Below, piece after piece: positions 1 to 64,000 of a stretch of 64,000 nucleotides of DNA (within the stretch, counting starts at the first letter, position 1; the number at the start of each line of letters is the position of its first letter). The position numbers were made by a program, and so were the translations under genes. The notes below the pieces were generated by a model. It worked only from the letters and a program-made list of their open reading frames with translations. It searched no databases and had not been told where the DNA came from. Origin of the DNA: Candidatus Dojkabacteria bacterium (GTDB lineage Bacteria > Patescibacteriota > Dojkabacteria > B142 > WJKM01); the NCBI GenBank assembly GCA_014729085.1, contig WJKM01000011.1, positions 170,852 through 234,851 of the forward strand, given 5' to 3'.

Positions 1-153
1 CCCTCCCAAATACAATAATGCAGTACAAAGACTGAAAAAACTAGAAATAAAAAAGAATCCAAGTGGTCCTATATTTATTGTTCGCAATACCGCACCAATG
101 CTTGCCCAGACAAAGCTTGCTATCAAAACATAAATTAAGGATTTTATTTTCAT
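1..153 (-). CDS. partial ORF (first 51 codons, continues past the window start): hydrophobic membrane-protein fragment
   Basis: ATG at 151-153 on the minus strand, with an open frame to position 1. Translation MKIKSLIYVLIASFVWASIGAVLRTINIGPLGFFFISSFFSLCTALLYLGG looks like a TM helix. It is short and in AT-rich DNA, so it may be spurious. Confidence 0.25.
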   Translation of the reverse strand, partial: MKIKSLIYVLIASFVWASIGAVLRTINIGPLGFFFISSFFSLCTALLYLGG

Positions 154-365
154 GATCTATAGTTATAATATAACCAACTAGTATTATATCAACTTTTTAT
201 ACAGTATAATCAAGTATATAAATTCGTGATCTATAAGTTATCAAATATGAGATATAATGAGAACAAGTTATATCTGAATATGTTGCTCATTGTATTCAAC
301 ATTGACCTTTACAGTCTAATCCAATGCTTAATCAACCTTGCTAAAAATCATCAACGTAAAATAAT

Positions 366-2111
366 ATGGCAGAAAGATCAAAAATAGAAGAGATTAAAAG
401 CAAACTTGATATCGTTTCAACTATTCGCGAATATGTTCCAAACATGAAAAGAAGCGGAAAAAATTATTTTATCCTCTGCCCTTTTCACCACGAAAAGACA
501 CCATCTTGTGCAGTAAACGAAGATATTCAACGTTTTAAATGTTTTGGATGCGGAGAATCCGGCGATGTAATTAGTTTTATTGAAAAAATTGAAGGTATTG
601 AATTTCCAAAGGCTTTGGAAATTGCTGCAAAAAAGGCTGGGGTTTCGCTTCCGAAAAACTTTAGACATCCCGGAGAATCTAAAGAGTATAAAACTAAACA
701 AAAAATATATGAGGTAAATCAAATTACTGCTGAATTTTTTCACTATGTTTTAACCAAACACGATAAAGGGAAAGAAGGTTTGGATTACGCAAAGAAAAGA
801 GGTCTGACGAATGAATTGCTAAAAAAATTTATGATTGGATATGCACCAGAAGGATATGAAAATTTAAAAAATTTTCTAACTAAAAAAGGATATGAAACAA
901 AAGATCTTGTAGACTGGAGCCTTCTTGTTTCCAAAAACAATAAAGTATATGATAAATTCCGAAAACGTTTAATCTTTCCCATATTCAACCATATTGGAGA
1001 TATTACAGGCTTTAGTGGTCGAGTAATAGATAAAGAAGATATCCCAAAATACTTGAATTCGTCAGCTACTCTAGTCTACAAAAAATCTGAAATTCTATAC
1101 GGGCTTTTTCAAGCAAAGGACCATATTAGAAAAAAGAAATTCTCGGTTATTGCCGAAGGGAATGTTGATGTTCCAATTGCACATAAGATCGGATTGGAAA
1201 ATACAGTTGCTCCTATGGGAACGGCACTTACAGAAAAGCAATTAAGATTGCTCAAGAGGTATACAGAGACGGTATATTTTGCATTCGATAGTGATTCTGC
1301 AGGAGAAGCAGCACTTATTAGAAGTCATAAGGAGGCTGAAAAAATTGGTCTAAGCTCTAAAGTAATTTATCTTGGGGAGTACACAGACCTAGATGACCTG
1401 ATCTCCTCAGATCCAGATCTTGCTCATAAGAAAATTAATAAAGCGGAACCAATCATTGAAAATCTAATCAAAAGATTTTCGAAAAGATTAAATCTCGGAG
1501 AAGCCAAAGGAAAGTCAACTTTTGTAAAACTCATTCTTCCACCTCTTTCTCAAGTTGAAGACAGGATTGAACAAGCCCATTATGTGCAACAAATTTCCTC
1601 TCTTGTCAGTGTAGATGAAAAGCTTATCTGGGATAAGCTTGGTAAAACTTCTACTTCAAAAAAGAAAAACGAATCGGAAAACATAAAAAGAGAAAAGGAC
1701 GAACCTTCGCTAAAAGAACAATACATAATCGCGATGCTTCTACAAAATCCCTTTTTACGTAAATTGGAATTCAATATGGATTACATTCAAGATGAAAAAT
1801 TAACCAGTATGTATTTACAGCTAAAAGATGAAAAAAATATTAAAAAAAAGGTAAATAAACTGAATTCACAAGGCCAGAAATTAGCAACAGAACTTCTCAT
1901 GATGGATATAGGAAGTTTTGAATCTGAGCACGAATTAAAAAACAATTTTTTGAAAGAGTCTAAGTACCTTGAAAAACAATTTCTGAAAAAACAGTTAGGA
2001 GAAATCAAAAGAAAAATGAAACAACTCGAATCTGAAAACAAAGACGTTTCAAAACTTTTAAAAGAACAAAACCAGATTATTAAACAACTGAAAAACCAAA
2101 AAAATACCTGA
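366..2111 (+). CDS. dnaG: DNA primase DnaG
   Basis: 581-aa ORF. CHC2 zinc finger (CPFHHEKTPSCAVNEDIQRFKCFGCGESGDVISF), followed by a TOPRIM-like region (VIAEGNVDV...FAFDSDSAGE) and a K/E-rich C-terminal helical tail. Confidence 0.9.
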   Translation: MAERSKIEEIKSKLDIVSTIREYVPNMKRSGKNYFILCPFHHEKTPSCAVNEDIQRFKCFGCGESGDVISFIEKIEGIEFPKALEIAAKKAGVSLPKNFRHPGESKEYKTKQKIYEVNQITAEFFHYVLTKHDKGKEGLDYAKKRGLTNELLKKFMIGYAPEGYENLKNFLTKKGYETKDLVDWSLLVSKNNKVYDKFRKRLIFPIFNHIGDITGFSGRVIDKEDIPKYLNSSATLVYKKSEILYGLFQAKDHIRKKKFSVIAEGNVDVPIAHKIGLENTVAPMGTALTEKQLRLLKRYTETVYFAFDSDSAGEAALIRSHKEAEKIGLSSKVIYLGEYTDLDDLISSDPDLAHKKINKAEPIIENLIKRFSKRLNLGEAKGKSTFVKLILPPLSQVEDRIEQAHYVQQISSLVSVDEKLIWDKLGKTSTSKKKNESENIKREKDEPSLKEQYIIAMLLQNPFLRKLEFNMDYIQDEKLTSMYLQLKDEKNIKKKVNKLNSQGQKLATELLMMDIGSFESEHELKNNFLKESKYLEKQFLKKQLGEIKRKMKQLESENKDVSKLLKEQNQIIKQLKNQKNT

Positions 2112-2217
2112 CTTCCCCAATAGAACCTCCAAATTAAATTCAGAATTTCTTTTAAAATACTAGAAATTCTTACTATAAGCTGATATAATCGGGATATATT
2201 TTTTTACTTGCATAATT

Positions 2218-2370
2218 ATGGAACAAGAAAGATTTAGAGATTACTTACCTTTTTTATTGATAAGTGCATTAGCTTTAGGAGGTCTAACAGCCTGTGGAAA
2301 TGAGACAAATGTAGTCCCAGATCCTACCGAATCACCCATTCCTGATCCAGATCCTACAGCTACTTCTACT
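2218..2370 (+). repeat. ~150-nt 5' gene module (signal peptide plus start of linker) duplicated at 3478-3630
   Basis: Direct comparison of the two gene starts: identical except for about 3 nt (attacttacc vs atcacatgcc). The sequences diverge completely right after ...gatcctacagctact. Confidence 0.8.
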
Positions 2371-3384
2371 CCTGTACCTACAGCTACCGCAACACCCTTG
2401 CCTGTCTCTGAACCTACATCAACTCCAGGCACAGAATTAAATTCCGACGAAAGATGCAGTATTTCCTTTAATAATGTCGGTTTAGATGCAGACTATACCG
2501 AATGGACAGGAGCGACTACATTGAATGGAGAATTTGCAGACACACAGATGCGCATAGGGCTTGAGAACCATGCCGGTTGGGAATTGTCTTTTGCAGAAGA
2601 TAACTTTGAGGATGTAGTTACTCAAGTTATAAACTCCTGCGGGATGGATATAGACGCAAGAGAAGACAGTCGTTATCCTTTAATAATGAATTTTATCGAT
2701 TACAACGAATATGGAGGAAAGGCCATCTGGCCTGAATTAACTACCGACGAGGAAGGCAACCCAACATTAGAACATGATAGGTTGGCTGTCAGCTTACCTT
2801 ATGTGTATATAGATATTTTACCAAGTATCTTACAAATGAGGCATTATGACTATGAGGAAGGTTCTTATACAGATGCCGTTCACGACTGGCTTATTAATCA
2901 GGGTTTTTCAGAAAATGACCTTCTTCAAGGAGATCTCGATGATCTCTTCGATATGGTGATATCAAAAATAGCATTAGAAGAGACTATAGAACTTCCTTTA
3001 TTAAATCAACAAATACCTCTTCTTGAAGACACATATAATACAGACATTACTGACGTACAAAGTTTAGCAACCACGATTGGACAGCACGAGGATACAGCAT
3101 ATCCTGAAACAGGATTTACGCTTCCAGCTGAACAACCTGATGAATTAAATTACTGGATAGATAATTATTGTGACCATTTAAGTTTACCTATAACCTCAGC
3201 ATATGTAGAAGCTATGACAGAAGGAGTAAGTTTACCTTTCTTAATACATGACTTTGATAAAGATACCATGCTTGCAGTTCTTAGGAATTCACAATCATAT
3301 ACACCAGAACAAATAAATACTATAGAAGCATGGTTAAATGCCGAACAAGCAATCCAAGAAACAAGAGTAGATTATTTCGATTAG
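2218..3384 (+). CDS. MEQER-family lipoprotein 1 (acidic secreted protein)
   Basis: Starts MEQERFRDYLPFLLISALALGGLTAC-G, i.e. a signal peptide with a lipobox. A Pro/Thr/Asp-rich linker (PDPTESPIPDPDPTATSTPVPTATATP) is followed by an acidic domain. The first ~50 aa are near-identical to the ORF at 3478. Confidence 0.7.
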   Translation: MEQERFRDYLPFLLISALALGGLTACGNETNVVPDPTESPIPDPDPTATSTPVPTATATPLPVSEPTSTPGTELNSDERCSISFNNVGLDADYTEWTGATTLNGEFADTQMRIGLENHAGWELSFAEDNFEDVVTQVINSCGMDIDAREDSRYPLIMNFIDYNEYGGKAIWPELTTDEEGNPTLEHDRLAVSLPYVYIDILPSILQMRHYDYEEGSYTDAVHDWLINQGFSENDLLQGDLDDLFDMVISKIALEETIELPLLNQQIPLLEDTYNTDITDVQSLATTIGQHEDTAYPETGFTLPAEQPDELNYWIDNYCDHLSLPITSAYVEAMTEGVSLPFLIHDFDKDTMLAVLRNSQSYTPEQINTIEAWLNAEQAIQETRVDYFD

Positions 3385-3477
3385 TCAATAGGAGTACTTA
3401 TCTAACCTATCAGATTTATAAAATCAAATAATCAGATAAATATAATATTTTTAAATCACTTTTTTACATTATTCTTC

Positions 3478-3630
3478 ATGGAACAAGAAAGATTTAGAGA
3501 TCACATGCCTTTTTTATTGATAAGTGCATTAGCTTTAGGAGGTCTAACAGCCTGTGGAAATGAGACAAATGTAGTCCCAGATCCTACCGAATCACCCATT
3601 CCTGATCCAGATCCTACAGCTACTGCTCTA
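3478..3630 (+). repeat. second copy of the duplicated 5' lipoprotein module (see 2218-2370)
   Basis: Same nucleotide string atggaacaagaaagatttagagat...cctgatccagatcctacagctact. Confidence 0.8.
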
Positions 3631-4482
3631 CCTGCTCTTACTGCAACACCTGAAGACATATTCACAGATGATGATGGCGATTATGTAAACGATAGTGATG
3701 AGGCTTTTCTTGGAATGACACCAGGTGTACATGATGAAATGATAGATCTTCCTGAAGGTCGATTCCAGTTTCACTTAAGGATTAATGGGGATCAATTTGT
3801 ATATTTTGACGGAGATAATTATGATCCCTATATTCAAATTAATCCAGAGACACTATCTAGCATCTTGTCTGATCTAGAAAACCCCGATTTTGGTGATAAA
3901 ATAACCCCTCAATTTGACTTTAGCTCTCAAATTTGGAACCAATACCTAGGCGCTAATCCTGAGCTTCAAAATACGGGTATACCTAATGCCTTTAATTTCA
4001 GGCCTGAAGATTACAACGAAAGAGTAATTTATATGAATCAAGACTTTTTCCATGACTTGTTCCCGCTTCAATTCCTTTACGATGATAAAAGTTACGATCC
4101 AGTAGAAGGGCTGAGAATCAGACAGACACTAGATTCTTTAGGAGTCGTAGACGATGACTACTCAAACTATTCCTATGAACAATTGGTGGAGGCGGGAACC
4201 ACAGCAATATTTTCTGAAGAAATATTTGAATGTACATCCGGTGACTACCCAAGTTTCACTTCACAAGAAGATGCTGATGCTCATTCACTAGATTTTAAAA
4301 GGCGAGTTTTTAGAGACGTTTTAGAAGGTCGTATCGAGCCTTTATTTGATACTACAACGATTGAAATGTTTGACCCAGCGTATATCAGAACCCAAATAGA
4401 AAGCTGGCCTTGGTTTCGAGATGATATGATCCAACAAACAGAACAATATTTTGATGAGGAATTTCCAGAATGGAGAAATTAG
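3478..4482 (+). CDS. MEQER-family lipoprotein 2
   Basis: MEQERFRDHMPFLLISALALGGLTAC-G lipoprotein signal. The N-terminus is shared with lipoprotein 1, followed by an unrelated acidic body of 334 aa. Confidence 0.7.
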   Translation: MEQERFRDHMPFLLISALALGGLTACGNETNVVPDPTESPIPDPDPTATALPALTATPEDIFTDDDGDYVNDSDEAFLGMTPGVHDEMIDLPEGRFQFHLRINGDQFVYFDGDNYDPYIQINPETLSSILSDLENPDFGDKITPQFDFSSQIWNQYLGANPELQNTGIPNAFNFRPEDYNERVIYMNQDFFHDLFPLQFLYDDKSYDPVEGLRIRQTLDSLGVVDDDYSNYSYEQLVEAGTTAIFSEEIFECTSGDYPSFTSQEDADAHSLDFKRRVFRDVLEGRIEPLFDTTTIEMFDPAYIRTQIESWPWFRDDMIQQTEQYFDEEFPEWRN

Positions 4483-4592
4483 TCCCTATTGATAACTATT
4501 ATATTTTTAATCATGTTATATCTTATCTATTGAAAAATTAAAGAGAAGCCTGATATGATCACGACATACTTTATTATCTTATAATATTTAAA

Positions 4593-5624
4593 ATGGAACA
4601 AGAACGATTAATAAATTATTTGCCTCTTCTCTTAATAGGACTGGGAACGGCCGCTTGTACAGGTGGATTTGGTCAGGAAGAAATTCCAACTCAAACACCA
4701 ATATCCGATCCTGACGATAATCCCTTACCTCCTGATGGAACTCCAACATCTCCGGGAATACAAGCCGGAGAAGTAAGTGGTGGAGAGACCATAGAAATGC
4801 CAATACAAACTTTAGTAGATAATGACGAAGATTTAGTTGCAAGTATATATGATATCGATGACAACAATCCACTGGTAGGTATGCAATGTTCAGCAGAAGT
4901 ACATTCTGAAGGAAGAACTTATCAAAATGGTAACCCCAATCTACCAATAGATTTACATGAATTAGTTATAGACTGTCCAGGTAACCAAGATTGGGAACTA
5001 CAATTTCAGCAATTCGTAGGTGCGCAACCAAGAAATAATTGGTTCACAGCAGAAATAGGTGGGCCAGATCATGATAGATCCGATATATTTCTATGGGATT
5101 CCCCTTCCCATTTAGATTATAATTGTGCCACTCTAGCGCTAGATAGGACTTTCCCAAACCTTCCATTACCGATAACAGAACAAGGGGGTCTAGGAGGAAT
5201 ATTAACTACAAATAATACTTATGAACTACTTGATATGTTGATAGGAGATCCAGACGCTGGATTGGAGAGAGGTGCGGGTTTAGGATATTTAAAAGAAGAT
5301 GGTTATATTGATGGACTAGAATTTGATAGGCTAGTTGAAGAAGGAAATGTTGATCAAATTTATGATCTTATCGACTCTGATGATCTTATATTCATTGTTA
5401 CACGGGATGTTGGAAACTTTGATACATCCGAAGATGGGTATCATATGGCGGTTCCAGCCTTATATCCAAACACGGGGCAAGAAACTTTTTATCAGAAATT
5501 CAGTATTGAAAGTCCTACTGGTTATGGTGGACCGGAAGCTATAAAAAATCATTATGATAATACAGGAAAGGATATTGTTGGGTTTTACATAATTCAACCT
5601 ACAGCACAATTCTCAACACCCTAA
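4593..5624 (+). CDS. MEQER-family lipoprotein 3
   Basis: MEQERLINYLPLLLIGLGTAAC-TGG lipobox, a Pro/Asp-rich linker and an acidic domain; 343 aa. Confidence 0.65.
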   Translation: MEQERLINYLPLLLIGLGTAACTGGFGQEEIPTQTPISDPDDNPLPPDGTPTSPGIQAGEVSGGETIEMPIQTLVDNDEDLVASIYDIDDNNPLVGMQCSAEVHSEGRTYQNGNPNLPIDLHELVIDCPGNQDWELQFQQFVGAQPRNNWFTAEIGGPDHDRSDIFLWDSPSHLDYNCATLALDRTFPNLPLPITEQGGLGGILTTNNTYELLDMLIGDPDAGLERGAGLGYLKEDGYIDGLEFDRLVEEGNVDQIYDLIDSDDLIFIVTRDVGNFDTSEDGYHMAVPALYPNTGQETFYQKFSIESPTGYGGPEAIKNHYDNTGKDIVGFYIIQPTAQFSTP

Positions 5625-5885
5625 TGACAATTATACAAAATAGCAAGAGTAAGTAAATAAGTTTTTTCTCTTGCTATGATTTGTATATTGATTCAACTTT
5701 TCTCTCGTTGACGTTTTCTATATTCTCTGGAGATTCTAACTTACAATCCCAACCCTATTACTAGTATTCTACGCCTTCCTCTTCTAAAAATTGCTAATAT
5801 CCCCTCCCCTCCTCTATAATAAAATCGAGAATATGAAGCCAATGGCTTTAAAACAAATCCTACTTATTTACTATTTACTTGCTGT

Positions 5886-8168
5886 ATGGGACGAAGAAGA
5901 CGTAGAAGAAAAATCACATACGACAGCAGGGAAAGCAAGATCGTACTTGGTCTTATTTCTCTTCTTTTTGCAGTTATCTGTGTACTCAGTAATTTTACTG
6001 ATGGGGTTGCATTCGAACTTGCATTGAAACTATTTGGGGGAGCAGTCTATCCAGTTGCAGGATTTTTTCTAGTATTGGCTCTCAAACTTTTCCAAATTAA
6101 ACCAGATAGAATTACCACACGCTCTGTAATAGGGATGTTAATAATTTCTATTTCTTGGGCTATCTTTTTATCTGGCAAAACAGGGCTGCCTGTGGATGTC
6201 AAAAACTTAGCCTATCAGGGTCAATACGGAGGAATTGTTGGTTTCGAACTTGCAGAAAAAATAAGTACTTTTCTTTTTCGTGATGCTATTAGACCTCTGA
6301 TGATTTTCATAATCTTCTTTTCTGTTCCTCTAGTTCTTTCAATGAGATTAGGAGAGTATCTGGATATGATTGGAAGTGTATTTGGTTGGATTTTTAAACA
6401 ATTGAATAAACTTAAAGAGGCTGTGGCTAAAACTCAAAATATAAACCCTGAAAAACAAGAATCCGTCACCCACGAAAATCAGACTGAACCTACTATGGTT
6501 GGAGATTTTCTCTCTTCACAAAAGTATTCTGAGAGAAAACAGGAGGAGCAAGACAAAAATGAGGAAAGTGTGGCTAACAAAGGACCCGAATTCGAGGGTG
6601 TAGCAGACGACGAGAAAACAGAGAAAAGTGTAAAGAATCCTAAAATAAAATACAAAAAGTCTGAAGAAAACGAAGACCTACTCCTCCACGACGAATTACA
6701 GTTTCCAGATTGGGAACTTCCTCCTCTTGATCTTTTAAAAAGAGACGGAAAAAGAAAATCAATTAAATCAGACATTGAGAAAAATTCCAAAATTATTGAG
6801 CAAACGCTTAAAAGTTTCAATGTCAAAGCACAAGTTGTTGATGTTTCGGTTGGGCCTTCAGTTACACAATATGCCTTGAACATTGCTTTAGGAACAAAAG
6901 TTTCAAAAATTGCAAACCTAAAAAATGACCTTGCTCTTGCATTGGCAACCTCATCTAATGCAGTTCGAATAGAAGCACCTATCCCAGGAACCAGCTTTGT
7001 CGGTATTGAAGTTCCTAATAAAAAGAGACAGATGATTCTCTTTGGGGACTCAGTAGGTGAGAAAGAGATGGAAAAAGGCAGACTGACAGTTACGCTTGGA
7101 GAAGATGTTGGCGGTAAAAAAATCTTTATCGATATTCAGAAAATGCCTCATCTTCTTATTGCGGGAGCAACAGGTTCTGGTAAATCAGTTGTGACCAATT
7201 CATTCATAATGTCTATGCTTATGAAAAAGACGCCGGATGAAGTCCGAATGATACTCGTTGACCCAAAACAAGTTGAATTTTCCGACTATAATGGCATTCC
7301 TCATCTACTCACACCAGTTATCACAAATATGAACAAGGTGAACAATGCACTAAAATGGGCTATTGTGGAAATGGAAAACCGCTACACTGAATTTAAGGAA
7401 AATAAAGTTAGAAATATAGAAATGTACAATGAAAAATTAGGCTTCTCTGCCCTTCCCTATATCGTAATTGTAATAGATGAGATGGCTGATATGATGATGG
7501 GTCAAGCTGGCGCTGAGATCGAATCTTCTATTGTTAAACTTGCCCAGAAGGCAAGAGCAACAGGCATTCATTTAATCTTAGCCACCCAGAGACCTTCTGT
7601 TGATGTTATAACCGGACTTATAAAAGCAAATATTCCTGGACGCTTAGGTTTAAGCGTAACTACACAAATAGATTCCCGGGTTATTCTCGATCAAATTGGA
7701 GCTGAGTCTCTTCTCGGTCGTGGTGATCTGCTTTACAAAGATCCCGGGAAAAATAGACTTGAGAGAATTCAGGGAACTTTTATTTCTCAAGATGAAGTTT
7801 TAAGAGTCGTGAACTTTATAAAACGACAAACACCTGATGAGGTTGAATACACAGAAGAAATTACACAAAAGCAGGTACCCCCGGATGCACCTCCAGGTAC
7901 TGCAGAATCAATTAAATTTTCTGATGATGAACTGTTTGCAAAAGGAGCAAGAATTATCGTTAATGCTCGAAAGGGCTCTTCTTCCCTACTCCAACGCAAA
8001 CTCAGCATCGGGTATAATCGTGCAGCTAGGCTTATAGATGAATACCACAAATACGGTATTGTAGGCCCTTCCAAGGGAAGTAAACCAAGAGATATTTTAA
8101 TAACTGATATCGAGGCCTTTTTGCAAGGCGGTGGCCAAGCTGAAGACCCAAGTTCCGCTGAAGATTGA
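5886..8168 (+). CDS. ftsK: DNA translocase FtsK/SpoIIIE
   Basis: N-terminal TM helices, an acidic linker, a motor domain with Walker A GATGSGKS and Walker B VIVIDEMADMM, and a C-terminal gamma winged-helix (LLQRKLSIGYNRAARLIDEYHKYGIVGP). Confidence 0.9.
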   Translation: MGRRRRRRKITYDSRESKIVLGLISLLFAVICVLSNFTDGVAFELALKLFGGAVYPVAGFFLVLALKLFQIKPDRITTRSVIGMLIISISWAIFLSGKTGLPVDVKNLAYQGQYGGIVGFELAEKISTFLFRDAIRPLMIFIIFFSVPLVLSMRLGEYLDMIGSVFGWIFKQLNKLKEAVAKTQNINPEKQESVTHENQTEPTMVGDFLSSQKYSERKQEEQDKNEESVANKGPEFEGVADDEKTEKSVKNPKIKYKKSEENEDLLLHDELQFPDWELPPLDLLKRDGKRKSIKSDIEKNSKIIEQTLKSFNVKAQVVDVSVGPSVTQYALNIALGTKVSKIANLKNDLALALATSSNAVRIEAPIPGTSFVGIEVPNKKRQMILFGDSVGEKEMEKGRLTVTLGEDVGGKKIFIDIQKMPHLLIAGATGSGKSVVTNSFIMSMLMKKTPDEVRMILVDPKQVEFSDYNGIPHLLTPVITNMNKVNNALKWAIVEMENRYTEFKENKVRNIEMYNEKLGFSALPYIVIVIDEMADMMMGQAGAEIESSIVKLAQKARATGIHLILATQRPSVDVITGLIKANIPGRLGLSVTTQIDSRVILDQIGAESLLGRGDLLYKDPGKNRLERIQGTFISQDEVLRVVNFIKRQTPDEVEYTEEITQKQVPPDAPPGTAESIKFSDDELFAKGARIIVNARKGSSSLLQRKLSIGYNRAARLIDEYHKYGIVGPSKGSKPRDILITDIEAFLQGGGQAEDPSSAED

Positions 8169-8313
8169 TTTGTTTCTTATAAGATATTGAAAACAAATTC
8201 CCAATTTAGATTTATATCCCCCCTTTAACCTTTACACATAAGACTTATCACAAACATTGACTAAAATTATATAGGTATATATAATTCATAATAATATATT
8301 AAAATTTTTTCTT

Positions 8314-9168
8314 ATGGAACAGGAAAGATTTGGATGGTCTCCAGCTCTATTTATAATTGGTGCCACGCTAATGGGAGCGGGAGCTTGTAAGGCGGCGACT
8401 GAGGAACCAAACAGCTTGACCACAGTGATGCCTGAAAACCCAATTGATTCAGACCAAGACGGGTTTTCAGATGAAACAGAAAATCTTTTAGGAACAGACC
8501 CACATACAGCAAATACCATAACCTACGAGCAACCCGAAGGAGTTTTTAGTCCGACGGAAAACAGGACTTCCCCGAAATATCCCGAACTTGATTTGCTTAC
8601 TGCGTTCAAATTACAGAGTATGAATCCCGAACTTTATGAAGGATTAGACCGTAGTGAGTTTTATGATGAACACTTCAGCTCTGGTTATGAAATCATACAG
8701 GAAGGAAACTACATGACAAACTGTTTTGCTGATGTCCTAGGTATAGATAGAGGCTGGATACATGACAAAATTTTCAGACAAGCCCTTGCTGATCCGGATT
8801 CAGGACTATACGAGGAAGGAACTGCTTTAATACCAACAGAAACAGAATATTCTGAATTATTTTATTCAAGCTTGGAACTTGACCCCTTCTATACAGTCGA
8901 ACTTATGTTGTCAGAAGCTCAAGACGGAGACATACTGGTGTTTAGAGGTGTTGAAGGCATAGATTGGGATAGTGACGATGAGATAGATGGCTTTCAATTT
9001 GGTAGCTTTCCCCATGCGGCCGAAATCGATGTTGACCCAGAGGATGGCACCATTTCTTTTATAAACAAAATAGGGGAACTTGATTATGTTAGATCATACG
9101 ATATACATGAGCTAGCTAACCTTTTTGATGCACCAATAGTAAGTTTATACAGACACAAAGACGAATAA
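8314..9168 (+). CDS. MEQER-family lipoprotein 4 with a TSP3-like Ca-binding motif
   Basis: MEQERFGWSPALFIIGATLMGAGAC-K lipobox, then DSDQDGFSDETENLLGTDPHTANT (DxDxDGxxDxxE...GTDP). Confidence 0.65.
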   Translation: MEQERFGWSPALFIIGATLMGAGACKAATEEPNSLTTVMPENPIDSDQDGFSDETENLLGTDPHTANTITYEQPEGVFSPTENRTSPKYPELDLLTAFKLQSMNPELYEGLDRSEFYDEHFSSGYEIIQEGNYMTNCFADVLGIDRGWIHDKIFRQALADPDSGLYEEGTALIPTETEYSELFYSSLELDPFYTVELMLSEAQDGDILVFRGVEGIDWDSDDEIDGFQFGSFPHAAEIDVDPEDGTISFINKIGELDYVRSYDIHELANLFDAPIVSLYRHKDE

Positions 9169-9538
9169 AATACAAATCCTACAAATACAGGAAGTATATA
9201 GAAATCTATCCTCCCCCAGACCCCTCCCCTTTTAGGCGATGGATGAATACAGATTTTCTTCTTCGAAGAATTCTGCATTTAAACCGTGGATTCTTGTCTT
9301 CCGAGGACTACTTTGGTCGAAGGAAAAATTACTCTACAGTATTTCATTTGTAAATATTCTATACAACAGAATAAATTTACTTTTACAGCTAACAATATTT
9401 CCTCATCACCAATTTATTGGAATTCTTTCGCTTTAAATTCATTTTTTATTTTAAAAGTGCAACAAAAGTCAGACTTATCTCGTCTGAAAGGCACATATAT
9501 CCCAGATATATGTTACCTTATTTGTTATTTATTTACTT

Positions 9539-10858
9539 ATGGAACAAGAAAGCAAGGTTAAAGCTGGTGCTGGTCTTTTAGCATTAGGACTCCTAACAGC
9601 TCTAGGCGCTACAGGATGCGGAGGTAGTCCAGAAGCAGGTGGGTTTACTGAAGATAACCCAAATGATGATAATCCAACTATTTCACTTACTCAGGTTCCT
9701 GGTACAATACCAGAACCTCGAGATGACGATTTCATCGGACCTGTAGCAACTACGCCAGCTCCTGGAAACCTTCCATTCTACCCAGACTATGATGGTAATG
9801 GTTGGATTCACGTTAATGAAAATAGACAGGAATTTATGAATATGTTCGGAAATTATCTGCTTACACTTGGATTGCCCCCTGAAGATGCGATGGACATAAT
9901 GCAAAGTCTGAAAAGTTACGATCTCGACAATAATGATAGAGCTGATATTCTGGACATTTTTTATGATGAAAATAATCAATTCATACAACACGCAAATGCT
10001 TCGGAATTAATTGCTCCCTATAAAAATTTCGATGGAGATTTATATATTGATGGACATGATCCAGACGATGATGGAGATTTGATTCCGGATGACCAAGAAA
10101 TAGGTTCTCCATACGCTTGGGATACAGATAACGATGGTGCAGGAGATTACTTAGAAGCTAATACTGGAACTGATCCTAATGACCCAGAAAGCTATAATCC
10201 AGTTTATATAAACATGCCTTCTGAACTCAACTTATCTTCTTTTGAAATATTTACCTCTAACGTAGAGAATCCAGGAGAAGCGGATGTAATTTTTTTCCCA
10301 TTCCGACATGGAGATCAGCGAACTGCAAGAACTGCAGGAATGGAAACTGAACGTGAAATATCCCAGGATTTTCTAGAGACATATCATGGGCTTTATCCTG
10401 ATAAACCCTTAGTATTTTTGTTAGAAGGTATTCCTAGAGGTGAAGTTGTTCCTCCATCTAATAGAGATAGATTAACATTTAATTATCAGGCAGATGAAGA
10501 TACAGCTATAACTGCTGGGTGGGATGATAGGATTAGTAATGAAATGACTTTTCAAGTATTAGAGGAAAAAGCTGAATTACTTAACCCTTTATGGGAAGAA
10601 GGCTATGGAATCCTAGAAACAGAAGAAAGTACAGGTTCTCCCATCGTAGGAAGGTGGGTAGAGCTTAATCAAACTGAAGATTCACTTTCTGAAACAAGAA
10701 ATCAAAGCCTAGCAGATACTATCCAAGATTATATTGATCAAGGTTATACTGTTGTTGTAACAGCTGGTGAACTTCACTACACCGATGATGATGCACAGGT
10801 TGTAAGAGATTACGTTGAAAGCCAAAATCATATCGTATTTCATCAAAAAGATGAATAA
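9539..10858 (+). CDS. MEQER-family lipoprotein 5 with TSP3-like acidic repeats
   Basis: MEQESKVKAGAGLLALGLLTALGATGC-GG lipobox, then DPDDDGDLIPDDQE and DTDNDGAGDYLEANTGTDPNDPESYNP motifs; 439 aa. Confidence 0.65.
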   Translation: MEQESKVKAGAGLLALGLLTALGATGCGGSPEAGGFTEDNPNDDNPTISLTQVPGTIPEPRDDDFIGPVATTPAPGNLPFYPDYDGNGWIHVNENRQEFMNMFGNYLLTLGLPPEDAMDIMQSLKSYDLDNNDRADILDIFYDENNQFIQHANASELIAPYKNFDGDLYIDGHDPDDDGDLIPDDQEIGSPYAWDTDNDGAGDYLEANTGTDPNDPESYNPVYINMPSELNLSSFEIFTSNVENPGEADVIFFPFRHGDQRTARTAGMETEREISQDFLETYHGLYPDKPLVFLLEGIPRGEVVPPSNRDRLTFNYQADEDTAITAGWDDRISNEMTFQVLEEKAELLNPLWEEGYGILETEESTGSPIVGRWVELNQTEDSLSETRNQSLADTIQDYIDQGYTVVVTAGELHYTDDDAQVVRDYVESQNHIVFHQKDE

Positions 10859-10890
10859 CAAAAACTAACAAGCGGAATTTTGTGGGGGGG

Positions 10891-12435
10891 TCACTCTCCA
10901 CCCCCAGCTGGGGGTAGTGGATCGTAATTGCTTGGTACAAAGCTTGATTTGGATTGAGGTGTCTTTTTATTTTGTTGAACCGTTTCTACAACTTCCTCTT
11001 TAGTCTCTTCTTCTTTTGATTTGGCCGTGTCCTTTTCTTCTTGCTCATCATCTTCTTTTGTGGTTATCTTCTCTTCAGTTTCTTTTTCTTCTTCTTTAAC
11101 TTTTGGTTCTATCATTTTGGTTACATATTTCATATCATCTTCGGTGACATCTTTTTCTTCATCGCTTTGTTGCTCTTTATCAGCTACAACTGTTTCGACC
11201 TGTTGAGTCTCTTTAATCGCTGTATCTTTTTCTACAACCTCAGCTTCTTCAGGCAACTCCCTATCCTTCGAGATAGCTGGAATCTTTTCCTTCTCAGATT
11301 TGATTACTTCTTTTTCTTGTTCAGTCTCCTTTTGTGTCTCTATTTCTCCTTCCGGCTCCATTTCCATTTTTTTAAAAAATTTTTCAAAAATAGCCCCTGC
11401 TCTTTGCTTCGACCAAAAATACACATAGTTCTTATCCCCAAGTCTATAAAATTCCTTAGTTAACTCCAACGCAGAATATTTATTGGATGAAACCTGCATA
11501 AATCCATGAATATTATCTTCCAACTTAACCATTACTACTGCAACATCGCATTCCTTGATCTTGGCAATTGGTATACGATCTTCATTGCTTAAGCTCCCTA
11601 CCACATCACTGGTAATATTTTCGTCGTCTACATATGCGAAACAGAAATTATCTTTTACTTTTAAGTTCTGGAAAACAGCGTTAAACCAGTAAACATGCTT
11701 TTTGGTCAATTTTTTATAAATTCTGCTATTTGCTGTATCTATATCTGCCTTGTCCTTATTGACAAGTAAATATAGGTTTTTTACTGTCTGTCTATTAGCG
11801 TTTATCTTTAAATTCTGGGTGTTAAAAAATATTCCAGTAAGTAAATGAGTTGCTTGTTCCTGACTTAGAGGAATATTTAACTGTCTCGAAAACATCTTGA
11901 CTAATTCAGATAACGAGCTGGAAGGAATAATATACTTTGAATCGGTGACAACACCAGAATCATAATAATGAACTAATTTTGTCTCGTCTGTTATTACTGA
12001 TTCTCCGAAGCTTTGTCTAAATTCATTTGAGTTTTCAAGCTGAGAAAACCCCAAAAGCAATATTTGGTCAAATTTAATCTTATCTCTTGAAAAGCTTATA
12101 GCCTGTTTGTTTAAATTTCCTGATTTGGTAGTTATAACCAACTTGAATTCATTTTCAGATTTTTGAATGTCAATATCTTCAATTTCCTTATCTGTTGGCA
12201 ACTTTGCGTAAAACCTTCTACTCTGGACCGAATTAACCATATTCAAACCTTCCGCAGGAAAATTCTTCTCAAACACCTCTTGGTATTTATCTAAGTTTGT
12301 TAAAATAGTTACATCTTTACCAACTTTATCCAATAATTGTGCTAAAACTATTGTGGAAGCTACTGAATCTGGATTTAATTGGTCAGGAGTAACTAAAAGT
12401 ATATTGTTGATATTTTTATCAATTATTTTATTCAT
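10891..12435 (-). CDS. degenerate DHH/DHHA1 (NrnA-like) phosphoesterase-family protein with a long E/K-rich low-complexity C-terminal tail
   Basis: N-terminal LLVTPDQLNPDSVASTIVLAQLLDKVGKDVTIL resembles DHH motifs I/II with the catalytic His substituted. ATHLLTGIFFNTQNL and ...WSKQRAGAIF resemble DHHA1. The last ~130 aa are a KEEEKETEEK-type charged tail. Confidence 0.5.
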   Translation of the reverse strand: MNKIIDKNINNILLVTPDQLNPDSVASTIVLAQLLDKVGKDVTILTNLDKYQEVFEKNFPAEGLNMVNSVQSRRFYAKLPTDKEIEDIDIQKSENEFKLVITTKSGNLNKQAISFSRDKIKFDQILLLGFSQLENSNEFRQSFGESVITDETKLVHYYDSGVVTDSKYIIPSSSLSELVKMFSRQLNIPLSQEQATHLLTGIFFNTQNLKINANRQTVKNLYLLVNKDKADIDTANSRIYKKLTKKHVYWFNAVFQNLKVKDNFCFAYVDDENITSDVVGSLSNEDRIPIAKIKECDVAVVMVKLEDNIHGFMQVSSNKYSALELTKEFYRLGDKNYVYFWSKQRAGAIFEKFFKKMEMEPEGEIETQKETEQEKEVIKSEKEKIPAISKDRELPEEAEVVEKDTAIKETQQVETVVADKEQQSDEEKDVTEDDMKYVTKMIEPKVKEEEKETEEKITTKEDDEQEEKDTAKSKEEETKEEVVETVQQNKKTPQSKSSFVPSNYDPLPPAGGGE

Positions 12436-12570
12436 AAATAATAATTGACTATAAGATTAAATTGAAGTACAATTATTATATCACAAAAAACCGTTATTTC
12501 AAATGAAAAGAACAATTCCTAGGGTTTATTTTTTTCAACTATAATGTATTAACTAATATTCTATAATAAG

Positions 12571-13203
12571 ATGAATTTAAAAAAGTTAATTGTTTTAATA
12601 TTTCTTGGCCTTTTAGGTGTATTTATTATCTTTATTTTTATCATGCTTTTTACACTAGGCGGAAGTATTGTCCTTGGAAAAAGCTTAATTGAGGATAATC
12701 AATACTACAGATCTCCTCCCCTAGAATTTTCAAAAAGTGATAGCTTGACTGTACAATTAACAGCACAAGTAGATTCATCTAACGAATTCATACTTCATAT
12801 ACCAAAAATTGACCTTACAAAGAACGTCATCCCTAATGTGAACCCAATTAATGAGAGCATTTATATGGATGTTATTAAACAAGATGTAGCTCATGGAAAA
12901 TGGACACTCACCCCAAATGAAGTGGCTGAACAAAATTCAGGAATCACCTATATATTTGCTCACAGAGCTGGTGAATTTGCCATATTCGATCAAATCGATC
13001 AATTAAACAAAGGTGATCTAGTTGAAATTTTTTACCATGGTGATATTTATCTTTACCAAGTGGAGACCAAGCGTGTAGTCGAAAAATCCCATGTTCAAGA
13101 ATACACTTCAATATCTGACGAACCTCTTCTTCGTATCCAAACTTGCGAAAACGGTCAAAAACAAAGATTAATTATTGATTCACTTCTTGTTCAAGTTGTT
13201 TAA
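12571..13203 (+). CDS. sortase-family transpeptidase
   Basis: N-terminal TM anchor; LHIPKIDL motif, His in IFAHRAG, catalytic Cys in LLRIQTCENG (a TLxTC-like motif), and a downstream Arg (QKQRLII). Confidence 0.7.
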   Translation: MNLKKLIVLIFLGLLGVFIIFIFIMLFTLGGSIVLGKSLIEDNQYYRSPPLEFSKSDSLTVQLTAQVDSSNEFILHIPKIDLTKNVIPNVNPINESIYMDVIKQDVAHGKWTLTPNEVAEQNSGITYIFAHRAGEFAIFDQIDQLNKGDLVEIFYHGDIYLYQVETKRVVEKSHVQEYTSISDEPLLRIQTCENGQKQRLIIDSLLVQVV

Positions 13204-13339
13204 ACGGCTTGCTTAATTCAAATATTCCTTTTTGTAACCTCCCCTATCTAAATATATGAACGAATCAATTGTGACGGATTGAGACAGGTGGTAACATTAT
13301 TTAGTTAGATCTTAGGAAAGTGTCTCAGCTTGTCACTAA

Positions 13340-13903
13340 GTGTTACTATCTGTCATCAAATTACATGTGAATGAGAAGCAACTAATTAAAAAAGCGAAAA
13401 AAGGCAAGAAAGAAGCTTTGGAAAAGCTGTATAGCCAAAATTTTACCTCATTATTCAAGTATGTAAAATACAAGGTAGATTCTGATGAAATAACTGAAGA
13501 TATTTGTGCAGAAAGTTTTACACGTGCATTTGAAACTATTGAAAGATTTAGAGGTAAATCATCATTTAAAACTTATGTCTATGCAATAGCACGGAACTTA
13601 ATAATTAAACATTATCAAACAAAATCAAAAAAGTATTCCCTGACAGAAAGAGAGTATTTATTAAAAGACTATGATCAAAACGATCAAAACCAAACAAATA
13701 AAAAAAGTGATGCAGAAAAAGAAGTTGCGGAACTATTGTCCAATCTAAATGAAAAAGAACGAAAAGTAATTGAATACAGATATTTATTTAGTATGAGTGT
13801 AAAAGATACAGCCGATGCTTTAAACCTTAGTGAGTCAAATGTGAAAGTCATTACTCACCGTGCTTTAAAAAAGTGCAAGAAAATTGTATTTGAAAAGACT
13901 TAG
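13340..13903 (+). CDS. ECF-type sigma-70 family RNA polymerase sigma factor
   Basis: Region 2-like ...ICAESFTRAFETIERF... and a region 4 HTH (ELLSNLNEKERKVIEYRYLFSMSVKDTADALNLSESNVKVITHRALKKC). The track begins at a GTG at 13340; the true start is probably a few codons downstream. Confidence 0.7.
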   Translation: MLLSVIKLHVNEKQLIKKAKKGKKEALEKLYSQNFTSLFKYVKYKVDSDEITEDICAESFTRAFETIERFRGKSSFKTYVYAIARNLIIKHYQTKSKKYSLTEREYLLKDYDQNDQNQTNKKSDAEKEVAELLSNLNEKERKVIEYRYLFSMSVKDTADALNLSESNVKVITHRALKKCKKIVFEKT

Positions 13904-15104
13904 TAAAATATTTAGAAAACCTAAAATTATGGATACAAACTTCAACGATACAATCAAAAAGTTTCAAAGATATTCTGAGGATCTTAGTCCTTCAAAACAA
14001 CAAGAACAAAGGGTTAGAAACGCGATCTTTTCTAATAATTTTGAAAATTCCAAAAAAGAAAGTACTTTATCTAAATTTTTAAATCTATTTTCTATGAAAA
14101 ATAAACACAAGGCTCTCTGGGGAGTTGCCGGACTTTTTGGACTATGTATATTCGTTTCCCTCCCCTTGATTTTTATGGGCAAAATGCAAATGACAAAGCA
14201 AAATGCCCTCCCCCCTTCACCTCCGGAAAGGATACATTCAGAATCGCAAAATGAGGTGATGGAAGATGAAATGACACAGGAGTATAAAAATAAAGAGACG
14301 CTGAATGAACCCGATTCTTCCGACTTTATAGAAATGGAAGAACAAGAATCTGTCTCGGGATACTATGGTACTGAAACTGACATAATGCCTGACTTTGATT
14401 ATGAGAGAGATGGAACTGATGTACCTGAAGATACCAAAACACCTATGTACGAAAGAGCTCAAAAAAGAGAGGCTTATATAGATATCACTGTTGATGACTT
14501 TAATAACCGCTATACAGAATTTACAGGGAAAATATCATCAATAGGCGGTTATATTCAAACTAGCGAAACTAACTCATATGAAGATTATAGTTACGGAAAC
14601 TTTACAATCCGCGTTCCGGTCGCAAAATTTGATGAAATGATGGATTTCCTCAGAAATTTGGGTGTTTCTATAAATAGTGAAAATATTACAATTACAGATA
14701 AACAAAACGAACTAACTCATGTCTCTAAAAAGATTGAGGATAATGAAGCCCAAATTAAAACCCTAAAAGATAAGGACTATCTTACAAACGAGGAGAAAGA
14801 AAAACTAGCTAGACTAGAAAGAGAGCTTGAATCTGACAAAAAAGAACAGAAGGAAATACTTGAAGAGACAGAATTCTCAACTATTAGTGTATACATGCGT
14901 ACAGAAGATATTAAAGAAGATGAATGGTCAATTTCCAATACTTTTAGTGAAGTCTTGAGGACTTTGGAATATATAGTACAATTCTGGATCAACGTTGCTT
15001 TATGGAGTCTGGTTCCTCTAGCCTTCTTCCTACCAGTAGTAATAGGAATTGTTTTACTTATTAAACTTCTTAAAAAAAAGAGAAGGAACACAAAGAAAAG
15101 TTAA
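13884..15104 (+). CDS. membrane protein with a DUF4349-like extracytoplasmic domain; putative cognate anti-sigma factor
   Basis: Immediately downstream of the sigma gene; the likely start is the ATG at 13929 (MDTNF...). It has a short cytoplasmic N-terminus, a TM helix (ALWGVAGLFGLCIFVSLPLIF), a DUF4349-like segment (AYIDITVDDFNNRYTEFTGKISSIGGYIQTS...FTIRVPVAKFDEMMDFLRNLG), a coiled coil and a C-terminal TM. Confidence 0.55.
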   Translation: MYLKRLSKIFRKPKIMDTNFNDTIKKFQRYSEDLSPSKQQEQRVRNAIFSNNFENSKKESTLSKFLNLFSMKNKHKALWGVAGLFGLCIFVSLPLIFMGKMQMTKQNALPPSPPERIHSESQNEVMEDEMTQEYKNKETLNEPDSSDFIEMEEQESVSGYYGTETDIMPDFDYERDGTDVPEDTKTPMYERAQKREAYIDITVDDFNNRYTEFTGKISSIGGYIQTSETNSYEDYSYGNFTIRVPVAKFDEMMDFLRNLGVSINSENITITDKQNELTHVSKKIEDNEAQIKTLKDKDYLTNEEKEKLARLERELESDKKEQKEILEETEFSTISVYMRTEDIKEDEWSISNTFSEVLRTLEYIVQFWINVALWSLVPLAFFLPVVIGIVLLIKLLKKKRRNTKKS

Positions 15105-15127
15105 AACTATAATACTACACTGTTTAC

Positions 15128-15156
15128 AAAAAGCGTCCAGTAAAGGGCGCTTTTTG
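15128..15156 (+). terminator. rho-independent terminator downstream of the anti-sigma gene
   Basis: aaaaagcgtcc-agtaaa-gggcgcttttt: 9-10 bp GC-containing stem, 6-nt loop, T-run. Confidence 0.6.
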
Positions 15157-15226
15157 TATATCTATTGACAAAATTATTTATATAGTAGTACAATATTATA
15201 GGCTTAAACTATTATAAAATCTATAA

Positions 15227-15853
15227 ATGGAAATAATTTCAAGAGATACCCAAGAGAAAGTTAATTGGGGGAATACAGCTAAGAACCTATTAGCCTTAGC
15301 TGGTGGTCTTGGTCTAGCAGGCCTTGCAATAGACGGCCTTGACGGACACATTGATACAGTGGATATAACAAACTTTAGACACTACAAAGACACCGATGGC
15401 GATGGACTTTCCGATGAATTAGAAAACCAACTCGGAACTGATTTTCTAGATCCTGATACCAATAACGATGGGTTAACTGACTGGCAGAACTTAAATGATG
15501 GTGGAAATCCTTTTAACTACTATAAAGATGAAGTAAAGAATGAATTATCAGATGAAGATATGGATAATCTACCTAATATGGATGGAGATGATGACTGGGA
15601 TGGTATTGACGAGGATGTCGATGGAGACTTAATTGTTAACACACTTGAACTTCAAGATTGGGGAGAAGGTATGATGCTAGGAACAGATCCACTTAATCCA
15701 GATACCGATGGTGATGGATTAACTGACGGAGAGGAAGTTGAACCAGTAAATATAGAAGGTGGCTTATATACAGGTGTGAGACCTTATGATATGGATGGAG
15801 ATGCAGTAATCGGTCCAAGAGACCCAGGTGAACAAGAAAATCATAATCCTTAA
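15227..15853 (+). CDS. acidic Ca-binding repeat protein (thrombospondin type 3-like DxDxDG repeats)
   Basis: Hydrophobic N-terminal segment (LLALAGGLGLAGLAI), then repeated DTDGDGLSDELENQLGTDFLDPDTNNDGLTD ... GTDPLNPDTDGDGLTDGEE motifs. Confidence 0.55.
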   Translation: MEIISRDTQEKVNWGNTAKNLLALAGGLGLAGLAIDGLDGHIDTVDITNFRHYKDTDGDGLSDELENQLGTDFLDPDTNNDGLTDWQNLNDGGNPFNYYKDEVKNELSDEDMDNLPNMDGDDDWDGIDEDVDGDLIVNTLELQDWGEGMMLGTDPLNPDTDGDGLTDGEEVEPVNIEGGLYTGVRPYDMDGDAVIGPRDPGEQENHNP

Positions 15854-15876
15854 TCAAAATTTTAATAATCCATATA

Positions 15877-15903
15877 AAAGCTCGGTCTTTCCGAGCTTTT
15901 TTT
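15877..15903 (+). terminator. rho-independent terminator
   Basis: aaaagctcgg-tcttt-ccgagcttttttt: perfect 9-bp stem plus T-tract, immediately after the stop at 15853. Confidence 0.75.
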
Positions 15904-15977
15904 GTATTTCAGTACAATGCGCCCTTTCACTCTTTTTTGTTAGACTTCAACTGATTTAATAAGATTATCTTTATTCT

Positions 15978-17498
15978 ATGTTGGCAAAAGTTTATACTGC
16001 TGCTTTAATAGGTCTGAATCCTCAAATAGTTGAAGTCGAAATTGATATACAAAAAGGACTGTTCAAATTCAATATTGTTGGATTAGGAGATAAAGCTGTT
16101 CAAGAATCAAAAGAAAGAGTGATCTCGGCAATTAAAAACTCAACCTGTGATTTTGTCTATAAAAAAATTACAGTTAATTTGGCTCCAGGAGGGCTTCCAA
16201 AGACTGGACCCACTTATGACTTTCCTATTGCAGTTGGTATCCTTTTAGCATCAAAACAGATTCATTTTAATCCTGATAAAAGTTTGTTACTGGGAGAACT
16301 ATCCCTTGAGGGAAATCTCAGAAATTTAAATGGTATATTATCTATCGCTGATGGTGCAAAAAATGAAGGTTTTGAAAATATATTTCTCCCCTACTCGAAT
16401 TCAAAGGAAGCAAATTTAATAAAAAATATTAAAGTGTTTCCCGTGAAAACATTAAGTCAGTTTATTACAAATTCATCATATAAGAACTCTTTCAAACCTT
16501 TAGAAAAAGAAGAGGTTAAAATAGTACCTGACAAAAATTATCTATATGACATGAAGCACGTACAAGGTCAAAAAGTTGCTAAACGTGCACTAGAAATTGC
16601 TGCAGCAGGTGCACATAATATCTTGTTGACTGGAACACCAGGTTCAGGAAAAACACTTCTTGCGAAAAGTATACCCTCCATATTACCTTCAATTACAATA
16701 ACTGAAAGTTTAGAAATCACCCGTATCTATAGTATTGCCGGCCTTGTATCACACAATAATCCACTAGTTAGAAAAAGACCTTTTCGAAATCCGCATCATA
16801 CAAGTTCTGATGTTGCATTAGTTGGAGGAGGAACTTTTCCCAAACCTGGTGAAATATCACTGGCCCATCGAGGGATTTTATTTCTGGATGAATTTCCTGA
16901 ATTTTCACGTTCTGCCTTAGAAGCACTACGCCAACCTATGGAAGATAATATTGTTACTATTTCAAGAGCCTTAGGAACTCTACAATTCCCTGCAAATTTC
17001 ATGCTTATTGCTGCTATGAATCCATGTAAGTGCGGTTGGAAAGGAGACCCAGATAGGGAGTGTACTTGTACTCAATCCGAATACTTTAAGTATCAAAGAA
17101 AAATCAGCGGACCGATTTTAGATCGAATAGACTTGCAAATATATGTCCCAAAAGTTAAATATAAAAACTTAATTTCAGACAAAGATTCAGAGTCATCAGA
17201 GAAGATTCGGCAAAGAGTGCAAAAAGCCCGTAATATTCAAATTAAGCGTTATAAAGCTCTCAATATCGTTGCAAATGCAGAACTAAGGCAGAAAGACTTG
17301 AAAAAGTTCATTACACTCGGTACAAGGTCAAAAGATTTGCTCTCAAATGCGCTTGAAAAGCTACATTTATCTGCTAGAAGTTACTTTAGGATATTAAGAC
17401 TCAGCAGAACTATTGCCGACTTGTATAATTCTTCGAAAGTTAAGCGAACGCATGTTGCTGAAGCCTTATCTTATCGTTTAACAAATGGAAATGTCTAA
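15978..17498 (+). CDS. comM: Mg-chelatase-like AAA+ ATPase, YifB/ComM family
   Basis: N-terminal Lon-protease-like domain (YDFPIAVGIL), AAA+ Walker A LLTGTPGSGKT, Walker B ILFLDEF, and a C-terminal ChlI/Mg-chelatase domain; 506 aa. Confidence 0.85.
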   Translation: MLAKVYTAALIGLNPQIVEVEIDIQKGLFKFNIVGLGDKAVQESKERVISAIKNSTCDFVYKKITVNLAPGGLPKTGPTYDFPIAVGILLASKQIHFNPDKSLLLGELSLEGNLRNLNGILSIADGAKNEGFENIFLPYSNSKEANLIKNIKVFPVKTLSQFITNSSYKNSFKPLEKEEVKIVPDKNYLYDMKHVQGQKVAKRALEIAAAGAHNILLTGTPGSGKTLLAKSIPSILPSITITESLEITRIYSIAGLVSHNNPLVRKRPFRNPHHTSSDVALVGGGTFPKPGEISLAHRGILFLDEFPEFSRSALEALRQPMEDNIVTISRALGTLQFPANFMLIAAMNPCKCGWKGDPDRECTCTQSEYFKYQRKISGPILDRIDLQIYVPKVKYKNLISDKDSESSEKIRQRVQKARNIQIKRYKALNIVANAELRQKDLKKFITLGTRSKDLLSNALEKLHLSARSYFRILRLSRTIADLYNSSKVKRTHVAEALSYRLTNGNV

Positions 17499-17499
17499 G

Positions 17500-18099
17500 T
17501 TATTTATAAATCTCTGGATGCTCCCCTTCTCTTTTAATGTATTCCTCCAATTCAGTTGACCTCCAAAGGTTTTTCTCGGGATTTGGGACTTGGCTCACAA
17601 ATAACTTCCCATTTAGATGGTCAATTTCATGTTGAACAAGATGGGAAAAAAATCCCCTAGCTTCTATGGTTTTCTTAACCCCCTTCTCATCATAATATTC
17701 AACTTCTACATCCTCTGGCCTCCAAACTGGTCCATACAATGTATCCTCCTCTTTTTCACCTACTGACAAGCACCCCTCCCAAAATACTGATTTGTCTTTT
17801 GTTGAATTTATGATCTTAGGATTAATAAAGACTTTCCATAATTTATCTCGGGATAAATTAAAATCTTTCCCATGTTTTTTTCTACCCTCCTCTTCGAGAT
17901 CCATCCTTCTGCATACACAAATGCTTAACGATGCTCCTATCTGATTAGCCGACAAACCGGCAGATCTTTCTTCCTCTTCGACAGAAGTGTCTATCAAATC
18001 TTTTATAATACTTTTTACTTCATCACTATTGAAATCTTTTACAGGTTTTGTCTTCTCGTAGAGAAGAGGTTCTCCTATTTGATATATTTTGCGTATCAT
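17500..18099 (-). CDS. def: peptide deformylase
   Basis: PDF motifs GLSANQIG, EGCLSV and HEIDHLNG; 199 aa. Confidence 0.85.
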   Translation of the reverse strand: MIRKIYQIGEPLLYEKTKPVKDFNSDEVKSIIKDLIDTSVEEEERSAGLSANQIGASLSICVCRRMDLEEEGRKKHGKDFNLSRDKLWKVFINPKIINSTKDKSVFWEGCLSVGEKEEDTLYGPVWRPEDVEVEYYDEKGVKKTIEARGFFSHLVQHEIDHLNGKLFVSQVPNPEKNLWRSTELEEYIKREGEHPEIYK

Positions 18100-18308
18100 C
18101 TATAGCCTTTCAATTCAAAATTTGATATATTCACTTAATTATACCAAGAACATCAACCTTTTTATCTAAATAACCATATTAGAAATAAAATATAAATATG
18201 AAACTATCTTATATCTTTTCCAAATTCCAACAATATTAATAGTGAAAAATGAACCACGTTTTCACGTGAAACCGTTATGAGTTTATATTAGAAATTACAA
18301 ATTGTACA

Positions 18309-19025
18309 ATGGATCAAAATAGAGAAATAAGCGTTGTCATACCGGTTTTTAATGAAGAGAAAGTAATCTTATCCTGCCTTGACTCCCTTAGTAAACAAAC
18401 CCTTCTTCCCAAAGAAGTTATCATCGTAAACAATTGTTCAACCGACAACACAAAAGATAAAGCCATAAACTTTAGAAATAAGTGCTCGTCTTTAAACATA
18501 CGAATAGTGGAGGAGGCAAAGAAAGGGATAAAGTATGCCAGGCAAAAAGGGTTTGAGGAGAGTAGGGGAGAAGTAATTGCAATGACAGATGCCGATGCTT
18601 TATTTCCTAAAGATTGGTTAGCTGTCGGTTCCAGAATTTTTGATTCAAAGTACGATGTAATTGCAGGCTGGTGTGATTTTGAATTTAATAATAAATTTTT
18701 CAGAAAATTCTCAGGAATCATTAATAGATTCTTTCTAAAGTATTCAAAGTATCTTACTGGATATCAGAAGTTTCTCGGAGCTACTGTTTTTTTCAAGAAG
18801 GATACGCTCGTTAAAATTGGAGGATACCTTAAAAATACTGAAAACATTCCTGAGGACATATACATTGCGAAGCAAATTCATAAGAAACGTTTATCTATAA
18901 AGTTTGATAAGGATTTATTCATATATCATAGTATAAGGAGAACAGAAGAGGGCGGGATCAAAGGCTTAGTAAAATGGATACTTGGCTGGGTGAATCATTC
19001 CTATTATGAGGAGAAGGATTCTTGA
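18309..19025 (+). CDS. family 2 glycosyltransferase
   Basis: ISVVIPVFNEE N-terminal GT2 signature; TDADALFP (DxD-type) motif. Confidence 0.75.
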   Translation: MDQNREISVVIPVFNEEKVILSCLDSLSKQTLLPKEVIIVNNCSTDNTKDKAINFRNKCSSLNIRIVEEAKKGIKYARQKGFEESRGEVIAMTDADALFPKDWLAVGSRIFDSKYDVIAGWCDFEFNNKFFRKFSGIINRFFLKYSKYLTGYQKFLGATVFFKKDTLVKIGGYLKNTENIPEDIYIAKQIHKKRLSIKFDKDLFIYHSIRRTEEGGIKGLVKWILGWVNHSYYEEKDS

Positions 19026-19030
19026 ATTAA

Positions 19031-19810
19031 TTAAAATTCAAAAATTTTATTAAAACCATTTTGAAACTTTTCATTTCCAAAATAGTTAACAGAAAAAAAG
19101 CCCCCAAAAATTGATAGGTATAAATATAGATTTTGATACTGGCTTTCATCAGACAAAGCAAGTATAAACATTAATACGAGCAATAAACTTACAAAAACAG
19201 GGATATGATCCAATTTATATCTTTTTAAACTTTTTCTTCCTTCTTCATGTGCGCTTAATTCTTTATACCTTCTTATATATGCTAAGGCTAAAGCAATAAC
19301 AAAAAGAAATATAACGGGATAAAACTCAACATTTCCATTAAACAATAATACTCCCAGTATAAATCTAAGAGGGTGAGTTAAGGAGTTCCAAATCGAATCA
19401 ATATATGCAATATGTTTAAAAACTTTTGTATAAAATAAGTTAAGAATAAGAAAAAGTATTTCAAGAAATAAAAAGAGGGGAGAGATTATTGTTGCGAAAA
19501 TGAACGAAAAGAATATTATAGTTAAAGCCAAGATTGATGCCTCTTTTTTTGAGACCTTTCCTGATGCAATAACCCTTTTTTTCTTTATGGGATGTTTTCT
19601 GTCATCCTCTACATCAAAAATATCATTTATTATATATAAAGCCCAATAGAAAGGTTGGAAAATACAAAAAATTAAAACTGACTTTAATAAAAATTCTTGC
19701 GAAACAGTAAAGTTTAAGGCAAAAAGCGCTCCTAACAATACTTCAAAAAAAAATATTGAATGTCGTTTTTTTAATAATTTATAGTACAATCTGACTTTCG
19801 ATAACTTCAT
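19031..19810 (-). CDS. UbiA-family polyprenyltransferase-like membrane protein
   Basis: Multiple TM helices; INDIFDVEDDRKHPIKKKRVIASG matches the UbiA Asp-rich motif (NDxxDxxxD...R..P..SG). Confidence 0.6.
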   Translation of the reverse strand: MKLSKVRLYYKLLKKRHSIFFFEVLLGALFALNFTVSQEFLLKSVLIFCIFQPFYWALYIINDIFDVEDDRKHPIKKKRVIASGKVSKKEASILALTIIFFSFIFATIISPLFLFLEILFLILNLFYTKVFKHIAYIDSIWNSLTHPLRFILGVLLFNGNVEFYPVIFLFVIALALAYIRRYKELSAHEEGRKSLKRYKLDHIPVFVSLLLVLMFILALSDESQYQNLYLYLSIFGGFFSVNYFGNEKFQNGFNKIFEF

Positions 19811-20010
19811 ATTTATGAAAATTATATAAACTTAAAAAATTAGAATAAATTTTAACATGTTTACTAGTCTATACAAAGTATACTAATGAGCTATATGGAC
19901 AGTACCTTTTCATGGTTTCATGTTTGAGAAATCTACAACAATTTATTTGGTCAACTATAGGATTAAATGGTAAAATATATATCCTCATATTAATTTTCAA
20001 TAATTAACAC

Positions 20011-21168
20011 ATGGAAAATGTGCCTAATACTACAGAGGAGTATAAACAAAATTATCTAGATAAAGTTAAGGCACAATATTTAAGAGCACTTGTCAGTATA
20101 AAGCTTTCAGAAGGATTACAGCTTCATGGGGATTTTAACAAATTACCAACGTCTATTGATGGCTATGATTTGGAAGAACCGGATCTTCCTTTGTCATCCG
20201 ATTCTATCTCAACTGTTTTTGCTCAACATGAGAGAAATAAAGAAGATCTTTCACAAAAAATTCAGGCTAAGGTTGAAGGTATTGGGGAGATTTCCATGCA
20301 AGTATCTATCCTGGACCTGGATCAAAATCCAGACAAAGATATGTATGTAGTAATGGGAGGTGCTCTTTCTCCTGCTTTGAGAACTTTAGGAGCTCCTTTA
20401 GCAGCACTTGGTAATAGAGTAATGATGGTTCCACACATTCTAAATCATTCAGTCGAACCGGTTGGATGCGACCATCATACGTTTACAGAGAAATATTATG
20501 AATATGATCAACAAAATGGTGCATATACTCCAGATGGAAAGTTTATTTCTGAAATTCTTGATATTCTTCGACGAAACGGACAAATCAATGGGAACCTTCA
20601 TCTTGTAGGCCACTCTGCAGGAGGTGGAGTTTGGATGAGAGTTGCTCACGATATTGCAAAAAATTATCCCGAATTAGAAGAACAATTGGAAAATGTTCTT
20701 TTAATCGACTCTATCGGTACTTATCTTCCGAAGGAATATCGGGGATTTAAAAAATTTCTCAATATAGGGAAACTCATAGGAGGATTTGGAATTGAAGCTT
20801 CAAGAGCTCTTCCTTTTATTGATCGAGATGAATGGCTGCTCAATATAGGGGATGCAGAAACCCAACCGTGGAATAACAAAGATTGGTTGAAAAGTGTAAC
20901 AAGATGTATGAGCCCAATACTAAACGATGTCAGTCCTCATGTAGAAAACAAAATTTCGATCATACTTGCTGAAGACGGTCGTGTAATTTCAAAAGATAAG
21001 GTATATGAATGTGTTGAACAACTAAATCAAGAGAGAGAAGAAAAGGGGCAAACCAATATTGCAGTTATGGAAGTATGGGGAGGGCACAATTCTCCGGTAA
21101 AAAGAGGTATGGAAATTGCCTCTAGAATTCAACACCTTGTAGAAGACCGTCCTTATCCTGACATTTGA
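20011..21168 (+). CDS. alpha/beta-hydrolase fold protein (putative esterase/lipase)
   Basis: Nucleophile elbow LVGHSAGGG (GxSxG) in the expected context; 385 aa; no signal peptide recognised. Confidence 0.45.
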   Translation: MENVPNTTEEYKQNYLDKVKAQYLRALVSIKLSEGLQLHGDFNKLPTSIDGYDLEEPDLPLSSDSISTVFAQHERNKEDLSQKIQAKVEGIGEISMQVSILDLDQNPDKDMYVVMGGALSPALRTLGAPLAALGNRVMMVPHILNHSVEPVGCDHHTFTEKYYEYDQQNGAYTPDGKFISEILDILRRNGQINGNLHLVGHSAGGGVWMRVAHDIAKNYPELEEQLENVLLIDSIGTYLPKEYRGFKKFLNIGKLIGGFGIEASRALPFIDRDEWLLNIGDAETQPWNNKDWLKSVTRCMSPILNDVSPHVENKISIILAEDGRVISKDKVYECVEQLNQEREEKGQTNIAVMEVWGGHNSPVKRGMEIASRIQHLVEDRPYPDI

Positions 21169-21253
21169 GCTTTTCTGAAAATAACATAATAAAACAAGAA
21201 AGGTAACTTCAGATATGATAAACTCTGTTACGTAAATTATTCATAATTATTCT

Positions 21254-22306
21254 ATGAAAATACTTGTAACAGGAGCTGCAGGCTTTATTGGTTCTTTCAC
21301 CTGCAGAAAATTAATTAAACATAGCCACGATGTAGTAGGTATAGACAATTTTGATCCTTTTTACTCCATTAAAGCCAAAAAATTCAATATTGATTTGATA
21401 AATCTCTATGCCAAGAAACAGACCAGTTATTTTGATTTGAAAGAAGTTCAGAATATCTTAAATCTTCTGCATAGAAAAAGAGGGGAGGGTACTTATAAAT
21501 TTTATAATCTAGATATCCTTCATCAGGATAAATTGGAGAATTTATTTAGTGAAAACGACTTTGATGCCGTAATCCATCTTGCTGCTATGGCAGGTGTACC
21601 TCATTCAATCAAACTCCCAATTAAATATACTAATGTAAATATAAAGGGTACTCAAAACCTCCTAGAATTGTGCGTTAAATATTCAATAAAAAATATTATT
21701 TTTGCTTCCTCTTCCTCTGTATATGGAAATTGCGAGGAAGTCCCCTTCAAGGAAGAACTGGACGTCGATTTCCCAATATCCCCGTATGCAGCTACTAAAA
21801 GGATGGGTGAAATTCTAAACTATACTTATCACCATCTATACAATCTAAACATTTCAAATCTACGTTTCTTCACAGTATACGGTCCCTTGCAGAGACCCTA
21901 TGGAATGGCTATACAAAAATTTATCAAACAAACATATAATAAACAAAAAATGACTATATATGGTGATGGTTCAATGTCAAGGGACTATACCTACATTGAA
22001 GATATAACAGATGGTATCTTAAAAGCCATTCAAAAAAATAAAGGATATAAAATTTTTAATCTTGGAAATAATTCATCAATAGATCTCATAAAACTTACCG
22101 ATTTAATCAAAGAAAATATGGGAGCGGGAAGTATAACCAATGTCAAGGCTCCACCAACAGAAGTACCCATTACCTATGCTGACATTAGAAAAGCAAATAA
22201 AGTTTTGGGATACGATCCTAAAACCAAGATAGAAGAGGGAATTCAAAAACAAATAGAAATTTTTCTTGCGATGCCGAAGTGGTACAAAAAGTTGCATCTA
22301 AAGTAA
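21254..22306 (+). CDS. NAD-dependent nucleotide-sugar epimerase/dehydratase (SDR family)
   Basis: Rossmann motif KILVTGAAGFIGS, catalytic YAATK (YxxxK), and an inserted loop after the first beta-alpha unit. Confidence 0.85.
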   Translation: MKILVTGAAGFIGSFTCRKLIKHSHDVVGIDNFDPFYSIKAKKFNIDLINLYAKKQTSYFDLKEVQNILNLLHRKRGEGTYKFYNLDILHQDKLENLFSENDFDAVIHLAAMAGVPHSIKLPIKYTNVNIKGTQNLLELCVKYSIKNIIFASSSSVYGNCEEVPFKEELDVDFPISPYAATKRMGEILNYTYHHLYNLNISNLRFFTVYGPLQRPYGMAIQKFIKQTYNKQKMTIYGDGSMSRDYTYIEDITDGILKAIQKNKGYKIFNLGNNSSIDLIKLTDLIKENMGAGSITNVKAPPTEVPITYADIRKANKVLGYDPKTKIEEGIQKQIEIFLAMPKWYKKLHLK

Positions 22307-22315
22307 AAATTTGTA

Positions 22316-23131
22316 CTAATTATCTCCATAAATATCTCTTTTAATTTGCCTTATTTTTTTCTTTGTTACTTTTTCACCTTTTTTAATAACTTTTCGAATC
22401 CTTCTTTTATGAATAAGTCTAATTAGTCTTTGATCTGGAACATTGGGCTCTATAACAATGTCCGCTACTTTCACATTCTCCTCAGCCAGATGATACCGAA
22501 ATAATTCCAATGTCCTTCTAAGAATGGACAAAGAAGAATGTGTCCTTCCATCTTTCAAATTTTTTTTAAGAGGAAAAAATACAGAATCAAGATTAACTGC
22601 AATAACATAATCTGCCCCCATTTCTCTGGCTGTTCTTGCAGGAACCGGTTCTGCAGCACCTCCATCTATTAAAAATTTTTTCTGTTTTTCGAAAGGTTTA
22701 AATAGGAACGGAACAGAAGAACTTGCTCGTATCGCACTTGCTAGATCTCCCTTATCGAATTCAAAAATCTCCCCTGAAACTAGATCAGCAGCGACTGCTC
22801 TAAAAGGTATATTAAGATCTTGAATCTCTGCATCTCCTATATATTTAGTAAGTAACTGTATGACTCTATCTCCCTTAAATATTCCTGATCTTATTGTAGG
22901 GTCGGTAAACGCCTCAATGAATTCACGGAAATTGAATTCGAGGCAAATCTTTTCAACTTCATAGATATCACCCAGACAAGCATATGCTCCACCTACCACA
23001 GCGCCGATACTCGTACCTGAAATGTAATCAATTGGTATGTTATTTTCAACAAGACTTTTTATTACCCCAATATGGGAAATTCCCCTCGTTCCCCCACTTC
23101 CCAAGGCTAACCCTACTTTTTTTCTTGGCAT
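22316..23131 (-). CDS. patatin-like phospholipase
   Basis: GSGGTRG glycine-rich motif, GTSIG (GxSxG) nucleophile, IDGGAAEPVP (DGG/Asp) motif. Confidence 0.8.
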   Translation of the reverse strand: MPRKKVGLALGSGGTRGISHIGVIKSLVENNIPIDYISGTSIGAVVGGAYACLGDIYEVEKICLEFNFREFIEAFTDPTIRSGIFKGDRVIQLLTKYIGDAEIQDLNIPFRAVAADLVSGEIFEFDKGDLASAIRASSSVPFLFKPFEKQKKFLIDGGAAEPVPARTAREMGADYVIAVNLDSVFFPLKKNLKDGRTHSSLSILRRTLELFRYHLAEENVKVADIVIEPNVPDQRLIRLIHKRRIRKVIKKGEKVTKKKIRQIKRDIYGDN

Positions 23132-23208
23132 AGTGAAAATCTAAATTTATAAATGAAGTTAACGTAAGATATAATATCATCAGAATTATTAACAATTCCA
23201 ATTTTAAT

Positions 23209-24024
23209 ATGAAAATACTTTTTATTGGTGATATATCGGGAAGACCTGGAAGACATGCCGTTCGCGATCTGTTACCCCAAATTAAAAATAAATATGCTAT
23301 TGATTTCGTTATTGCCAACGCTGAAAACTCTGCCGGTGGTAGAGGGACAACGGATAAAGTACTTTCTGAACTACAATCTTATGGTATAGACTACTTTACA
23401 AGTGGAGAACATATTTGGGATCAAAAAGAAATGTGGGATTCATTAAGAGATCAAAATATACCAATCGTTAGACCTTTAAATTACGAAGGGAACGAGCATC
23501 TGCCTGGTGACGGTTTGCGTATTATTGACCTAGGTAAACAAAAAATTATTTTAATAAATTTACTTGGGCAAGTTTTCATAAAAAATCCCCCTAGAAGCCC
23601 TTTTTGGATTTTTGATGAACTCTGGGAAGATCTTAAAAATAGGGGAGAGGTAACTCAAAACAAAGAAGATAATCCAATTATACTCATCGACTTTCATGCA
23701 GAGGCAACATCAGAAAAATTATGTTTTGCATGGTACGTACGTGAAAGGGTATCCGCAGTAATTGGAACTCATACACATGTACCAACAGCTGATGCAAGAA
23801 TTTTAGATAATAAAGTTGCATATGTTACAGACGTTGGAATGTGCGGTCCTCACGAAGCTTCTCTATGGGTCGATTTCGAAAATGTGATTAATAATTTTCG
23901 ATTTCCTACAAATAAAAGTTTTAAAATGAAGAAAGGTGGAAAAAAAGAATTTCATTCTGTTCTTATTACTTTCCAAAAATCTCTTCCCAATTCAATTGAA
24001 CGTGTAGATTCTATAATAAAATAA
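23209..24024 (+). CDS. YmdB-like metallophosphoesterase (2',3'-cyclic-nucleotide phosphodiesterase family, TIGR00282-like)
   Basis: MKILFIGDISGRPGR, ANAENSAGGRG, DFHAEATSEK and GTHTHVPTAD motifs characteristic of YmdB-type phosphoesterases. Confidence 0.8.
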   Translation: MKILFIGDISGRPGRHAVRDLLPQIKNKYAIDFVIANAENSAGGRGTTDKVLSELQSYGIDYFTSGEHIWDQKEMWDSLRDQNIPIVRPLNYEGNEHLPGDGLRIIDLGKQKIILINLLGQVFIKNPPRSPFWIFDELWEDLKNRGEVTQNKEDNPIILIDFHAEATSEKLCFAWYVRERVSAVIGTHTHVPTADARILDNKVAYVTDVGMCGPHEASLWVDFENVINNFRFPTNKSFKMKKGGKKEFHSVLITFQKSLPNSIERVDSIIK

Positions 24025-24507
24025 TAATTTACGTCCATTTTTATAAAATCATCCTAATTTTCCACCCAAAAATAAACAGAAAACTGAAATTTCGTAATTT
24101 AGCCTATATAAAACTATTATTTGGGATAATCATTTTAATAAATTTCTATCAAATTTTTCTGTTGTTATCGGAAAAAAATTAAAGTAATCCCAGTATTTAC
24201 AGGGCAATCCCCCAAAGCCCTTGTTATTAAAGAATTCTCATATATAATAATATTCTAAAATTATATGTATTACGTGTTTCCATCAGTTTAAGATTCGTCC
24301 AATTTTCCGATTATATCGACAGTTGTTATAAGACAAGCACTTTAAGACCTGTTTGATATATCCCATATTAATAACTTTAACTATATGAAAACATGCAATG
24401 GTCTTGACATTTCAGAAGGATATATTTATTCTTAGCTTAAATCCAATTACTACTCAATCTTGTTAACTCAGGATGAGTAAATCCAAAAGAAAGGAGGTAA
24501 ACGTTCT

Positions 24508-24780
24508 ATGAACAAAGCAGATCTTGTAAACCAAATTGCAGCCGCAACTGGTCTAACAAAGAAAGACTCAGCTGCTGCATTGGAAGCTTTTATGGATGCA
24601 GTTCGTGATGCTCTAAGCTCAGGAAAGCGAGTCACCCTAACTGGATTTGGTACATACTCAACCGTTGACCGAAAGGCAAGAGATGGCCGAAACCCACAAA
24701 CAGGTGAAAAAATTCGAATTCCTGCAACAACTGTTCCTAAATTCAAGCCAGGTAAGGCTCTAAGAGAAGCAGTAAAATAG
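24508..24780 (+). CDS. hup: DNA-binding protein HU
   Basis: 90-aa HU/IHF family protein (MNKADLVNQIAA...GFGTYSTVDRKARDGRNPQTGEKIRIPATTVPKFKPGKALREAVK). Strong RBS aaaggagg 8 nt upstream. Codon usage is visibly GC-richer than its neighbours. Confidence 0.9.
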   Translation: MNKADLVNQIAAATGLTKKDSAAALEAFMDAVRDALSSGKRVTLTGFGTYSTVDRKARDGRNPQTGEKIRIPATTVPKFKPGKALREAVK

Positions 24781-24811
24781 TCAGGACATAAGCTTAAGTT
24801 TATGTCGACTT

Positions 24812-24841
24812 AAAACCCTGTATCGTACGGTACAGGGTTTT
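24812..24841. terminator. bidirectional rho-independent terminator between convergent hup and mazG-like genes
   Basis: aaaaccctgtatcgta/cggtacagggtttt: ~15-bp near-perfect palindrome flanked by an A-run and a T-run. Confidence 0.7.
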
Positions 24842-24901
24842 GCATAGAATTTATAGGGTAGGGGATTAAATATCTTTCATATATTTATATAATTTTGGTC
24901 T

Positions 24902-25213
24902 CTATCCATCATATACCTTTTCCAAAACTCCATTTCCGTTTTTTATATATATTCTCCTTCCGTTTTTTTCTACTTTATTTACAAGTTCTGTTTCCAGATC
25001 AATTCCTGCTATCTCTGAAATCCCGAGTAGGAATATCAATACATCAGCCAACTCTTCTCCAAAAGTATCCATTTTTTTCTCATAGGCTTCAAAAGCCTCT
25101 CCTACCTCTCCATATAATCTACTAAACTCAAGGGGGACATCTGTTAAGTTGAAACCTTTTTCAACCTTATTATCATAAACTTTTTTTTGAGTTTCTCTTA
25201 GTAAAGATTCCAT
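24902..25213 (-). CDS. MazG-like nucleotide pyrophosphohydrolase
   Basis: All-alpha MazG-type motifs EFSRLYGEVGEAFEAYEK and EELADVLIFLLGISEIAGIDLE; 103 aa. Confidence 0.6.
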   Translation of the reverse strand: MESLLRETQKKVYDNKVEKGFNLTDVPLEFSRLYGEVGEAFEAYEKKMDTFGEELADVLIFLLGISEIAGIDLETELVNKVEKNGRRIYIKNGNGVLEKVYDG

Positions 25214-25462
25214 TAAACCTGAAAATTCGACTCGTAGCTAATACAAGATAATAATCAATATGCACTATATAGAAATCTGTTGAAATTATATTTTCAAAAG
25301 TATTAGATTGCAACCGAAACCTTTTCTCCTCAATTAGGAATCTCCATTGAAAAGGGGAATGGTAATAAACTCACTGTACCAAACCGAGACGTTTTAATAT
25401 GATTAATTACTTACTCATAAACCTATTCCATCGAATGACAGAAATAATATATTTTCTCCCCC

Positions 25463-26791
25463 TTACCTTGGTTCGATTATATCTTTTCCCACAAATTCAC
25501 GGAGAACTTCTGGAACAGTAATACTTCCATCGGGATTTTGATAATTCTCCCAAATTGCAATAAGAATTCTGGGTGATGCTATTACTGTATTATTCAGAGC
25601 ATGAGCATAATACTTCTTTCCGTCTTTACCTTTTACTTTAATATTAAGTCTCCTTGCTTGCCAATCTCCAAGATTAGATGCACTGTGAGTTTCTCCGTAA
25701 CTATCACGTGATGGCATCCAGGTTTCTATATCATACATTTTATATTTTCCTGCACCCATGTCACCTGTACAAACTTGTATCACCCTATATGGTAACTCTA
25801 ATTTTTGGAGAAGCTCTTCTGAATAACCCAACATTTTTTTATGCCATTCTTCTGACACATCATATTTTCCATCACAAATTACTACCTGCTCAATTTTCAT
25901 AAATTCATGAATCCTATAAATACCTTTAGTATCTTTTCCATAACTTCCCACTTCACTTCTGTAACATTGAGAAAAGCCGGCATATTTCCTAGGAAGATCT
26001 TCTTCTTCAAAAACCTCGTCTCGAGAATAATTTAAAATACTTGGTTCTGCAGTCCCAATTAAATATTTTTTTTCTTTCCCTTCTACTTCGTCGGCTTCTT
26101 CAAAGTGTTTTAGACTGTCAACCATATAGATGTTCTCTTCGTCAAAAGGGAAATGCCCGCTTCCCCACAGTGCCTCATCTCTAACAATTGTAGGAGGCAC
26201 AAAGGTCTGAAATCCTTTGGATTGTATAAACTTTAATCCATACATCATAAGCCCCATATGCATTAAGACTGCTTCGTTCTTCAAATAATATCCTCTAAAC
26301 CCACTTGTTTGAACTCCTTTTTCCAAGTCTAATAGATTCAATGATTCTCCAAGTTCTATATGATCCTTAAATTTGAAATCAAATTTTTTTGGATCGCCAC
26401 CTTTTCCTGTTTCAGGAGACCACCTCCATCTTTCCACATTCTCCGAGTCGTCTTTGCCTACAGGTGTATCTTCAGAAACTATTTGAGGGGTTTTCCACAT
26501 TAAATTTTGATATTGTTCTTCAACAACAGCCATTTCTTCTTCAACTTCACCTAACTCTGCTTTGATTTTTCTACCTTTTACAATGAGCTCTTTAGGTGGT
26601 TTACCTTTAATTTTTTTTATTTCTTCAACATTTTCATTTCGCCGTTGTCTTATTTTTTCAACCTCCTTCAGTAAATCACTTCTTTTTTTATATATAGAAA
26701 TCAATAAATCAATGTCTAAATCTAGACCTTTATCTTTGACCAAATTTTTAAAGTAATCTGGTTGCTTTATTATTTTTTTTATATTCTGCAT
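25463..26791 (-). CDS. serS: seryl-tRNA synthetase
   Basis: N-terminal coiled-coil arm and a class II core (GFSQCYRSEVGSYGKDTKGIYRIHEF, ...NNTVIASPRILIAIWEN); 442 aa. Confidence 0.9.
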   Translation of the reverse strand: MQNIKKIIKQPDYFKNLVKDKGLDLDIDLLISIYKKRSDLLKEVEKIRQRRNENVEEIKKIKGKPPKELIVKGRKIKAELGEVEEEMAVVEEQYQNLMWKTPQIVSEDTPVGKDDSENVERWRWSPETGKGGDPKKFDFKFKDHIELGESLNLLDLEKGVQTSGFRGYYLKNEAVLMHMGLMMYGLKFIQSKGFQTFVPPTIVRDEALWGSGHFPFDEENIYMVDSLKHFEEADEVEGKEKKYLIGTAEPSILNYSRDEVFEEEDLPRKYAGFSQCYRSEVGSYGKDTKGIYRIHEFMKIEQVVICDGKYDVSEEWHKKMLGYSEELLQKLELPYRVIQVCTGDMGAGKYKMYDIETWMPSRDSYGETHSASNLGDWQARRLNIKVKGKDGKKYYAHALNNTVIASPRILIAIWENYQNPDGSITVPEVLREFVGKDIIEPR

Positions 26792-26953
26792 TTTTGGAAT
26801 TTAAAAATTACTAAGTAGATTATATATTTTTTTGGATAACTTGTTTTGGGGTTTTTAAATATAGTGATATTCCTCTCTAAAACCGAGAGGATGAAGAAAA
26901 AACTAATTGTATTCCTAAAAAATTCTTTTTTAACATCGTGCAGAATTATATCA

Positions 26954-26985
26954 TAAAAAAAGCCCCGATCTTTCAATCTCAGGGC
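26954..26985 (-). terminator. hairpin plus T-run (minus strand) between the 27203 gene and the serS start; terminator or leader attenuator
   Basis: Minus-strand gccctgagattgaaagatcggggc followed by ttttttt (plus-strand 26954-26985). Confidence 0.4.
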
Positions 26986-27202
26986 ATAATGGGCAGCTTC
27001 TCTGTTGGTTCGGTCTAATTTTTTGTCTTACGATTTGGATTTTATTTGAGTTCCAATTCGCATATTTTGTTAATGTAATATTAACAACGAGACGAATATT
27101 GGTCAATGATAATTAGTGTAGACAAAAGTATACTTATAGTTCATTTCGGGTATGCTGAACTTTTACTGGAAAAAGGATTGAATTCTGGAGCGATTAAATT
27201 TT

Positions 27203-27967
27203 CTATGCCAAAATATTCAATAATATTTCGGTATTAGATTTAACCAGATTATAAAGAGATTCCTCTAAATTAAACCCTAAAGTCGGTAAGTGATTCTCTT
27301 CTGGAGTTGTTTTTTTAATCGATGGTATATGGTCAAACATTGGATTATATACTAATTCTTGTTTTGCATTTTTCCTTATACAGAAATAAGCAAGCCCCTT
27401 GGTTTTTAATTCTTTATAATCCAAAAGGTCGTAAGATTTATAGACTCTGGAAACTACAGCGCACTTGTCTCTTGTGTTGATAAATGTATAATAATATCCG
27501 GAAGGTATTGCAACTTTTTCACGAGGTTTAATTTCCATCATGACCCCTTCTTTCACCCTAGGTTTCCTACAACTTCCAATTCCAAAAGCGTTCTTCTGCA
27601 TAATTATTGTTGTAATTCCGTTTATACCCTCAACTATTGTTGCAAATTTCAACTGTTCATCCTCCTTGACATTAGGGGTGTAAAAAACATGCGATTTTAT
27701 AAACTCAATTCCTAAGAGTCCAGAAGGCAAAACTAAAATATCATATTTAAGGTCCTTGTCCTCTTCAACTTTTTCGTCAACAGAGATTGAATATTCTTCA
27801 TACACTTTTTCTGGATAAGAAATTGATTTATTAAGTAGGGTAGGGGACATGCTTGATAAGTTGATCGTCCTTTTCTGACAACAAATATTTTCTATAGGTA
27901 TTCTAACTTCATCCTCAAAATCATCATACTGGATAGGAAGATCGCATATATCATGGAGGCTTAGCAT
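27203..27967 (-). CDS. hypothetical protein (possibly cupin-like)
   Basis: 254-aa ORF with good coding appearance and no recognisable catalytic motifs. A beta-rich segment (VMMEIKPREKVAIPSGYYYTFINTRDKCAVV) is faintly cupin-like. Confidence 0.35.
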   Translation of the reverse strand: MLSLHDICDLPIQYDDFEDEVRIPIENICCQKRTINLSSMSPTLLNKSISYPEKVYEEYSISVDEKVEEDKDLKYDILVLPSGLLGIEFIKSHVFYTPNVKEDEQLKFATIVEGINGITTIIMQKNAFGIGSCRKPRVKEGVMMEIKPREKVAIPSGYYYTFINTRDKCAVVSRVYKSYDLLDYKELKTKGLAYFCIRKNAKQELVYNPMFDHIPSIKKTTPEENHLPTLGFNLEESLYNLVKSNTEILLNILA

Positions 27968-28177
27968 ATATTCTTTCTATTAATAATTAATTCTAAAAGA
28001 AGAATAATTTGGAATCTTTAATAATATAGACCCTTTAAGGAATTTCTGTCAATAAGCCTCTTTTATCTGGTATTAGGTTATCGATCCTGCTATCCACTAC
28101 CTATTAATACATTTAGGTAGGTAGATTTTATACAAATGCTACTTATACAATATTTGTTTATTTTCACATTATAATTT

Positions 28178-28436
28178 CAAGAGTGTTATAATAATGCAAG
28201 CAAGTGGGTAATATTCAAGACAATTACTCTTGAAAAAAAAATAAGCTGAAAGTTCCACAAAATTTATAATCCAAAATAAAACGCATACAAGTAAATAATT
28301 ATTTTGAGGAATTATTTGATTTATAAAAATGAAATAATTTAAAAAAGTAGGTGGTACCACGTAGTTTTATCTTAAAAACTCTCGTCCTTTAACCAATTTT
28401 TATCATCTTGGTTAAAAGAAGAGAGTTTTTAGTTTT
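28178..28436 (+). promoter_or_regulatory. T-box riboswitch-like leader of argS (stem I candidate, T-box sequence, terminator/antiterminator)
   Basis: aagtaggtggtaccacg at 28345-28361 resembles the T-box consensus AATTAGGGTGGTACCGCG, with a UGGU bulge complementary to the tRNA 3' end ACCA. It is followed directly by a 23-bp near-perfect hairpin (aaaaactctcgtcctttaaccaa / ttggttaaaagaagagagttttt, 28374-28430) plus a T-run. The hairpin's 5' strand overlaps the predicted antiterminator. A possible stem I is the caagagt...actcttg helix at 28178-28232, which contains an AGA codon. Confidence 0.5.
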
Positions 28437-28529
28437 ATATTCAGCCTTTTTCCGCATTTATTAAAGCGAAATTATGGTCAAATACTGCACTATTTTTATT
28501 TTAAGATATCTATATTAATATCAGAAACT

Positions 28530-30449
28530 ATGAAATCAAAGAAAATAAATAAAGCCAAAAATACAAAAAAACAGAAGTATATTTTCCCAGAAGGGTCTAT
28601 TCCTAAACAAATACAAAATGCTTTATCCGAAACAATTAATAAAGAATTCGACATGAAGATTGCAACAGACGAAATACATCTTGAAAGGCCTAATGAATCT
28701 GCCCACGGTGATTATGCTTCAACTATTGCATTGCAGTTATCAAAAAATTTAAATAAAAAGCCATTCGAAATAGCAAAAGTACTTCACGCAAAAATTCTAG
28801 ATTCTAATGCATTTTCTGAAGGTATGAGACTAATCACTGGTGATTCAATCTTTATCTCAAAAGACGGTATCAAAATTGCTGGGCCAGGCTTCATAAACTT
28901 TGAACTTTCCCAAAAATCATTGATAAAAAATCTTATTAAATTTTCCGACAATGATTTTTATCAACTCGATTTCTTTAAGGATGAAAAAATTATGGTTGAA
29001 TTTACAGACCCAAATCCTTTCAAAGAATTTCATATAGGTCATGCATACAGCAATACAGTAGGAGAATCAATTGCTCGAATCTTTGAAGCTTTGGGAGCTG
29101 AAGTGAAGAGAGGAAATTTTTTTGGCGATGTTGGAATGCATGTTGCAAAATCTTTGTGGGGTATAAGAAAAAAACTGGATGAGGAAGACATTGAATTTGA
29201 AAAGTTGGAGGAATATCCTCTGGACGAAAGAATAAAATTTTTAGGGGAAGCCTATGCATTAGGAGCAACAGCATTTAAAGTAAGTAAAGATTCACGTGAA
29301 GAGATAAAAGACCTTAACTATTTAGTGTACATTGTTGGTCAGGAATATATGAAGGAAAAATTCAATTGGGAACCCCAAGTAAATTATAAACAATATGTTG
29401 AATATGATGAGGATGATTTAAGATGGGTAAAAAAAGTCTATTTTCAAGGTAAAACTTGGAGTATGAATTATTTTGAAACAATATACGAAATCTTAGGGAC
29501 TGAATTTGACTATTATTATCCGGAAAGTATTGCAGGAGAATATGGACTTCCCATTGTTAAAGAATATCTAGAGAAAGGTGTTTTCACTAAAAGTGATAAC
29601 GCTGTTGTTTTTGAAGGGGAAAAATATGGACTGCATACGAGAGTATTTATTAATTCTCTTGGACTACCAACTTATGAAACAAAGGATATAGGCCTTCCAA
29701 TAACAAAGTTTAAAGATTTTAAATACGACAAATCTATAATTGTTACAGCAAATGAAATTGATGAGTACTACAAGGTTGTACATAAAGCACTCAGCCTAAT
29801 AAAACCAGAGTTGGCGGAAAAAACAAAGCATATAAGTCACGGCATGGTTAAACTTCCAGAAGGAAAAATGTCTTCCAGAACAGGAAAAATTATAACCGGA
29901 AAATGGTTAATAGAAGAAACCAAGAAAAGGGTAAGGGAAATAATTAAAGATACTAATAGAATAGAGAAGAGCGAAATGGCAGAAGTAGCTGAGATTCTTG
30001 CCGTGGGTGCAATCAAATATGCCTTTTTAAAACCTAAGATAGGAGGAGACATAGTTTTTGATTTTGGAGAATCAGTAAGTTTCGAAGGCAATAGCGGACC
30101 CTATCTTCAGTATACTTACGCAAGATGTAAATCCATTTTAAATAAGAATGATCAAGAAATTGATATAAATGAGAGTCAGAATTTCAATCCACATGAACTT
30201 TCAATTGTACGAAGTTTAGTACACTACCAGGAAACAGTATTAGAAGCTGGAAGATGTTATTCTCCTCATCTAATTGCTACCTTTTTGTATGAATTAGCAC
30301 AAAGGTTCAATAACTTCTATCAAAACTGTCCCATTCTCAATGAAAAGGAGACATTAAAAAATAAGAGGTTACTAATCACTCATGCTGTTGCTAATGTACT
30401 AAAACATGGATTAAATACACTTGGAATAAAAACTGTCGAAAGCATGTAA
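28530..30449 (+). CDS. argS: arginyl-tRNA synthetase
   Basis: Class I HIGH motif (FHIGHAYS), a degenerate KMSKS motif (KMSSRTGK), and a C-terminal DALR-type anticodon-binding domain; 639 aa. Confidence 0.9.
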   Translation: MKSKKINKAKNTKKQKYIFPEGSIPKQIQNALSETINKEFDMKIATDEIHLERPNESAHGDYASTIALQLSKNLNKKPFEIAKVLHAKILDSNAFSEGMRLITGDSIFISKDGIKIAGPGFINFELSQKSLIKNLIKFSDNDFYQLDFFKDEKIMVEFTDPNPFKEFHIGHAYSNTVGESIARIFEALGAEVKRGNFFGDVGMHVAKSLWGIRKKLDEEDIEFEKLEEYPLDERIKFLGEAYALGATAFKVSKDSREEIKDLNYLVYIVGQEYMKEKFNWEPQVNYKQYVEYDEDDLRWVKKVYFQGKTWSMNYFETIYEILGTEFDYYYPESIAGEYGLPIVKEYLEKGVFTKSDNAVVFEGEKYGLHTRVFINSLGLPTYETKDIGLPITKFKDFKYDKSIIVTANEIDEYYKVVHKALSLIKPELAEKTKHISHGMVKLPEGKMSSRTGKIITGKWLIEETKKRVREIIKDTNRIEKSEMAEVAEILAVGAIKYAFLKPKIGGDIVFDFGESVSFEGNSGPYLQYTYARCKSILNKNDQEIDINESQNFNPHELSIVRSLVHYQETVLEAGRCYSPHLIATFLYELAQRFNNFYQNCPILNEKETLKNKRLLITHAVANVLKHGLNTLGIKTVESM

Positions 30450-30564
30450 TCAATTACTAACATAGCTTTGATCTCCACCTAGACTTGCTTGACATATCTA
30501 TATATGGAAGATATAATCCCTAACAACATAACCCATAATTTTAACTTTTTTTAAAATTTAGTTC

Positions 30565-31671
30565 ATGAAACCCTTCATTAACTTTCTATCAATCCTTCTT
30601 TTCAGTTTAGTTTTGATATTAAGTGCAGGAGGCTTGATTGTAGTTGCCACAGCATCACTTCTCGCTCAAAGCGATAATAATTATATTTCAGCCAACTCTC
30701 AAGATGAATCATTACTTTTGTCTGATGATGATGAAGAAAATCTAGAAGTAATTCATAATACTTTTGAAGTTTACGACGTAAAAATTAATGAATATAAAGA
30801 GGCTGGTATGATGAAAATATACAACGCTTCAGACAGTCTGAGAGAAATATACATCCACTTTAGACCTAAATCACCAGAAGATAAGAAAACAGCTTCCAAT
30901 TTTATATTCCGTGTTTATCGAGGGGAGGCTACTTATCTTGATGAAAACAATTATAGAGTAACTAGAAATAATAACTTTTCAAAACCAATATATGAGGGTA
31001 CTTTGGACAAAATCGGAAATGATCTTTTCGACGTTATCGAAAAAGAAGGAGAGGTTGAATACATATTTGAAGTGACTCTGAAAGATAGTTTTAAAGAAAA
31101 TAAAAAAAACGATGTGAGTTTTTCTCTGGAAATTGAAGGGGTGACTATTGAAGATAAAGATAAAGAGAAAAAAGAACCTATCCTTGATATCTCTTCATCG
31201 AATTGGTCTGATCTTAATTCTTATCATAATGTAAGCGAAGAAAGGCTTCCAGTAGTTCAAACATTCAAACCTCATATAGAAGGACAACTGTCTTACATTG
31301 AGATTTGTACTGTAAGGAATGTATCAATCGAAATTTATGAAGGCGAGGCTCTTGAAGAAGAAATACAAAATTTAAAAATAAAATATATAAGTAAATCCAT
31401 AGAAACAGAAGACACCGGAGAAATCTGCAGTGATTACGAAAATTTTACAAAAAAGAAAATTTATTTTGACCAATCGACCATTTTAGACACCGAAGAAGAT
31501 CAAGAAGGAAATTTTACAAAAATATACACACTCAGGTTCGTACCGGAAAATGATATATATTCAATTGCATTCCCACCTAAATCGGAATATACCGAAGGAA
31601 GATTAAGCCTAAGTGATTCCTGGGAAAACGAACTTGACGTTGCATTTAATACATGGATGATAGAAAAGTAA
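30565..31671 (+). CDS. secreted protein with a SipW-cognate (TasA/camelysin-like) signal peptide
   Basis: Hydrophobic N-terminus ending ...ESLLLSDDDEENLEVIHNTFEV, comparable to the TasA-type AFFSD.E.....NTF signature; an acidic beta-rich body. Confidence 0.45.
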   Translation: MKPFINFLSILLFSLVLILSAGGLIVVATASLLAQSDNNYISANSQDESLLLSDDDEENLEVIHNTFEVYDVKINEYKEAGMMKIYNASDSLREIYIHFRPKSPEDKKTASNFIFRVYRGEATYLDENNYRVTRNNNFSKPIYEGTLDKIGNDLFDVIEKEGEVEYIFEVTLKDSFKENKKNDVSFSLEIEGVTIEDKDKEKKEPILDISSSNWSDLNSYHNVSEERLPVVQTFKPHIEGQLSYIEICTVRNVSIEIYEGEALEEEIQNLKIKYISKSIETEDTGEICSDYENFTKKKIYFDQSTILDTEEDQEGNFTKIYTLRFVPENDIYSIAFPPKSEYTEGRLSLSDSWENELDVAFNTWMIEK

Positions 31672-31722
31672 TATCAATATTTTAGTTATACTGTCCAAAT
31701 TTATTTTTTATTTTATATATAG

Positions 31723-33363
31723 ATGAGAAAAAACAGATTAACAGCATCAACCCTGCTGCTAGGAGCTTTGATACTCTTTGCTACTGCTAGCATGGTTGTT
31801 CTTGCTACAATTCTCGCAACAAGTACAGGTAACACCGTTACCGCTACTGCCACCGAAGGTTTTCTTCTAACAGATGATGACGAAACAATGCAATCTGAGA
31901 TAGAAGGAACTTTTAATTTACAAAACCTCGGTTCTGATTACGTAGAGGCTGCTACCATAGGTGTCTTAAACGCTTCAAGTACTCAGGAAGATCTTGATCT
32001 TCTAGTTCACTTTCTAGGCAATGATGATGATTCAGAAGGAACCGATAGAGCAACAGCTGCATACTTTGATGTCAGAATTTCTAAATTAAATGAAGAAGGA
32101 AACCCTGATCCAAATTTTGGAGATCAAGATGGAACAGCCGATGGATACTATATTACAACTCTTGATAAATTATCTGGAGAAAATAATGATGTAGTCTTTG
32201 ACCATGTTCCTTTTGGAGCTCAATACGAATACGTTTTCGAGATGAAAACTGATCATATGTTCCTACCTGGTGAGAAAAATAATGTCAACTTCTCTTTACA
32301 ATTTGAGAGTGTTGAGAATATGACAGGTGAATGGCAGTATGTAGGTAATACAGATTTTAGCAACAGCAATGTCTGGGATCTTTCTATTGAGACTAATATG
32401 CAAACCGATGAGACTTATGTAGCTTTTGTTGAAACAGATAATGGAAGCAAGGCAAGTGTTATGAAGTTTAATGGCACATCTTGGAAATACGTCGGTTCAC
32501 CAGCTTTTACACCAGACAGAGCTAACGAACTAAACCTTGCAATTAATCCAGTAAATGGAGATCTATATGTTGCATTTGGTGATAATTCCAACGGCCATAA
32601 AGCAAGCGTTATGAAGTTTAATGGGTCTACTTGGGAATATGTAGGGACTCCAGGGTTTAGTAATGGATATGGGTGGTATATTAACATTGATATCAATCCA
32701 ACTACTGGAGAACCATATGTAGCCTACTTTGACTACAACTCAACAAATAAAGTCATTGTTGAAAAATTTAATGGTACAACATGGGAAAACCTTCCTGATC
32801 CAGGAGTTAGCAGCCATGCAGAATTTTCTATCAATCCATATACAAGTGAACCTTACTTAGTTTACGCTACAAGTTCAGGCAAGCTTGAAGTGAAAAAATT
32901 TGATGGTTCAAACTGGAGCACTGTAGGAAATTCCGAATTTGGTTTTTCAAGTCCTCGTGATATAAATCCTGTTAAATTCAGCCCAACAACACATCAGCCT
33001 TATGTTGCTTTCTTACATGTAACAAGCTGGGTTCCTATTGAATATAAGCCAGTAGTAATGACATTAAATGACTCAACCTGGGAATATGTATGTTCAGATC
33101 CATCTACATGTGATCCTCATATTACCAGTGGATACGGAGACAATGTACATTTTGAGATGAGCTTATCAGGAAAACCAACTATTTCATATAGGGGCTCAAA
33201 TAGTCTAAGTGTGAAATATTTTGATGGTGAAAATTGGGAATTTTTAGGTGAACCAAACTTTGTTAGTGGATTTCATAATGATCTTTCAATTAACTCAAGA
33301 GGTGAGGTTCATGTTGCACAAGCAGATATGACAGATAAAGTATCGGTTCTTGCCTATAAATAG
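31723..33363 (+). CDS. secreted TasA/camelysin-like protein with ~45-aa tandem beta repeats
   Basis: Signal peptide ...TEGFLLTDDDETMQSEIEGTFNL (SipW-type signature). Five or more repeats of the form (K/E)KFNG(S/T)xWE(Y/N)(V/L)GxPxF, e.g. KASVMKFNGTSWKYVGSPAFT and KASVMKFNGSTWEYVGTPGFS. Confidence 0.5.
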   Translation: MRKNRLTASTLLLGALILFATASMVVLATILATSTGNTVTATATEGFLLTDDDETMQSEIEGTFNLQNLGSDYVEAATIGVLNASSTQEDLDLLVHFLGNDDDSEGTDRATAAYFDVRISKLNEEGNPDPNFGDQDGTADGYYITTLDKLSGENNDVVFDHVPFGAQYEYVFEMKTDHMFLPGEKNNVNFSLQFESVENMTGEWQYVGNTDFSNSNVWDLSIETNMQTDETYVAFVETDNGSKASVMKFNGTSWKYVGSPAFTPDRANELNLAINPVNGDLYVAFGDNSNGHKASVMKFNGSTWEYVGTPGFSNGYGWYINIDINPTTGEPYVAYFDYNSTNKVIVEKFNGTTWENLPDPGVSSHAEFSINPYTSEPYLVYATSSGKLEVKKFDGSNWSTVGNSEFGFSSPRDINPVKFSPTTHQPYVAFLHVTSWVPIEYKPVVMTLNDSTWEYVCSDPSTCDPHITSGYGDNVHFEMSLSGKPTISYRGSNSLSVKYFDGENWEFLGEPNFVSGFHNDLSINSRGEVHVAQADMTDKVSVLAYK

Positions 33364-33414
33364 GATCTTTGTGATCTAAACACTTAAGAAAGCCCTGTAT
33401 TCCAATACAGGGCT

Positions 33415-35199
33415 TTATCTTTTCCGTAGTATTCTTGAAACACCCCCAATGAAAATCACAACAAATAGAACAAAAAGACTTAACACCATTATCTGTGATG
33501 TATTCTCAAGATCCAATCCATATTGTAAAGAAACAACTCCAGCTTTTAGTCTATTTTTCATTTGATCAAACATAACTTCAGCCGTTTCCTTTTCTTTTTT
33601 AGGATATTTTTTCATAAACTGTTTGATAGATGTCAATTGACTTTTTTTCTTATCCATCTTAGCAACAGTTTGAATTTCAAATTTTGGAGGGTCTAGTTCT
33701 TGATTTGCCCCATAGGCATATCTCGATATTAAAGAAGGTTCATTAGGATTTTTATACGCAGTATGGCTATAGAAATGATTCAAATCTCCTCCTATTATGA
33801 TCTCTCCTGATTCACCCCAAGTAACATCTACGTCTATCCACTCATCAACTCCGGGCATATAAACCTGTACCCATTGATGCGGTTCTTGTTTATCACTTGA
33901 CATCCTGGAATCATATCCATAACCAAACACAGCCCGGGCTGGTATATTACTTGCGCGAGCAAGACTGATAAAAAGATCTGAATATTCCATACATACTGCA
34001 GAACCTCCAAGAAGAGTTTTTAAAGCTCCTTGCCTCTCATTTAAACCAAACCTTTTAACTTCATCATAGTCTATAGTATCAACAATATATTCATATATAT
34101 TTTTTACAATTTGAAATGTATTGTCTGAATCCTTTTTGAGTTTTTCAGCTTTAACTTGAATTGGTTCGCTATTAACTTCCCAATATTCTGCAGGTTTAGT
34201 ATATTTTTGTACCAATCCATCTTCTATGTCACCTAGAGAACCAACTTCTTTTTCGAAATCAAACTCCTCAGTTTTTTCAATATATGCATAGCCGTCAATA
34301 ATAATCTCATGATTTTCATTTGATAAAAATTCAAATTCGGCAAATAAATTTCCTTCTTCATCTTCAAAGATGGCTGTTGGCTCCGGATCGATGCTACTTA
34401 AAAAAACCTCCTGTTTTATTTCTCCTACTGAAAAATCTTTAGGTATTACCAATTCAAATCTATTTTTCAAACCTGTTAATTTTTCTTCTGTAGCATCTGC
34501 ATATTGAGTAATTTTAAAATCATAGATCTGATAAGTTCCAAGTTGTAGCCAGATATATGCATCTACCAAAGACTCCTGATCAAAACTGTAAAGAGTATAA
34601 TCTAATGCTCTCTCTGTGTTTTTTGGCTCTGGATTAATAAAATTAACCTCTTTATCAATAGAAGAGGGGATTATTAATTTTGTGGAGTAAATCATCTTTG
34701 TATTTGAGGTCTCAAACTCAAAGTTTTTCTCAAAGCCATGGATGTAAACATCAATCAATGCCCCATTTTGATAAACCAACGAAGGATGTGTATACTCTAA
34801 CGTAAACTCTCGACTTTCTCCGAAATAAAGATCTCTTCCATAAGGAAAACTTATCTTTGCAATACTATCTTCAATCTTGCTGTTAAAATCTTTTGCTTCG
34901 CCATTCTCGGTTACTTTTACCGTTTCAAGAGCTTCTTCTAAAATTTTCAGTGTATTGGGATCATCTATCCGGAAGGCTAGTATTGAAAAATCTACTGTCT
35001 CTTCCCCAGGAATATATAGTTTCTCTAAATTATTCCTTATAGACTGTTTTTCTGTAACTTTCATTTCTAAATCATCTGTGACTTCATATGTCCTTTCTAT
35101 GTTCACTCTAATTTTTGCTGAGGTGCTTGTTATACTAAGAAAGAGGAACAAGGGAATAAAAGCAAGTATTTTTTGTAATTGAAAACATTGTTTTTTCAT
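33415..35199 (-). CDS. transglutaminase-like exported protein
   Basis: Signal peptide; transglutaminase-like core with the Cys in GGSAVCMEYSDLFISLARASNIPARAVFGYGY, and His/Asp in EPHQWVQVYMPGVDEWIDVDVTWG; C-terminal TM helix plus RKR tail. Confidence 0.7.
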   Translation of the reverse strand: MKKQCFQLQKILAFIPLFLFLSITSTSAKIRVNIERTYEVTDDLEMKVTEKQSIRNNLEKLYIPGEETVDFSILAFRIDDPNTLKILEEALETVKVTENGEAKDFNSKIEDSIAKISFPYGRDLYFGESREFTLEYTHPSLVYQNGALIDVYIHGFEKNFEFETSNTKMIYSTKLIIPSSIDKEVNFINPEPKNTERALDYTLYSFDQESLVDAYIWLQLGTYQIYDFKITQYADATEEKLTGLKNRFELVIPKDFSVGEIKQEVFLSSIDPEPTAIFEDEEGNLFAEFEFLSNENHEIIIDGYAYIEKTEEFDFEKEVGSLGDIEDGLVQKYTKPAEYWEVNSEPIQVKAEKLKKDSDNTFQIVKNIYEYIVDTIDYDEVKRFGLNERQGALKTLLGGSAVCMEYSDLFISLARASNIPARAVFGYGYDSRMSSDKQEPHQWVQVYMPGVDEWIDVDVTWGESGEIIIGGDLNHFYSHTAYKNPNEPSLISRYAYGANQELDPPKFEIQTVAKMDKKKSQLTSIKQFMKKYPKKEKETAEVMFDQMKNRLKAGVVSLQYGLDLENTSQIMVLSLFVLFVVIFIGGVSRILRKR

Positions 35200-35306
35200 A
35201 ACCCTTATATTATATAGTAAGTTATTGTGCTGTTAAGGTAAAATTTAGTGCTATTTTACAAAATAATATGTTTTGTTTGAATTATGTATAATATCATTTT
35301 TATTAT

Positions 35307-37454
35307 TTGAAACTTTACATGAAATTACTCGAAGGACTCAACGCTCCTCAGCGTGAAGCTGTTGAAACTACTGAAGGACCAGTACTTGTACTGGCGGGTG
35401 CAGGATCTGGAAAAACAAGAGTTCTGACTCATCGTATTGCTTATATTCTCTCTCAAAATAAAGCAAAGACAGAGGAAATACTTGCTGTTACTTTTACAAA
35501 CAAAGCTGCAAATGAAATGAAAGAGAGAATATCTTCCCTCCTCGGCCAAAATTCTCATTCTTATCATAGATCTATCCCTTGGTGCGGAACCTTCCATTCT
35601 ATTTGTGTAAGAATATTGAGAAACAATGGTGAAAAAATTGGAATAAACAATTCTTTTACAATATATGACTCTACTGATTCATTAAATGTAATTAAAGAAT
35701 CTATGGATCGACTTTCTATTAGCAAGAAAGATTTTAATCCATATGCTATACGTTCGGTGATATCTTCTTCAAAAAACGAGCTTATTACCGCACAACAATT
35801 CACTAAGCATGCTGACGGCTACTTTCAAGAAACTGTAGCTAAAATTTATCCCAAATATCAAGAAATTTTACGAAATAATCAGGCACTAGATTTCGACGAC
35901 CTGATAATGAGAACATCACAACTTTTTGATCAATATGATGATGTTCTCAAAAAATACAAACAGATCTTTAAGTATGTAAATGTAGATGAATATCAAGATA
36001 CGAACCATGCACAATACTACCTTATAAAACAACTTACTGAAAAAAATATTTGCGTAGTTGGAGATGATGATCAAAGCATTTATGGATTCAGAGGAGCCAA
36101 TATTCAAAATATTTTAAGTTTTGAGAATGATTTTGAAGATGCAAAAGTAATCAAATTAGAACAAAACTACCGGTCTACACAAAATATATTAGATGCAGCT
36201 CATCATGTAGTTACGAAAAATACAAATAGAAGAAAGAAAAAACTTTGGACTGAACAGAGTGGGGGAGACAAAATTAGGATTCACAAATGTTTAGATGAAT
36301 CAGACGAAGCCGACTGGGTTGCCGGAGAGTGTCTTCATCTCCTGAATGATAAAAAGGTAGATCCAAATCAAATCGCTATTCTTTACAGAACCAATGCCCA
36401 ATCTCGTGCAATGGAAGAAGCGTGCATTAATAATGAAATTCCTTATAAAATTGTTGGCAGTATTAGATTTTACGATCGTAAAGAAATTAAAGACATCATT
36501 TCTTACTTAAGAATTCTTGTCAATCCTGAGGATAATCATAGTCTCCTAAGAATTGTTAATACCCCTAGAAGAGGAATCGGAGAAAAAACCCAAAAACTTA
36601 TTGAGAATACAGCAAGAGAATTAGGATTAAGCTTGACGGAATTTTTAGTTAATGAGTCCGATTCTATCGATAATTCTACAATAAAAAATCTATCTGACAT
36701 ATTACGCGATATATTGAATCATAAAAAGGAAGCCACCCTTACAGAATTGATTAAATTTATACTGGATAGATCAGGATACTGGGATTTTCTCAATGATGGA
36801 ACGATTGAGAACCAATCAAGAATGGAAAATCTGAAAGAACTCATTAGTGTTGCCAGTAGATACGATGAAATGAACTCCGATGATGCGTTGCCCCAATTCC
36901 TTGAGGATGTTGCATTAATAGAGGAGCATTCAAAAAAAGAAAAACAAGATGCAGTTACTCTGATGACCGTACATGCCTCTAAGGGTTTGGAATTCAAATA
37001 TATTTTTCTCATTGGAATGGAGGAAACACTTTTCCCTCATCAAAACTCTCTTTATAACCCAAAAGAAATTGAAGAAGAAAGGAGATTAGCTTATGTCGCA
37101 ATTACAAGAGCAAAACAAAAAATTCATATAACGCATTGTGAGTCTAGAAGATATTATGGCAAAATCCAAAATAATTCACCTTCAAGGTTTATAGAGGATA
37201 TACCAAAAAAGCTTACCGAAATTTCTTCTTCAGTAATTTCCATGAGTGATGAAGAAATATTCGAAGATTATTTTGAAGATGAAGATGAAAAAGAAATACA
37301 AATAAATTTAAAACCAGGGGACAAAGTTAAACATGAAATCTTTGGAAAGGGTAAAGTTATTGAAATAGATGATTCAACTGTTGTTATAGATTTTGGAATT
37401 GGGAAGGGAAAAAAAGAACTTGCATTGGAATATGCAAGAATGGAAAAAATATAA
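35307..37454 (+). CDS. uvrD: ATP-dependent DNA helicase UvrD/PcrA
   Basis: SF1 helicase motifs: Walker A GAGSGKTRVL, VDEYQDT, and QNYRS; 715 aa. Confidence 0.9.
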   Translation: MKLYMKLLEGLNAPQREAVETTEGPVLVLAGAGSGKTRVLTHRIAYILSQNKAKTEEILAVTFTNKAANEMKERISSLLGQNSHSYHRSIPWCGTFHSICVRILRNNGEKIGINNSFTIYDSTDSLNVIKESMDRLSISKKDFNPYAIRSVISSSKNELITAQQFTKHADGYFQETVAKIYPKYQEILRNNQALDFDDLIMRTSQLFDQYDDVLKKYKQIFKYVNVDEYQDTNHAQYYLIKQLTEKNICVVGDDDQSIYGFRGANIQNILSFENDFEDAKVIKLEQNYRSTQNILDAAHHVVTKNTNRRKKKLWTEQSGGDKIRIHKCLDESDEADWVAGECLHLLNDKKVDPNQIAILYRTNAQSRAMEEACINNEIPYKIVGSIRFYDRKEIKDIISYLRILVNPEDNHSLLRIVNTPRRGIGEKTQKLIENTARELGLSLTEFLVNESDSIDNSTIKNLSDILRDILNHKKEATLTELIKFILDRSGYWDFLNDGTIENQSRMENLKELISVASRYDEMNSDDALPQFLEDVALIEEHSKKEKQDAVTLMTVHASKGLEFKYIFLIGMEETLFPHQNSLYNPKEIEEERRLAYVAITRAKQKIHITHCESRRYYGKIQNNSPSRFIEDIPKKLTEISSSVISMSDEEIFEDYFEDEDEKEIQINLKPGDKVKHEIFGKGKVIEIDDSTVVIDFGIGKGKKELALEYARMEKI

Positions 37455-37474
37455 ACTCTAAAAAGTCCCCAATT

Positions 37475-38791
37475 TTAATACTGCATAATAAATTCTAGAA
37501 TTTTCCTAATTTCATCTGTTCCTATACCCTGATGTGTTGGTAAATTGATAGATCTCTGAACAAGCCATTCAGCCTTTGGGCAGGAACCTTCTTTATAATT
37601 CAGAGCACACATATCTACTCCCTGGCAATGAATAACCTCTGTATACCAATTTCCAAGAATTATTCCTTTTGTCTCTGCATCTCTCCTTACATTTTCTGCA
37701 TCTTCCATAACAATAGGAAACCTTAACCATGTCGGAGGCGCGTATCTTGAGGCCTCATTTCTTTTCACGATTTTTATTCCCCGTACTGGTTTTCTTGCGT
37801 CTTCATTAGAAAGTATAGATACTTTCATATTATTATCTTGTTGGACAGTTATGTAATTAGATAAAACCTTAAAATAATTTGAGGCAACCCTTTTACGATG
37901 TTGAATAAATTTCTCCAGTTTACCAAATTGCTTCAATCCCAGTATCGCATTAGAATTGGGCATAGAGTAGGGTAGATGGTTTGCTTTTTTCCCTGTAAGC
38001 TCTTCTTTTGTCAATCCCAATTCATGAAGTCTGATTTTCACAAGAAATTTATAAATTAAGTCTCCAATAAATCCAAACTTTTCTCTTACTTTCCAAATAC
38101 AAGGATTTAATATTCCACGGATAATATCTCTTATTCTAGGTTTCTTAAGATATTCATATTCATCCTCCAAGGGTATTCGAGCTCTTTTATTATGAACAAC
38201 AGCGAAACCCCCTCTTGTTGCCGAAATAATTTTCTCCTGCCCTAATGAGATCATCGCAGCATCGCCAAAAGTTCCGGCCTTGTATCTTTTCCCATCTACT
38301 TGAAATACTTGTCCGAAATTGTGACAGTTGTCTTCTATTAGAATTAGATTATGTTTACTGCAAATATCCTTGATTCTTGAAAGATTGGGAACTATACCAA
38401 AAGTATACTGCACAATTACCGCTTTTGTTTTTAATGTAATTTTTTTCTCTAAATCATCCACATCAATATTAAAGTTATCCAGATCAATATCCACATAAAT
38501 TGGTTTTGCCCCTACCCATAAAATTGGATTCGGTAAAGCAACACAGGTAAAAGCTTGAAGGAGAACTTCGTCACCTTTTCCAATTCCAAAAGCTTTTAAA
38601 ATTGCGTACAGGGAAGAACGAGCGCTATCAAAAGCATATGCTTTTGTATCTAGAAAGTCTCCTACCTTTTTTTCAAGATGTTCTACAGCTTTATTTCCAA
38701 ACCATTTCCAAGGTCGAAACAACAAAGATAAAGCTAAAACAATATCATCTTTTTGAGCATTTGGAGCCCACGAAATTGAAATTTTCTTCAT
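37475..38791 (-). CDS. DegT/DnrJ/EryC1/StrS-family PLP-dependent sugar aminotransferase
   Basis: AFDSARSSLYAILKAFGIGKGDEVLLQAFTCVA... and the active-site Lys region ISLGQEKIISATRGG; 4-nt overlap (ATGA) with the downstream gene. Confidence 0.8.
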   Translation of the reverse strand: MKKISISWAPNAQKDDIVLALSLLFRPWKWFGNKAVEHLEKKVGDFLDTKAYAFDSARSSLYAILKAFGIGKGDEVLLQAFTCVALPNPILWVGAKPIYVDIDLDNFNIDVDDLEKKITLKTKAVIVQYTFGIVPNLSRIKDICSKHNLILIEDNCHNFGQVFQVDGKRYKAGTFGDAAMISLGQEKIISATRGGFAVVHNKRARIPLEDEYEYLKKPRIRDIIRGILNPCIWKVREKFGFIGDLIYKFLVKIRLHELGLTKEELTGKKANHLPYSMPNSNAILGLKQFGKLEKFIQHRKRVASNYFKVLSNYITVQQDNNMKVSILSNEDARKPVRGIKIVKRNEASRYAPPTWLRFPIVMEDAENVRRDAETKGIILGNWYTEVIHCQGVDMCALNYKEGSCPKAEWLVQRSINLPTHQGIGTDEIRKILEFIMQY

Positions 38792-39324
38792 GATTTAATG
38801 TTCTCTTTTAAAATATTTCTTAACTTCTCAATCTGTTGATCATTCCGAAACGCTTTTTTGGGCACTAAATGACATACTCTATCGCTTAAATATAGTACGA
38901 AATAATCTTTCTGTTCTTGATATTTTCTAATCATTTCCCAACCTGTCTGGGTCTTTGATGATAAGATTGATGCCTCGAATTTTTTATCCATGAATTTATA
39001 AGTCTTTTCCGAAAGCAGTAATGGTTCTTTTTTTATTTGTATTGACCAAAAAAGTTTTACTAGATAAATTACAAGAACCAATAGGTGAAAAAAAATATTC
39101 ATAAAAAAAACTAATATTCCTGCACTTAATAGAAAAGAAAATATTGGAATTACCAAAGACGATGAGGCATATCTTCTTTCTAAGATTTTTGGAAAGACAA
39201 TAGCCGAAGATAATATAAAAGAGAAGGTAAAGATAAGGAAATGGGATTTATAGTTCGAGATATATCTTTTAAGAAAAAATTTTAAGTAATCTTGAAATGT
39301 CAGTTTAAATTTAATACTAATCAT
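38788..39324 (-). CDS. small membrane protein (two N-terminal TM helices plus a cytoplasmic domain)
   Basis: 178 aa; hydrophobic helices (FLIFTFSFILSSAIVF, IPIFSFLLSAGILVFFMNIFFHLLVLVIYLV); translationally coupled to the DegT gene. Confidence 0.4.
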   Translation of the reverse strand: MISIKFKLTFQDYLKFFLKRYISNYKSHFLIFTFSFILSSAIVFPKILERRYASSSLVIPIFSFLLSAGILVFFMNIFFHLLVLVIYLVKLFWSIQIKKEPLLLSEKTYKFMDKKFEASILSSKTQTGWEMIRKYQEQKDYFVLYLSDRVCHLVPKKAFRNDQQIEKLRNILKENIKS

Positions 39325-39346
39325 AGGAAGCTTTTATCAATGTGAT

Positions 39347-41146
39347 TTAATTATATTTCAAATACTCTTCCTTAAATAACTCAAAGTCGGACACATCACA
39401 GCTGCCGTCTTGATTAAGATCGCCTAAGTGCAAACCGCCCTTGCAGTTGGATTTTATTGATTTGATGAATAACGATAAATCACTTATATCAACTCTTTGA
39501 TCTTCACAATTCATATCTGCTAAGACGCATCTTTTGATTTCCAGTGTCAGTGGAGAGCTTTCTTCTAAATCTTGATTTCTTGATTTGATCAAGAAAGTAT
39601 TCAAACCGAGATTGTCAAGAGAAAAAACGTGGCTCCAGCTGCTTGCACCATTTATATCGACAACTAACTCATCATCTACTATGATGCCTGTTTCTTCCTG
39701 TTTAGAACCAGATACTTTCTGAGTTTCCTCATAGGTAGTTGTTAGATACGAATAAACTGTTGGTTTCTGCAGATCTCCAGCTTGTGGTGTTGATGTCTGA
39801 GTTATAGTGGGCGTTACTGTTCCATCAATCCATACGGAATTTTGGCATATTTTATCATCAGATCTTGTGGTACCTGAAAAAAAGCATCTATCTACAGAAG
39901 AATCCCAGCATCCTTCAACCTGAGTACAACCAGCTTCATCTCGAGGTTGTTTAATCTCTTCCTCCCAGCATATTCTTCCTTCGGAAAAAACAGTACCTTG
40001 CTCGTAACACTTACTTTCCAACTTACATTGACCTCTAGGGCATCTCCCAAATTGACCTCCATAAATTCCCATATCATTCCGAGTTCCATCTAAATCGTTA
40101 TATTTAGAATCTGGATCTCCAGCATCAATTGCTGGTGAATTTAATTTAAGGTGAAAATCGGTTTCGTTAATAAATTGAGGATCAAGACTTTTATTTCCCC
40201 AGGCAGTTAAGTCATCCTTAGTAAGAAAATCATTCCAATCTCCAGATTCATTACCGTAAGAAAGGTTATACTTCAATTCAACAAAATTCTCTTCACCTTT
40301 GGCTATAATCCCAACCTCTTTATTATTTAAAGATATGTTATTCTTGACTACACATCGAGCATTCTTAGAGCAATCAAATCCCTGATGACCATTTCTATAA
40401 AATATATTGTTAATTATACTACCAGAAGAATCCGTCCCAATTGTTGCTCCTCTAGCTCTATTTTTAGTAATTTGATTATTATACATTTTCGTGGTTGATT
40501 CTTGAGTAATTACAATACCTCTATTATTTTCCGATAACTCCATATTATATAAATCAACTATAGATTCTCCTGAAACATATATCCCATCTCCCCATGAGCA
40601 AGGATTTTCCTGATTATATCTACATTCTTCAGGATTATCTGCATCCTTTTTAAATCCAATAATTTTTAAATTAGAAATTTCTATATTACTATTTTGTTTT
40701 ATTATAATTGCTGACATAGGATTGGAAGTATTTCCAGATAGTATTGTATCGTCTTCAGCTTTAATGTTTAATTGCTTCTGTTTAATATGAAGAAATGTTT
40801 TTTCATATCTTGTATTGGGATCATCATCATTAATATACGAGGAAACTTCGAAATTTGACCTTCGGTACTCACCCTGTTTAATAAGTACTATACTACCATT
40901 TTCTGCACTATCGATAGCTAATTGTATTGCTTTTCCATTATCGTTTGGATAGTCTGCTCCATCAAAATCACAATCATTATTTGGATCGGACGCAGGACAT
41001 ACAACGACTGTATTTGTTGCCGAGGCTTCAGACTTTTCTGGACTTTGATCTTGCTGTTCGCGAAGAAGTGAGGAGATACCTAAACTTAAAGCTAAAAGAA
41101 AAAAAACTAAAAAGATCAAAAATATAACTTTTAATTTTTTTTTCAT
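39347..41146 (-). CDS. secreted right-handed beta-helix (pectate-lyase-fold) protein with a C-terminal dockerin-like Ca-binding module
   Basis: Signal peptide; repeated NxxGxxI-type beta-helix turns (IIGFKKDADN, ELSENNRGIVI, ITKNRARGATI, NISLNNKEVGII); C-terminal GDLNQDGSCDVSDFELF resembles a dockerin/EF-hand loop. Confidence 0.6.
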   Translation of the reverse strand: MKKKLKVIFLIFLVFFLLALSLGISSLLREQQDQSPEKSEASATNTVVVCPASDPNNDCDFDGADYPNDNGKAIQLAIDSAENGSIVLIKQGEYRRSNFEVSSYINDDDPNTRYEKTFLHIKQKQLNIKAEDDTILSGNTSNPMSAIIIKQNSNIEISNLKIIGFKKDADNPEECRYNQENPCSWGDGIYVSGESIVDLYNMELSENNRGIVITQESTTKMYNNQITKNRARGATIGTDSSGSIINNIFYRNGHQGFDCSKNARCVVKNNISLNNKEVGIIAKGEENFVELKYNLSYGNESGDWNDFLTKDDLTAWGNKSLDPQFINETDFHLKLNSPAIDAGDPDSKYNDLDGTRNDMGIYGGQFGRCPRGQCKLESKCYEQGTVFSEGRICWEEEIKQPRDEAGCTQVEGCWDSSVDRCFFSGTTRSDDKICQNSVWIDGTVTPTITQTSTPQAGDLQKPTVYSYLTTTYEETQKVSGSKQEETGIIVDDELVVDINGASSWSHVFSLDNLGLNTFLIKSRNQDLEESSPLTLEIKRCVLADMNCEDQRVDISDLSLFIKSIKSNCKGGLHLGDLNQDGSCDVSDFELFKEEYLKYN

Positions 41147-41190
41147 ATATTTTCAATAATGCTAATTAAATTGAATTCTCCCTGTTGGAT

Positions 41191-42318
41191 TTATTCCAGC
41201 CTCATAGGCATTATGATATGAAGATAGTCCTTATCCTTCTTATCTTTAAACACCCCAGGAGAAGTGGCTCCTGTTGTTTCATAGATTATTTCTTCCCCTT
41301 CCATAGCAGTTATCATATCTTGCAAAAAACGTGCATTATATGCCGTTTCAAGGTCATCTCCTTCTACCTTTGCTATATCCACAAATGTCTCGTTCTTTCC
41401 AATGTCTACAACTAAAACTTTCATCAGAAGTTTTGCCTTTTCTGCATTTACTGCAAATTTTGTTTTGTTTCCCACAACATTACGTGCAAATATGCTTACT
41501 ACTTTAAGTGCTTCGGATAATTCTGCTTTTAATACCGAGAAACTGAAATCTTTCTTTTCGGGTAATATATCCTCAAAAGATGGAAACTCCCCTTCTATTA
41601 GCCTACTAACAAGCTCGATATCATCTATTTTAAAAACTACTTGATTATTATCCTTTAATTTATAAATTTCTACTTCGTCTTTTTCTCCAGCGACATCCTT
41701 GATTATTTTATTAATCTCCATTAAAGACTTTGCAGGAATAATCTCAAGAAAATCTTTTTCCGGGCCGTCTTTTATTTTCATAATTTTTCTCGAAAGTCTA
41801 TAACCATCAACTCCAACCATGGTTAATTTTCTCTTGGTAATTTTTGTTAGTAGACCGGTAAGGACAGGCCTTGAGTTATCTGTTGATGCAGAGAATGTTG
41901 TTTTATCAAGAGCTTTGGAAAATTCAAGTGCATTTATTTTCACTAAGGGCTTTCCTTTTGCTTCGGGAACAGAAGGGAAGTCATCTGCAGGAATTATAAA
42001 GAATTCTGCGCTATTATCCGTAGATTCAACGACTAATTTTTGTCCCTCTAAATAAATATTTAACTTACCTGGTTTAATTGTTCCAATGAATTCTGAAAGA
42101 AGTTTTGCCGAAACTGTAACTTTTCCTTTTTTCTGAATATTTGCCCCAATAGTAGCATTTATACCAATCTCTAAATTTGTACTTGAAAGTTTTATACTGT
42201 CTTTGTCTGCTTCAATATATACATTTGCAAGAACCGGGATATTTGGGGTTGTACTTATTGCTTTATTTATGTGAATTAATGCCTTAGCGAATTTTTTTTG
42301 GATAACTTCAATTTTCAT
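41191..42318 (-). CDS. dnaN: DNA polymerase III beta sliding clamp
   Basis: 375 aa with the three-domain clamp layout, beginning MKIEVIQKKFAKALIHINKAIS; immediately downstream of dnaA. Confidence 0.9.
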   Translation of the reverse strand: MKIEVIQKKFAKALIHINKAISTTPNIPVLANVYIEADKDSIKLSSTNLEIGINATIGANIQKKGKVTVSAKLLSEFIGTIKPGKLNIYLEGQKLVVESTDNSAEFFIIPADDFPSVPEAKGKPLVKINALEFSKALDKTTFSASTDNSRPVLTGLLTKITKRKLTMVGVDGYRLSRKIMKIKDGPEKDFLEIIPAKSLMEINKIIKDVAGEKDEVEIYKLKDNNQVVFKIDDIELVSRLIEGEFPSFEDILPEKKDFSFSVLKAELSEALKVVSIFARNVVGNKTKFAVNAEKAKLLMKVLVVDIGKNETFVDIAKVEGDDLETAYNARFLQDMITAMEGEEIIYETTGATSPGVFKDKKDKDYLHIIMPMRLE

Positions 42319-42482
42319 ATTTTTCTATTATTAAATTAATTTTTAAGATAGTAGTTTAAGTAGTAAGTGTAGATATGTGGAAAACTACATTTTTCTCATT
42401 AATTATAGCGTGTTTGGGAAATAAAAAGTATGTGAATAACTCGGGATAATCTTACGAGTTTATTTCCCTATTTGAATTCTAT

Positions 42483-43859
42483 TTAAAAAATACTTTCTCT
42501 TAATACTTCAATTTGTTCCGCAAAGCCTTTGTCTACTTCTATTTTACTTTGAACTTTATCTACAGCATGCATTACAGTTGTATGGTCTTTGCGATTTAAA
42601 TTCTTTGCAACATCCTCTAATTTATAGCCTAAGTCTTTTCTTAAAATGTACATAACGACTTGTCTTGCGAAAGCAATATCAGCTTTCCTTGATCTACTGA
42701 GTATGTCTTTTGCAGTAACTTGAAATTCTTTTGATACATGTCTAATAATTTCACGAGGTTTTATTTTTTCTCTTTTACTTTTTTTATCTGTTCCAAGTAA
42801 ATTTGCTACTTCTCCCAAAGTCATTTTGTGAGAATTAATTTGATTGAAAAGGGCAATTTGTTGTAAATTTCCTTCTAGTTGCCTGACATTATTTGTCGAA
42901 TTTTTTGCAATATAACTAAGTATGTTTTTATCCAAATCTATTCCCAGCATTTTTGTCTTATATTCAACAATAGCAAGCCTTGTTTCAAAGTCGGGTTTTT
43001 CGATTTGTGCAACCATTCCTCCCTGGAAGCGTGATTTTAGTCTAGCTTCAAGGTTGTGGATTTTTTCTGGGGATCGATCTGAAACCAAGATTATCTGTTT
43101 GTTTTTGTTATAAAGAGCATTGAAAGTATTGAAAAGTTCATCCTGAGTTTGCTCCCATTTAGAAATTAATTGGATATCATCAATTATGAGAAGATCCAAA
43201 TATCTGTATTTATTTCTAAAATTTCTAGTCTTTCCTGTTTGAATTGCTTTCACCATCTCGTTCAAAAAATTCTCACTGGGTATATACAATATCTCCTTAC
43301 TTTGGTTTTTCTCTAATATTTTTTGTCCTATTGCTTGAGCTATATGAGTTTTTCCAAGACCTGTTTTGCCATATATGAATAAGGGGTTGTATATTTTTCC
43401 CGGATTTTCACATACAGCCAAAGCTGCGGCATGAACTAATCTGTTTGAGGGACCTGTTATGAAACTTTTAAAATTAAAAGCGCTTACTAAATTTGCATCT
43501 TTTAGAATTCGACTGAAGTCAGTATTTTCTCCTTTTTCTACACTGAACAGGGTTGATTGTCTTTCTTCTTTACTTATTTTAGGAATATCTTCGTTTGCAA
43601 GCTTCTTGGAGACAACATATGTGGGTTCAAGTTCTGTTCCTGCAACATGAGATATTGTTTCTTTAATTAAATTGTTATGTTTTTTTTGGAGCCAATCGGA
43701 AGCATAACTATTCTTAACTCCAATAACCGCTTTTTTTCCTTTTATTTCAATAAGTTCAGTTGGTTGAAACCAAGTTTTGTAGTGTGCAGGAGAATCAAGC
43801 TTTATTTCTATCTGGGCAAGTGTTGTTTTCCATACTTCTTGGGTCAAGATTTTCTTCAT
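42483..43859 (-). CDS. dnaA: chromosomal replication initiator DnaA
   Basis: AAA+ Walker A GKTGLGKTHIAQAIG, Walker B LLIIDDIQ, and a C-terminal DnaA-box binding HTH (IAFARQVVMYILRKDLGYKLEDVAKNLNRKDHTTVMHAVDKV). Confidence 0.92.
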   Translation of the reverse strand: MKKILTQEVWKTTLAQIEIKLDSPAHYKTWFQPTELIEIKGKKAVIGVKNSYASDWLQKKHNNLIKETISHVAGTELEPTYVVSKKLANEDIPKISKEERQSTLFSVEKGENTDFSRILKDANLVSAFNFKSFITGPSNRLVHAAALAVCENPGKIYNPLFIYGKTGLGKTHIAQAIGQKILEKNQSKEILYIPSENFLNEMVKAIQTGKTRNFRNKYRYLDLLIIDDIQLISKWEQTQDELFNTFNALYNKNKQIILVSDRSPEKIHNLEARLKSRFQGGMVAQIEKPDFETRLAIVEYKTKMLGIDLDKNILSYIAKNSTNNVRQLEGNLQQIALFNQINSHKMTLGEVANLLGTDKKSKREKIKPREIIRHVSKEFQVTAKDILSRSRKADIAFARQVVMYILRKDLGYKLEDVAKNLNRKDHTTVMHAVDKVQSKIEVDKGFAEQIEVLRESIF

Positions 43860-44235
43860 TTTTGGATAGAAAAATTAAGATAAAACGAAAACAAAGTAGA
43901 TAAGTTTAAAATTACGCGCAAGTATTTTAAAAAGGTGGCATTAAATTTTGTAATCTTAAATAAAAATTGTTCCAATATTTAGAAATGTTTATTGCCCGTT
44001 ATTACGAAAGTAAATAGTGAATTTACATCTCATGCTATTTCTAAAAATAGGGCAGAATTTTTTAACTTGAAGACTATAATAAACAATACTACAAAATGTG
44101 GATAACTTTCAAATGGATAAAATTTTGCAACGTTTTGAATTGTTATAATATAGCGAGAAGGATGTTTCATTTTAAAATTTACAAGATTTGTTTCTCGAAA
44201 ATATTCCGAAAAAAATTTTTATGAAAAAAAATTAA
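43860..44235. other. putative oriC region (dnaA upstream spacer)
   Basis: AT-rich 376-nt spacer; perfect DnaA box TGTGGATAA at 44097-44105 plus degenerate copies. Strand switch of gene orientation here. Further 1-mismatch boxes (TGTGGAAAA, TGTGAATAA) lie in the dnaA-dnaN spacer 42319-42482. Confidence 0.55.
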
Positions 44236-44544
44236 ATGTTTAATAAAATAAAAAATATTCCAAAAGAGATGGCAAAATTGTTGATTAAGATATACCAGTA
44301 TTTCTTATCATTCGATCACAGTTTTTGGGCAAAGCCAGAAGTTTTGAGAGTATGTGTGCATTATCCAAGTTGCTCGCAGTATGCTTATGAGGCAATCGAT
44401 AAATTCGGCATATTTAAAGGAGGTATTATGGCAATTTTTCGAATATTGAGATGCACTCCTCTATGTAAAAATAGAATAGACAAAGTCCCCGACAGATTTT
44501 CTATAAGAGCTAATACTAAAAGCGAAGAAAATATAGAAAAATAG
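44236..44544 (+). CDS. yidD: membrane protein insertion efficiency factor YidD
   Basis: VCVHYPSCSQYAYEAIDKFGIFKGGIMAIFRILRCTPL matches the YidD (PF01809) Cys-containing core; 102 aa. Confidence 0.75.
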   Translation: MFNKIKNIPKEMAKLLIKIYQYFLSFDHSFWAKPEVLRVCVHYPSCSQYAYEAIDKFGIFKGGIMAIFRILRCTPLCKNRIDKVPDRFSIRANTKSEENIEK

Positions 44545-44547
44545 GTT

Positions 44548-45225
44548 TTATTCTATATATTTCCTGATTAAAGAAGTAAGATGACCTTCTATCTTTTTTT
44601 TCGAGAAGCCGTTGTATTTGGTAATAGTTAATTTATTTTTACTGTTTTCAACAATTAAATCACCTTTCTTGGGTTTTGTATTTTTGGAGATAATCAATAT
44701 ATCTCCTTTATTAATATCTAAATCATTTAAACTCTTGTCTTTAACGATACAGGCGTAGATCTGTTCGGTGGATTTTAATAGGTCGTTATCTAATATCAGA
44801 GTTTTCTCCTCCTGAAACTTAAGTGATAGTTTACAATTTTGGATAGATCCTTTTATTTTTATTTTAGTGAAATTCTCTTGTTCCTCATGATGCTGTATTT
44901 GAATACCTCTTGCTTGGTTCATCTCTTTTTTTATATAACCTTTGCTTTTTAAATTTTCAAGATGTTCGTGAACTGTTGAGACGGCTTTAAGCTTAAAGTG
45001 GTTTCTTATTTCGAGGAGTGAAGGGGCATAACCGTTTTTAGAGATAGACAATTTAATAAAATCGAAGATTTCTTTTTGTCTTTTTGTTAACGGTTGTACC
45101 ATTTTTATTTCCAATGAATTTAAATCACTTTGTCTATCATAACTGTACATTTCTATTTTATATCCTTTTTTTGATAAACCAAAAGTAAAATTGATTAACA
45201 GAAAGATAAAACTATTCGGTACCAA
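44548..45225 (-). CDS. compact LexA-like repressor (the true start is probably the internal Met near 45102)
   Basis: MVQPLTKRQKEIFDFIKLSISKNGYAPSLLEIRNHF...HLENLKSKGYIKK matches the LexA N-terminal winged helix. C-terminal ...VKDKSLNDLDINKGDILIISK...LTITKYNG parallels the LexA Ser/Lys autocleavage region (GDSM ... KR). Confidence 0.5.
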   Translation of the reverse strand: MVPNSFIFLLINFTFGLSKKGYKIEMYSYDRQSDLNSLEIKMVQPLTKRQKEIFDFIKLSISKNGYAPSLLEIRNHFKLKAVSTVHEHLENLKSKGYIKKEMNQARGIQIQHHEEQENFTKIKIKGSIQNCKLSLKFQEEKTLILDNDLLKSTEQIYACIVKDKSLNDLDINKGDILIISKNTKPKKGDLIVENSKNKLTITKYNGFSKKKIEGHLTSLIRKYIE

Positions 45226-45314
45226 TAAATTACTCTAGTATATAATATAGATGATAGGCATTTGGATTATAATCATTATTGGTGAATTTCTTCAAATAAA
45301 TTTATTATTTTTAT

Positions 45315-46016
45315 ATGAAAAAAAATTATTACACATTTCAAAAAGTAGGAGAGAAGCTGCAAGAGCGAAGGTTGAAAAGAGGCATATCTTTAAAACAGAT
45401 TGCAAAAGAATTGAAAATCAGGGAGAAGTTTTTAAAAGCTCTTGAGTCTGGTGAATATGAAATATTTCCTTCCGAAGTTTATATAAAAGGTTTCCTTAAA
45501 AATTATTCTGAATTTTTAGGGATGGACTCAGAAAGATTATTGAAGCTTTATAGAAGAGACAGAGAAAAGGTGAAGAACTCTTCTTCATTAGGGAATTTAC
45601 GTGAAAAAGGCAAAAAGGAAATGAGTTTTAATTTAAAGCTGAGTTATAAGAAGGGGATGATAGGAATGGTGGTAGCTCTCATAATAATAACCATAGGTTA
45701 TTTTGGAGTACGTTTATATTTATATTCCAAAAAACCTGTCTTAATTTTACAAGAACCTTTATATGCAAATAGCGCAGAAAATATTGAATATAAATTTGAC
45801 ACAACAAAACAGGAAGTAATTTTTAAAGGAAATATTGGCATAGGAAACAGTTTACATGTGAATAATGAGAGAATTGAAACATTTGGACGGGATGAATTTG
45901 AAACTCCTCCTCAGGAAGTATTTCAAGGCGAAAATATTTTTCAAATTAGTACTAAAAATCAGTACGGCGTTACTTCGGAGTTGATAATAAATGTTATAAG
46001 ATCCGAGAATATATAA
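45315..46016 (+). CDS. RodZ-like HTH membrane protein
   Basis: XRE-type HTH (RGISLKQIAKELKIREKFLKALESGEYEIFPSEVYIKGFLKNYSEFLGMD), a single TM helix (MIGMVVALIIITIGYFGV), and an extracytoplasmic C-terminal domain. Confidence 0.6.
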   Translation: MKKNYYTFQKVGEKLQERRLKRGISLKQIAKELKIREKFLKALESGEYEIFPSEVYIKGFLKNYSEFLGMDSERLLKLYRRDREKVKNSSSLGNLREKGKKEMSFNLKLSYKKGMIGMVVALIIITIGYFGVRLYLYSKKPVLILQEPLYANSAENIEYKFDTTKQEVIFKGNIGIGNSLHVNNERIETFGRDEFETPPQEVFQGENIFQISTKNQYGVTSELIINVIRSENI

Positions 46017-46054
46017 GCTTCAAACATAGTTTCCCCTTTTTATGTATCAAAAGA

Positions 46055-47158
46055 TTATATCTTTTTAAATTCCTCGAGCTTCTTTTTTTGTTTTTTGTTT
46101 AAATTTTTTGGAATATTTACTACAATTTTGACATATTGGTCTCCTTTTCCACCATTTTTAAATCTAATTCCGCCTCTTTCAGATAGTTTAAATACTTTAT
46201 TTGGTTGGGTACCAGCGGGGATTTTCATCTCAATATCTCCGTGTACAGTAGGTACCTCTATGCTTCCTCCGAGGATTGCAGTCATGACGTCAATCTCTTG
46301 TTCTATATATATATCATCACCTCTCCGTTCGAAAATTTCATGAGGGGAGACCTCAATGTTGATATATAAATCACCAGAATTTCCTCCATTTTTCCCGGCA
46401 TTTCCTTTTTCTCTAAATTTTAGAACGACACCATCTGGAATTCCAGGAGGAATCTTAATTTTGAAGTCTTCCTTTACTTGTTCAATTCCCTGTCCGTTGC
46501 ATTTTTCGCATGGTTCATCGATGATTTCCCTAGCTCCGTTACATTCTGGACATATGGACTGTGTTCGGATCTGACCAATGAAAGTATTCTTTACGTTCGT
46601 TACAACTCCCTTTCCTTGGCAAGTATCACATGTTTTTTTACTTGTTCCTTCTTTAGCTCCCGTTCCCTTACATTTATCACATTGTATCTTTCTTTGATAT
46701 ACAATATTTTTTTCTGAACCAAAGACAGCTTCAAGAAAATCAATATTTAGTGTTACTTCAACATCGCTACCTCTAATTCCTGCTTTTCTTCTTTGTTTTT
46801 GGAAAGGGGAGCCACTAAATCCACTGAAACCTCCAAAGTTATTAAATCCTCCAAAAAATTGATTTAATATATCATTTAAATCTTCATAATTACCCCCGTA
46901 ATTATATCCACCTGATTGTCCAAAACCGCTAAAGCCTTGCGTTCCGGCATGTCCATATTGATCATATGCTTTTCTTTTTTGGTCATCATTAAGCACTTCA
47001 TATGCTTCCTGTACCTCTTTAAATTTGTCTTCAGCTTCAGGGGATTGGTTTTTATCAGGATGATATTTTTTGACTAATCGTCTATAAGCTTTTTTAATAT
47101 CTTTTTTTGTTGCATTTTTATCAACACCTAAAGTTTCATAGTAGTCATTTTTTTCCAT
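46055..47158 (-). CDS. dnaJ: molecular chaperone DnaJ
   Basis: J domain with HPD (KKYHPDKN), a G/F-rich linker, four CxxCxGxG zinc-finger repeats and a C-terminal substrate-binding domain. Confidence 0.9.
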
Positions 47159-47582
47159 AATTTTCGATAATTATATTTTTTTATAATTTATTTAAAATTG
47201 TAATTTTTCAATCTATTCACAATAAGCCAAAATAAAGAAATCTAAATATGATTTTAGCAAACAAACTAAACAAGTGCTAGTTATTATATCAATTTTTAAC
47301 CATAAAATTGTAATATAAATTAATATAAACTGATAATTTTTAATTGAAATTAAACCAGAATTTACAAGTTCTGATATGATTTATGTTAAAATCATAAGTA
47401 GAATTCTTAAAAGATGAAATAGGACATTAAAGATTGGTCTATTTCATTTTATTAACTATAGATTTATATTACGAAAGAAAAAATCGATAATGATTTGAAG
47501 CGTATTTCATAATAGTTAGTTATAAATCAGAAGAAAGAGAATTTGGCTTTTAGCCTATTTTTTTATTTGAATTAAACTATAA

Positions 47583-49187
47583 ATGGCTGATAAAAAAGAG
47601 AAGAAAAATAAATATAAACTTAAACGCACACCTGTTGTTGCAGTGCTGGGACATGTTGATCATGGAAAAACGTCTCTTCTTGATTCAATTAGAGGGACCC
47701 AGGTTCAAAAATGTGAGGTAGGTGGAATTACACAAAATACTCGAGCGCATGAAATTAAATTTCAAGGACAACAAATCACTTTTATTGATACCCCAGGACA
47801 TGAGGCCTTTTCTGAAATGAGAGCAAGAGGTGCTAATATTACGGACATTGTTTTATTGGTAGTAGCAGCAGATGATGGAGTCAAGCCTCAGACAAAAGAA
47901 TCAATAAAATATGCAAAAGAAGCAGGCGTACCCATTATTGTCGCTATTAACAAAATTGATCTACCTAATACTGACGTGAGCAAAATAAAAAATGAACTTT
48001 CCCAAAACAATGTGTTAGTAGAGGAGTATGGTGGAGAAACACAGGTATTTGAGGTATCGGCTGAAAACAATAAAGGTTTGGAAGAGATGCTTGAAGGGAT
48101 TTTGGTACAAGCCGAAATTCTAGAACTACAAAAGGGGAAAAACAAATACGACGTTTCAGAAGCTGTAGTGCTGGAATCTAAGTTAGATAAAAATCTTGGT
48201 GCAGTTTCATTTGTTCTCGTAAAAGTTGGAGATATAAAAATTGGGGATTTTATAATTTATAATGGAAAATTATCTCCAGTAAGAGCATTACTTGATGAAT
48301 GCCAGAGTGATATAGAGAAAGCAAAAGAATCTTCCCCTGTATGGGTTCTTGGTTGTCGCGATGTAATCCAGACAGGTGAAAGAATTTATTTCGCTCCTGG
48401 TGAGGAAAAAGCAAAGGAAATTGCGAAGCAACAAAAAGAAGAAGAAAAAGATCAATTAGAAGTTGAGAAGCAAACACAAGAAGAAGATATGGAAGAAGTA
48501 GATACAGGATCTTTAGATGACGAAGAGTCTTATGATTTGAATGTCTTGGCAGGAATGCTTGCTGAGGAACAACAAAACGAAGATATTAAGAAACTAAATG
48601 TAGTTGTAAAGACAGACACTCAAGGAACACTTCAGGTAGTACTGTCTGAATTAAAGAAGCTTAATACTCCGGAAGTAGAGGTGAATGTTTTGTCCGAAGG
48701 TACAGGAGAAATTACACGTAAAGATATTCTAACAGCAAAGAACGCCCGTGGCATTGTGATTGGTTTTCAGGTATCAATTCCTTCAGAGTTGTCAAAAATA
48801 ATAAAACAGGAAAAGGTTATAGTAAGATTATATGATGTTATATACGAACTGATTGATGAGGTGTCCGATGCCATGGAGGGTATGCTTCAACCACCAGAGG
48901 TAGAGGAAGAAATTGCAAGAGCATTAGTCAAAAAAACTTTTGTATTAACAGATGGGTCTATTGTAGCCGGTTGTGTTGTAACGAATGGTAATGTAATTAA
49001 GGGTTACAACGTATGGGTAGAAAGAAATGGTGAAGAAATAGGAAGAGGAAAAATTATTTCTTTAAAGCATATTAAGAATGAGGTAAAAGAATCTGCAAAA
49101 GGATCTGAATGCGGAATTTTAATTGAACCCCAAATTGAACTGGAGGAAGGAGATGAGATTGTTTTATTTAAAGTAGTAAGGACTTAA
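47583..49187 (+). CDS. infB: translation initiation factor IF-2 (compact form)
   Basis: G1 [13 protein letters not shown]3 DTPGHEAF, G4 NKIDL; domains G2/C1/C2 present; only 534 aa (no long N-terminal extension). Confidence 0.9.
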
Positions 49188-49218
49188 TAGTATTTCAATA
49201 AATATTTCAAATTTTTTC

Positions 49219-49656
49219 TTATTTATGATATTTGCCTCCAGCTGCTAGGTTCAAACATCTGAAAAGTTGTTCCAATAAAACTATATGAGCGAGTTCATGT
49301 GAAAAAGTTAGAGGAGATAAAGAAAGTTGTAAGTCCGCTTTATTTTCCACCTCTTTAGTAAATCCAAAAGCATTTCCGATAAAAAAATTCAGATTTGTTT
49401 CAATGAGTTTCAGATCTTTTAGATATTTAGAGAAGGTTTTAGTTTTATAAAGCTTACCGTGCTCAGTTAATACTATATTCATTCCTTTTCCAAAATATTT
49501 TTTAATGTCATTGTAGTTGATTTTTTTATCCTTCCGTGTTTTCCTTATTTTGACTTCTATTTTTGTGTATCGGGATATAAGCTTCAAATAATAGTTTTGT
49601 AGGTTCATTAAATTTTTATCACTTACTTTGCTGAAGAGTTGTATATTAATTTTCAT
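49219..49656 (-). CDS. rlmH: 23S rRNA (pseudouridine-N3)-methyltransferase RlmH-like SPOUT protein
   Basis: C-terminal LSLSPLTFSHELAHIVLLEQLFRCLNLAAGGKYHK aligns with the RlmH C-terminal motif; 145 aa. Confidence 0.65.
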   Translation of the reverse strand: MKINIQLFSKVSDKNLMNLQNYYLKLISRYTKIEVKIRKTRKDKKINYNDIKKYFGKGMNIVLTEHGKLYKTKTFSKYLKDLKLIETNLNFFIGNAFGFTKEVENKADLQLSLSPLTFSHELAHIVLLEQLFRCLNLAAGGKYHK

Positions 49657-49727
49657 AAATTGATAAATAATGTTATATGGTTTAAATTATATAAGAAAAG
49701 GAAGTACTTTATTAAGCTAATAATTAG

Positions 49728-51563
49728 ATGAAAAATATTTTTGTGAATCCATTTTTAAAACTCATTATTTTCTTTTCGGTTTTTTTTGTTTTCAATTTAG
49801 TTGGTTTTAGTACTGTACATGCAGATGAGTTTTTACTAGCTTTTCCAATTGAAGACAGTTTTTGTGAAAGAGCAGACGAAGGAGGTTTAGGAGAAGGATA
49901 TTGGAAAAAGTTTATTTTGGAAGATGCTACTGGACAAAGATATGATTTTATACATAGAAATTATCCATACAACGCTTCAGAAGGAGAGAATTTAAATATC
50001 TACATAGATCCTTTAGAATGCAACTGGGAACAAGGTCTAACTTTTAAAGTACTCATAGACACAGCTAATCTCCCTTTAAATTTAACCTTGACCTTGGTAG
50101 GAGAAGACACAACAGGGAATGAATTTACTGTTTCGGATCAGAGCAATAATTATGAACTTACTTTTCTTAATGCAGGTAGTGATGATTATGATGTATGGTG
50201 GGGAGGTGGGACTACCGAGGAACCTCCTGATGACCCAATTGAATTTTATCAGTCAGGTACTGGTCCTGAGCCTGGCGAACAACCAACATCGAGGCCTGCA
50301 CCAACAGTAGTCGAGGGTAGATGTTCGGAGTTAGGAGAATCTGATCCAAAATACCTAGAGAATTACTTTACCTGTACAATGGTTAGAGGACGAAGTGGTC
50401 GGACTGTAAGTCCAGGTGTTTCTGAAACATATTGCAATACTAGTGATGGATATTATGAGGATCCGAAATGTTTGGGAGGGGATCTAGGTGAGGATACTGT
50501 ATGCGTTCCTTGTATAACAGGAGAGTCCGGATCTGGTGAATATCAAGCTGATTGTTCCGCTACAGGAACTTGTGGAGGTGGGCTTGAATGTCGAGACATA
50601 GGGGGAAACTTAATATGTGTACACAGGTTTAGAAGTCAGGGAGAAGGTGAGAGATGTACTGTTGGAGCTCAGGAATGTGCATATACAAGATATTCTCCCT
50701 ATACCTGTGAAGCTAGTGATATTGGTGGGGCAGTTGGGGCTTTGGGAACTTGCGTTACTCGTAGTAGGACTGATATAGGGGATGATGAAGAAGCTTCCGG
50801 TGCTATTGGATTTTATAAATCAGCAGAATTAGAGGAGGAACAGGTTTTTTTAGAAATAAGCAAAGGTTCTTCAATGTCTCGTTATGAGGTAACAACATGC
50901 GAAGAAATAAATGCATGTGCAAGAGGAGAGCTGGCTGAATATGCAGTTGATCCAGCCGAACCAGGTAAGTACAAGATAAGAGTTTTTCGTTCAGGTAGCA
51001 CCGATGCAGAAGATGAAGATGAAATTGAGATAGGAGAAGGGGAGCAAAGAATGATTATAGTTCATCTTGAAGATGGAAAACTATCTTTGTCTGATATAGA
51101 GGCAGGTTATTTAGGAATAAGTTTATCTAATGAAGGACTTGAGGGTTGTGCTATAAGTACAGGATATGACCTAACTTGTGCAAATTGTATTGCCAGAAAA
51201 GCTAATGGTGACCCCTTTACAAGTATAGAAGAGGTTGTTGCATCTTTCCAAACGGGGGATGCAGCTTATACAAATAATGTTTATACAGCACTGGGTTGTT
51301 GGGATACTACATATGAAGGAACTCTTACAAGAGTATTACAGATAGGGTTAGGGATTTCGGGAGCATTAATACTTGTTAGAATGGGGCAGGCCTTAACCAA
51401 GATAATGTCAGCTGATAATCCTGAAAAGAAAAAAGAAGGAATCGATATGATAGTTTCTGCATTTATGGCATTGTTGATGTTATTGTTTGGAGCGATAGGG
51501 CTAAGGTTTTTAGGAATAAATGTACTTAAAGTCTTACCTCCTGGTACAATAGAAATAGAATGA
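49728..51563 (+). CDS. large secreted Cys-rich protein with a C-terminal VirB2/TrbC-like two-helix membrane hairpin (array member 1)
   Basis: Signal peptide (…GFSTVHA-DE); ~450-aa ectodomain with more than 30 Cys (EGF-like spacing); C-terminal TM1 VLQIGLGISGALILV, loop SADNPEKKKEG, TM2 IDMIVSAFMALLMLLFGAIGL. The last ~150 aa are ~85% identical to member 2. Confidence 0.6.
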   Translation: MKNIFVNPFLKLIIFFSVFFVFNLVGFSTVHADEFLLAFPIEDSFCERADEGGLGEGYWKKFILEDATGQRYDFIHRNYPYNASEGENLNIYIDPLECNWEQGLTFKVLIDTANLPLNLTLTLVGEDTTGNEFTVSDQSNNYELTFLNAGSDDYDVWWGGGTTEEPPDDPIEFYQSGTGPEPGEQPTSRPAPTVVEGRCSELGESDPKYLENYFTCTMVRGRSGRTVSPGVSETYCNTSDGYYEDPKCLGGDLGEDTVCVPCITGESGSGEYQADCSATGTCGGGLECRDIGGNLICVHRFRSQGEGERCTVGAQECAYTRYSPYTCEASDIGGAVGALGTCVTRSRTDIGDDEEASGAIGFYKSAELEEEQVFLEISKGSSMSRYEVTTCEEINACARGELAEYAVDPAEPGKYKIRVFRSGSTDAEDEDEIEIGEGEQRMIIVHLEDGKLSLSDIEAGYLGISLSNEGLEGCAISTGYDLTCANCIARKANGDPFTSIEEVVASFQTGDAAYTNNVYTALGCWDTTYEGTLTRVLQIGLGISGALILVRMGQALTKIMSADNPEKKKEGIDMIVSAFMALLMLLFGAIGLRFLGINVLKVLPPGTIEIE

Positions 51564-51603
51564 ATGCAGGAGATATATTATTAACAAAAGCTTAAAAAAT
51601 ACT

Positions 51604-53205
51604 ATGAACGTTGTCTTGAAGTTATTTAAGAGAATACCATTTTTTCTATGTATTTTTATCTTAGTTTTCGTTCTAGATATAAAGTTTAATAGAACTTATG
51701 TTTATGCCACTGATGTGATTTATGTGAGGATCAATAATACTTGTCCAAGGGAACCGAATCAATTAAAAAGTATAGATAGTTTTGAGGTAGAAGGATCTGA
51801 TCTTGAACCAATAATGACTAGCGGAATACTCGGTGCATACTGTCCCTCAGCTCCTGATGGAGGGCAGTTTTTCCAATGGTTTAATGGTCCTGCCGAGATG
51901 GAATATACTTTTCATTTAACTGGGGAATTTGAAAGCGGAGAGGAAATAGATGACGAGATGGTAACTGCAACACCTGTTGCTTCATCAGATGGAATGGGGG
52001 GTACATGGCATTATGTAGAGCTTACATTTGATCCGCCAAGCTCTGCAACTTCGACACCACCTACTACGGGTACTACAACTCTTACTCCAACAACAAGTCC
52101 AGGCAATAACCCAGGAACTATTAATTTCATCTCGCCTGTTTCATCAGTAACAAATGCTGGAGCTATACCGCTTGAGGTAAGTTTAGAAGATATAAATTGT
52201 GACGATGACTATTCCTTTCGTGTTGACATAACGGATATTTCAGGGGCACGAACAACAAATATTTTTTTTCAGAACATTGATAACGACGAGATAGATGATG
52301 GAGAATATTCAATATCCCAATCATTTGACCTCTTGAGAGATCCTCCTTGGTGCATCTCAACTGATGCTTGCAGCAATCAAGAGTTCAGGTTAACAGCATA
52401 TGCTGATTGTGGAAGCGAGACTAACAGAGGACAAAGGAATTTTACGATATATAAGGAATCCGAGGAAATAACTGATGTATCTATTGAAATCGAAACGGTA
52501 GATCTAGGCGATACTTATGAAATTCAACTCGCTTTCAACAATGAAAGAAGGAATTTTACTGAAGAAAGCGGGACAGAAGTATTTGAGAATGTGGCTTTTG
52601 GAAATCATCCTTATACTGCACGTGCTGTTTATACTGATGGGGACGAGGAAGTAACCGAAAATTATGAAGGAGAGGTAGAGGTTACAGAGCATAATCAGAT
52701 CATCATTATCAGAATAAGAAAAGGAGGCTCACATGCTGTCGTAGCGCCAATGAAATATGTATCAATTTCCAACGAGGGACTCGAAGGATGCGCAGTAAGT
52801 ACAGGGTACGACTTAACTTGTGCAAATTGCATTGCCAGAAAAGCAAATGGTGACCCCTTTACCAGTGTAGAAGAAGTTGTAACATCATTTGAATCTCAGG
52901 ATGCAATTTATACCAATAATGTATATACTGCATTTGGATGTTGGGATCCCACTTATTCCGGCACTATAACCAGAATACTACAAATAGGGCTAGGAATTTC
53001 GGGGGCAATGATACTTCTTAGAATAGGCCAAGCTCTAACAAAGATAATGTCGGCTGATAACCCTGAGAAAAAGAAAGAAGGAGTAGATATGATTGTTTCC
53101 GCATTCATGGCTTTGATTATGTTACTTTGTGGGGCTATTGGTTTACGTTTCTTGGGCATAAATGTACTTAAAGTTTTACCTCCTGGTACAATAGAAGTGG
53201 AGTAG
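51604..53205 (+). CDS. large secreted Cys-rich protein with a C-terminal VirB2/TrbC-like hairpin (array member 2)
   Basis: Signal peptide; Thr/Pro-rich stretch (TSTPPTTGTTTLTPTTSPGNNPG); unrelated N-terminal head; C-terminal module ISNEGLEGCAVSTGYDLTCANCIARKANGDPFTSVEEVV...LKVLPPGTIEVE shared with member 1. Confidence 0.6.
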   Translation: MNVVLKLFKRIPFFLCIFILVFVLDIKFNRTYVYATDVIYVRINNTCPREPNQLKSIDSFEVEGSDLEPIMTSGILGAYCPSAPDGGQFFQWFNGPAEMEYTFHLTGEFESGEEIDDEMVTATPVASSDGMGGTWHYVELTFDPPSSATSTPPTTGTTTLTPTTSPGNNPGTINFISPVSSVTNAGAIPLEVSLEDINCDDDYSFRVDITDISGARTTNIFFQNIDNDEIDDGEYSISQSFDLLRDPPWCISTDACSNQEFRLTAYADCGSETNRGQRNFTIYKESEEITDVSIEIETVDLGDTYEIQLAFNNERRNFTEESGTEVFENVAFGNHPYTARAVYTDGDEEVTENYEGEVEVTEHNQIIIIRIRKGGSHAVVAPMKYVSISNEGLEGCAVSTGYDLTCANCIARKANGDPFTSVEEVVTSFESQDAIYTNNVYTAFGCWDPTYSGTITRILQIGLGISGAMILLRIGQALTKIMSADNPEKKKEGVDMIVSAFMALIMLLCGAIGLRFLGINVLKVLPPGTIEVE

Positions 53206-53247
53206 TTAAATTAATCTTTGAAGTCTAACTTTTAATTCAAGAAAATT

Positions 53248-53595
53248 ATGAATATAAAAAAATTGATTTATTCATTATTTTTATTATCCATGATTGTCGG
53301 TTTTAGATACAGAGTAATGGCTGTTACTATACCAAATCCTTTTGCCGGCGATTTCCTTGATAATTTTACAAGGATTACGAGTGTAATTAGACCCGCAACC
53401 GTGCTGAGCTTCTTAGGAGTTGTTTTGTGGGGAGGCTTTACTATAGAAACAGCTGGCGACAATGCAGATAAGATGTCTAAGGGATGGAAAATTATATTAG
53501 CTGGAATTATTGGTTTTGTAGTAATGATTATAGCACCTTCTCTTCCTGATTTTATAGCTATGATTTTTGGGACGGAAGGATTGATTGATTTTTGA
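53248..53595 (+). CDS. VirB2/TrbC-like pilin-like small protein (array member 3)
   Basis: 115 aa; cleavable signal peptide (MNIKKLIYSLFLLSMIVGFRYRVMA), TM1 ATVLSFLGVVLWGGFTI, loop ETAGDNADKMSKGWK, TM2 IILAGIIGFVVMIIAPSL. The size and topology are those of a T4SS pilin subunit. Confidence 0.55.
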   Translation: MNIKKLIYSLFLLSMIVGFRYRVMAVTIPNPFAGDFLDNFTRITSVIRPATVLSFLGVVLWGGFTIETAGDNADKMSKGWKIILAGIIGFVVMIIAPSLPDFIAMIFGTEGLIDF

Positions 53596-53614
53596 TTATT
53601 AAATATTCCAAATA

Positions 53615-54577
53615 TTGGATATAAGTATAATGATGACAAAGAATCCACAAGGGCTATTTATTAAGTTCACAAAATATTTTTTCATATTAACCTGTGCTTT
53701 TTCGGTATTTTCTATTAAAGTTAAAGCTCAGGAGGCTCCATTAATTGACTGGCGTTGCAGCAGGGAACAGTTATTTAGAAGTGATTCAGACAGAAATCAG
53801 CTAATAAAGAGGCAGGAAGAGGAAGGAGAAACCTGTGGTGATTCTTTGTCTGATGTATGCGAAAAAGGTTTTGAAGGATATGAAGAAGAAGACCCCTGTT
53901 GGGAACATTTGAAGTATTGTTATGCAAATAGTTGTTGTGTGGAAAATAATACTCAAGCGCAGTTAGTTTGTTTGGAACTGAATTATCCCGCTGGAAATGA
54001 AGCTACCAGTAGTCTTGGGGAGGGAGGAGTAAATTTTTTTAGAACTGACTTTATTCTTAATAAGAAAACTCTGCCCATAATTATAAGGATGGTATTAACA
54101 GTAATTTTTGCTGCATGGGTGATATATAAATTCTGGGATGCTATTAAAGGATTTGATTATTGGCTTCAAGCGGCTAACTCGGGAGAAGATGCAGAAAAGG
54201 CAAAGAATCATTTTACTCATGCAATGCTGGGTTCGGCAATTGGTGTTGCAGGAGTTTTACTTACTACTCTAATTTTTAAATTAGGTGGATATGACGAACC
54301 GTTTAATTTTGATCCGGATATAGATAGACTTTTAGATGTTGACTGTGTTGGGATTAGAGACAGTGCTGTTGAATGTGAACATTATGACTTAAGTTGTGAT
54401 TTATCTATTACCAGTTCACATAGAACGGCTGAAGAATGTGACCAATCGGAGAGGGAAGAACCAGGAACTTGCGAATTTACATGTACTAGCAAAGAGGAGG
54501 TAGAGACAGTCGAGAGTGCAGTAACATGCTGGGGAATAACAGGAATGGGAGGCCCTCTAGAAAGAAATTGTGATTAG
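53615..54577 (+). CDS. secreted Cys-rich protein with an internal pilin-like TM hairpin (array member 4)
   Basis: Signal peptide; Cys-rich N-terminal domain; TM1 IIIRMVLTVIFAAWVIY, loop ANSGEDAEKAKNHF, TM2 LGSAIGVAGVLLTTLIF; Cys-rich C-terminal domain. Confidence 0.55.
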   Translation: MDISIMMTKNPQGLFIKFTKYFFILTCAFSVFSIKVKAQEAPLIDWRCSREQLFRSDSDRNQLIKRQEEEGETCGDSLSDVCEKGFEGYEEEDPCWEHLKYCYANSCCVENNTQAQLVCLELNYPAGNEATSSLGEGGVNFFRTDFILNKKTLPIIIRMVLTVIFAAWVIYKFWDAIKGFDYWLQAANSGEDAEKAKNHFTHAMLGSAIGVAGVLLTTLIFKLGGYDEPFNFDPDIDRLLDVDCVGIRDSAVECEHYDLSCDLSITSSHRTAEECDQSEREEPGTCEFTCTSKEEVETVESAVTCWGITGMGGPLERNCD

Positions 54578-54600
54578 GGTATTTTTTATTTAATAGTTTT

Positions 54601-55359
54601 ATGAATCTAAAAAAGCTAATTAGAAAATTTGGATACTATTCATTTTTCCTTGTTTTTATTTTTTCTCTTATATTTACAAATGTATTGGCCCAGGATGATG
54701 GAGTTTCTATTTCTACTGGAGATGATGACTCGAGAAAAATATTTCTTCATATTTTCCCGCCTTCAACAATAGCTGATTTAAGGAAGTATGGAATATTGAG
54801 ATTCGCCGGTTATTTGGGGGTTATTATTGTGGCGGTTCTTCTTCTCGAAACAATTTTTGTCATTATTAAGACAGCAATGGAATTCTCAACAGACGAAGCA
54901 AAAGAGATAGAAGATGCATTCAAATCTACGCAAAACCTATGGCAAGGAGTAGGATGGGCATTAGGTTCTTTCATAGCATATGCAGGGATATCCATTTTTT
55001 TAGGGACAGGCAATATGTTTAATTGGGCATCAAAGCTTTATCAATGCAACACTGAAATTCTATTTAGAGCTGAATACAGAGCAGCGGTTATTAATCCAGA
55101 TTTATTCAAGGACGAAGTAATGATATATTGTTGCAGTAATCTTGAACGTGTAAATATCCCCGAAGATGAGAGAGGTGAAGGCAGACTTAGCATTTCAAGT
55201 TGGCATTCTTATACATATTCCAGGGATTTGGAAGCAGTCGGTGTGGGAACTAAAGAAGACGGGGGATGGCTCTTTATAGCTGACCCTGAAGGAACAGGTC
55301 CTAATGTTATCCCTTCAGATGTAAAGAGTTCACAGGGATGTGAAGAGTTTACTGTTTGA
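54601..55359 (+). CDS. secreted protein with a pilin-like TM hairpin (array member 5)
   Basis: Signal peptide; TM1 FAGYLGVIIVAVLLLETIFVII, loop KTAMEFSTDEAKEIEDAFKSTQ, TM2 GVGWALGSFIAYAGISIFL; C-terminal Cys-containing domain. Confidence 0.55.
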   Translation: MNLKKLIRKFGYYSFFLVFIFSLIFTNVLAQDDGVSISTGDDDSRKIFLHIFPPSTIADLRKYGILRFAGYLGVIIVAVLLLETIFVIIKTAMEFSTDEAKEIEDAFKSTQNLWQGVGWALGSFIAYAGISIFLGTGNMFNWASKLYQCNTEILFRAEYRAAVINPDLFKDEVMIYCCSNLERVNIPEDERGEGRLSISSWHSYTYSRDLEAVGVGTKEDGGWLFIADPEGTGPNVIPSDVKSSQGCEEFTV

Positions 55360-55426
55360 ACTAATATGAATATTGAGCTATTATGAACTTAGCGATAATT
55401 TATTTAAAATTTAAAATTTTCTGCCT

Positions 55427-56041
55427 ATGAAAAAAAGATCGATATTTTACACTTCTATGTTGTCGCTTTTTTTGTTTGCGATGACTTTGCAAGAGACATA
55501 TGCACAATGGTTACCGCCATTTCTACAGGATATGCTTGAGGGCAATGTGATTTTTAAAGCACAGAACAGAATAAAAGTTTTTTTTGTTCTTATGATTGGA
55601 GCTTTCCTCATTTTGGTTGTATTCATGATTATTAAAGGTTTAATGGACTTTTCAAGAGATGAAGCTCAAGAGATAAGTGACGCAGGAAAAGTCATGCAGA
55701 AGCAATTTGTTGCTGTGGGAGGTGTATTTGTTGCTGTCCTTGGATTAGCAGTTGTGTTAGTGTTTTTTGGTTCAACAATTATTCAACCTGAACCTGTTTG
55801 TATTGAATTTCCTGACAGTTATGGTTGCTGGGTTTGTCAAAATAAAGGGAAGGTCAATTTTGATTCTAGTGCTGGAGTATCGGCTGAAGATGCCTGTGCA
55901 GAATGTAATAGTCATCCCGATGATGGGCTGATTCCACCGAATGATATAGAGTGCAGAAGATCTATAGGGGCAGATGCACCAGATAAGGAAGGAGAATCTC
56001 TAACAGATGCAGAGATAGAAGAAGATTTGGGAATAACCTAA
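55427..56041 (+). CDS. secreted protein with a pilin-like TM hairpin (array member 6)
   Basis: Signal peptide; TM1 VFFVLMIGAFLILVVFMII, loop KGLMDFSRDEAQEISDAGKVMQ (paralogous to member 5), TM2 FVAVGGVFVAVLGLAVVLVFF; Cys-rich C-terminus (CIEFPDSYGCWVCQNKG...CAECNSHPDDG). Confidence 0.55.
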   Translation: MKKRSIFYTSMLSLFLFAMTLQETYAQWLPPFLQDMLEGNVIFKAQNRIKVFFVLMIGAFLILVVFMIIKGLMDFSRDEAQEISDAGKVMQKQFVAVGGVFVAVLGLAVVLVFFGSTIIQPEPVCIEFPDSYGCWVCQNKGKVNFDSSAGVSAEDACAECNSHPDDGLIPPNDIECRRSIGADAPDKEGESLTDAEIEEDLGIT

Positions 56042-56243
56042 GAATAAATATAAATTTAATTAAAAAATTGCAGGGGATTATACCTCTCCTAGATCAGAAT
56101 ATCCGATTGTCTCTCCCTCCGGTCAGTTAATCGTACTTTTGATTTAGACTCGGCACAAGGGATCGTGCAATTTTTGACCGCAAATTGATAACATGATTAT
56201 TGCACAAATTCGTTTTCGATTAGTATATTAATTTTTTAAGTTA

Positions 56244-57293
56244 ATGAGAATCAAAAATTTTAAATATACTTTAAGGTATGTTGTATATGTACCTTTAGTT
56301 TCACTTCTCTTTTTTACAAACATTGTTTCACCAGTTTTTTCCCAATCTCAGGAAGATGTCAATCCTCTCTATGATGCCAGTAAGGAAGATCAGGTATTTG
56401 CAAATTACAACTATGATTGTTCAAATTTGGCTTGGCCGTCTAATGTAAAAGGTGTGTACAGAAAATTTTTGGATGGACCTCTTGATAGAAAATGGGCTTA
56501 TACCTTTTATATTTTCAAAAGTGATGAGAATATACTTGACTTAGAAAAACAGCATATAGATCATAAGGGGACAGCAAATGATCCATTTAGAACAGAAGAT
56601 AACGATAGACTTCTTTTAGGTCCTATGTATGTTTCAGATGAGGATGCAGAAACTTATGGTATTTTAGAAGAGTATGAAGGAAAAATTATTTGCTGGGCTG
56701 GATATTCAGGGGTTAAATGTAGTTCACCAAATGCATGGTATAAGGTATGTGCAGGTGAAGGTGTGGTCGATGCTTATCTATGTGATCCTAATGATAATAC
56801 GTTAGACCGAATAACTATAGAAACAGATGATTCTGGTCAGTGCGGACCAAGCGATATAGGTAAAGTTATAGAAAATACAGCAGGCGTAAGTGATTTAGCT
56901 GTAACTAATCCAAACATTGCTATGGCGAACTTCATACCGCCAGCGTTGCAGCAGTTGGAAAATTATTTTTTGGACTTTGTTTATCTAATTTGGGCTTTTG
57001 TTGGAACTTTTGCAGCGTTTCAGCTACTATATATTGGTTTCCAAATTATGGTTTCTGGCTTTAGTCCGGAACGTCTGGGTAAAGAATATTCCAAACTCGC
57101 ATATTGGGTAGTTGGCTTAATCGGCTTTTTTCTTGCAATTCCTGCACTACATTTCGTATATAATTCTTTAGATATTCGTCATACGAAATGTTTTTATTAC
57201 AGTGACGAAGAAAAAGGTTATGATTTAACTTTACCTGGATTTACTTTTTTCTTCAAAGATGTATGTACTGGAGAATATTCAATAGAAGAGTAA
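56244..57293 (+). CDS. secreted Cys-containing protein with a C-terminal pilin-like TM hairpin (array member 7)
   Basis: Signal peptide; ~220-aa ectodomain with Cys pairs; TM1 FVYLIWAFVGTFAAFQLLYIGF, loop SGFSPERLGKEYSK, TM2 LAYWVVGLIGFFLAIPALHFV. Confidence 0.5.
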   Translation: MRIKNFKYTLRYVVYVPLVSLLFFTNIVSPVFSQSQEDVNPLYDASKEDQVFANYNYDCSNLAWPSNVKGVYRKFLDGPLDRKWAYTFYIFKSDENILDLEKQHIDHKGTANDPFRTEDNDRLLLGPMYVSDEDAETYGILEEYEGKIICWAGYSGVKCSSPNAWYKVCAGEGVVDAYLCDPNDNTLDRITIETDDSGQCGPSDIGKVIENTAGVSDLAVTNPNIAMANFIPPALQQLENYFLDFVYLIWAFVGTFAAFQLLYIGFQIMVSGFSPERLGKEYSKLAYWVVGLIGFFLAIPALHFVYNSLDIRHTKCFYYSDEEKGYDLTLPGFTFFFKDVCTGEYSIEE

Positions 57294-57449
57294 ATGGGTA
57301 CTAGCAGAAGAAGATAATACTCCGGAAAAACAGCTTTCTGAACCATCTGATTATTTTTCTAAAATTTCTAATTCGTAAGGAGATTTATATGTTTGGAGTA
57401 ATATTCTTCTATACTATAAAATGAATTTAATAAATTAATCATATTAAGT

Positions 57450-58595
57450 ATGTTAAAAATTTTGCATACAGCCGATGTTCACTTAGGAGCTAAGTTATCG
57501 TGGCTTGGCAACAAAGCAGTTATTCAACAGAAGCAACTCCTTTCAACATTTTCCGAGATTATCGATTTAGCTATTGAGAAGAAGATCGATATATTATTAA
57601 TTTCCGGCGATCTTTTCGATATTTCGTACCCAAATGGAACTCTTGTATCAGCGGTTCAAGGCCAAATCAGGAGATTAAGTGATGAGAGAATTTATACAAT
57701 TATTATTCCTGGAAACCACGATAGATTAGAACCTGAGTCTATCTGGACAAAAAGGTTTACAGATAGTGATTATTGTTTTGTAATTAACAGTAAGGGAGCT
57801 AAAGTAATTAATTTGAAAGAATTGGGAGTTAAAATATTTGGACAAGGAACATATGATCAGTTTTCTGATGAGTCTCCTCTTAAACCTTTGATTGAAAAGA
57901 AAAAAAGTACGGAAAATAATAATTATTCTATAGCTATGGTACATGGTTCGGTTGGTATTCACGCACAGATTTCAAAGAATTACCCAATTAGCAAAGATGA
58001 GATTGAGGAATCAGAATTTGATTATATTGCTTTAGGAGATTGGCATGGAAATTTAGATGTTTCTCAAGGGGATACGAAAGCTTGGTATCCAGGATCTCCG
58101 GAGATAATCGCCAAGGATCAAAAAAAATCGGGATTTGTGATTTATGTTGAAATAGGAGAGGAGGTAAAGGTCGAGTCCTTACGGGTCGGTCAGAAGAAAA
58201 TACGGGAAAAGGAAATTAATCTAAACAAAATATCGCATAATGAAGAATCAACTAAGAAGTATATTGAGAAAAAAATAATGCAGGAATTGTCTGAAGAAGC
58301 GGATGAAGATACAATCGCTCTAGTAAAAATAATAGGAAAAAAGAAAATCGATTGGCAGATAGACGCTGATGACTTAGAATATCTACTTAAAGATAAATAT
58401 TTCTATCTGAAAGTTGAGGATGAAACACAATTAGAAGTGGAGGATAAGGAATTATCCAAATATCCTGAGGAGATGGTGATTGGGAGGTATATCAGGGATG
58501 TACGGAGTGCAATTCAAAAAGAGGATAATACTGCTAAAAAAGAACTTTTAAAAGATATTTTACAGGAAGGTGTAAATAGGTTGATCACAAAATAA
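57450..58595 (+). CDS. SbcD/Mre11-like nuclease (YhaO/SbcF-type calcineurin-like phosphoesterase)
   Basis: Motifs ADVHLG, LISGDLFD, IIPGNHD, MVHGS and ALGDWH; 381 aa. Confidence 0.75.
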   Translation: MLKILHTADVHLGAKLSWLGNKAVIQQKQLLSTFSEIIDLAIEKKIDILLISGDLFDISYPNGTLVSAVQGQIRRLSDERIYTIIIPGNHDRLEPESIWTKRFTDSDYCFVINSKGAKVINLKELGVKIFGQGTYDQFSDESPLKPLIEKKKSTENNNYSIAMVHGSVGIHAQISKNYPISKDEIEESEFDYIALGDWHGNLDVSQGDTKAWYPGSPEIIAKDQKKSGFVIYVEIGEEVKVESLRVGQKKIREKEINLNKISHNEESTKKYIEKKIMQELSEEADEDTIALVKIIGKKKIDWQIDADDLEYLLKDKYFYLKVEDETQLEVEDKELSKYPEEMVIGRYIRDVRSAIQKEDNTAKKELLKDILQEGVNRLITK

Positions 58596-58670
58596 AAGAT
58601 TTTAATCGATAACTTAGTACTAAGAGATAAAAGTGATTGTAGAAATTAACGAACGATTTATCAAATTTCA

Positions 58671-60776
58671 ATGATAATAAAAACATTCTCAATAAAAAAT
58701 TTTAAAAAATTTAGAAATGAAACCTTTGAATTTTCCGAAGGTCTGAATATTATTCTTGGACCGAACGAAGCTGGTAAATCTTCACTTGCAGAAGCTTTGA
58801 TCACCTGTCTATTTACCGATCCTACAACAAGATCAAAGAAATTTTTTAATAATTCGAGACCTTGGGGTAAAAGAAAAGAAGACAAACCTATCTTTGAGCT
58901 GGAGTTTATTGAAGGAGAGGGGGAATATATATTAAGAAAGAATTTTTCCGAAAGGGAAGTACTTTTAAAAGAGATACATAAGAATAAAAGTATCACTGGT
59001 AAAACAAAAGTTGCGAATTTCATCGAAAAATCTCTTGGATTTCCTTCTGAAGATATTTACAGATCAACTGGGTTTATAGGACAAAAGGATATACTTAAAG
59101 TACAAAAGTCTGACGATTTTATTACAGCTGTCCAAAATGCCTCTTCAGGAGAGGGAAGGGATGGCGATATTCAGTATGTAATAAGTGAGATTGATAAAGA
59201 AATAAGACAACTTCAAAAAGGACTCAAAAGCCCCTCTAAATCTCCAGGTCCAATCAAGCAAACTAAAGATGCATTGGAAAAAAAGAGGTTTGAACTCTCT
59301 GAATTGGATGAAAAGTGGAAGCAGATTAAAAAGAAAATAACAAATCTGGAAAAGAAGAGACATAAGAGAAAAAAATTAAAAAATAAGATTGAGGTATTAG
59401 AAAAAGTATTGAAAAACCACGAAAAATATAAAACAGCAAGGATTAATTTAGAAGAAACAATAAAAAAAATTAAAGTACTGTCGAAAGACATAAAGAATAT
59501 TGAAGAACTAGATAAGGAAATTGACCAGATGAACTTCAAATTGAAAAAATATGAAAAACTAGAAGGTGTAGATCTAGATGACTTATTATTAAATTTTGCG
59601 AATATTCATAATGATATAAGACTTCGTAAAGAAACAATCAAACAGATAGAGCAAAACATGGAACGAATCGGAAAAGAAGGAACGCATAAATACAGAAAGC
59701 CAATTCTGGGTATCACAATGAGTGTTTTTTTAATCCTTATGGGAGTTTCAATATATCGAAAAAGTGTCTTTCTGTTTATTGTTGATTGTGCAATAGCAAC
59801 AGCAGTTATATTATTTGATTTTTTCGTGATTAATAAAAAAGCACGAAAAAGAAAAACACTAAAACAAAAACAGGAGGACTTAAATGAAATTGCCGAAAGA
59901 GACGAAAAGAAACTTGAATCGATTATGTCAGAATATAATATTTCTACAAAAGAACAGTTTTTATCAATCAAATCGGAAATTAATTCCTTAAACCTAGAAA
60001 TCGAAAAGGCGAAAGCAAATAAGCTTGGAATTCTTGGAGGGAAAACCCTGGAGAGATTAAAAGACGAACAGATTGATTTACTGACTATGAAAAAAGATAT
60101 TGAAATCAATGATTTAACCAACGAGATACTTAACTCTCAACTTGATCCCGAAGAATACAATAGAAAAAAAATAGATTTAGAAAGATTTACTAAAGAATTT
60201 AAAGAAGTACATGAAGAAATTTTGAACCTAGAAGGCAAACTTAATGAAAGTGGTACTTCTTTGGATAACTTACGTAATTTGAAAGCAGAAATAGAAGAGT
60301 TGGAAAAAAACTTAAAATATTATAATTACAGACTAAAGGTACTTATTGGAGTAGAAAAATATTTACAAAAAGCTTTGGAAGATACTTCAAGTCTTGCAAT
60401 CAACATTTTACGCAAAGATATCGAACAATACTTCCCAAAACTAACTAAGCAGAATTATAATAAAGTCAGGATAGATAAGAAATTTAATCTAGAGATTTAT
60501 TCAAATAAATTGGACGATTGGTTAGATCCGGTTGATAACCTTTCTATTGGAACAATAGATCAGATTTATTTCTTATTTAGGTTAGCTTTTGTAAAATTAT
60601 TAGTAAAAAATAAAAAAACAATATTGATCCTTGACGATCCATTTGCAAGTTATGATGAAGACAGATTGGAGAACGTTTTTAATATACTTGATAAAGAACA
60701 GCAGCAGTTTCAGATTTTATTGTTAACTCACGAGACAAGGTATAAAAAATATGGAAAAGTAACTCAAATATATTAG
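58671..60776 (+). CDS. SbcC/Rad50-like SMC-family ATPase with a membrane-spanning insert (YhaN/SbcE-type)
   Basis: Walker A GPNEAGKSS; a long coiled coil interrupted by two TM helices (ILGITMSVFLILMGVSIY, FLFIVDCAIATAVILFDFFVI); C-terminal signature-like LSIGTIDQ, Walker B ILILDDPFASYDEDR, H-loop LLLTHE. Confidence 0.7.
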   Translation: MIIKTFSIKNFKKFRNETFEFSEGLNIILGPNEAGKSSLAEALITCLFTDPTTRSKKFFNNSRPWGKRKEDKPIFELEFIEGEGEYILRKNFSEREVLLKEIHKNKSITGKTKVANFIEKSLGFPSEDIYRSTGFIGQKDILKVQKSDDFITAVQNASSGEGRDGDIQYVISEIDKEIRQLQKGLKSPSKSPGPIKQTKDALEKKRFELSELDEKWKQIKKKITNLEKKRHKRKKLKNKIEVLEKVLKNHEKYKTARINLEETIKKIKVLSKDIKNIEELDKEIDQMNFKLKKYEKLEGVDLDDLLLNFANIHNDIRLRKETIKQIEQNMERIGKEGTHKYRKPILGITMSVFLILMGVSIYRKSVFLFIVDCAIATAVILFDFFVINKKARKRKTLKQKQEDLNEIAERDEKKLESIMSEYNISTKEQFLSIKSEINSLNLEIEKAKANKLGILGGKTLERLKDEQIDLLTMKKDIEINDLTNEILNSQLDPEEYNRKKIDLERFTKEFKEVHEEILNLEGKLNESGTSLDNLRNLKAEIEELEKNLKYYNYRLKVLIGVEKYLQKALEDTSSLAINILRKDIEQYFPKLTKQNYNKVRIDKKFNLEIYSNKLDDWLDPVDNLSIGTIDQIYFLFRLAFVKLLVKNKKTILILDDPFASYDEDRLENVFNILDKEQQQFQILLLTHETRYKKYGKVTQIY

Positions 60777-60843
60777 TATTAGTAGAATCAAAGCAGCATT
60801 CTAATAGGAAGAAGACTTAATATTCAAAGAAACTATATCGAAA

Positions 60844-62598
60844 ATGATACAGATAAAGAAAAACAAAAACAAAAACAAAAAGTTTATAAGTTTAATGCTT
60901 GTATTGATTTTGTTATCTTTCTCAATATTTTCCCCCGTTGTGTTTTCCAGGACTGTCTCAGAAATTCAAGAGGAAATTGATAATAGAAAGGAAGAACTAA
61001 CAAACGTCGATTCTGAAATACAGAAGTTGGAAGAAGATTTAGAATCCCAAAAACAAAAGCTTGCCGAGGTTACTGATAGAAGAGTGAAACTGCGTGGAGA
61101 AATAGAATTAAACAAAAAAGAAGCAGAAATTATTAAAAGAAAAATGCAGGATTTAGAAGAAAAACAGAAACTTAAAGATCTTGAAAAAGAGAAAAGAATG
61201 ACTAAACAGAATAAGATGGTTCAAGGCTTTTATACAGACTGGAAACAGACAAATATAGTTCGAAGCATTCTAAGTTCTGGTGCTACCAATATGATGAAAG
61301 TTGCTGTCTATCAAAATGCAGTTACATTGGATGAACAAGAAAATATCCAATTAATAGAGCAGGAATTATTAGAAATTCAAAAGGAATATGAAAAAGCGGA
61401 GGTTCAGCGCCACGATTATGAGACTAGACTAAATACCTTGGCCAATCAAGCACAGGAAATAGAAAGACTACTTAAAGAACTGGAAGAGAAAATTGCCTCA
61501 AATACGAATGATATAAGTAACTATCGGGCAAAAATTGCTGTTCTGCAGTCCGAGATAGAACAGTTAACAGCCGAGCAAAAAGCAATTCAAGAATATGAAA
61601 ACTCCCTTCTTGCCAAAGATGCTTCAAACGGAGGAACACAGGAGTTGGAAACAGGGGATTTGTATTTTCAGGGGGTAGGGAGGGAAATATATCAAGGCCA
61701 TGGAGTCGGAATGTCACAGTTTGGAGCATTGGGTGCTGCACTGAAAGGCTGGGATTACAAGAAAATACTGGAGTTCTATTATCCAGGTGCAAAGGTTGTG
61801 AAATATACTGAAGTGCAAACACTAAATGTAGATGGATATGGATCTATGTCAATAGAAAATTATGTGGCAGGAGCTGGGGAAATACCTGATTATTCTTGTG
61901 AAGATCTTGAGATTGAATTTGATCACAATAACATTTGGAAATGTTGGCCTAAAGAGGCAATTAAAGCACAGGTTGTAGCATTTAGAACCTACGGTTTGAA
62001 TAAGACAAAAGGAGGATCCAGTATTTGTACAACTGCTAGATGTCAAGTTTACAAAGGTGGAGAGAATAAAAGGTGGGCAGCGGAGGAAACAGAGAGTATG
62101 GTTGTAGTTTATGGGGGAGAACCAATAAGCGCTTTTTATAGCTCTGATAATCATAATGGATGGGGGACTGCAAACAATGACACAGTATGGAGTAATTTCG
62201 AGGGTGAAGGTGTACCAGAGCCTTATTTGAGAGCTGTAAATGATAAAGCCATAGCGTATAAATATACTTATACGGAATGGACCTGGAGAACAAACGGCTA
62301 TTCGATAGAAGATATCGACGGAATGTTGAATTGGAGCATGAGCTCTAACCAAGCATCTGATAAATATAGAACATTCATTACAGATCTCAAAAGTTCTATT
62401 GGGGAATTGAAGGGGCTCGAGTTTGAACGCGATCCATCTGGTAGAGTAAATAAAGTTAAATTAATCGGATCAAGCAAATCAAGATATATGGCCGGATGGC
62501 TATTCAAATCTTTGTGGAATATTTGGATAGGAAATGAAAAACCTTCTGGTGAAGAAGATTATATTTATAGTTTGACTTACTATATGAAGGTTAAATAA
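60844..62598 (+). CDS. exported coiled-coil protein with a C-terminal SpoIID/LytB-like cell-wall hydrolase domain
   Basis: Signal peptide; ~270 aa of heptad-rich coiled coil; SpoIID signature GHGVGMSQFGALGAA plus downstream conserved Cys/aromatic residues. Confidence 0.6.
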   Translation: MIQIKKNKNKNKKFISLMLVLILLSFSIFSPVVFSRTVSEIQEEIDNRKEELTNVDSEIQKLEEDLESQKQKLAEVTDRRVKLRGEIELNKKEAEIIKRKMQDLEEKQKLKDLEKEKRMTKQNKMVQGFYTDWKQTNIVRSILSSGATNMMKVAVYQNAVTLDEQENIQLIEQELLEIQKEYEKAEVQRHDYETRLNTLANQAQEIERLLKELEEKIASNTNDISNYRAKIAVLQSEIEQLTAEQKAIQEYENSLLAKDASNGGTQELETGDLYFQGVGREIYQGHGVGMSQFGALGAALKGWDYKKILEFYYPGAKVVKYTEVQTLNVDGYGSMSIENYVAGAGEIPDYSCEDLEIEFDHNNIWKCWPKEAIKAQVVAFRTYGLNKTKGGSSICTTARCQVYKGGENKRWAAEETESMVVVYGGEPISAFYSSDNHNGWGTANNDTVWSNFEGEGVPEPYLRAVNDKAIAYKYTYTEWTWRTNGYSIEDIDGMLNWSMSSNQASDKYRTFITDLKSSIGELKGLEFERDPSGRVNKVKLIGSSKSRYMAGWLFKSLWNIWIGNEKPSGEEDYIYSLTYYMKVK

Positions 62599-62820
62599 AT
62601 TTGTATCCAAAGTTGACTTTATTTATATGAAAATGAGATTATAAAGGTGTAGGAGTGCATTTTTAATTTGCCTATTATCTTTTTGTGAATATTAAATATT
62701 CTTCTAACATTCTTAAAAAGCCTGAATTCCCTTCAATTTTATCGAGACTTATTATTTATATACTTATAATTTTTCAAGAGAGGTTTTCTGTAATAAAATA
62801 AATAGTATTATTTATACGAC

Positions 62821-64000
62821 ATGGATGAGAATGAAATTAAAATTAAATATTTTGTAGGAAATACTAAGCCAACAGAATGGACTAGTGTTTATTATTATTC
62901 TCCTCAAAGTCCAGCTGAGATCGAGGAAAAAGGTGAGATCTTCGCTGTTATATCATTGTCCAGCCCGCCTACATTTGATTCAGAAAAAGGAGGGAATTTG
63001 CTTTTAGACAGATTGCATGAATTATATTTTGATTCTGAGAAAGATGGAGTATTGGAATGCTTAGAGTCTGCAATCTATGGAGTACAAAAAAGACTACTGG
63101 AACTTTTAGAAAATGACGAAATCAGTTCTGAAAAAGGAATAGAATTAAATTTAAGTGTCCTAGTTAAGAAAGGTAGATTTGTTTATATAGCTTCCATGGG
63201 TGAATCTAAAGTATATGGGAGCAGAGAAGGAAAGATATCAGATCTAAGTTCTGTATTAAAAGATCCTGACGGCAAGAGAATTATGAAAGTTGGAAGTCTT
63301 GTTGTGAAGGAAGGAGATAGGTTTTTACTATTATCACCGGAAGGGGATTTTGAGATAAAAAGAGAGGAAAGAGAAAAAATTATTGATAAATTTTCTCTAA
63401 GGTATCTAAAAGGAAAAAAGATTGCGAATGAATCTTTAGTTGGAGCTATGCTTGTTGGACTTGAAGAGACAGAAACAAGCATAGATTCTAAAAAAACTCT
63501 TCAATCCAAGATTTCGAAGAAAGAAGAGATCCCATTCGAAGACGTCATTGAGGAAGAAAAGATGTACGAAGAAGAGGTATTAAAAGGAGAAGCTGATGAA
63601 CAAGTTTTCGAAAAGGAAAGTGCTTTTAGTGCACAAATCAAAAATATACAAATTAAAAAGTATTTTGATAATATTTTTAAATCATTTACAGATAATAGAT
63701 ACAATAGAAATGGTAAGACCTACAAAGTAATTGTAATACGGACTATAGATTCTATCACTAAGGGACTGAAAAATATTGGTGAATTTTTATGGTACAAAGT
63801 TCTAGGAATGAAAAAGAAGGGGAGAGGAAGTTTATATATAAGGGAGCAAAATGGAAATATTAATTGGAGACCAATAATACTACTTTCGGTTATTTTCATT
63901 CTTGTTTCCTACTTTATATTTGTTTCTGTAAAGAGGAATAGAGAGCTTGCCGAACATAAGTTTAATATGGAACAGAAATTGAATGAAATAGAGCAGGATA
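62821..64000 (+). CDS. partial ORF (no stop inside the window): degenerate PP2C-like domain plus a C-terminal TM helix
   Basis: 393 codons open to the window end. ELNLSVLVKKGRFVYIASMGESKVYGS and EGDRFLLLSPEG parallel PP2C motifs (LYVANVGDSRAY, GDRLLLCSDG), but the metal-binding Asp residues are substituted. The hydrophobic segment PIILLSVIFILVSYFIFVSV lies near the end. Confidence 0.45.
   Translation, partial: MDENEIKIKYFVGNTKPTEWTSVYYYSPQSPAEIEEKGEIFAVISLSSPPTFDSEKGGNLLLDRLHELYFDSEKDGVLECLESAIYGVQKRLLELLENDEISSEKGIELNLSVLVKKGRFVYIASMGESKVYGSREGKISDLSSVLKDPDGKRIMKVGSLVVKEGDRFLLLSPEGDFEIKREEREKIIDKFSLRYLKGKKIANESLVGAMLVGLEETETSIDSKKTLQSKISKKEEIPFEDVIEEEKMYEEEVLKGEADEQVFEKESAFSAQIKNIQIKKYFDNIFKSFTDNRYNRNGKTYKVIVIRTIDSITKGLKNIGEFLWYKVLGMKKKGRGSLYIREQNGNINWRPIILLSVIFILVSYFIFVSVKRNRELAEHKFNMEQKLNEIEQD

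Follow-up and report, generated by a model that had tools for sequence, protein, structure and literature searches.

A probable shared 5' signal-peptide module heads five otherwise apparently unrelated acidic, putative surface lipoprotein genes around ftsK in a Dojkabacteria genome

What unites five neighboring genes around ftsK in a Candidatus Dojkabacteria MAG (CPR/Patescibacteria), whose products all open with the same few residues? A first-pass annotation had described them as paralogous lipoproteins beginning with MEQER. In the 64-kb stretch of DNA analyzed here (the window), MEQER or MEQES opens five plus-strand ORFs, at 2218, 3478, 4593, 8314 and 9539, three of them between dnaG and ftsK and two past ftsK (Table 1). 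Each MEQE start is the earliest possible start codon past an in-frame stop, and a six-frame scan of the window finds MEQE at these five gene starts alone; no cytoplasmic protein of the window starts in this way. The 14-mer ATGGAACAAGAAMG occurs four times in the window against 0.01 expected, and allowing up to two mismatches gives seven matches against 1.39 expected, with the five gene starts ranking best. The start string said to be common to all is exact in four of the five genes, but the gene at 8314 begins with ATGGAACAGGAAAG, carrying a synonymous CAG, and so differs from the string quoted earlier. These results confirm the five-gene MEQE(R/S) pattern as a genuine observation.

Table 1. 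Features of the five genes and their surroundings, in window coordinates. Signal peptides, loops and promoters are predictions.
Feature	Extent	Position	Strand	Description
g2218	388 aa	2218..3384	+	NCBI GF362_04220
g2218 signal peptide	aa 1-26	2218-2295	+	MEQERFRDYLPFLLISALALGGLTA followed by C
g2218 linker	to ~aa 85			Pro/Thr/Asp-rich, then orphan acidic domain
g3478	334 aa	3478..4482	+	GF362_04225
g3478 signal peptide	aa 1-26	3478-3555	+
g3478 linker	as far as ~codon 49			near-identical to g2218 linker
g3478 degenerate TSP3-like loop	aa 64-82	3667-3723		DDDGDYVNDSDEAFLGMTP; then orphan acidic domain
g4593	343 aa	4593..5624	+	GF362_04230
g4593 signal peptide	aa 1-22	4593-4658	+	MEQERLINYLPLLLIGLGTAA followed by C
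g4593 region after signal				Pro/Asp-rich linker, then orphan acidic domain
g8314	284 aa	8314..9168	+
g8314 signal peptide	aa 1-25	8314-8388	+	MEQERFGWSPALFIIGATLMGAGA followed by C
g8314 TSP3-type Ca-binding loop	aa 45-64	8446-8505		sub-threshold TSP3_bac, 23.0 bits
g8314 region 3' of loop				orphan acidic domain, C-terminus HKDE
g9539	439 aa	9539..10858	+	GF362_04245
g9539 signal peptide	aa 1-27	9539-9619	+	MEQESKVKAGAGLLALGLLTALGATG followed by C
g9539 Asp-rich Ca-loop-like motifs	aa 128-216
g9539 TSP3-like repeat	aa 195-216	10121-10186
g9539 C-terminal domain				after Ca-loop region; terminus QKDE
ftsK		5886..8168	+	outside the family; conserved anchor flanked by both insertion sites
5' cassette copy A		2200..2387	+	~18 nt upstream of ATG to ~codon 57 of g2218
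5' cassette copy B		3460..3647	+	belongs to g3478
Sigma-70-like promoter match		2161..2189	+	TAGAAA-17-TG-TATAAT; ends 29 nt upstream of g2218 ATG; consensus match only
Sigma-70-like promoter match		4530..4559	+	TTGAAA-18-TG-TATGAT; ends 34 nt upstream of g4593 ATG; consensus match only
Sigma-70-like promoter match		8257..8285	+	TTGACT-17-TATAAT, 11/12 positions; ends 29 nt upstream of g8314 ATG; consensus match only

Lipoboxes were called by applying a rule of the PROSITE PS51257 type to the ORFs of the window. This rule requires no D/E/R/K in the six residues before [LIVMFWSTAG]2-[LIVMFYSTAGCQ]-[AGS]-C, a cysteine within positions 15-35 and K or R among the first seven residues. All five genes pass, with the cysteine at 26, 26, 22, 25 and 27, and are the only real ORFs of the window to do so, so that MEQE and lipobox coincide 5/5 in both directions, in line with the hydrophobic core and lipobox cysteine claimed at first pass. 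The hydrophobic core of the shared module spans 12-17 residues, and when the N-termini are aligned the columns without variation are M1, E2, Q3, E4, a glycine at -4 and the cysteine. By lipobox, h-region and cysteine position, the five products look like Sec/SPII lipoprotein precursors. Their n-region is a genuine outlier, as had been remarked: its net charge lies between about -1 and 0, whereas some 11 other signals in the window carry +2 to +6. However, every n-region keeps R5 or K6/K8 beside the h-region and is therefore not beyond what a Sec signal tolerates; in the E. coli Lpp signal-peptide mutants of Inouye and Vlasuk (1982-83), such n-region charge reportedly slows export.

Similarity among the five genes ends soon after the signal. 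Anchored on the ATG, all 10 pairs show a nucleotide identity of 0.87-1.00 over +1..+15 (background 0.51), and by +46 identity is down to background (~0.3) in all pairs but g2218/g3478. Between mature parts, BLASTP returned E>0.1 for every pair apart from the g2218/g3478 linker, Smith-Waterman comparison gave z<=1.0 and no concealed similarity was found in other reading frames. Searches for a common motif were not significant at widths 8 and 10, and the score at width 12 was reached by 3/100 shuffles. The proteins from g8314 and g9539 share a C-terminal ...H(K/Q)KDE and three proteins carry I-Q-x-T-x-x-(Y/Q)-F close to their C-termini, but these strings are not statistically significant; the 3' flanks of g8314 and g9539 are weakly similar, at a score reached by 10/500 shuffles. 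The term paralogous thus holds only for residues 1 to 22-27 and, in g2218/g3478, also for the linker, whereas no test relates the mature parts to one another.

Sequence searches of Pfam, NCBIfam, PHROGs and PDB gave nothing over threshold, bearing out the earlier view that none of the genes is annotatable by motif; the five form a tandem, variable, acidic and motif-poor set. Against 5.8 billion proteins, g2218, g4593 and g9539 returned essentially self matches alone: g2218 found no homologue beyond its own genome and g4593 found itself. One true homologue alone was found for the mature parts: a protein from another CPR-like contig (P0006), which matches residues 78-433 of g9539 (E 4e-41, 37% identity) and has a different N-terminus lacking both MEQE and lipobox. 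This homologue supports the idea that signal and mature part are independent modules, as far as sequence can tell. Structure models (n=2) had pLDDT values of 36-38, too low to use, and the mature parts may yet have a fold in common.

One pair, g2218/g3478, suggests how such modules may be joined. Copies A and B of its 5' block are 90% identical, and from the ATG through the first 135 coding nucleotides (+1..+135) identity runs at 0.90-1.00 per interval compared. Outside the block it falls abruptly to background, 0.27-0.47 upstream and 0.38 downstream. A junction that drops from ~100% to background across just a few nucleotides could not have come about by gradual divergence, and the pair shows a recombination-type mosaic.

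The five genes also appear to be additions of their own lineage. In other loci, dnaG is directly followed by ftsK (L001, L002, L006, L010, L015, L016 and L018), and ftsK by a convergent conserved gene (L001, L002, L006, L008, L009, L011, L015 and L016); a MEQE-type start is absent from all 80 ftsK loci. Because the closest relatives have dnaG, ftsK and the next gene with nothing between them, all five are best explained as lineage-specific insertions at two intergenic sites of this block. Their GC3 (0.21-0.33) equals that of the rest of the window, which points to native genes.

The first-pass annotation had further proposed a host-interaction or cation-scavenging layer. As it had described, the cysteine is followed by a Pro/Thr/Asp-rich stretch and then by a strongly acidic domain, the mature parts holding 18-22% D+E and 3-5% K+R. 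All exported proteins of the window are acid-shifted too (K+R 5-11%, net charge -12 to -57), against 12-20% K+R in its cytoplasmic proteins. Strong acidity is thus a trait of the organism's whole exported set and not family-specific, and therefore no evidence for a cation-scavenging role of the family; the shift probably reflects what we infer to be a saline habitat. Ca-loop motifs occur in g8314, g9539 and g3478 and are clear in the neighboring anchored protein g15227, an acidic TSP3 protein with a similar hydrophobic segment that lacks the cysteine. In these acidic surface proteins the motifs have the form of the DxDxDGxxDxxE...GTDP Ca2+-binding loops of bacterial TSP3_bac (PF18884), degenerate in g3478. 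Unlike TSP3_bac proteins, each has a single repeat that scores below threshold (22-24 bits, cut-off 25); none occurs in g2218, and g4593 shows just a weak, loose match. Weaker matches in the exhaustive homologue search were mostly TSP3-repeat proteins. The TSP3-like repeat is a small accessory motif that does not define the five-gene family.

Could the conserved start instead act at the RNA level, with ATGGAACAAGAAAG serving as an enhancer of translation initiation or early elongation, or as a regulatory leader, in a genome without Shine-Dalgarno signals? No such sequence precedes any gene of the window, start-proximal sequence could therefore matter, and 14/15 synonymous sites in codons 2-4 are identical, with 10/10 Glu codons GAA. 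Yet codon bias (GAA 74%, CAA 70%) explains ten of ten GAA at p ~0.05, and many other genes likewise open with A-rich codons. Upstream DNA is not conserved either: over -30..-1 the genes are 0.33-0.53 identical, with a background of 0.37. The total of sigma-70-like matches in the region is not over shuffled expectation. Folding energies over -25..+35 (-1.5 to -8.5 kcal/mol) scatter as widely as those of other genes (-4.2 +/- 2.2); the five starts have no structure in common and no Rfam match. The translational leader suggested earlier finds no support in these comparisons, nor does a shared upstream sequence, and we regard an RNA-level element as highly improbable. Chance, with MEQE a product of biased codons or start contexts in an AT-rich genome, has next to no probability. 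Glu ranks second among the residues at position 2 in the window (8/46 genes) and MEQERF is found on unrelated cytoplasmic proteins of other organisms, but E-Q-E at positions 2-4 has a per-gene probability of ~2.7e-4 and five of five occurrences fall on lipobox proteins within 9 kb; with the 14-mer count and the six-frame scan, this coincidence effectively refutes such an origin.

Three other readings were weighed. The genes could be ordinary full-length tandem paralogues, their mature domains diverged past recognition under diversifying selection and the signal evolving slowest. Tandem arrangement, identical architecture (signal, linker, acidic domain) and composition would fit, as would the KDE stops, the weakly similar 3' flanks and the near-terminal I-Q-x-T string described above; the sharp g2218/g3478 junction, the homologue without the signal, the insignificance of the C-terminal strings and lengths ranging from 284 to 439 aa make this unlikely, although in pairs other than g2218/g3478 extremely diverged full-length paralogues keep some probability. 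That the products are not lipoproteins, carrying uncleaved signal anchors or SPase-I signals with an incidental cysteine, for instance in a lineage without Lgt and Lsp, seems very unlikely. Neither lgt nor lspA lies within the 64-kb window, and crude motif scans found neither in any of the retrieved loci; the n-region has an unusual charge and the g15227 segment does without a cysteine; against this, a rule-conforming lipobox stands at the right distance in 5/5 and in no other exported protein of the window, the cysteine and the -4 glycine are the sole invariant positions past MEQE, and lipobox ORFs with ordinary signals are present in other Dojkabacteria loci. MEQE(R/S) might also be a functional sorting tag that directs proteins to a particular site, such as the septum or a host-contact zone, or to a dedicated factor. 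Its four invariant residues ahead of a freely diverged h-region, its outlying charge among its own genome's signal peptides and its strict coincidence with the lipobox would suit a tag, and there is precedent in the YSIRK/GXXS motif of Gram-positive signal peptides, which has a demonstrated sorting role in septal secretion (PMC5962339). Both are short conserved signal-peptide motifs that mark a subset of exported surface proteins, but MEQE differs in sequence and charge, is known from sequence alone and had no match in an NCBIfam signal-motif search, and the YSIRK proteins, as substrates of SPase-I and sortase, are not lipoproteins. Neither a partner nor a pathway gene came to light, lipobox ORFs of related Dojkabacteria lacked the motif and no such tag was found among the at least 120 metagenomic MEQERF matches listed. 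Shared descent and 5' gene conversion, visible in one pair, would conserve it equally, and with five genes at one locus the association may be mere family membership; a sorting tag is thus decidedly improbable.

Clustered lipoprotein genes of this kind have parallels. In the Mycoplasma Vsp, Vlp, Vsa and Vpma genes, the 5' end and signal peptide are highly conserved while the mature regions, built of tandem repeats, diverge; these families have conserved 5' UTRs and switch phase through invertible elements or homopolymer tracts. The Dojkabacteria genes resemble them in clustering, conserved signal and divergent mature parts, and both belong to wall-poor organisms with reduced genomes that live on host surfaces, but the Dojkabacteria genes have no tandem repeats, no inverted repeats able to flank an invertible segment and no conserved UTR. 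The OspE/OspF/Elp (Erp) lipoproteins of Borrelia burgdorferi have a conserved leader peptide and some mature parts that are "completely unrelated" (PMC12018966). Both sets comprise several lipoprotein genes with a common signal and unrelated mature parts, consistent with mosaic, recombination-driven evolution and with surface exposure, predicted for the Dojkabacteria products. The Borrelia genes share an "upstream homology box" promoter region and lie on cp32 prophage plasmids, whereas the Dojkabacteria genes have unconserved upstream DNA, are chromosomal, in the dnaG-ftsK block, and start with an acidic MEQE; their products show no similarity in sequence to those of Borrelia (no NCBIfam or Pfam match).

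We therefore consider it likely that a shared 5' signal-peptide cassette heads unrelated acidic domains in lipid-anchored surface lipoproteins. What the five genes would have in common is just this 5' module, M-E-Q-E-(R/S) with hydrophobic core and lipobox cysteine, extended in g2218/g3478 to the Pro/Thr/Asp linker. Duplication and recombination, through gene conversion at the 5' end or a change of 3' part, may have joined it to acidic domains that are fast-evolving or newly acquired, some with thrombospondin-type-3-like Ca2+-binding loops. MEQE is most readily taken as a signature inherited with the cassette, kept by purifying selection or repeated 5' conversion, rather than as a motif with a separate demonstrated function. 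Sec would insert the signal of these SPII-type precursors, Lgt would place diacylglycerol on the cysteine and LspA would cleave before it. The Pro/Thr/Asp tether would then hold the acidic domain off the membrane at what we infer to be the cell surface, which in an episymbiotic CPR cell would be the interface with host and environment.

All five genes placed around ftsK, each named here by its start position (g2218, g3478, g4593, g8314 and g9539; see the table), begin MEQER or MEQES, in each case at the earliest start codon that the in-frame stop ahead of it allows; a six-frame scan of the 64-kb window (GC 34%) found the peptide MEQE at these five gene starts only. NCBI enters hypothetical proteins here (GF362_04220, _04225, _04230 and _04245), under Candidatus Dojkabacteria (WS6, CPR/Patescibacteria) and on a 301,743-bp contig. 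The start string that the first-pass annotation had assigned to all five genes, ATGGAACAAGAAMG, is exact in four (4 occurrences in the window against 0.01 expected); the g8314 copy is off by one synonymous base (CAG), and up to two mismatches yielded no further convincing occurrence in the window.

Genes of the MEQE family, loops within their products and other acid-shifted exported proteins (window coordinates, or residues where marked aa)
Feature	Position	Strand	Remark
g2218	2218-3384	+	MEQE start
g3478	3478-4482	+	MEQE start
g4593	4593-5624	+	MEQE start
g8314	8314-9168	+	MEQE start
g9539	9539-10858	+	MEQE start
Candidate TSP3-like loop, g8314	aa 45-64		23.0 bits, below 25; DxDxDGxxD regex match
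Candidate TSP3-like loop, g9539	aa 195-216		22-24 bits (22.1-23.9), below 25; DxDxDGxxD regex match
Further Asp-rich loops, g9539	aa 128-187		
Degenerate TSP3-like loop, g3478	aa 64-82		
Acid-shifted signal-peptide protein	30565-35199		example
Acid-shifted signal-peptide protein	39347-41146		example
Acid-shifted signal-peptide proteins	49728-57293	+	example

To delimit what the genes have in common, we compared nucleotide identity, ungapped and anchored on the ATG, in the 10 gene pairs with a background from other genes. Identity over +1 to +15 was 0.87-1.00 in the 10 pairs against a background of 0.51, and from +46 onward it lay at background (about 0.3) in every pair except g2218/g3478. Upstream, identity was 0.33-0.53 over -30 to -1 (background 0.37 ± 0.08) and at background level over -60 to -31, with a short T-rich string ahead of the ATG as the sole recurring sequence, so the suggested comparison of the 60 nt ahead of each start showed no shared promoter or leader. 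In the N-terminal protein alignment the invariant columns are M1, E2, Q3, E4, a Gly at -4 and the Cys, and MEQE is thus strictly conserved, as first claimed. Shine-Dalgarno sequences are absent from every gene in the window. Strong sigma-70-like matches end 29-34 nt upstream of the ATG in three of the five genes; such matches are not enriched across the region overall, and they are consistent with separate transcription of the MEQE genes from short leaders.

Beyond the signal the proteins part company. Among the mature parts, BLASTP found the linker of the g2218/g3478 pair, one TSP3-like loop and otherwise nothing; Smith-Waterman scores for all ten mature pairs lay within one standard deviation of shuffles; nucleotide and all-frame blastn/tblastn comparisons excluded frameshifted homology; and a search for a motif common to the mature parts was not clearly significant. 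By every sequence test applied, the mature parts are therefore unrelated, which bears out the claim of a different acidic domain in each gene and restricts the term "paralogous" to the N-terminal signals and, in g2218/g3478, the linker. The exceptional pair indicates how such genes may be assembled. The 5' ends of g2218 (2200-2387) and g3478 (3460-3647) are 90% identical, with 0.90-1.00 in each window across +1 to +135, and the likeness drops to background at both ends, some 20 nt ahead of the ATG and past about codon 49-57. Gradual divergence does not account for such a step, and recombination is required, either by 5' gene conversion or by replacement of the 3' part.

A different kind of likeness was seen at the 3' ends of g8314 and g9539. 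Both genes end ...H(K/Q)KDE-TAA, and their 3' flanks (9150-9225 and 10840-10915) have in common CA.AAAGA.GAATAA..ACAAA and a C-rich TCC.CCCCCAG, the second copy of the C-rich motif sitting in the 3'-terminal part of the convergent gene (10891-12435). The local alignment score of the flanks was equalled by only 10 of 500 shuffles, and the likeness is perhaps left over from a tandem duplication in which the flank was copied along with the gene.

The lipoprotein rule applied, of PROSITE PS51257 type, asks for a run of six residues free of charge ahead of [LIVMFWSTAG]2-[LIVMFYSTAGCQ]-[AGS]-C, for the Cys to fall at 15-35, and for Lys or Arg in the first seven residues. All five MEQE proteins pass it, confirming the predicted lipobox Cys (position 26, 26, 22, 25 and 27 in g2218, g3478, g4593, g8314 and g9539), and no other genuine ORF of the window does; MEQE and lipobox coincide 5/5 in both directions. 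The basic residue within the first seven is R5 in four proteins, two of which also have R7, and K6 in g9539. A net positive n-region, though outside the rule, is typical of bacterial lipoprotein precursors, and none of the five has one: net side-chain charge is -1 in g2218, g3478, g4593 and g8314 and 0 in g9539, against +2 to +6 before the hydrophobic core in the other signal peptides of the window, which start MK, MR or MN. The acidic n-region is thus atypical, as noted at first; the proteins still pass the rule because a basic residue (R5, or K6/K8) sits beside the hydrophobic core in each. We also considered a Tat signal, whose motif S/T-R-R-x-F-L-K precedes the hydrophobic core, and rejected it because the twin arginine is absent: RR is found in none of the five signals, R-F-R is confined to 2/5, and the g9539 signal has no Arg. 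Genes for Lgt or LspA are absent from the 64-kb window, a crude regex scan of all fetched loci found no Lgt/Lsp signature, and literature searches on lipoprotein biogenesis in CPR yielded nothing usable.

The mature parts start with Pro/Thr/Asp-rich stretches and contain 18-22% Asp+Glu and only 3-5% Lys+Arg, in agreement with the described linker followed by a strongly acidic domain. Searches of Pfam, NCBIfam, PHROGs and PDB by sequence or profile, with full proteins and, for families, isolated domains, returned nothing above threshold. Among 5.8 billion clustered proteins, g2218, g4593 and g9539 matched only themselves or paralogues and P0003, the last through a low-complexity linker. With g9539 as query, exhaustive HMMER searching turned up P0006 (541 aa, E 4e-41, 37% identity, spanning g9539 residues 78-433) as a single true homologue, the other matches being TSP3-repeat proteins. 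P0006 has a wholly different N-terminus with neither MEQE nor lipobox, and its locus, on a 720-kb contig (36% GC), adjoins an IS transposase. The occurrence of a g9539-type mature part behind another N-terminus implies that mature and signal modules exist independently. The P0006 gene (L081 10001-11626; JGI 3300076001, contig Ga0645781_00033, 720,856 bp) encodes the sole homologue of any MEQE-family mature domain; its unrelated 158-aa N-terminus lacks a signal peptide. The gene immediately upstream encodes a DDE transposase (8732-9901), and insertion of the IS may have reshaped the 5' end of the P0006 gene.

The one recurrent motif of the mature parts is a candidate thrombospondin-type-3-like Ca2+-binding loop (DxDxDGxxDxxE...GTDP). 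Its best matches fall below the Pfam gathering score of TSP3_bac (PF18884), 25 bits, and g2218, g3478 and g4593 have no Pfam match; the statement that the family is not annotatable by motif holds at threshold. AlphaFold2 models were too poor for a fold search (pLDDT 37.7 for g8314 from a single sequence, 36.0 for g9539 from a two-sequence alignment) because there was no alignment depth. In the C-terminal part, g9539 aa 240-439 (10256-10855) and P0006 aa 340-541 conserve the ordered motifs F(R/V)HG, LLEG, R(N/D)(Q/E)S and TAG(E/S)(L/A)HY, an order that we take to resemble TraB/GumN/Tiki-type domains; no support for that likeness came from Pfam or from PDB sequence searches. Similarly, g8314 and g4593 have the order Cys-helix...(G/D)D(I/L)(L/I)(V/F)(F/I)...H, which presumably recalls NlpC/P60-like papain folds; there was no Pfam match, and the pairwise z-score stood at 0.7.

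Acidity itself is not special to the MEQE set: it runs through the whole secretome as a trend, of which the MEQE proteins are the extreme. The acid shift extends to every window protein that has a signal peptide or an N-terminal anchor (net charge -12 to -57, K+R 5-11%), against 12-20% K+R and a rough balance of charge in cytoplasmic proteins of the window. Because the shift is common to all exported proteins, it is no argument by itself for the cation scavenging once suggested, and it probably reflects a saline habitat and salt adaptation. One further gene, 15227-15853 (+), encodes a 208-aa protein with 29% Asp+Glu, 3% Lys+Arg and, at its N-terminus, a hydrophobic anchor (MEIISRDTQEKVNWGNTAKNLLALAGGLGLAGLAIDG). 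It has four or more DxDxDGxxD loops and scores 37 bits for Pfam TSP3_bac, above threshold. Its hydrophobic segment is like that of g9539 but lacks the Cys, and the product may be a relative that is anchored at the surface and binds Ca. The six consecutive genes at 49728-57293 encode exported acidic proteins with classical MK/MN/MR signals and no lipobox, and form a second cluster of surface or secreted proteins without known function.

To place the locus in its genomic setting, we fetched 80 related loci with FtsK as query; the best match in a species-representative genome set had 62% identity over the full length, and a partial match 76%. In Dojkabacteria, dnaG is followed directly by ftsK in seven loci (L001, L002, L006, L010, L015, L016 and L018), and ftsK is followed directly by a conserved convergent gene in L001, L002, L006, L008, L009, L011, L015 and L016. 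After the convergent gene, the closest relatives (L001, L002 and L031) carry a sortase-like gene and a sigma factor. In the window, the dnaG-ftsK gap contains three MEQE genes and the gap from ftsK to the convergent gene the other two. Since the closest relatives have no genes in either gap, the five are lineage-specific additions at two intergenic sites; they are no recent arrival of foreign DNA, for their GC3 (0.21-0.33) is that of the genes around them. A MEQE-type start is absent from all 80 ftsK loci, where the n-regions of the few lipobox ORFs are of the ordinary kind (MRNLKHYNRALFLALGLLLAAC is one). Another Dojkabacteria MAG (L003 6409-7215) has, at the same ftsK-downstream site, a 268-aa very acidic ORF (16% D+E, 3% K+R; starting MEENQQNQPG...), which suggests that this position repeatedly accepts lineage-specific acidic genes. 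Elsewhere in the window, dnaN and dnaA (41191-43859, -) and a cumulative GC skew minimum at about 42-43 kb probably mark a replication origin, roughly 32 kb from the MEQE locus. Overall, the MEQE locus consists of lineage-specific lipoprotein genes in which a single signal-peptide cassette fronts orphan acidic domains that are unrelated to one another.

The sole unusual element of the locus is the MEQE start, for which a role in RNA, a sorting role and common descent come into question. The idea of a translational leader found no support: given codon usage (GAA 74%, CAA 70%, AGA 57%), 10/10 GAA arises at p of about 0.05, the upstream sequence is unconserved, and there is no Rfam match and no conserved fold, the folding energies of the start regions, -1.5 to -8.5 kcal/mol, scattering within the values seen for other genes (-4.2 ± 2.2). 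The conservation of E-Q-E is genuine and may come from purifying selection for some function of the peptide, or else from homogenization by 5' conversion. A metagenome scan for ATGGAACARGAAMGATTT, DNA encoding MEQERF, gave at least 120 matches; among those listed none has a lipobox after MEQERF, and most are chance matches or an unrelated cytoplasmic protein family. That MEQE(R/S) is an undescribed n-region sorting code in CPR, specifying a destination or route (division site or host-contact surface) and forming a portable cassette that turns acquired or de novo sequences into surface proteins, strikes us as decidedly improbable; under such a code, the lipoproteins would go to the division site adjoining their genes or to the host-contact surface.

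Known systems offer partial parallels. Mycoplasma Vsp/Vlp-type lipoproteins have a conserved 5' end, tandem-repeat mature regions and phase-variation switches, either an invertible element or a homopolymer tract in the promoter. The MEQE genes have the conserved 5' end but neither repeats nor switch: no tandem array scored above 44, no inverted repeats flanking their promoters were found, and T6-7 runs sit between the -10 element and the ATG, outside the promoter spacer. By analogy, the closest functional counterpart is Borrelia OspE/OspF/Elp, in which Elp proteins combine a common leader peptide with completely unrelated mature sequences (PMC12018966). The MEQE locus has the same conserved leader on mature parts unrelated in sequence; unlike the Borrelia genes, it has no upstream homology box (0.33-0.53 over -30 to -1, background 0.37 ± 0.08) and lies in a chromosomal dnaG-ftsK context, not on a cp32 prophage. 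It is not a member of that group, and NCBIfam, Pfam and PHROGs gave no match to Erp/Elp. Signal-peptide motifs with a sorting role have a precedent in YSIRK/GXXS (PMC5962339), from which the MEQE signals differ in motif, substrate class and evidence; neither YSIRK/GXXS nor KxYKxGKxW occurs in the five sequences, and no NCBIfam signal domain matched at E<=10.

The sequence shows the lipobox-type signals, common 5' module, mosaic junction, lineage-specific insertion and orphan acidic domains with Ca-loop motifs; the route to the surface is proposed. Sec would carry the proteins out of the cell, Lgt and LspA would process the precursors, acylating the lipobox Cys and cutting in front of it, and the Pro/Thr/Asp linker would tether the mature parts to the outer face of the membrane, so that the acidic domains would face outward on an episymbiotic cell. 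The locus leaves the accepted picture of lipoprotein biogenesis as it is. Little is known of the surface proteins of CPR/Patescibacteria, whose life is spent attached to other cells; the MEQE locus is a compact, clearly delimited example of a CPR genome building lineage-specific surface proteins, by reusing one export-and-anchor cassette on unrelated orphan domains placed in an otherwise conserved gene block. It also points to an acid-shifted secretome, probably a salt adaptation. If the acidic n-region is functional, it would be a new example of information in the n-region of a signal peptide; if it has no function, the locus keeps its use as a marker of 5'-cassette recombination.

Follow-up and report, generated by a model that had tools for sequence, protein, structure and literature searches.

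The window, by which we mean the whole 64-kb stretch of DNA analysed here, comes from a metagenome-assembled genome (MAG) of an uncultured Candidatus Dojkabacteria bacterium and contains a five-gene family, A to E, arranged around ftsK (GF362_04220-04245, proteins MBD3362898-MBD3362903) and lying entirely on the + strand. Gene A (2218..3384; GF362_04220, MBD3362898.1) encodes a predicted lipoprotein of 388 aa whose Pro/Thr stalk is long and whose orphan body is acidic. It is followed by gene B (3478..4482; GF362_04225, MBD3362899.1), whose 334-aa product is likewise a predicted lipoprotein; here the stalk is short, an acidic TSP3-like motif occurs in degenerate form, and the body is again an orphan. 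The third tandem paralogue, gene C (4593..5624; GF362_04230), resembles A in leader and stalk (51% amino acid and 58% nucleotide identity) and has an unrelated body. Genes D (8314..9168), located 3' of ftsK, and E (9539..10858) complete the family as its fourth and fifth members: their leaders begin with MEQERF and MEQESK, respectively, and each has a lipobox and a TSP3 repeat.

A lineage-specific family of predicted lipoproteins

All five genes start at their first possible start codon, with MEQE and a lipobox, and they are the sole such ORFs in the 64 kb. For the lipobox we used a PROSITE PS51257-type rule: K/R within the first 7 residues, an uncharged hydrophobic stretch, the pattern [LIVMFWSTAG]2-[LIVMFYSTAGCQ]-[AGS]-C, and the Cys at position 15-35. 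This arrangement occurs in 5/5 genes (SALALGGLTA-C26 in A and B, C22 in C, C25 in D, C27 in E) and in no other window ORF of at least 80 aa. Judged by these signals, A-E are predicted bacterial lipoprotein precursors, that is, Lgt/LspA substrates; neither lgt nor lspA was found in the 64-kb window. The n-region of the five signal peptides is unusual in being non-basic (MEQE).

The family is lineage-specific and is united solely by a homologous 5' unit made up of the MEQE-type signal peptide, the lipobox and an acidic Pro-rich stalk. Family-level conservation of the signal peptide comprises MEQE, P11, G22 and the Cys. The 5' UTR is conserved in A and C only, and the first 12-18 nt of the coding sequence (ATGGAACARGAA...) are conserved in 5/5 genes. 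As for the globular bodies, they appear either to have diverged past recognition or to be unrelated. Between A and B, BLASTP gave no match past residue 57, the Smith-Waterman score lay under the shuffle mean (z = -0.5), and blastn and tblastn revealed no similarity at the DNA level or in another frame, which bears out the view of the initial annotation that the two genes are otherwise unrelated. B and D resemble each other weakly past the leader, the TSP3-like motif included (E = 0.03 in a tblastn search of the window, residues 1-97), which suggests that B is an old family member and not a foreign ORF with a fresh leader. Elsewhere in the window, at 49728-53205, we observed a mirror-image gene pair with a common C-terminal membrane anchor and unrelated ectodomains.

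Searches of large sequence collections returned little beyond the family itself. Pfam and NCBIfam recognized TSP3 repeats in D and E and had no match to A, B or C. Against 5.8 billion protein clusters, A and B each matched themselves and, through their shared 5' module, one another, with no further module copy and no body homologue; one extra protein match was rejected as a spurious product of the Pro/Thr linker. A leader profile run against 1.84 billion representative proteins returned the five training sequences alone at a cut-off of E = 0.001, which might miss a sixth member if its divergence equalled that of C or E. The codon-degenerate form of LTACGNETNVV had 0 matches in metagenome contigs and 0 in viral contigs. 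Metagenome matches to ATGGAACARGAAAGATTT, at least 120 in number, were attributed to chance, since among the matches listed none then shows a lipoprotein signal. A DnaG synteny scan of genome contigs was dominated by the universal zinc-finger motif and yielded relatives that are 28-43% identical and belong to other phyla. Across the protein, metagenome, viral and genome-contig searches, no related genome or contig with the A/B genes was found. On the structural side, a PDB sequence search with A and B produced linker noise alone, and single-sequence AlphaFold2 models were unusable (mean pLDDT 38 for A and 35 for B).

Upstream of A lies a promoter-like site (2161..2189; TAGAAA, 17 nt, TG-TATAAT), and positions 2177-2216 have a homologous counterpart ahead of C (4546-4585) and none ahead of B. 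Among A-C, good promoter-like sites precede A and C only. A TATAAT hexamer 32 nt 5' of the B ATG (3441..3446), which has neither an acceptable -35 nor a TG, is a possible weak promoter of B's own; no terminator was found between A, B and C, so that read-through into B from A is equally possible. A and B are probably both expressed. We rejected the idea of a special translation-initiation signal: 43/45 window ORFs lack an SD-like motif, and SD-less starts are thus a genome-wide trait.

The 147-nt module shared by genes A and B

Codons 1-49 of A (2218..2364, + strand) and of B (3478..3624, + strand) form a 147-nt repeat with 3 mismatches, in register and offset by 1260 nt. The first copy encodes the signal peptide MEQERFRDYLPFLLISALALGGLTA, the lipobox with Cys26 (2293-2295) and the first 23 mature stalk residues (CGNETNVVPDPTESPIPDPDPTAT), and the second copy differs from it solely at codons 9-10, with HM for YL. 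A unique 93-nt spacer separates gene A from this second copy. The window holds only two long repeats, of which the A/B module is one, and it holds just two copies of the module. The initial annotation had reported near-identity with about three differences between 2218-2370 and 3478-3630; the number of mismatches is right for the 147 nt, whereas the end is 2364, not 2370, with 4 mismatches already within 2365-2370. The breakpoint that it quoted, ctacagctact followed by tct in A and by gct in B, is exact.

The three mismatches (2242 T/C, 2245 T/A, 2247 A/G) are clustered in codons 9-10 (2242..2247), where A (TAC TTA) agrees with C (TAT TTG) and B reads CAC ATG. This cluster looks like either a remnant of an older B leader or a mismatch-repair patch. 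Codons 1-8, located 5' of it, are identical in A and B at 24/24 nt, which implies that a conversion tract was patchy or that codons 9-10 were altered later. Between the mismatches at 2247 and 2365, 117 nt are 100% identical (2248..2364 and 3508-3624), and this segment would be the minimal recent conversion tract. At the 58% nucleotide identity of paralogous leaders (A vs C), 117 identities in a row have P ~2e-28, which excludes chance.

The edges of the identity are sharp on both sides. At the 5' side it begins with the ATG; at the 3' side it ends between 2364 and 2365. The latter breakpoint coincides with the end of the family-wide leader and stalk homology, where any homology-dependent tract must stop, and hence says nothing in favour of a dedicated junction. 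Further 3', the Pro/Thr stalks may retain some diverged homology (2372..2396 vs 3626-3650, + strand; 19/25 identical with a 6-nt register shift, both proteins having TATP). The alignment is no more than suggestive, its score being reached by 91/2000 codon shuffles and by 242/2000 when the linker alone was shuffled (P ~0.05-0.12 in a low-complexity Pro/Thr sequence).

Silent sites indicate how the identity arose. Leader nucleotide identity is 98% between A and B, against 57-58% to C. No codon that specifies the same amino acid in A and B differs synonymously (0/43 in the first 45 codons, 0/47 over codons 1-49), whereas 13/21 do so between A and C, where third-position identity is 46% (Fisher P = 6e-9 for 0/47 against 13/21). 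The lack of synonymous differences between A and B, with many between A and C, shows that the identity reflects recent copying of DNA and not selection at the protein level.

The flanking DNA has a different affinity. In the 70 nt upstream, A and C share ~40 nt at ~78% identity, with a score reached by 1/1000 shuffles. A and B are at chance level over the same distance (612/1000 shuffles reach the observed score), and only the octamer TTTTTTAC is common to them, at -20 to -12 and in register. This result contradicts the initial annotation, which had placed a constant upstream region ahead of both genes. The groupings are incongruent, the upstream DNA pairing A with C and the leader pairing A with B. 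The locus displays two of the marks of gene conversion, namely identical silent sites in the tract and incongruence of tract and flank. Equally, A and B may be dissimilar upstream because B never had a family-type 5' unit, in which case its leader would have been captured and not converted.

Origin of the shared module

We favour, with moderate confidence, a recent gene conversion over a short tract, between paralogous leaders that were already in place. A non-reciprocal event of homologous recombination would have copied the leader-stalk unit of ~117-147 nt from one of the two genes to its neighbour, where it would have replaced the diverged leader-stalk that the recipient had before. The likely route would be RecA-type strand invasion between misaligned paralogous leaders, either between sister chromosomes or within one. 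Such a tract would extend as far as family-wide homology does, from the ATG to the end of the stalk, and the divergence of A and B would be abrupt because the tract stops at these limits. We infer the recombination mechanism itself, and likewise a leader of B's own before the event, from a single genome. The tract appears to lie inside older homology: at codons 9-10 A agrees with C (Y-L) and B has H-M, and on the 3' side a diverged TATP block with synonymous differences follows. Genes for LexA, UvrD and SbcCD are present in the window, which is consistent with a working homologous-recombination and SOS apparatus; RecA was not seen in the window. A simple tandem duplication was rejected in view of the unrelated bodies and upstream regions, and re-alignment confines the similarity of A and B to the leader-stalk, as the initial annotation had anticipated in finding no whole-gene identity.

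An unlikely alternative is that the B body, once an ORF in its own right or one with an unrelated N-terminus, gained a copy of the A leader-stalk by partial duplication or illegitimate recombination. B would then be a new exported lipoprotein born of domain shuffling, and A and B would not be homogenised old paralogues. Such a capture would account for an upstream region of B without detectable homology to that of A, when A and C are homologous there, and it suits two unrelated bodies, both of them orphans among 5.8 billion protein clusters, in a family defined by its leader alone. A random end-point, however, is unlikely to fall exactly at the start codon with TTTTTTAC in register at -20, a configuration that fits old paralogy. 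Capture also sits badly with codons 9-10 of B, which differ at 3/6 nt amid identity, with the diverged stalk homology that lies 3' of the tract, and with the TSP3-like motif and weak similarity that B and D have in common. Far less probable still is an artefact of assembly or polishing, in which two paralogous leaders were collapsed or mis-corrected, or strain variants joined. The source is a MAG with one contig on record, and a perfect tract of 117 nt is within the range of assembler k-mer sizes. Yet the A body and the unique 93-nt spacer link the two copies, so that the tandem order is the only path using all pieces; the outcome is two complete in-frame ORFs; a background leader identity of ~58% (A vs C) is far too low for mis-mapped reads to homogenise 117 nt; and three clustered mismatches persist within the module. 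We give hardly any credence to purifying selection at the nucleotide level, whereby the shared 147 nt would have a function as RNA or DNA, be it as a structure that controls translation, as the target of an sRNA or as an antisense RNA. The retention of the opening 12-18 nt in all five genes speaks for it, but GAA and CAA are the expected codons at 34% G+C, and C, D and E show no nucleotide conservation past the first codons. No Rfam family matches the module, and its folding energies are no better than those of shuffles on both strands (z = +0.45, -0.05, -1.15).

The remaining explanation is programmed or selected surface variation. The initial annotation had read the locus as a recent gene conversion or cassette exchange that swaps variable bodies under a constant 5' region. 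The conversion half of this reading agrees with the abrupt edges and with the zero synonymous differences; the exchange half is not supported, since cassette replacement would require a second shared block 3' of the bodies, and none was found. In the form weighed here, the module would be a frequent recombination site at which bodies are deleted, duplicated or exchanged, a population thereby displaying different lipoproteins from one promoter; we regard this as very improbable. Repeat-mediated recombination is an established process. Direct repeats of 147 nt (117 nt of them perfect) at a distance of 1260 nt suffice for deletion or duplication, as in the model for S. aureus lpl (PMC2568036). 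With no terminator along A-B-C and good promoter-like sites at A and C only, a deletion would set B behind the A promoter. The bacterium, a member of the CPR, probably depends on a host, and the gene products are predicted to be surface lipoproteins. Against this, the repeats are direct, not inverted, and any event would be irreversible: crossing-over between such repeats, each on a complete gene, has just two possible outcomes, loss or duplication of the A body, and offers no reversible exchange of cassettes. Silent or partial body copies are absent, tblastn of A-E against the six frames of the 64-kb window recovering five intact genes only. Apart from a 20-nt AT-rich match that is probably due to chance, no shared block was found 3' of the A and B bodies, and no recombinase, transposase or reverse transcriptase occurs among window ORFs of at least 150 aa. 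The locus thus lacks what characterizes cassette-type antigenic variation, namely silent copies and a conserved sequence flanking the variable segment on both sides. The upstream region is not constant either, only two module copies were found, and metagenome and viral contigs gave 0 matches to the module. The body-swapping mechanism proposed at the outset is therefore not upheld. Under the conversion that we favour, the A/B event is most likely an ordinary by-product of tandem gene families, with no sign of a switching device.

Related systems and biological meaning

Near-identical leaders on mature domains that are unrelated between subfamilies are a feature of the Borrelia Erp/Elp lipoproteins, which are surface-exposed and in which the pattern is attributed to recombination between paralogues. 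A and B resemble them in carrying near-identical leader peptides on unrelated mature parts of paralogous lipoproteins. The differences are several: Erp genes reside on multiple cp32 prophage plasmids and A-E in tandem on a chromosome; the Erp promoter/operator region is conserved too, unlike the A and B upstream regions; Erp proteins come in many copies and alleles with documented host-ligand functions, which is not the case for A and B; and there is no sequence homology between the two, by NCBIfam or Pfam match. The Erp family of Borrelia burgdorferi, especially its Elp ('OspE/F-like leader peptide') lipoproteins, is reportedly treated by Akins et al. 1999, a study cited in PMC12242104.

Conotoxins combine a conserved signal/pro region with a hypervariable mature part. 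The same holds for anuran antimicrobial peptides (PMC13128954). Both recall A and B in the much stronger conservation of the leader compared with the mature product, a conceptual comparison only, as these are eukaryotic genes with exon structure and another mechanism.

Among bacteria, the Vpma (M. agalactiae), Vsp (M. bovis) and Vsa (M. pulmonis) loci are clusters of lipoprotein genes with a conserved 5' UTR and signal-peptide region and differing mature parts, in which site-specific inversion moves silent genes to a single promoter, by means of an adjacent Xer-like tyrosine recombinase and sites in the 5' UTR (PMC2268961). The A-E locus is likewise a lipoprotein cluster with a conserved signal-peptide region and differing mature parts. 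Unlike the Mycoplasma genes, its members are complete, directly oriented and all on the + strand, with no recombinase among window ORFs of at least 150 aa; A and B have different 5' UTRs, and one gene pair alone is near-identical. In the tandem lpl cluster of S. aureus, a conserved intragenic nucleotide block is a site of homologous recombination, with deletions, duplications and what look like conversions as its products (Tsuru and Kobayashi 2008, PMC2568036), and shuffling has been demonstrated across >10 genomes (PMC2568036). A and B share with lpl the tandem array of lipoprotein paralogues and the highly conserved intragenic block. This block is central in lpl, where whole proteins are homologous, whereas in A and B it lies 5' of non-homologous bodies, and a single genome is involved; the Pfam/NCBIfam search of A, B and C revealed no Lpl/DUF576 homology. 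Tandem paralogues encoding T7SS immunity proteins in Firmicutes are also reported to undergo homologous recombination (PMC9484751). They are comparable as adjacent, non-identical paralogues recombining through shared segments, and they differ in that the immunity proteins are cytoplasmic or membrane proteins with homology along whole genes, as opposed to lipoproteins with a leader only. The A/B case reveals no new mechanism of variation, and its kind is known from Borrelia Erp/Elp, Mycoplasma Vsp/Vpma and S. aureus lpl.

A broader reading, quite doubtful in our opinion, would see in the 5' unit of ~200 nt (weak promoter, MEQE signal peptide, lipobox and acidic Pro-rich stalk) a portable module for export and anchoring that recombination has, at this locus, placed time and again on orphan ORFs, either new or evolving fast. 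If this were true, the dnaG-ftsK neighbourhood would be a nursery for the birth and turnover of surface lipoproteins in a genome-reduced CPR bacterium, the direct repeats would also permit deletion and duplication variants of the bodies within a population, and the pair at 49728-53205 would be a second case of the same modular strategy.

The surface proteins of CPR/Patescibacteria are thought to mediate host attachment and are almost entirely uncharacterised. On the gene-conversion reading, A and B offer a clean, small example of concerted evolution of export leaders among tandem surface-protein genes in the CPR/Patescibacteria, class Dojkabacteria, and their tract suggests that homologous recombination between paralogues is active in a reduced genome. 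As a result of the event, the two proteins are predicted to have the same export signal, the same lipid-anchor site and the same first 23 mature residues. The new 147-nt direct repeat could in turn mediate deletion or duplication of the 1260-nt unit that holds the A body, and variants of this unit are predicted to occur in the source population. The five-gene locus, with its orphan and very acidic predicted lipoproteins, supplies candidate cell-surface determinants for this bacterium.

The lipoprotein locus and its shared module

Five genes for predicted surface lipoproteins, A to E, surround ftsK (5886-8168) in what is ordinary core chromosome near dnaA and dnaN, where the G+C content of the window is 33.8%. 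A (2218-3384), B (3478-4482) and C (4593-5624) are tandem ORFs after dnaG (366-2111), and D (8314-9168) and E (9539-10858) follow ftsK, all seven genes being on the forward strand. A and B are GF362_04220 (MBD3362898.1) and GF362_04225 (MBD3362899.1) in NCBI, on a 301,743-bp contig of the Candidatus Dojkabacteria bacterium MAG, and each starts at the first available start codon of its ORF. Adjoining the locus, a sortase gene (12571-13203), an ECF sigma factor gene (13340-13903) and a gene for a DUF4349 protein (13884-15104) make up a cell-envelope module that would fit an envelope of Gram-positive type.

A 147-nt module is common to A and B (2218-2364 and 3478-3624), its two copies lying in register 1260 nt apart; they mismatch at 2242, 2245 and 2247 only, and the following 117 nt are perfectly identical (2248-2364 in A). 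At the 58% identity typical of paralogous leaders, that is, signal peptide regions, such a run has P ~2e-28, so the near-identity reported in the initial annotation is real. Identity begins at the ATG, further upstream the only in-register match being a TTTTTTAC octamer at about -20, and ends between 2364 and 2365 within a Pro/Thr-rich stretch. This is exactly where the breakpoint had been placed; the module end proposed at 2370/3630 lies six bases too far, and those six already include four mismatches. The encoded product, MEQERFRD(YL/HM)PFLLISALALGGLTA followed directly by CGNETNVVPDPTESPIPDPDPTAT (A/B variants in brackets), is predicted to comprise a signal peptide and a canonical lipobox with Cys 26, leading into an acidic stalk rich in Pro.

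The two genes had been described as otherwise unrelated, and indeed their bodies, the proteins beyond the stalk, have no detectable sequence similarity: BLASTP gives no match past residue 57, the Smith-Waterman score falls under the shuffle mean (z = -0.5), and there is no likeness at the DNA level or in other frames. Neither body has relatives in Pfam, NCBIfam or PDB, and single-sequence AlphaFold2 models (pLDDT 38 for A and 35 for B) are unusable for fold comparison. All five bodies are mutually unrelated by sequence (z <= 0.9) except those of D and E, whose marginal signal (z = 1.85) comes from TSP3 calcium-binding repeats common to both. These acidic repeats (8446-8505 in D, 23.0 bits; 10121-10186 in E, 22.1 bits) score just under the Pfam TSP3_bac gathering cut-off of 25, which a repeat in the ORF at 15227-15853 exceeds (37.4 bits). 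Just past the stalk of B (residues ~60-80, 3650-3720) stands a degenerate TSP3-like motif, TDDDGDYVNDSDEAFLGMTP, which hints at a distant kinship of B to D and E; B also resembles D weakly over residues 1-97. Mature A and B are very acidic (pI ~4, 19-21% Asp+Glu), and across the mature products of all five genes (2218-10858) the calculated pI is ~4 in 5/5; Asp+Glu make up 18-22% of the residues and Lys+Arg no more than 3-5%. A habitat that is saline or alkaline may account for this acidity, as may the binding of cations on the cell surface.

A family defined by its leader

Like A and B, the genes C, D and E encode an MEQE(R/S) start, a hydrophobic core and then a lipobox Cys, at positions 22, 25 and 27 respectively; among the ORFs of the 64-kb window, the lipobox pattern occurs in A to E only. 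Other secreted proteins of the window carry conventional MKK-type or MNLKK n-regions. In all five signal peptides the n-region (MEQERF.. or MEQESK..; first eight codons from 2218, 3478, 4593, 8314 and 9539) is net neutral to acidic, an uncommon property among Sec and lipoprotein signals. Shine-Dalgarno-like tetramers occur in the 25 nt before the start codon in only 2/45 ORFs of at least 150 aa in the window, so the lipoprotein genes are not special in lacking them; translation initiation appears to be SD-independent throughout the genome.

A HMMER profile of the five leaders retrieved only A to E from 1.84 billion representative proteins, a search in which a diverged sixth member could score under threshold. 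Against 5.8 billion protein clusters, A and B each matched only themselves and the other, via the module (100 bits), with no third near-identical module copy and no homologue of either body. Each of the proteins A to E forms a singleton cluster. Codon-degenerate scans of metagenome and viral contigs for the module gave no match, and literature searches returned nothing on Dojkabacteria lipoprotein families.

Origin of the shared leader

Over 49 codons A and B differ only at codons 9-10, where all three changes are non-synonymous; not one of the 47 same-amino-acid codons differs silently (0/43 over the first 45 codons). In the homologous leader and stalk of A and C, 13/21 such codons show synonymous differences, and third positions are 46% identical (Fisher's exact P = 6e-9 for 0/47 versus 13/21). 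Protein-level constraint, the sole link among the other family members, is ruled out as the cause by the absence of silent differences. An RNA or DNA element is unlikely, since the module has no Rfam match, its folding energies equal those of shuffles on both strands, and nucleotide conservation is absent from C to E past the first few codons. As judged from silent sites, the A/B leader identity is most likely the result of recent recombination, not of selection.

The regions upstream point the same way. Over 70 nt, A and C are significantly similar (score reached by 1/1000 shuffles), with ~78% identity over ~40 nt (2177-2216 versus 4546-4585) spanning an extended -10, CTGATAT(A/G)AT, as well as a 5' UTR rich in T. 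A and B are at chance level (612/1000). In the leader, A and B are 98% identical and both are 57-58% identical to C. A thus groups with C upstream but with B in the leader, an incongruence that is a classical signature of recombination. Of the initial proposal, the recent recombination event stands, whereas the cassette exchange under a constant upstream region does not, the A/B upstream match being at chance. The A/C-type promoter and 5' UTR are missing from B, the gene between, and this regulatory unit is a patchily spread feature of the family. An AT-rich match of 18/20 between the A-B spacer (3435-3454) and the B-C spacer (4491-4510), GATAA(A/C)TAT(A/T)ATATTTTTAA, is probably fortuitous, given that this intergenic DNA is AT-rich; it overlaps the sole -10-like hexamer of B.

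The identity is probably best explained by a short, recent gene-conversion tract between the adjacent paralogous leaders of A and B. A serious though rather unlikely rival is that B was a formerly unrelated ORF that captured the leader of A, as the lack of family resemblance upstream of B would suggest. The details favour conversion between leaders already homologous, because identity starts at the ATG, which is also the 5' edge of the family-wide coding homology, and because codons 9-10, Tyr-Leu in both A and C and His-Met in B, look like a surviving scrap of the former B leader. In the same direction, both stalks retain a diverged TATP block 3' of the tract (19/25 nt, 6-nt register shift, synonymous differences; P only ~0.05-0.12 in this low-complexity sequence), and B has family-type features past the leader, namely the TSP3-like motif and the similarity to D. 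That the identical segment arose in assembly is unlikely: the copies are joined by unique sequence (the A body and a 93-nt spacer) that leaves the tandem order as the only path, neither ORF is broken, the module keeps its three clustered mismatches, and with a background identity as low as ~58%, 117 nt could not have been homogenised by mis-mapping or polishing.

Potential for variation and known systems

A surface-variation mechanism, as initially suggested, finds no support in the locus. The two module copies, the only ones in the window and the protein clusters, are directly repeated, and each belongs to a complete gene. Silent or partial cassettes are absent from all frames of the window, the A and B bodies have no sequence in common on their 3' side, and none of the ORFs of at least 150 aa in the 64 kb encodes a recombinase, transposase or reverse transcriptase. 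Through unequal crossing-over or single-strand annealing, the module repeat could mediate deletion or duplication of the 1260-nt unit holding the A body, by analogy with repeat-mediated recombination in general and with the model for the Staphylococcus aureus lpl cluster (PMC2568036). Deletion would bring the B body behind the promoter-like site of A (2161-2189); B itself has no good promoter match, and no terminator is predicted anywhere from A to C. The idea that the leader and stalk are a portable unit, grafted time and again onto orphan bodies and accompanied by repeat-mediated variation in the population, seems quite improbable.

Elsewhere in the window, two adjacent genes for secreted or membrane proteins (49728-51563 and 51604-53205) form a mirror image of A and B, with a common anchor module and variable ectodomains. 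Their N-terminal parts (~350-430 aa) are unrelated, and their C-terminal approx. 180 aa, including a hydrophobic anchor, are 75% identical (nucleotide repeat of 80% over 429 nt, 51126-51554 versus 52768-53196); the pair has no Pfam match.

Paralogous clusters in which dissimilar lipoprotein bodies carry near-identical leaders are well known. Borrelia Erp/Elp proteins are, in a passage of PMC12242104 citing Akins et al. 1999, named for an 'OspE/F-like leader peptide'; in the Mycoplasma vpma/vsp families the 5' UTR and signal peptide are conserved, and Xer-type inversion brings silent genes to a single promoter (PMC2268961); and S. aureus lpl genes recombine via a conserved intragenic block (PMC2568036). 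The A/B locus resembles these systems in outcome, but has no sequence homology to them and none of the mechanistic features that define the programmed ones, namely a recombinase, inverted sites, silent genes and a single promoter. It represents a known phenomenon, here in a lineage with no earlier description of it.

Follow-up and report, generated by a model that had tools for sequence, protein, structure and literature searches.

The arginine--tRNA ligase gene (argS) of a Candidatus Dojkabacteria bacterium is probably controlled by a T-box attenuator that presumably senses tRNA-Arg, with both the specificity for arginine and the binding of the tRNA being inferred. The putative T-box-type leader stands before argS in a CPR genome, in a phylum from which none has been reported, and it falls below the threshold of the curated family model. 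T-boxes are described as a hallmark of the Firmicutes, with outposts in the Actinobacteria, Chloroflexi and Deinococcus-Thermus and occasional horizontal transfer elsewhere (TBDB, PMC7778990 supplement). Within a partial coverage of the literature, which does not prove novelty, no papers linking T-boxes with CPR, Patescibacteria or their subgroups were found. The window, which is the whole stretch of DNA analysed, comprises 64,000 nucleotides, and the features relevant here are the following:

28163 to 28192, + strand: probable argS promoter with -35 TTCACA (28163-68), an 18-nt spacer and an extended -10 TGtTATAAT (28184-92), matching 11 of 12 consensus positions plus TG.
28199 to 28529, + strand: predicted argS leader RNA of about 330 nt, placed from the promoter position.
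28201 to 28234, + strand: region of a 5' hairpin that can adopt either of two folds of nearly equal energy, H1 and H2, a candidate short stem I, from suboptimal folding.
28272 to 28306, + strand: A-U hairpin of 8 bp (28272-79/28299-306) with a 19-nt purine-rich loop, a candidate alternative specifier or stem-II-like element, from MFE folds.
28309 to 28340, + strand: stem III hairpin, with GAGG before and UAAAAAA after it, from MFE pairs and the RF00230 local alignment.
28345 to 28361, + strand: T-box sequence AAGUAGGUGGUACCACG with the 7-nt bulge UGGUACC (28352-58), whose UGGU would pair with the tRNA 3' end ACCA, from the sequence, the Rfam alignment and model R2.
28349 to 28388, + strand: predicted antiterminator, consisting of A1 (28349-51/28386-88), the bulge (28352-58), A2 (28359-61/28383-85) and an inner helix (28363-68/28375-80), from a constrained fold, Rfam and R2.
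28374 to 28441, + strand: intrinsic terminator with the stem 28374-96/28408-30 (21/23 bp), an 11-nt loop and the U-rich tail UUUUUAGUUUUAUAUU, from folding.
28530 to 30449, + strand: argS (arginine--tRNA ligase, 639 aa), the regulated gene, from the ORF and protein identity.

The product of 28530-30449 is 100% identical to MBD3362921.1, an arginine--tRNA ligase of Candidatus Dojkabacteria encoded on a 301,743-bp contig, which bears out the CPR-like origin that an earlier note on this DNA had suggested. Upstream, on the opposite strand, argS is neighboured by a cupin-type GPI-like gene (27203-27967) and by serS (25463-26791), while the downstream order argS ... transglutaminase-like (-) ... UvrD is common to the window and its relatives. 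The 562-nt intergenic region 5' of argS (27968-28529) has a GC content of 25%, compared with 34% for the whole window. Only two aaRS genes are present in the window, and the T-box element precedes one of them on the correct strand, being sited in the 5' UTR of argS between the promoter (28163-92) and the start codon at 28530. No T-box was found in the region upstream of serS, and a site with one mismatch at 13287 is not T-box-like, so that a second T-box in the 64-kb window was ruled out.

Strong sigma-70-like sites were defined as those matching at least 11 of 12 consensus positions, or 10 of 12 with an extended -10 TG. The window contains ten of them, nine of which are intergenic, though intergenic DNA accounts for 14% of its length. 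Eight of these intergenic sites sit 10-56 nt before the adjacent start codon; the ninth is the argS promoter, whose -10 element is separated from the start codon by 338 nt, and the length of the argS leader is unique when compared with the eight other genes in the window that have strong promoters (10-56 nt). Between 28192 and 28530 no promoter of similar strength was found, the sole other site being a 9/12 match at 28412-41. Since the promoter at 28163-28192 is the only strong one, argS is apparently transcribed from about 28199, where the transcription start is inferred to lie, and its leader, about 330 nt long, bears a terminator. A long terminator-containing leader of this kind is a signature of attenuation control.

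In the 3' half of this leader, the sequence AAGTAGGTGGTACCACG was located at 28345-28361 on the argS strand, 169 nt 5' of the start codon, in agreement with the T-box-like sequence that the earlier note had placed about 170 nt before the gene. Inside it lies an exact GGTGGNACC, the sole copy on both strands of the 64 kb. The T-box sequence matches the Rfam RF00230 consensus AAaUaGGGUGGUACCGCG at 14 of 18 positions, with every position of the bulge identical, and the UGGU of the bulge is indeed complementary to ACCA, as had been claimed. A stem III hairpin is found directly 5' of the T-box sequence, where its purine flank matches RRRNG approximately. In the predicted antiterminator, helix A1 is formed by AGG (28349-51) and CCU (28386-88), its only three Watson-Crick pairs, with a further G-U pair past a U-U mismatch, and helix A2 by ACG (28359-61) and CGU (28383-85) in addition to the inner helix. 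The antiterminator is thus fuller than the alternative pairing first proposed, as both A1 and A2 flank the 7-nt bulge.

Folding of the two alternatives, which the earlier note had suggested as a check, gave -21.2 kcal/mol for the terminator hairpin and -4.8 kcal/mol for the antiterminator in a constrained fold. Both energies lie inside the ranges of the 20,342 transcriptional T-boxes in TBDB, with -19.5±7.9 kcal/mol for terminators and -7.4±4.2 kcal/mol for antiterminators (PMC7778990 supplement). The near-perfect 23-bp terminator with a T-tract described from the sequence was also recovered: the hairpin at 28374-28430 is paired at 21 of 23 positions, with the mismatches G28384/A28420 and C28387/A28417, and AGUUUUAUAUU follows directly after it. 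Both mismatches fall on bases that are paired in the antiterminator, G28384 and C28387. The segment CGUCCU (28383-88), which provides the 3' strands of A1 and A2, sits within the 5' arm of the terminator, and because it is common to both structures, terminator and antiterminator are mutually exclusive. No further copy of the terminator hairpin was found in the window, and this uniqueness ruled out a repeat or mobile element. In the Rfam alignment and in R2, no invariant position of the discriminator core has been altered, and by these marks the 3' half of the argS leader is a genuine T-box discriminator domain.

The ArgRS of the window belongs to a poorly sampled lineage, in which the best relative is 55% identical; relatives from the genome-contig scan reach at most 34% identity. 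In the three closest relatives (L005-L007, 51-55% identity), the gap 5' of argS measures 2-38 nt and there is no leader. The earlier note had counted the absence of the element from relatives as evidence against its reading, and formally this absence was observed in the three closest ones, yet T-boxes are present in two of 80 further loci. These 80 CPR-type argS loci were obtained from a metagenome scan, none of them above 53% identity to the ArgRS of the window. In the first of the two more distant loci with T-box leaders (L014, CXWL01006631.1), one T-box lies 5' of argS and a second one 5' of the next gene. In the other (L024, a RIFCSP MAG), a T-box precedes a two-gene operon consisting of an unknown 179-aa ORF followed by argS, the product of which is OGV91977.1 of a Microgenomates group bacterium, and an identical leader occurs in a second MAG (L130, MHDF01000008.1). 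The model RF00230 aligns with the three L014 and L024 leaders end to end, with mid stem I deleted (6-22 nt vs. 74-82), at 35.9, 29.9 and 24.1 bits (E 3.6e-5 to 0.04). The argS leaders of both loci contain GUCGCGA in a small hairpin loop, an F-box-like motif (CCCGUUA/CCCGUCA), stem III, the T-box and a strong terminator. These features indicate that T-boxes exist in CPR bacteria and that they lie upstream of argS there.

This has consequences for the interpretation of the scan with RF00230 that had been proposed as a check. At the gathering threshold, no match was found in the whole window. In E-value mode, the leader reached 12.5 bits, far under the gathering score of 93, which formally counts against the T-box reading. 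Only the 3' domain was aligned, with model positions 164-216 corresponding to 28315-28389 and covering stem III, AAaUaGGGUGGUACCGCG against AAAGUAGGUGGUACCACG, A2 and A1; no alignment was obtained 5' of stem III (model position 164). In A1, a G-C pair of the consensus has become A-U, a compensating change on both strands. The E-value of 1.3 applies across 4227 families and amounts to about 3e-4 for one pre-named family with 301 nt searched. As a calibration, the CPR T-boxes with full-length alignments were set beside the canonical T-box L120, which scores 110.8 bits; since clear CPR T-boxes themselves score only 24-36 bits, the threshold is uninformative here. The gathering score of 93 is too strict for CPR T-boxes, which are probably missed by threshold-based searches because their scores lie far under it.

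A discriminator-only covariance model, R2, was bootstrapped via a trimmed-loop alignment and then rebuilt from the real sequences of five other T-boxes (two from L014, one from L024, and L114 and L120 from IMG/VR), with the window excluded. Its top match on both strands of the 64-kb window is 28340-28394 (+), aligned over the full length with 19.7 bits (E about 0.008), followed by a runner-up of 12.0 bits; on 355 kb of CPR argS loci, nothing but the training T-boxes exceeded 13.1 bits. An architecture descriptor, composed of TGGNACC, 3+3 bp of A1/A2, an overlapping hairpin and a U tract, was applied to both strands of 873 kb (1.75 Mb of strand sequence). It returned the window, the T-box leaders L014b, L024 and L114, all of which are in the R2 training set, and one probable false positive, and it missed L014a, which lies just under the U-tract cut-off, and L120. 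The 14-mer TAGGTGGTACCACG was found on 42 contigs in IMG/VR, of which two are T-box-like and most others carry it inside open reading frames, and no homologous leader was found by this search; the 14-mer alone is not diagnostic, and support comes from the combined architecture. A BLAST search of the leader against plasmids yielded AT-rich noise only.

In the mechanism we propose, transcription from the promoter at 28163-28192 would yield an RNA whose leader measures about 330 nt, and stem III, T-box, A1 and A2 in its 3' half would act as the discriminator domain. By default, the stable terminator (28374-28430) with its U tract would form, and transcription would halt about 100 nt before argS. 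When an uncharged tRNA, presumably tRNA-Arg, accumulates, its free ACCA would pair with UGGU (28352-55), and the weak antiterminator, stabilised by the tRNA, would sequester CGUCCU (28383-88) from the 5' arm of the terminator, whereupon RNA polymerase would read through into argS. The UGGU calls for A73 in the partner tRNA. No tRNA gene was found in the window; in the CPR loci L035, L043, L045 and L047, tRNA-Arg(GCG) and tRNA-Arg(UCG) are encoded directly 5' of argS, both with A73. The A73 of these tRNA-Arg from CPR relatives is consistent with UGGU and is not specific, since A73 is common among tRNAs and UGGU fits any A73 tRNA.

The decoding domain in the 5' half of the leader appears to be non-canonical and matches no described stem I/stem II architecture. 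A stem-I-like helix with an AGA triplet had been proposed in the earlier note, and such a helix does fold in silico (28175-84/28226-35), but its role as stem I with the specifier did not stand, as its 5' strand lies in the promoter and the AGA is followed by C and paired. More precisely, this strand falls between the -35 (28163-68) and the -10 (28187-92) and, given its position inside the promoter spacer, is probably untranscribed. The same position, together with the lack of the defining motifs, led to the rejection of a canonical long stem I at 28175-28235. According to the full RF00230 consensus, which was taken from the canonical T-box L120, these motifs of a long stem I are CgaUGA...GGAG (K-turn), AaaAGUA / GAAaNNNA (specifier loop), AGAGA and GgUUGGUGaaA. 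On comparison of the leader with the Rfam consensus by eye, no K-turn, specifier-loop S-turn, AG bulge or distal loop was recognisable, and neither an F-box nor a IIA/B pseudoknot, with no CCGUUA-like F-box and a single CG in 28236-28345. The sequence similarity of the 5' domain to the CPR T-boxes of L014 and L024 was not above that of shuffled controls.

The leader up to the T-box (28199-28345) contains three Arg triplets, namely AGA at 28218, CGC at 28282 and AGG at 28307, the last of which abuts stem III. The AGA at 28218-20 is followed by C and not by the usual purine, and its P(unpaired) in the ensemble of 28199-28345 is 0.01-0.09. It is buried in the stem in fold H1 of the 5' hairpin region (28214-20/28228-34, loop CAAUUAC, -5.3 kcal/mol) and exposed in fold H2, in which 28201-04 and 28207-12 are paired with 28223-32 around the 10-nt loop AUUCAAGACA (-4.7 kcal/mol). 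The CGC at 28282-84, which has AAAA before and A after it, lies in the 19-nt loop of the A-U hairpin with a P(unpaired) of 0.65-0.83, and the surrounding AAAACGCA resembles the specifier-loop consensus GAAaNNNA of Rfam. A long-range stem I closing 28200/28292 around AAAACGCA, which would place CGC in a canonical specifier loop, was rejected at +4.5 kcal/mol compared with -11.5 kcal/mol for the MFE. With 3.2%, CGC is the rarest Arg codon in the window, where AGA accounts for 57%; T-boxes are reported to prefer rare NNC codons, with which this rarity agrees. Among the Arg specifiers in TBDB, CGC is the commonest with 0.52 and AGA has 0.24. The GUCGCGA loops of the CPR argS T-boxes display CGC as well, the same codon as at 28282-84. 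Against CGC, the chance of such a motif in the right place, as estimated from base composition, is roughly 10%. CGC at 28282-84 is our tentative first choice as the specifier, AGA at 28218-20 is a doubtful candidate, and it is rather unlikely that the specifier is neither of the two.

The serious rival to a functional T-box is a relic or simplified one, in which the 3' domain would be a genuine descendant and the domain that reads the anticodon would have eroded, leaving a constitutive attenuator or a sensor of any uncharged A73 tRNA. This is how one might read a canonical 3' domain with nothing canonical 5' of stem III, in an AT-rich leader region (25% GC) of a reduced genome whose closest relatives have lost the leader or never had it. 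However, the cell would pay a price for a strong and unrelieved terminator before an aaRS gene that is essential and single-copy, the discriminator core has been kept at every invariant position, and two exposed or exposable Arg codons are found in hairpin loops. In addition, T-boxes are described as having a discriminator core that is essentially the same in every one of them, and stems I and II as variable, swappable modules (PMC7583486). We give the relic a minor share of our confidence. It is a little more probable, though still unlikely, that the leader works as a T-box whose architecture is of a new type, in which a canonical discriminator would be combined with a minimal decoding domain that lacks the K-turn, the elbow platform and the IIA/B pseudoknot and displays CGC-A (28282-85) in the loop of the A-U hairpin.

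A chance resemblance would mean that an ordinary terminator or attenuator, for example one belonging to a small RNA that lacks annotation and begins at about 28199, lies beside a T-box-like 17-mer and that argS is transcribed from a weak downstream promoter, for which the 9/12 site at 28412-41 would be available. The low Rfam score and the small fraction of T-box-like occurrences of the 14-mer in IMG/VR (2/42) point in this direction, but the full architecture produced one probable false positive in 1.75 Mb, the R2 background of at most 13.1 bits compares with 19.7 bits here, and the element precedes one of only two aaRS genes on the correct strand; we regard chance as improbable. Least probable of all is some other form of attenuation, mediated by an Arg-rich leader peptide or by a protein, ArgRS or another, that binds the leader. 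Any attenuation mechanism would agree with a long leader that carries a terminator, but no short ORF with runs of Arg codons was found, on which ground a leader peptide was rejected: the ORFs before the 3' arm of the terminator hold 0-1 Arg, and the one with three Arg starts within the hairpin itself (28408-64). Moreover, no protein-binding repeat was seen, and the intact T-box core would be left unexplained. The preferred reading is the T-box attenuator that controls argS.

If the T-box attenuator is functional, ultrasmall, amino-acid-auxotrophic bacteria would monitor tRNA charging directly, and CPR, in which few concrete cis-regulatory mechanisms are known, would gain one. The genetic tools wanted by the field (PMC11665869) could draw on it as a natural RNA switch, and it would help to show how much of stem I and stem II a T-box can do without. 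Should the new architectural type be true, T-boxes, together with the ultrashort-stem-I terminator-type T-boxes of Microgenomates, would be native to CPR/Patescibacteria and missed by current family models, and the inferred origin of T-boxes would move to the common ancestor of the CPR and Gram-positive (Terrabacteria) lineages.

Compared with known systems, the leader shares with the class I transcriptional T-boxes of Firmicutes (B. subtilis tyrS and glyQS; argS in TBDB) its place ahead of an aaRS gene, stem III, the 7-nt UGGNACC between A1 and A2, and a stabler overlapping terminator with a U tract and energies in the TBDB range. The long stem I, the F-box and the stem IIA/B of these T-boxes are not recognisable in the leader, which differs further in its score of 12.5 bits vs. 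93 and in its CPR host. About 150 nt separate the start of the leader from the bulge, a short stretch as in the ultrashort-stem-I ileS T-boxes of Actinobacteria (Nocardia farcinica, Mycobacterium tuberculosis; PMC7583486), and if H2 is real, a further similarity would be that a small 5' hairpin displays the specifier some 20 nt after the 5' end. The actinobacterial ileS T-boxes, however, use a translational sequestrator and depend on a stem II S-turn and a IIA/B pseudoknot, whereas the window has a terminator and no detectable pseudoknot or F-box. T-boxes of the glyQS type, which are without stem II, are spaced as stem I, linker and stem III. The distance of 70 nt between CGC (28282-84) and the bulge, with only stem III between them, resembles this spacing; glyQS, however, has a long stem I with an interdigitated T-loop platform, and a matching fold in the window is unfavourable (+4.5 kcal/mol).

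The argS T-boxes of CPR (L024/L130 and L014) align with RF00230 end to end and possess an ultrashort stem I, a stem II and an F-box-like motif, in contrast to the window, where only the 3' domain is aligned, and their ArgRS are only 46-47% identical to that of the window. They share with it the gene, the superphylum, the discriminator domain, the terminator logic and a sub-gathering Rfam score, and in both cases an Arg codon is found in a hairpin loop, which is GUCGCGA in L014 and L024 and the candidate CGC or AGA in the leader described here.

Near-consensus sigma-70-type promoters were found 10-56 nt 5' of start codons at eight sites in the window:

2161-2189, promoter
4530-4559, promoter
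8257-8285, promoter
12475-12502 (-), promoter
15165-15194, promoter
28023-28052 (-), promoter
30489-30517, promoter
35209-35236 (-), promoter

Based on these short distances in the sequence, the Dojkabacteria genome seems to be E. coli-like in its promoters, with very short 5' UTRs. A 7-bp G+C-containing hairpin (CUACCUA/UAGGUAG, 28097-28124), whose 3' arm lies within a UAGG tandem and which is followed by AUUUUAU, is placed between the divergent promoters of the GPI-like gene and argS. The apparent 1.4-kb gap at 24025-25462, in which no unusual feature was seen, is occupied by small genes:

24508-24780 (+), HU-like DNA-binding protein
24902-25213 (-), MazG-like ORF

The N-terminus of the window ArgRS is extended by about 23 residues rich in Lys (MKSKKINKAKNTKKQKYIFPEGS; coding region 28530-28600), which its relatives lack; the homologue alignments start at residues 20-44. 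Many CPR ArgRS homologues of 856-929 aa (P0010, P0011, P0018, P0021, P0022, P0028, P0032, P0048, P0092 and others) contain an N-terminal PF03483 (B3_4) domain, the usual home of which is the PheRS beta subunit. At the gene level, tRNA-Arg/argS is a recurrent neighbourhood among the CPR loci, four of which have two tRNA genes directly 5' of argS:

L035, 1298-1448, tRNA pair
L043, 1198-1437, tRNA pair
L045, 1275-1426, tRNA pair
L047, 1249-1429, tRNA pair

The anticodon loops of these pairs, UUGCGGA and CUUCGGA, identify them as tRNA-Arg(GCG) and tRNA-Arg(UCG), both with the discriminator A73.

T-box-like elements were also present at other loci:

CPR argS locus L014, 3345-3530, second T-box-like leader, with terminator to ~3570
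IMG/VR contig L114 (38% GC), 10989-11060, T-box-like discriminator and terminator
Microgenomates loci L024, 397-640, and L130, 1140-1395, the same T-box leader

The second leader in L014 (RF00230 35.9 bits, E 3.6e-5) is located immediately 3' of argS, ahead of an ORF starting at 3600 (>399 aa) without a Pfam match. Since the loop of its short stem I contains CCGCAG, the downstream gene may be arginine- or alanine-related. The L114 element reads AUUAGGUGGUACCACGG...CGUCCUAAUCUC...UUUUUU and scores below the RF00230 gathering score; all three CPR T-box leaders, with 24-36 bits, are far under the Rfam cut-off. The Microgenomates leader precedes a two-gene operon, consisting of a 171-179-aa ORF without a Pfam match and then argS. 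Its stem I is ultrashort, with the loop GUCGCGA, and it ends in an intrinsic terminator. Truncated stems I are linked in reviews mainly to the translational T-boxes of actinobacteria.

Follow-up and report, generated by a model that had tools for sequence, protein, structure and literature searches.

Do the seven consecutive genes that lie near dnaA on a Dojkabacteria chromosome encode the subunits of a pilus, or surface proteins of another kind? Patescibacteria account for much of the diversity of bacteria and live on the cells of their hosts, to which they attach; the Dojkabacteria bacterium considered here, a member of the candidate phyla radiation (CPR), is ultra-small. The DNA analyzed here, hereafter the window, is a 64-kb stretch of a 301-kb contig. 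An earlier reading of this window, made without database searches (the sequence-only reading), had described seven co-directional open reading frames (ORFs) that each encode a signal peptide and a VirB2/TrbC-like two-helix hairpin, and had regarded them as either a divergent system, akin to type IV secretion system (T4SS) pilins or to surface appendages, or a new family of hairpin-anchored adhesins.

Hydropathy analysis reproduced this layout. As shown by Kyte-Doolittle scans and AXA-like cleavage sites, the seven + strand ORFs (m1 to m7) at 49728-57293, which are separated by gaps of 19-202 bp, each encode a Sec-type signal peptide and a two-helix membrane hairpin with a short charged loop, and the loop sequences quoted in the earlier reading were all found in the proteins. 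The N-terminal hydrophobic segment closes at VHA/D, VYA/T, VMA/V, VKA/Q, VLA/Q, TYA/Q or VFS/Q and is followed by two more hydrophobic helices with a spacing of ~40 residues; paired transmembrane (TM) helices were seen in 7/7 members. The combination of signal peptide and hairpin was found in none of the 42 other genes of the window, indicating that seven such genes in a row are not due to chance.

The first gene, m1 (49728..51563, + strand, NCBI GF362_04415), encodes 611 aa with a signal peptide (residues 1-32), a variable Cys-rich head (22 Cys), a conserved 4-Cys stalk (~467-527) and a C-terminal pilin hairpin (residues 528-600, DNA 51309-51527). The next, m2 (51604..53205, + strand, 533 aa, GF362_04420), has its hairpin at residues 450-522 (DNA 52951-53169) and belongs with m1 to family F1. 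The shortest, m3 (53248..53595, + strand, 115 aa, GF362_04425, family F3), contains no Cys. In m4 (53615..54577, + strand, 320 aa, 17 Cys, family F4), the hairpin is central (residues 150-228, DNA 54062-54298) and flanked on both sides by Cys-rich segments. The product of m5 (54601..55359, + strand, 252 aa, 4 invariant Cys, family F5) comprises a signal peptide, a short N-terminal segment, a hairpin (66-140, DNA 54796-55020) and a conserved C-terminal ectodomain, and that of m6 (55427..56041, + strand, 204 aa, 6 conserved Cys, family F6) a signal peptide, a hairpin (46-120, DNA 55562-55786) and a CxxC-rich C-terminal ectodomain. Lastly, m7 (56244..57293, + strand, 349 aa, 8 Cys, family F7) has a large N-terminal ectodomain, a hairpin (240-310, DNA 56961-57173) and, after it, a short C-terminal tail that is conserved and contains Cys. 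Ectodomains of roughly 85-500 aa, for the most part Cys-rich, are thus present in six of the seven. The proteins had been called Cys-rich throughout, which does not apply to m3 (no Cys) or m5 (1.6%) but does to the others (2.3-5.3%, against a background of ~0.7%). Pairwise comparison showed that m1 and m2 share 71% identity across the C-terminal 195 aa (E 1e-87), their hairpins being 88% and the remainder 35% identical, and that m5 and m6 share 41% identity over the hairpin (E 3e-10); no other pair showed significant similarity.

Next, the proteins were compared with known pilin families. Against PF18895 (T4SS_pilin, gathering score 26.6 bits), m3 scored 28.9 bits (E 1.2e-6), in accordance with its precomputed annotation, and an exhaustive HMMER search found 795 representative relatives at E<=1e-3. 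Of the seven, m3 was the only one to clear Pfam thresholds, and as a short canonical T4SS_pilin it is the candidate major pilin. For m1, m2, m7 and the orthologues r1 and r7, PF18895 was the best sub-threshold match and fell exactly on the hairpin (15.6 bits for the m1 hairpin alone, 14.8 for m2 at residues 454-509, 15.8 for m7 at residues 242-298, 17.2 for r7). The Pfam scan gave no PF18895 match for m4, m5 or m6, and m4 had no Pfam match at all. A pilin HMM tuned to the lineage, however, gave 30.7 bits for r4, the m4 orthologue, 11.8 for m4 and 24.9 for m7, and the F1 profile matched a PF18895-annotated protein (P0005) with E 1.5e-6.

We then used hhalign to compare five-genome family alignments with a 104-sequence pilin profile, with reversed sequences as the control. 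Probabilities were 75-99.9% overall, whereas the reversed controls gave about 15% or less: 95.4% (P 1.8e-8) versus 1.5% for F4, 94.6% (P 7e-8) versus 4.3% for F7, 88.5% (P 2.8e-6, 69 columns in register) versus 3.2% for F6, 84.5% versus 12.9% for F1, and 74.6% (P 2.7e-5) versus 15.5% for F5. Between families, F5 and F6 aligned with 97.4% and F4 and F6 with 72.8%. Similarly, the G1, G4 and G7 HMMs told real from reversed pilins; that of G4 scored >5 bits for 78/104 real pilins versus 2 reversed ones. On this evidence, kinship with PF18895 is strongly supported for F4 and F7, well supported for F1 and F6, and moderately supported for F5; by profile, F1 (m1 and m2), F4 and F7 are homologous to the family, and F6 and F5 probably are. 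With the profiles built here, five to seven members qualify as pilins, and the core idea of a VirB2-like hairpin was upheld, directly for m3 and through controlled profile-profile comparison for the others. The proposed "new family" did not stand, because the hairpins belong to a known one.

The assignment of m5 and m6 as PF18895 pilins is made with moderate confidence. They could instead be another small two-TM component, VirB3/PrgI-like or an assembly-platform subunit, so that the array would hold five pilin-family and two accessory genes. Consistent with this, no F5 or F6 orthologue scanned gave a PF18895 signal, the thin four-sequence G56 profile of m5/m6 scored real and reversed pilins alike, a first hhalign comparison reached only 7.6%, and the C-terminal ectodomains of F5 and F6 are distinct and conserved. 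However, the five-genome alignments of F6 and F5 given above, and that between F4 and F6, argue for pilins, and no array protein matched a VirB3 or PrgI model in Pfam or NCBIfam. Moreover, both proteins carry a cleavable signal peptide as well as Cys domains outside the cell, features that VirB3/PrgI proteins are not known to possess. We therefore regard the accessory-component reading as improbable. The AlphaFold2 model of m6 was left out of the argument because of its poor pLDDT (51).

In contrast, m3 was modeled with a pLDDT of 86.8, with helices at 36-68 and 73-107 above 90. The top structural match of the model was a conjugation pilin, and its helical hairpin superposes on solved conjugation pilins; in Foldseek, no PDB match was significant. 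We therefore take m3 as a genuine short pilin, whose model has a conjugative-pilin fold. Classical conjugative pilins are small, with a mature size of ~7-12 kDa, whereas six members here bear added extracellular domains. The array proteins share with VirB2/TrbC/TraA pilins (PF04956) and archaeal Ced/Ted pilins (PDB 8dfu, 8dft) the signal peptide, the two hydrophobic helices and the short charged loop, but there was no significant sequence match, and the host here is a monoderm. Direct membership in PF04956 was not found: no window protein matched it at E<=1, the sole match being the orthologue r7 (12.5 bits, E 0.18), and neither profile A3 nor profile A5 retrieved a solved pilin from the PDB sequences. 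The Mbov_0395 family of pilin-like conjugal transfer proteins from Mycoplasma ICEs (NF045849) was the top NCBIfam match for m1, m2 and m7 and also matched m3, always on the hairpin, and comes likewise from wall-less or monoderm systems of the MPF-FATA type, but the 14-17 bits obtained lie far below its cutoff of 40.

The hairpins might alternatively come from some other family with two TM helices (holins, bacteriocin immunity proteins, transporter fragments), and in favor of this, short two-TM segments drew many weak, nonspecific Pfam matches (such as WLS-like_TM, DUF4006 and EMC6). These matches were all far under thresholds and inconsistent among orthologues, however, while the link to PF18895 survived the reversed-sequence controls. 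Pili of other types were considered along with it. The class III prepilin motif (G/FxxxE; GF(T/S)LxE) is absent from the N-termini of m1-m7, as the sequence-only reading had noted, and these carry ordinary Sec-type, AXA-like sites, which argues against type IV pilins; none of the seven has an LPXTG sorting signal, which argues against sortase pilins. The Pam pili of CPR bacteria are described as consisting of Ig-like pilins joined by donor-strand exchange, with chaperone/usher-like partners and without TM hairpins (bioRxiv 10.64898/2026.03.03.709456), and m1-m7 are incompatible with the architecture so described. Taken together, an unrelated family or another pilus type is extremely improbable and largely refuted. 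A sortase gene is located at 12571-13203, 37 kb from the array.

The conservation of the array was then analyzed in relatives. The order F1-F3-F4-F5-F6-F7 was kept in four other Dojkabacteria-like contigs (L001, L003, L004 and L005), in the same position between rlmH and the SbcD-SbcC pair. By sequence comparison, the six families are orthologous, fixed in order and intact in at least five genomes, rather than pseudogenized. F1 is represented by one gene in each of the four relatives and by two here, indicating that m2 is a lineage-specific paralogue of m1, from which it differs in the head but hardly in the stalk and hairpin. Across genomes, the F1 head is hypervariable (23% identity) while the hairpin is conserved (52%). 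The F6 and F7 hairpins are also much better conserved than their heads; the reverse holds for F5 (ectodomain 40% versus hairpin 28%). The F4 alignment has five conserved Cys columns, in which 4 or all 5 of the sequences have Cys.

These data bear on whether the ectodomain proteins are pilus subunits at all. Only m3, if any, may polymerize, and the six others may use a pilin-derived hairpin as an anchor, with their Cys-rich heads serving as surface receptors or adhesins on the Dojkabacteria envelope and without polymerization by a T4SS. Heads of up to ~500 aa here, and of >2,000 aa in L007-L009, would be in steric conflict within a helical lattice of the VirB2 type, and the F5 pattern suits a head-based function. 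In addition, T4SS genes were not found nearby: searches of ORFs of at least 100 aa against Pfam, and of a subset against NCBIfam, detected no VirB4, VirB6, VirD4 or relaxase in the 64-kb window, as the sequence-only reading had reported, and no VirB3 or VirB8 there either; the 10 kb around the pilin loci of L006 and L009 also lacked VirB4, VirB6, VirB3 and VirD4. However, the F1, F6 and F7 hairpins are much better conserved than the heads and keep family-specific motifs beyond plain hydrophobicity, neither of which a passive anchor would need, and the head-bearing families are always co-located, in fixed order, with a canonical short pilin. Thus, anchored adhesins are an unlikely but serious explanation, which survives as a functional possibility for the ectodomain members.

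We consider it fairly probable that this chromosomal locus near the origin is a cassette of VirB2-like pilins of the Patescibacteria type (PF18895), in which m3 forms the shaft, its paralogues bear heads and a T4SS drives assembly, a step that we only infer because no VirB4 lies in the window. Precursors would be inserted via Sec and cut by signal peptidase I, leaving mature proteins whose two termini face outward and whose charged loop is cytoplasmic. A VirB4-type monoderm (MPF-FATA-like) T4SS, encoded elsewhere in the genome, would extract and polymerize the hairpins into a shaft of the Cys-free, 115-aa m3, whereas the ectodomain paralogues may enter it as low-copy subunits, either at its tip or along its length, or may stay at the base. 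Their disulfide-stabilized heads would be displayed and could bind the host cell surface, with the variable, duplicated F1 head as the putative specificity determinant. Incorporation into the filament is a conjecture, since a head of 300-500 aa per subunit is hard to fit in tight helical packing, and we know of no organism in which a pilus of PF18895 proteins has been visualized. Large inserted domains are found in some minor or tip pilins of type II secretion and type IV pili (for example GspK), and VirB5 is a tip adhesin. The analogy, which is not homology, lies in an abundant small shaft subunit combined with a few low-copy subunits that bear binding domains. In GspK-type pilins, however, the fold and the assembly machinery differ, and VirB5 is a separate non-pilin adhesin in classical T4SSs, whereas here the head and the pilin hairpin are parts of one protein.

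The view that no characterized system is comparable proved wrong, because pilin arrays of Patescibacteria have been published. A survey recorded VirB2-like arrays of 2-11 pilins in 383 assemblies of Patescibacteria, many of them close to dnaA (Quinonero-Coronel et al. 2025, PMC12102498). In Southlakia epibionticum ML1, the one tractable Patescibacteria model, the T4SS is essential, and so is the six-pilin array in its locus (Wang et al. 2023, PMC10633639; review PMC12857230). As in those systems, divergent PF18895/VirB2-like paralogues are arranged in tandem on a CPR chromosome, with no relaxase nearby and dnaA and dnaN close by, and mutual identity is low (~25% in PMC12102498, similarly low here). 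The present array differs in that 1/7 passes the Pfam criteria and 6/7 carry ectodomains, that, unlike the Southlakia-type locus, it has no adjoining virB4 within the 64-kb window, and that it consists of six ordered orthologous families across Dojkabacteria-like genomes instead of interchangeable duplicates. VirB2 genes are likewise tandemly amplified and diversified in the T4SSs of Anaplasma and Bartonella, which is thought to vary the host-contact surface (cited in PMC12102498); those are small pilins of diderm pathogens of eukaryotic cells, whereas here it is chiefly the added heads that are diverse, and each family is a conserved set of orthologues. VirB2-like arrays in Patescibacteria, their essentiality in Southlakia and their proximity to dnaA are therefore already known. 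The survey detected no adhesins, and pilin fusions are unmentioned in its text (PMC12102498); adhesin-like pilin fusions and a fixed gene order were not found in the literature searched.

In the survey, two or more pilin genes counted as an array if they were in tandem or had one non-pilin gene between them and each was detected at an i-Evalue <0.001 with >50% profile coverage (PMC12102498). Applying this with two Pfam models, only m3 qualified (the authors also used CONJScan pilin profiles), so that such a census would count one pilin here. The locus thus suggests that pilin-array censuses under-count, since the published ones rest on standard HMM thresholds, and that many "hypothetical" Cys-rich surface proteins may be pilin fusions. 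It also offers candidate host-recognition molecules, such as the variable, duplicated F1 head, and its six ordered families suggest a division of labor between a shaft pilin and minor or tip subunits. More tentatively, and with the odds in our view against it, the VirB2-type hairpin in CPR bacteria may be a general plug-in module that loads disulfide-rich adhesin heads (~85 to >2,700 aa) onto a T4SS pilus shaft or tip. The cassette would then be a composite filament of one shaft pilin and five conserved head-bearing minor pilins, whose hypervariable F1 head sets host range. If true, this would be the first conjugative-type pilus with adhesins as pilin fusions and would account for the absence of a PrgB-like adhesin in Patescibacteria T4SSs.

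The genomic setting agrees with that reported for T4SS genes. The array starts at 49728, 5.9 kb from dnaA (42483..43859, - strand; Pfam Bac_DnaA, DnaA_N and Bac_DnaA_C), which marks the replication origin region, and dnaN lies at 41191-42318; the synteny on this side is identical in L001 and L005. In most Patescibacteria classes, virB4 loci lie near dnaA and dnaN, and of the Dojkabacteria assemblies in Table S1, where the class name occurs five times, the two covered here are both marked VirB4-positive (PMC12102498). Family matches identified three genes downstream on the + strand: a nuclease of the Mre11/SbcD-like kind at 57450-58595, a Rad50/SbcC-like ATPase at 58671-60776 and, at 60844-62598, a peptidoglycan hydrolase that combines a SpoIID/LytB domain with a coiled coil. 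The former two had been described as a membrane-anchored pair, which holds for the ATPase, with a TM hairpin in mid-protein, but not for the nuclease, which has no TM helices. Adjacency alone does not link this trio functionally to the array, because the upstream housekeeping genes are equally syntenic. The order of the trio is the same in L003 and L005, and also in L001, where the SpoIID gene is missing.

Related hairpins were also seen in other settings. In L002, a 278-aa protein matched PF18895 with 32 bits at its C-terminus, and 11 of the best 150 matches were long, single-hairpin, Cys-rich proteins. L007-L009 encode giant proteins with an N-terminal hairpin, whose heads exceed 2,000 aa, and related fusions in other CPR lineages reach >2,700 aa.

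Seven ORFs (m1 to m7) lie co-directionally on the + strand of the window at 49728-57293, encoding proteins of 611, 533, 115, 320, 252, 204, and 349 aa, respectively, with 19-202 bp between them. Hydropathy analysis showed that each product starts with a hydrophobic signal-like segment closing in an AXA-type site and carries two more hydrophobic helices, ~40 residues apart, with a short D/E/K-rich loop between them. When the same test was applied to all 49 long ORFs of the window, this layout was observed only in these seven, indicating that the seven-gene run is not due to chance. ORF coordinates and hydropathy thus bore out the sequence-only reading as to seven co-directional ORFs with a signal peptide and a hairpin; its description of all members as Cys-rich did not hold for m3, which contains no Cys, or for m5, which contains only four. 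NCBI lists the first three, GF362_04415, 04420, and 04425, as hypothetical proteins on a 301,743-bp contig of a Candidatus Dojkabacteria bacterium. Scanning the array for promoters and terminators gave results no better than those from shuffled sequence.

The hairpins were then compared with known families. In Pfam, m3 matched the T4SS pilin family PF18895 with 28.9 bits, above the gathering score of 26.6. The same family was the best match, exactly on the hairpin and at 15-17 bits only, for m1 (hairpin alone), m2, m7, and two orthologues from a relative (r1 and r7), while m4, m5, and m6 had no Pfam match. In NCBIfam, the only matches were weak ones to a pilin-like family of Mycoplasma ICEs. 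When m3, the seven-hairpin alignment, or the alignment of family F1 (m1 and m2) was used in word-index searches for homologues, nearly all matches were to the queries themselves, except for P0002 and P0005; the lineage is rare in databases. The F1 profile matched P0005, a metagenomic protein annotated as PF18895, at E 1.5e-6. A profile of all seven hairpins was blurred, such that a relative at 58% identity reached only 37 bits. With m3 and the 58%-identical P0002 together as the query, exhaustive HMMER searching at a cut-off of E<=1e-3 recovered 795 representative proteins, most of which were pilins of 100-135 aa. With a lineage-tuned HMM made from 104 of these representatives, the m4 orthologue r4 scored 30.7, m7 24.9, r7 19.5, r1 15.7, and m4 11.8 bits.

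As a control for hydrophobic composition, the HMM of each group was scored against real and reversed pilins with a 5-bit cut-off. The m1/m2, m4, and m7 groups separated cleanly, exceeding 5 bits in 77-82 of 104 real pilins versus 1-5 reversed ones. However, the combined m5/m6 HMM did not separate them (18 real versus 16 reversed). Family alignments from five genomes, four of them newly added, were then compared with a deep pilin profile, replacing an earlier, thin two-genome hhalign between groups that had been mostly non-significant. Profile-profile probabilities (reversed-sequence control in parentheses) were 99.9% (2.4%) for m3, 95.4% (1.5%) for m4, 94.6% (4.3%) for m7, 88.5% (3.2%) for m6, 84.5% (12.9%) for m1/m2, and 74.6% (15.5%) for m5, and m5 and m6 matched each other at 97.4%. 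These profiles argue strongly for membership of m3, m4, and m7 in the PF18895 family and give good evidence for that of m1 and m2. Likewise, m6 probably belongs to it, and the assignment of m5 is moderately supported, mainly via kinship to m6. The failed composition control would agree with m5 and m6 being accessory subunits rather than pilins; given their profile-profile probabilities, we regard this smaller rival as quite improbable. Candidate identities of the hairpins as holins or transporter fragments were rejected.

In the AlphaFold2 model of m3 (30-sequence alignment; pLDDT 86.8), helices 36-68 and 73-107 pair as a hairpin. Foldseek gave no significant match for this model; among its results, the archaeal conjugation pilin 8dfu ranked first by TM-score and had the lowest rmsd. 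PDB sequence searches found no pilin. The model of m6, from a two-sequence alignment, had a pLDDT of 51 and was too poor for a fold search. The proposed pilin profile check succeeded for PF18895, where m3 lay above threshold, and not for TrbC/VirB2 (PF04956), which was unmatched. Fold and architecture, rather than sequence, are therefore what ties the family to classical VirB2. The VirB2-like pilin reading was right to the extent that m3 exceeds the PF18895 gathering score and profile-profile comparison links the other hairpins to it. Other pilus types (type IV, sortase-assembled, and Pam) were considered for the array and rejected; the recently described Pam pili are Ig-like donor-strand-exchange filaments, a different system (bioRxiv 10.64898/2026.03.03.709456).

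A 213-kb JGI contig (L001) was reached through P0002, and a scan of genome collections added L003, L004, and L005, all Dojkabacteria-like; m6-anchored scans of genome and metagenome contig collections found nothing. L001 has the order dnaN-dnaA-yidD-lexA-HTH_25-dnaJ-IF2-(TA insert)-rlmH, then six array genes, SbcD, and SbcC. Its six array genes are one-to-one orthologues of m1/m2, m3, m4, m5, m6, and m7. The same ordered cassette occurs in the other three contigs, with flanking genes confirmed by blastp. Six orthologous families in fixed order make up the cassette, and m1 and m2 stem from a lineage-specific duplication. Pseudogenization in close relatives, which the sequence-only reading had named as a possible refutation, was seen in none of the four, all array genes being intact. 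The insert in L001 between IF-2 and rlmH is an MNT/HepT toxin-antitoxin pair (6614-7239). L003 (CAYSKC010000012.1) is titled Saccharibacteria, yet it carries the Dojkabacteria cassette and synteny, and the title looks wrong.

Array proteins were 25-50% identical between genomes, flanking dnaN, dnaA, yidD, dnaJ, IF-2, and SpoIID products 55-66% (SpoIID 54-57%), and rlmH, lexA, HTH_25, SbcD, and SbcC products 29-49%. In F1, which ranges over 431-705 aa, the hairpin was 52% identical across genomes and the extracellular head only 23%, with 45% gaps; between m1 and m2, identity was 88% in the hairpin and 35% in the remainder. Conserved Cys columns numbered four, six, and four in the m5, m6, and m7 families, and Cys counts were even in most members, except for the m4 family and m2, which fits disulfide-bonded extracellular domains.

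The window is low-GC (~33%) chromosomal DNA including dnaG, ftsK, dnaN, dnaA, lexA, dnaJ, IF-2, and rlmH, with 5.9 kb from dnaA to the array start. In a tblastn search, plasmid and phage collections contained no match to m3, and no known mobile element was thereby linked to the array. VirB4, VirB6, VirD4, and relaxase were absent from the ORFs scanned in the 64 kb, as the sequence-only reading had stated, and the sole FtsK-like gene carries the alpha and gamma domains of true FtsK. In a survey of 3,035 Patescibacteria genomes based on PF04956, PF18895, and CONJScan profiles, Quinonero-Coronel et al. (2025) identified VirB2-like pilins in 1,948 VirB4-positive assemblies, a pilin near virB4 in only 1,135, and 441 pilin arrays, each of 2-11 members, at a mean identity of 25% (PMC12102498). 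T4SS genes were frequently near dnaA and dnaN, and, of the Dojkabacteria assemblies in Table S1, the two examined are both VirB4-positive (PMC12102498). In Southlakia, a pilin series inside the T4SS cluster is essential (Wang et al. 2023; PMC10633639). The assertion that nothing comparable exists among characterised systems was, therefore, wrong. That survey detected no adhesins and its text is silent on pilin fusions (PMC12102498), and our literature search combining Patescibacteria, cysteine-rich, and pilin found nothing. What is new here is a hidden, ordered, ectodomain-fused pilin cassette, in which standard thresholds would register one pilin. A 2025 FEMS review regards the possibility of a monoderm pilus as intriguing (PMC12857230).

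The locus is an ordered, conserved PF18895 pilin-family cassette near the replication origin, with one short Cys-free canonical pilin and six head-bearing members. We propose that m1 to m7 would be exported by Sec, cleaved by signal peptidase I, and stored as membrane hairpins whose two termini face outward. Their extraction and polymerization would fall to a VirB4-type T4SS with genes elsewhere in the genome, and m3 would form the shaft. In solved conjugative pili (F and pED208), both pilin termini point outward, so that N- or C-terminal heads are topologically compatible with pilus display. On steric grounds, it is unlikely that every subunit bears a head; the head-bearing paralogues may be low-copy subunits that sit at the tip or decorate the filament and touch the host through disulfide-rich heads, with F1 as a variable specificity determinant. 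The main rival is that the hairpin merely anchors surface adhesins in the cell membrane. The large heads and the lack of VirB4 among the window ORFs scanned would suit such anchors, and the well-conserved F1 hairpin and the canonical m3 would suit a pilus; we consider anchoring rather unlikely, though still a serious contender.

Hairpin fusions also occurred elsewhere. Among the best 150 of the 795 representatives, 11 were long, Cys-rich, single-hairpin proteins and ~36 were poly-pilins, with one signal peptide and then 2-8 tandem hairpins per chain, such as P0022 (820 aa, eight units), P0006 (606 aa, seven units), P0015, and P0034. L002 has two tandem long PF18895 proteins, the 278-aa one scoring 32 bits at its C-terminus. 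Giant ORFs opening with an N-terminal T4SS_pilin hairpin were found in Uhrbacteria and two other CPR (Patescibacteria) contigs (L007:10135-18359, L008:9842-16600, and L009:11944-20144). One of them encodes 2,252 aa and the other two >2,733 and >2,741 aa, lower bounds because the locus ends within the ORF; they have 97-132 Cys, and a paralogue of 720-900 aa that bears the same hairpin lies ahead of each. VirB4 had no match among the ORFs scanned near the pilin loci of L006 and L009; in L009, these were upstream ORFs, since the giant ORF itself fills the downstream 10 kb. L006 (CAYPKD010000003.1) is titled 'uncultured Gammaproteobacteria', yet its six-gene pilin array is of the CPR type, and one of the encoded proteins has 551 aa and 34 Cys; this title also looks wrong.

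Downstream of the array, a Rad50/SbcC-like ATPase (58671-60776, +) has two mid-protein TM helices (~residues 344-390), located where the coiled-coil apex would be expected; its nuclease partner has none, so that only half of the supposed membrane-anchored nuclease/ATPase pair stood. By eye, the L001 orthologue (15321-17423) has a similar mid-protein hydrophobic stretch. SbcC-like and Mre11/SbcD-like genes come after the cassette in L001, L003, and L005; L004 ends within the array. In three of the four genomes whose contigs reach that far, a SpoIID/LytB-domain protein is encoded downstream (60844-62598, +; L003:9326-11071 and L005:17423-19168), which also has a signal anchor plus a long coiled coil. 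At its position, L001 has a 935-aa secreted protein with 30 cysteines (17553-20360). The SpoIID/LytB protein could be a wall-remodelling partner of the cassette and, more speculatively, might supply the missing VirB1-like wall-opening activity. Since the flanking housekeeping genes are equally syntenic, adjacency alone does not establish a functional link of SbcCD or SpoIID to the array. Elsewhere in the window, a sortase gene (12571-13203) lies among genes for three secreted bacterial-TSP3-repeat proteins (8314-9168, 9539-10858, and 15227-15853) and a DUF4349 protein; 8314-15853 is possibly a surface-protein locus of its own. Upstream of ftsK, signal-peptide ORFs of 388, 334, and 343 aa lie in a row (2218-5624), and another two, of 368 and 546 aa, lie farther along (30565-33363); none of the five matched a Pfam or NCBIfam family. 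Adjoining dnaN, a right-handed beta-helix/NosD-like secreted protein (39347-41146, -; 599 aa, 3.0% Cys) is a further Cys-rich surface protein close to the origin.
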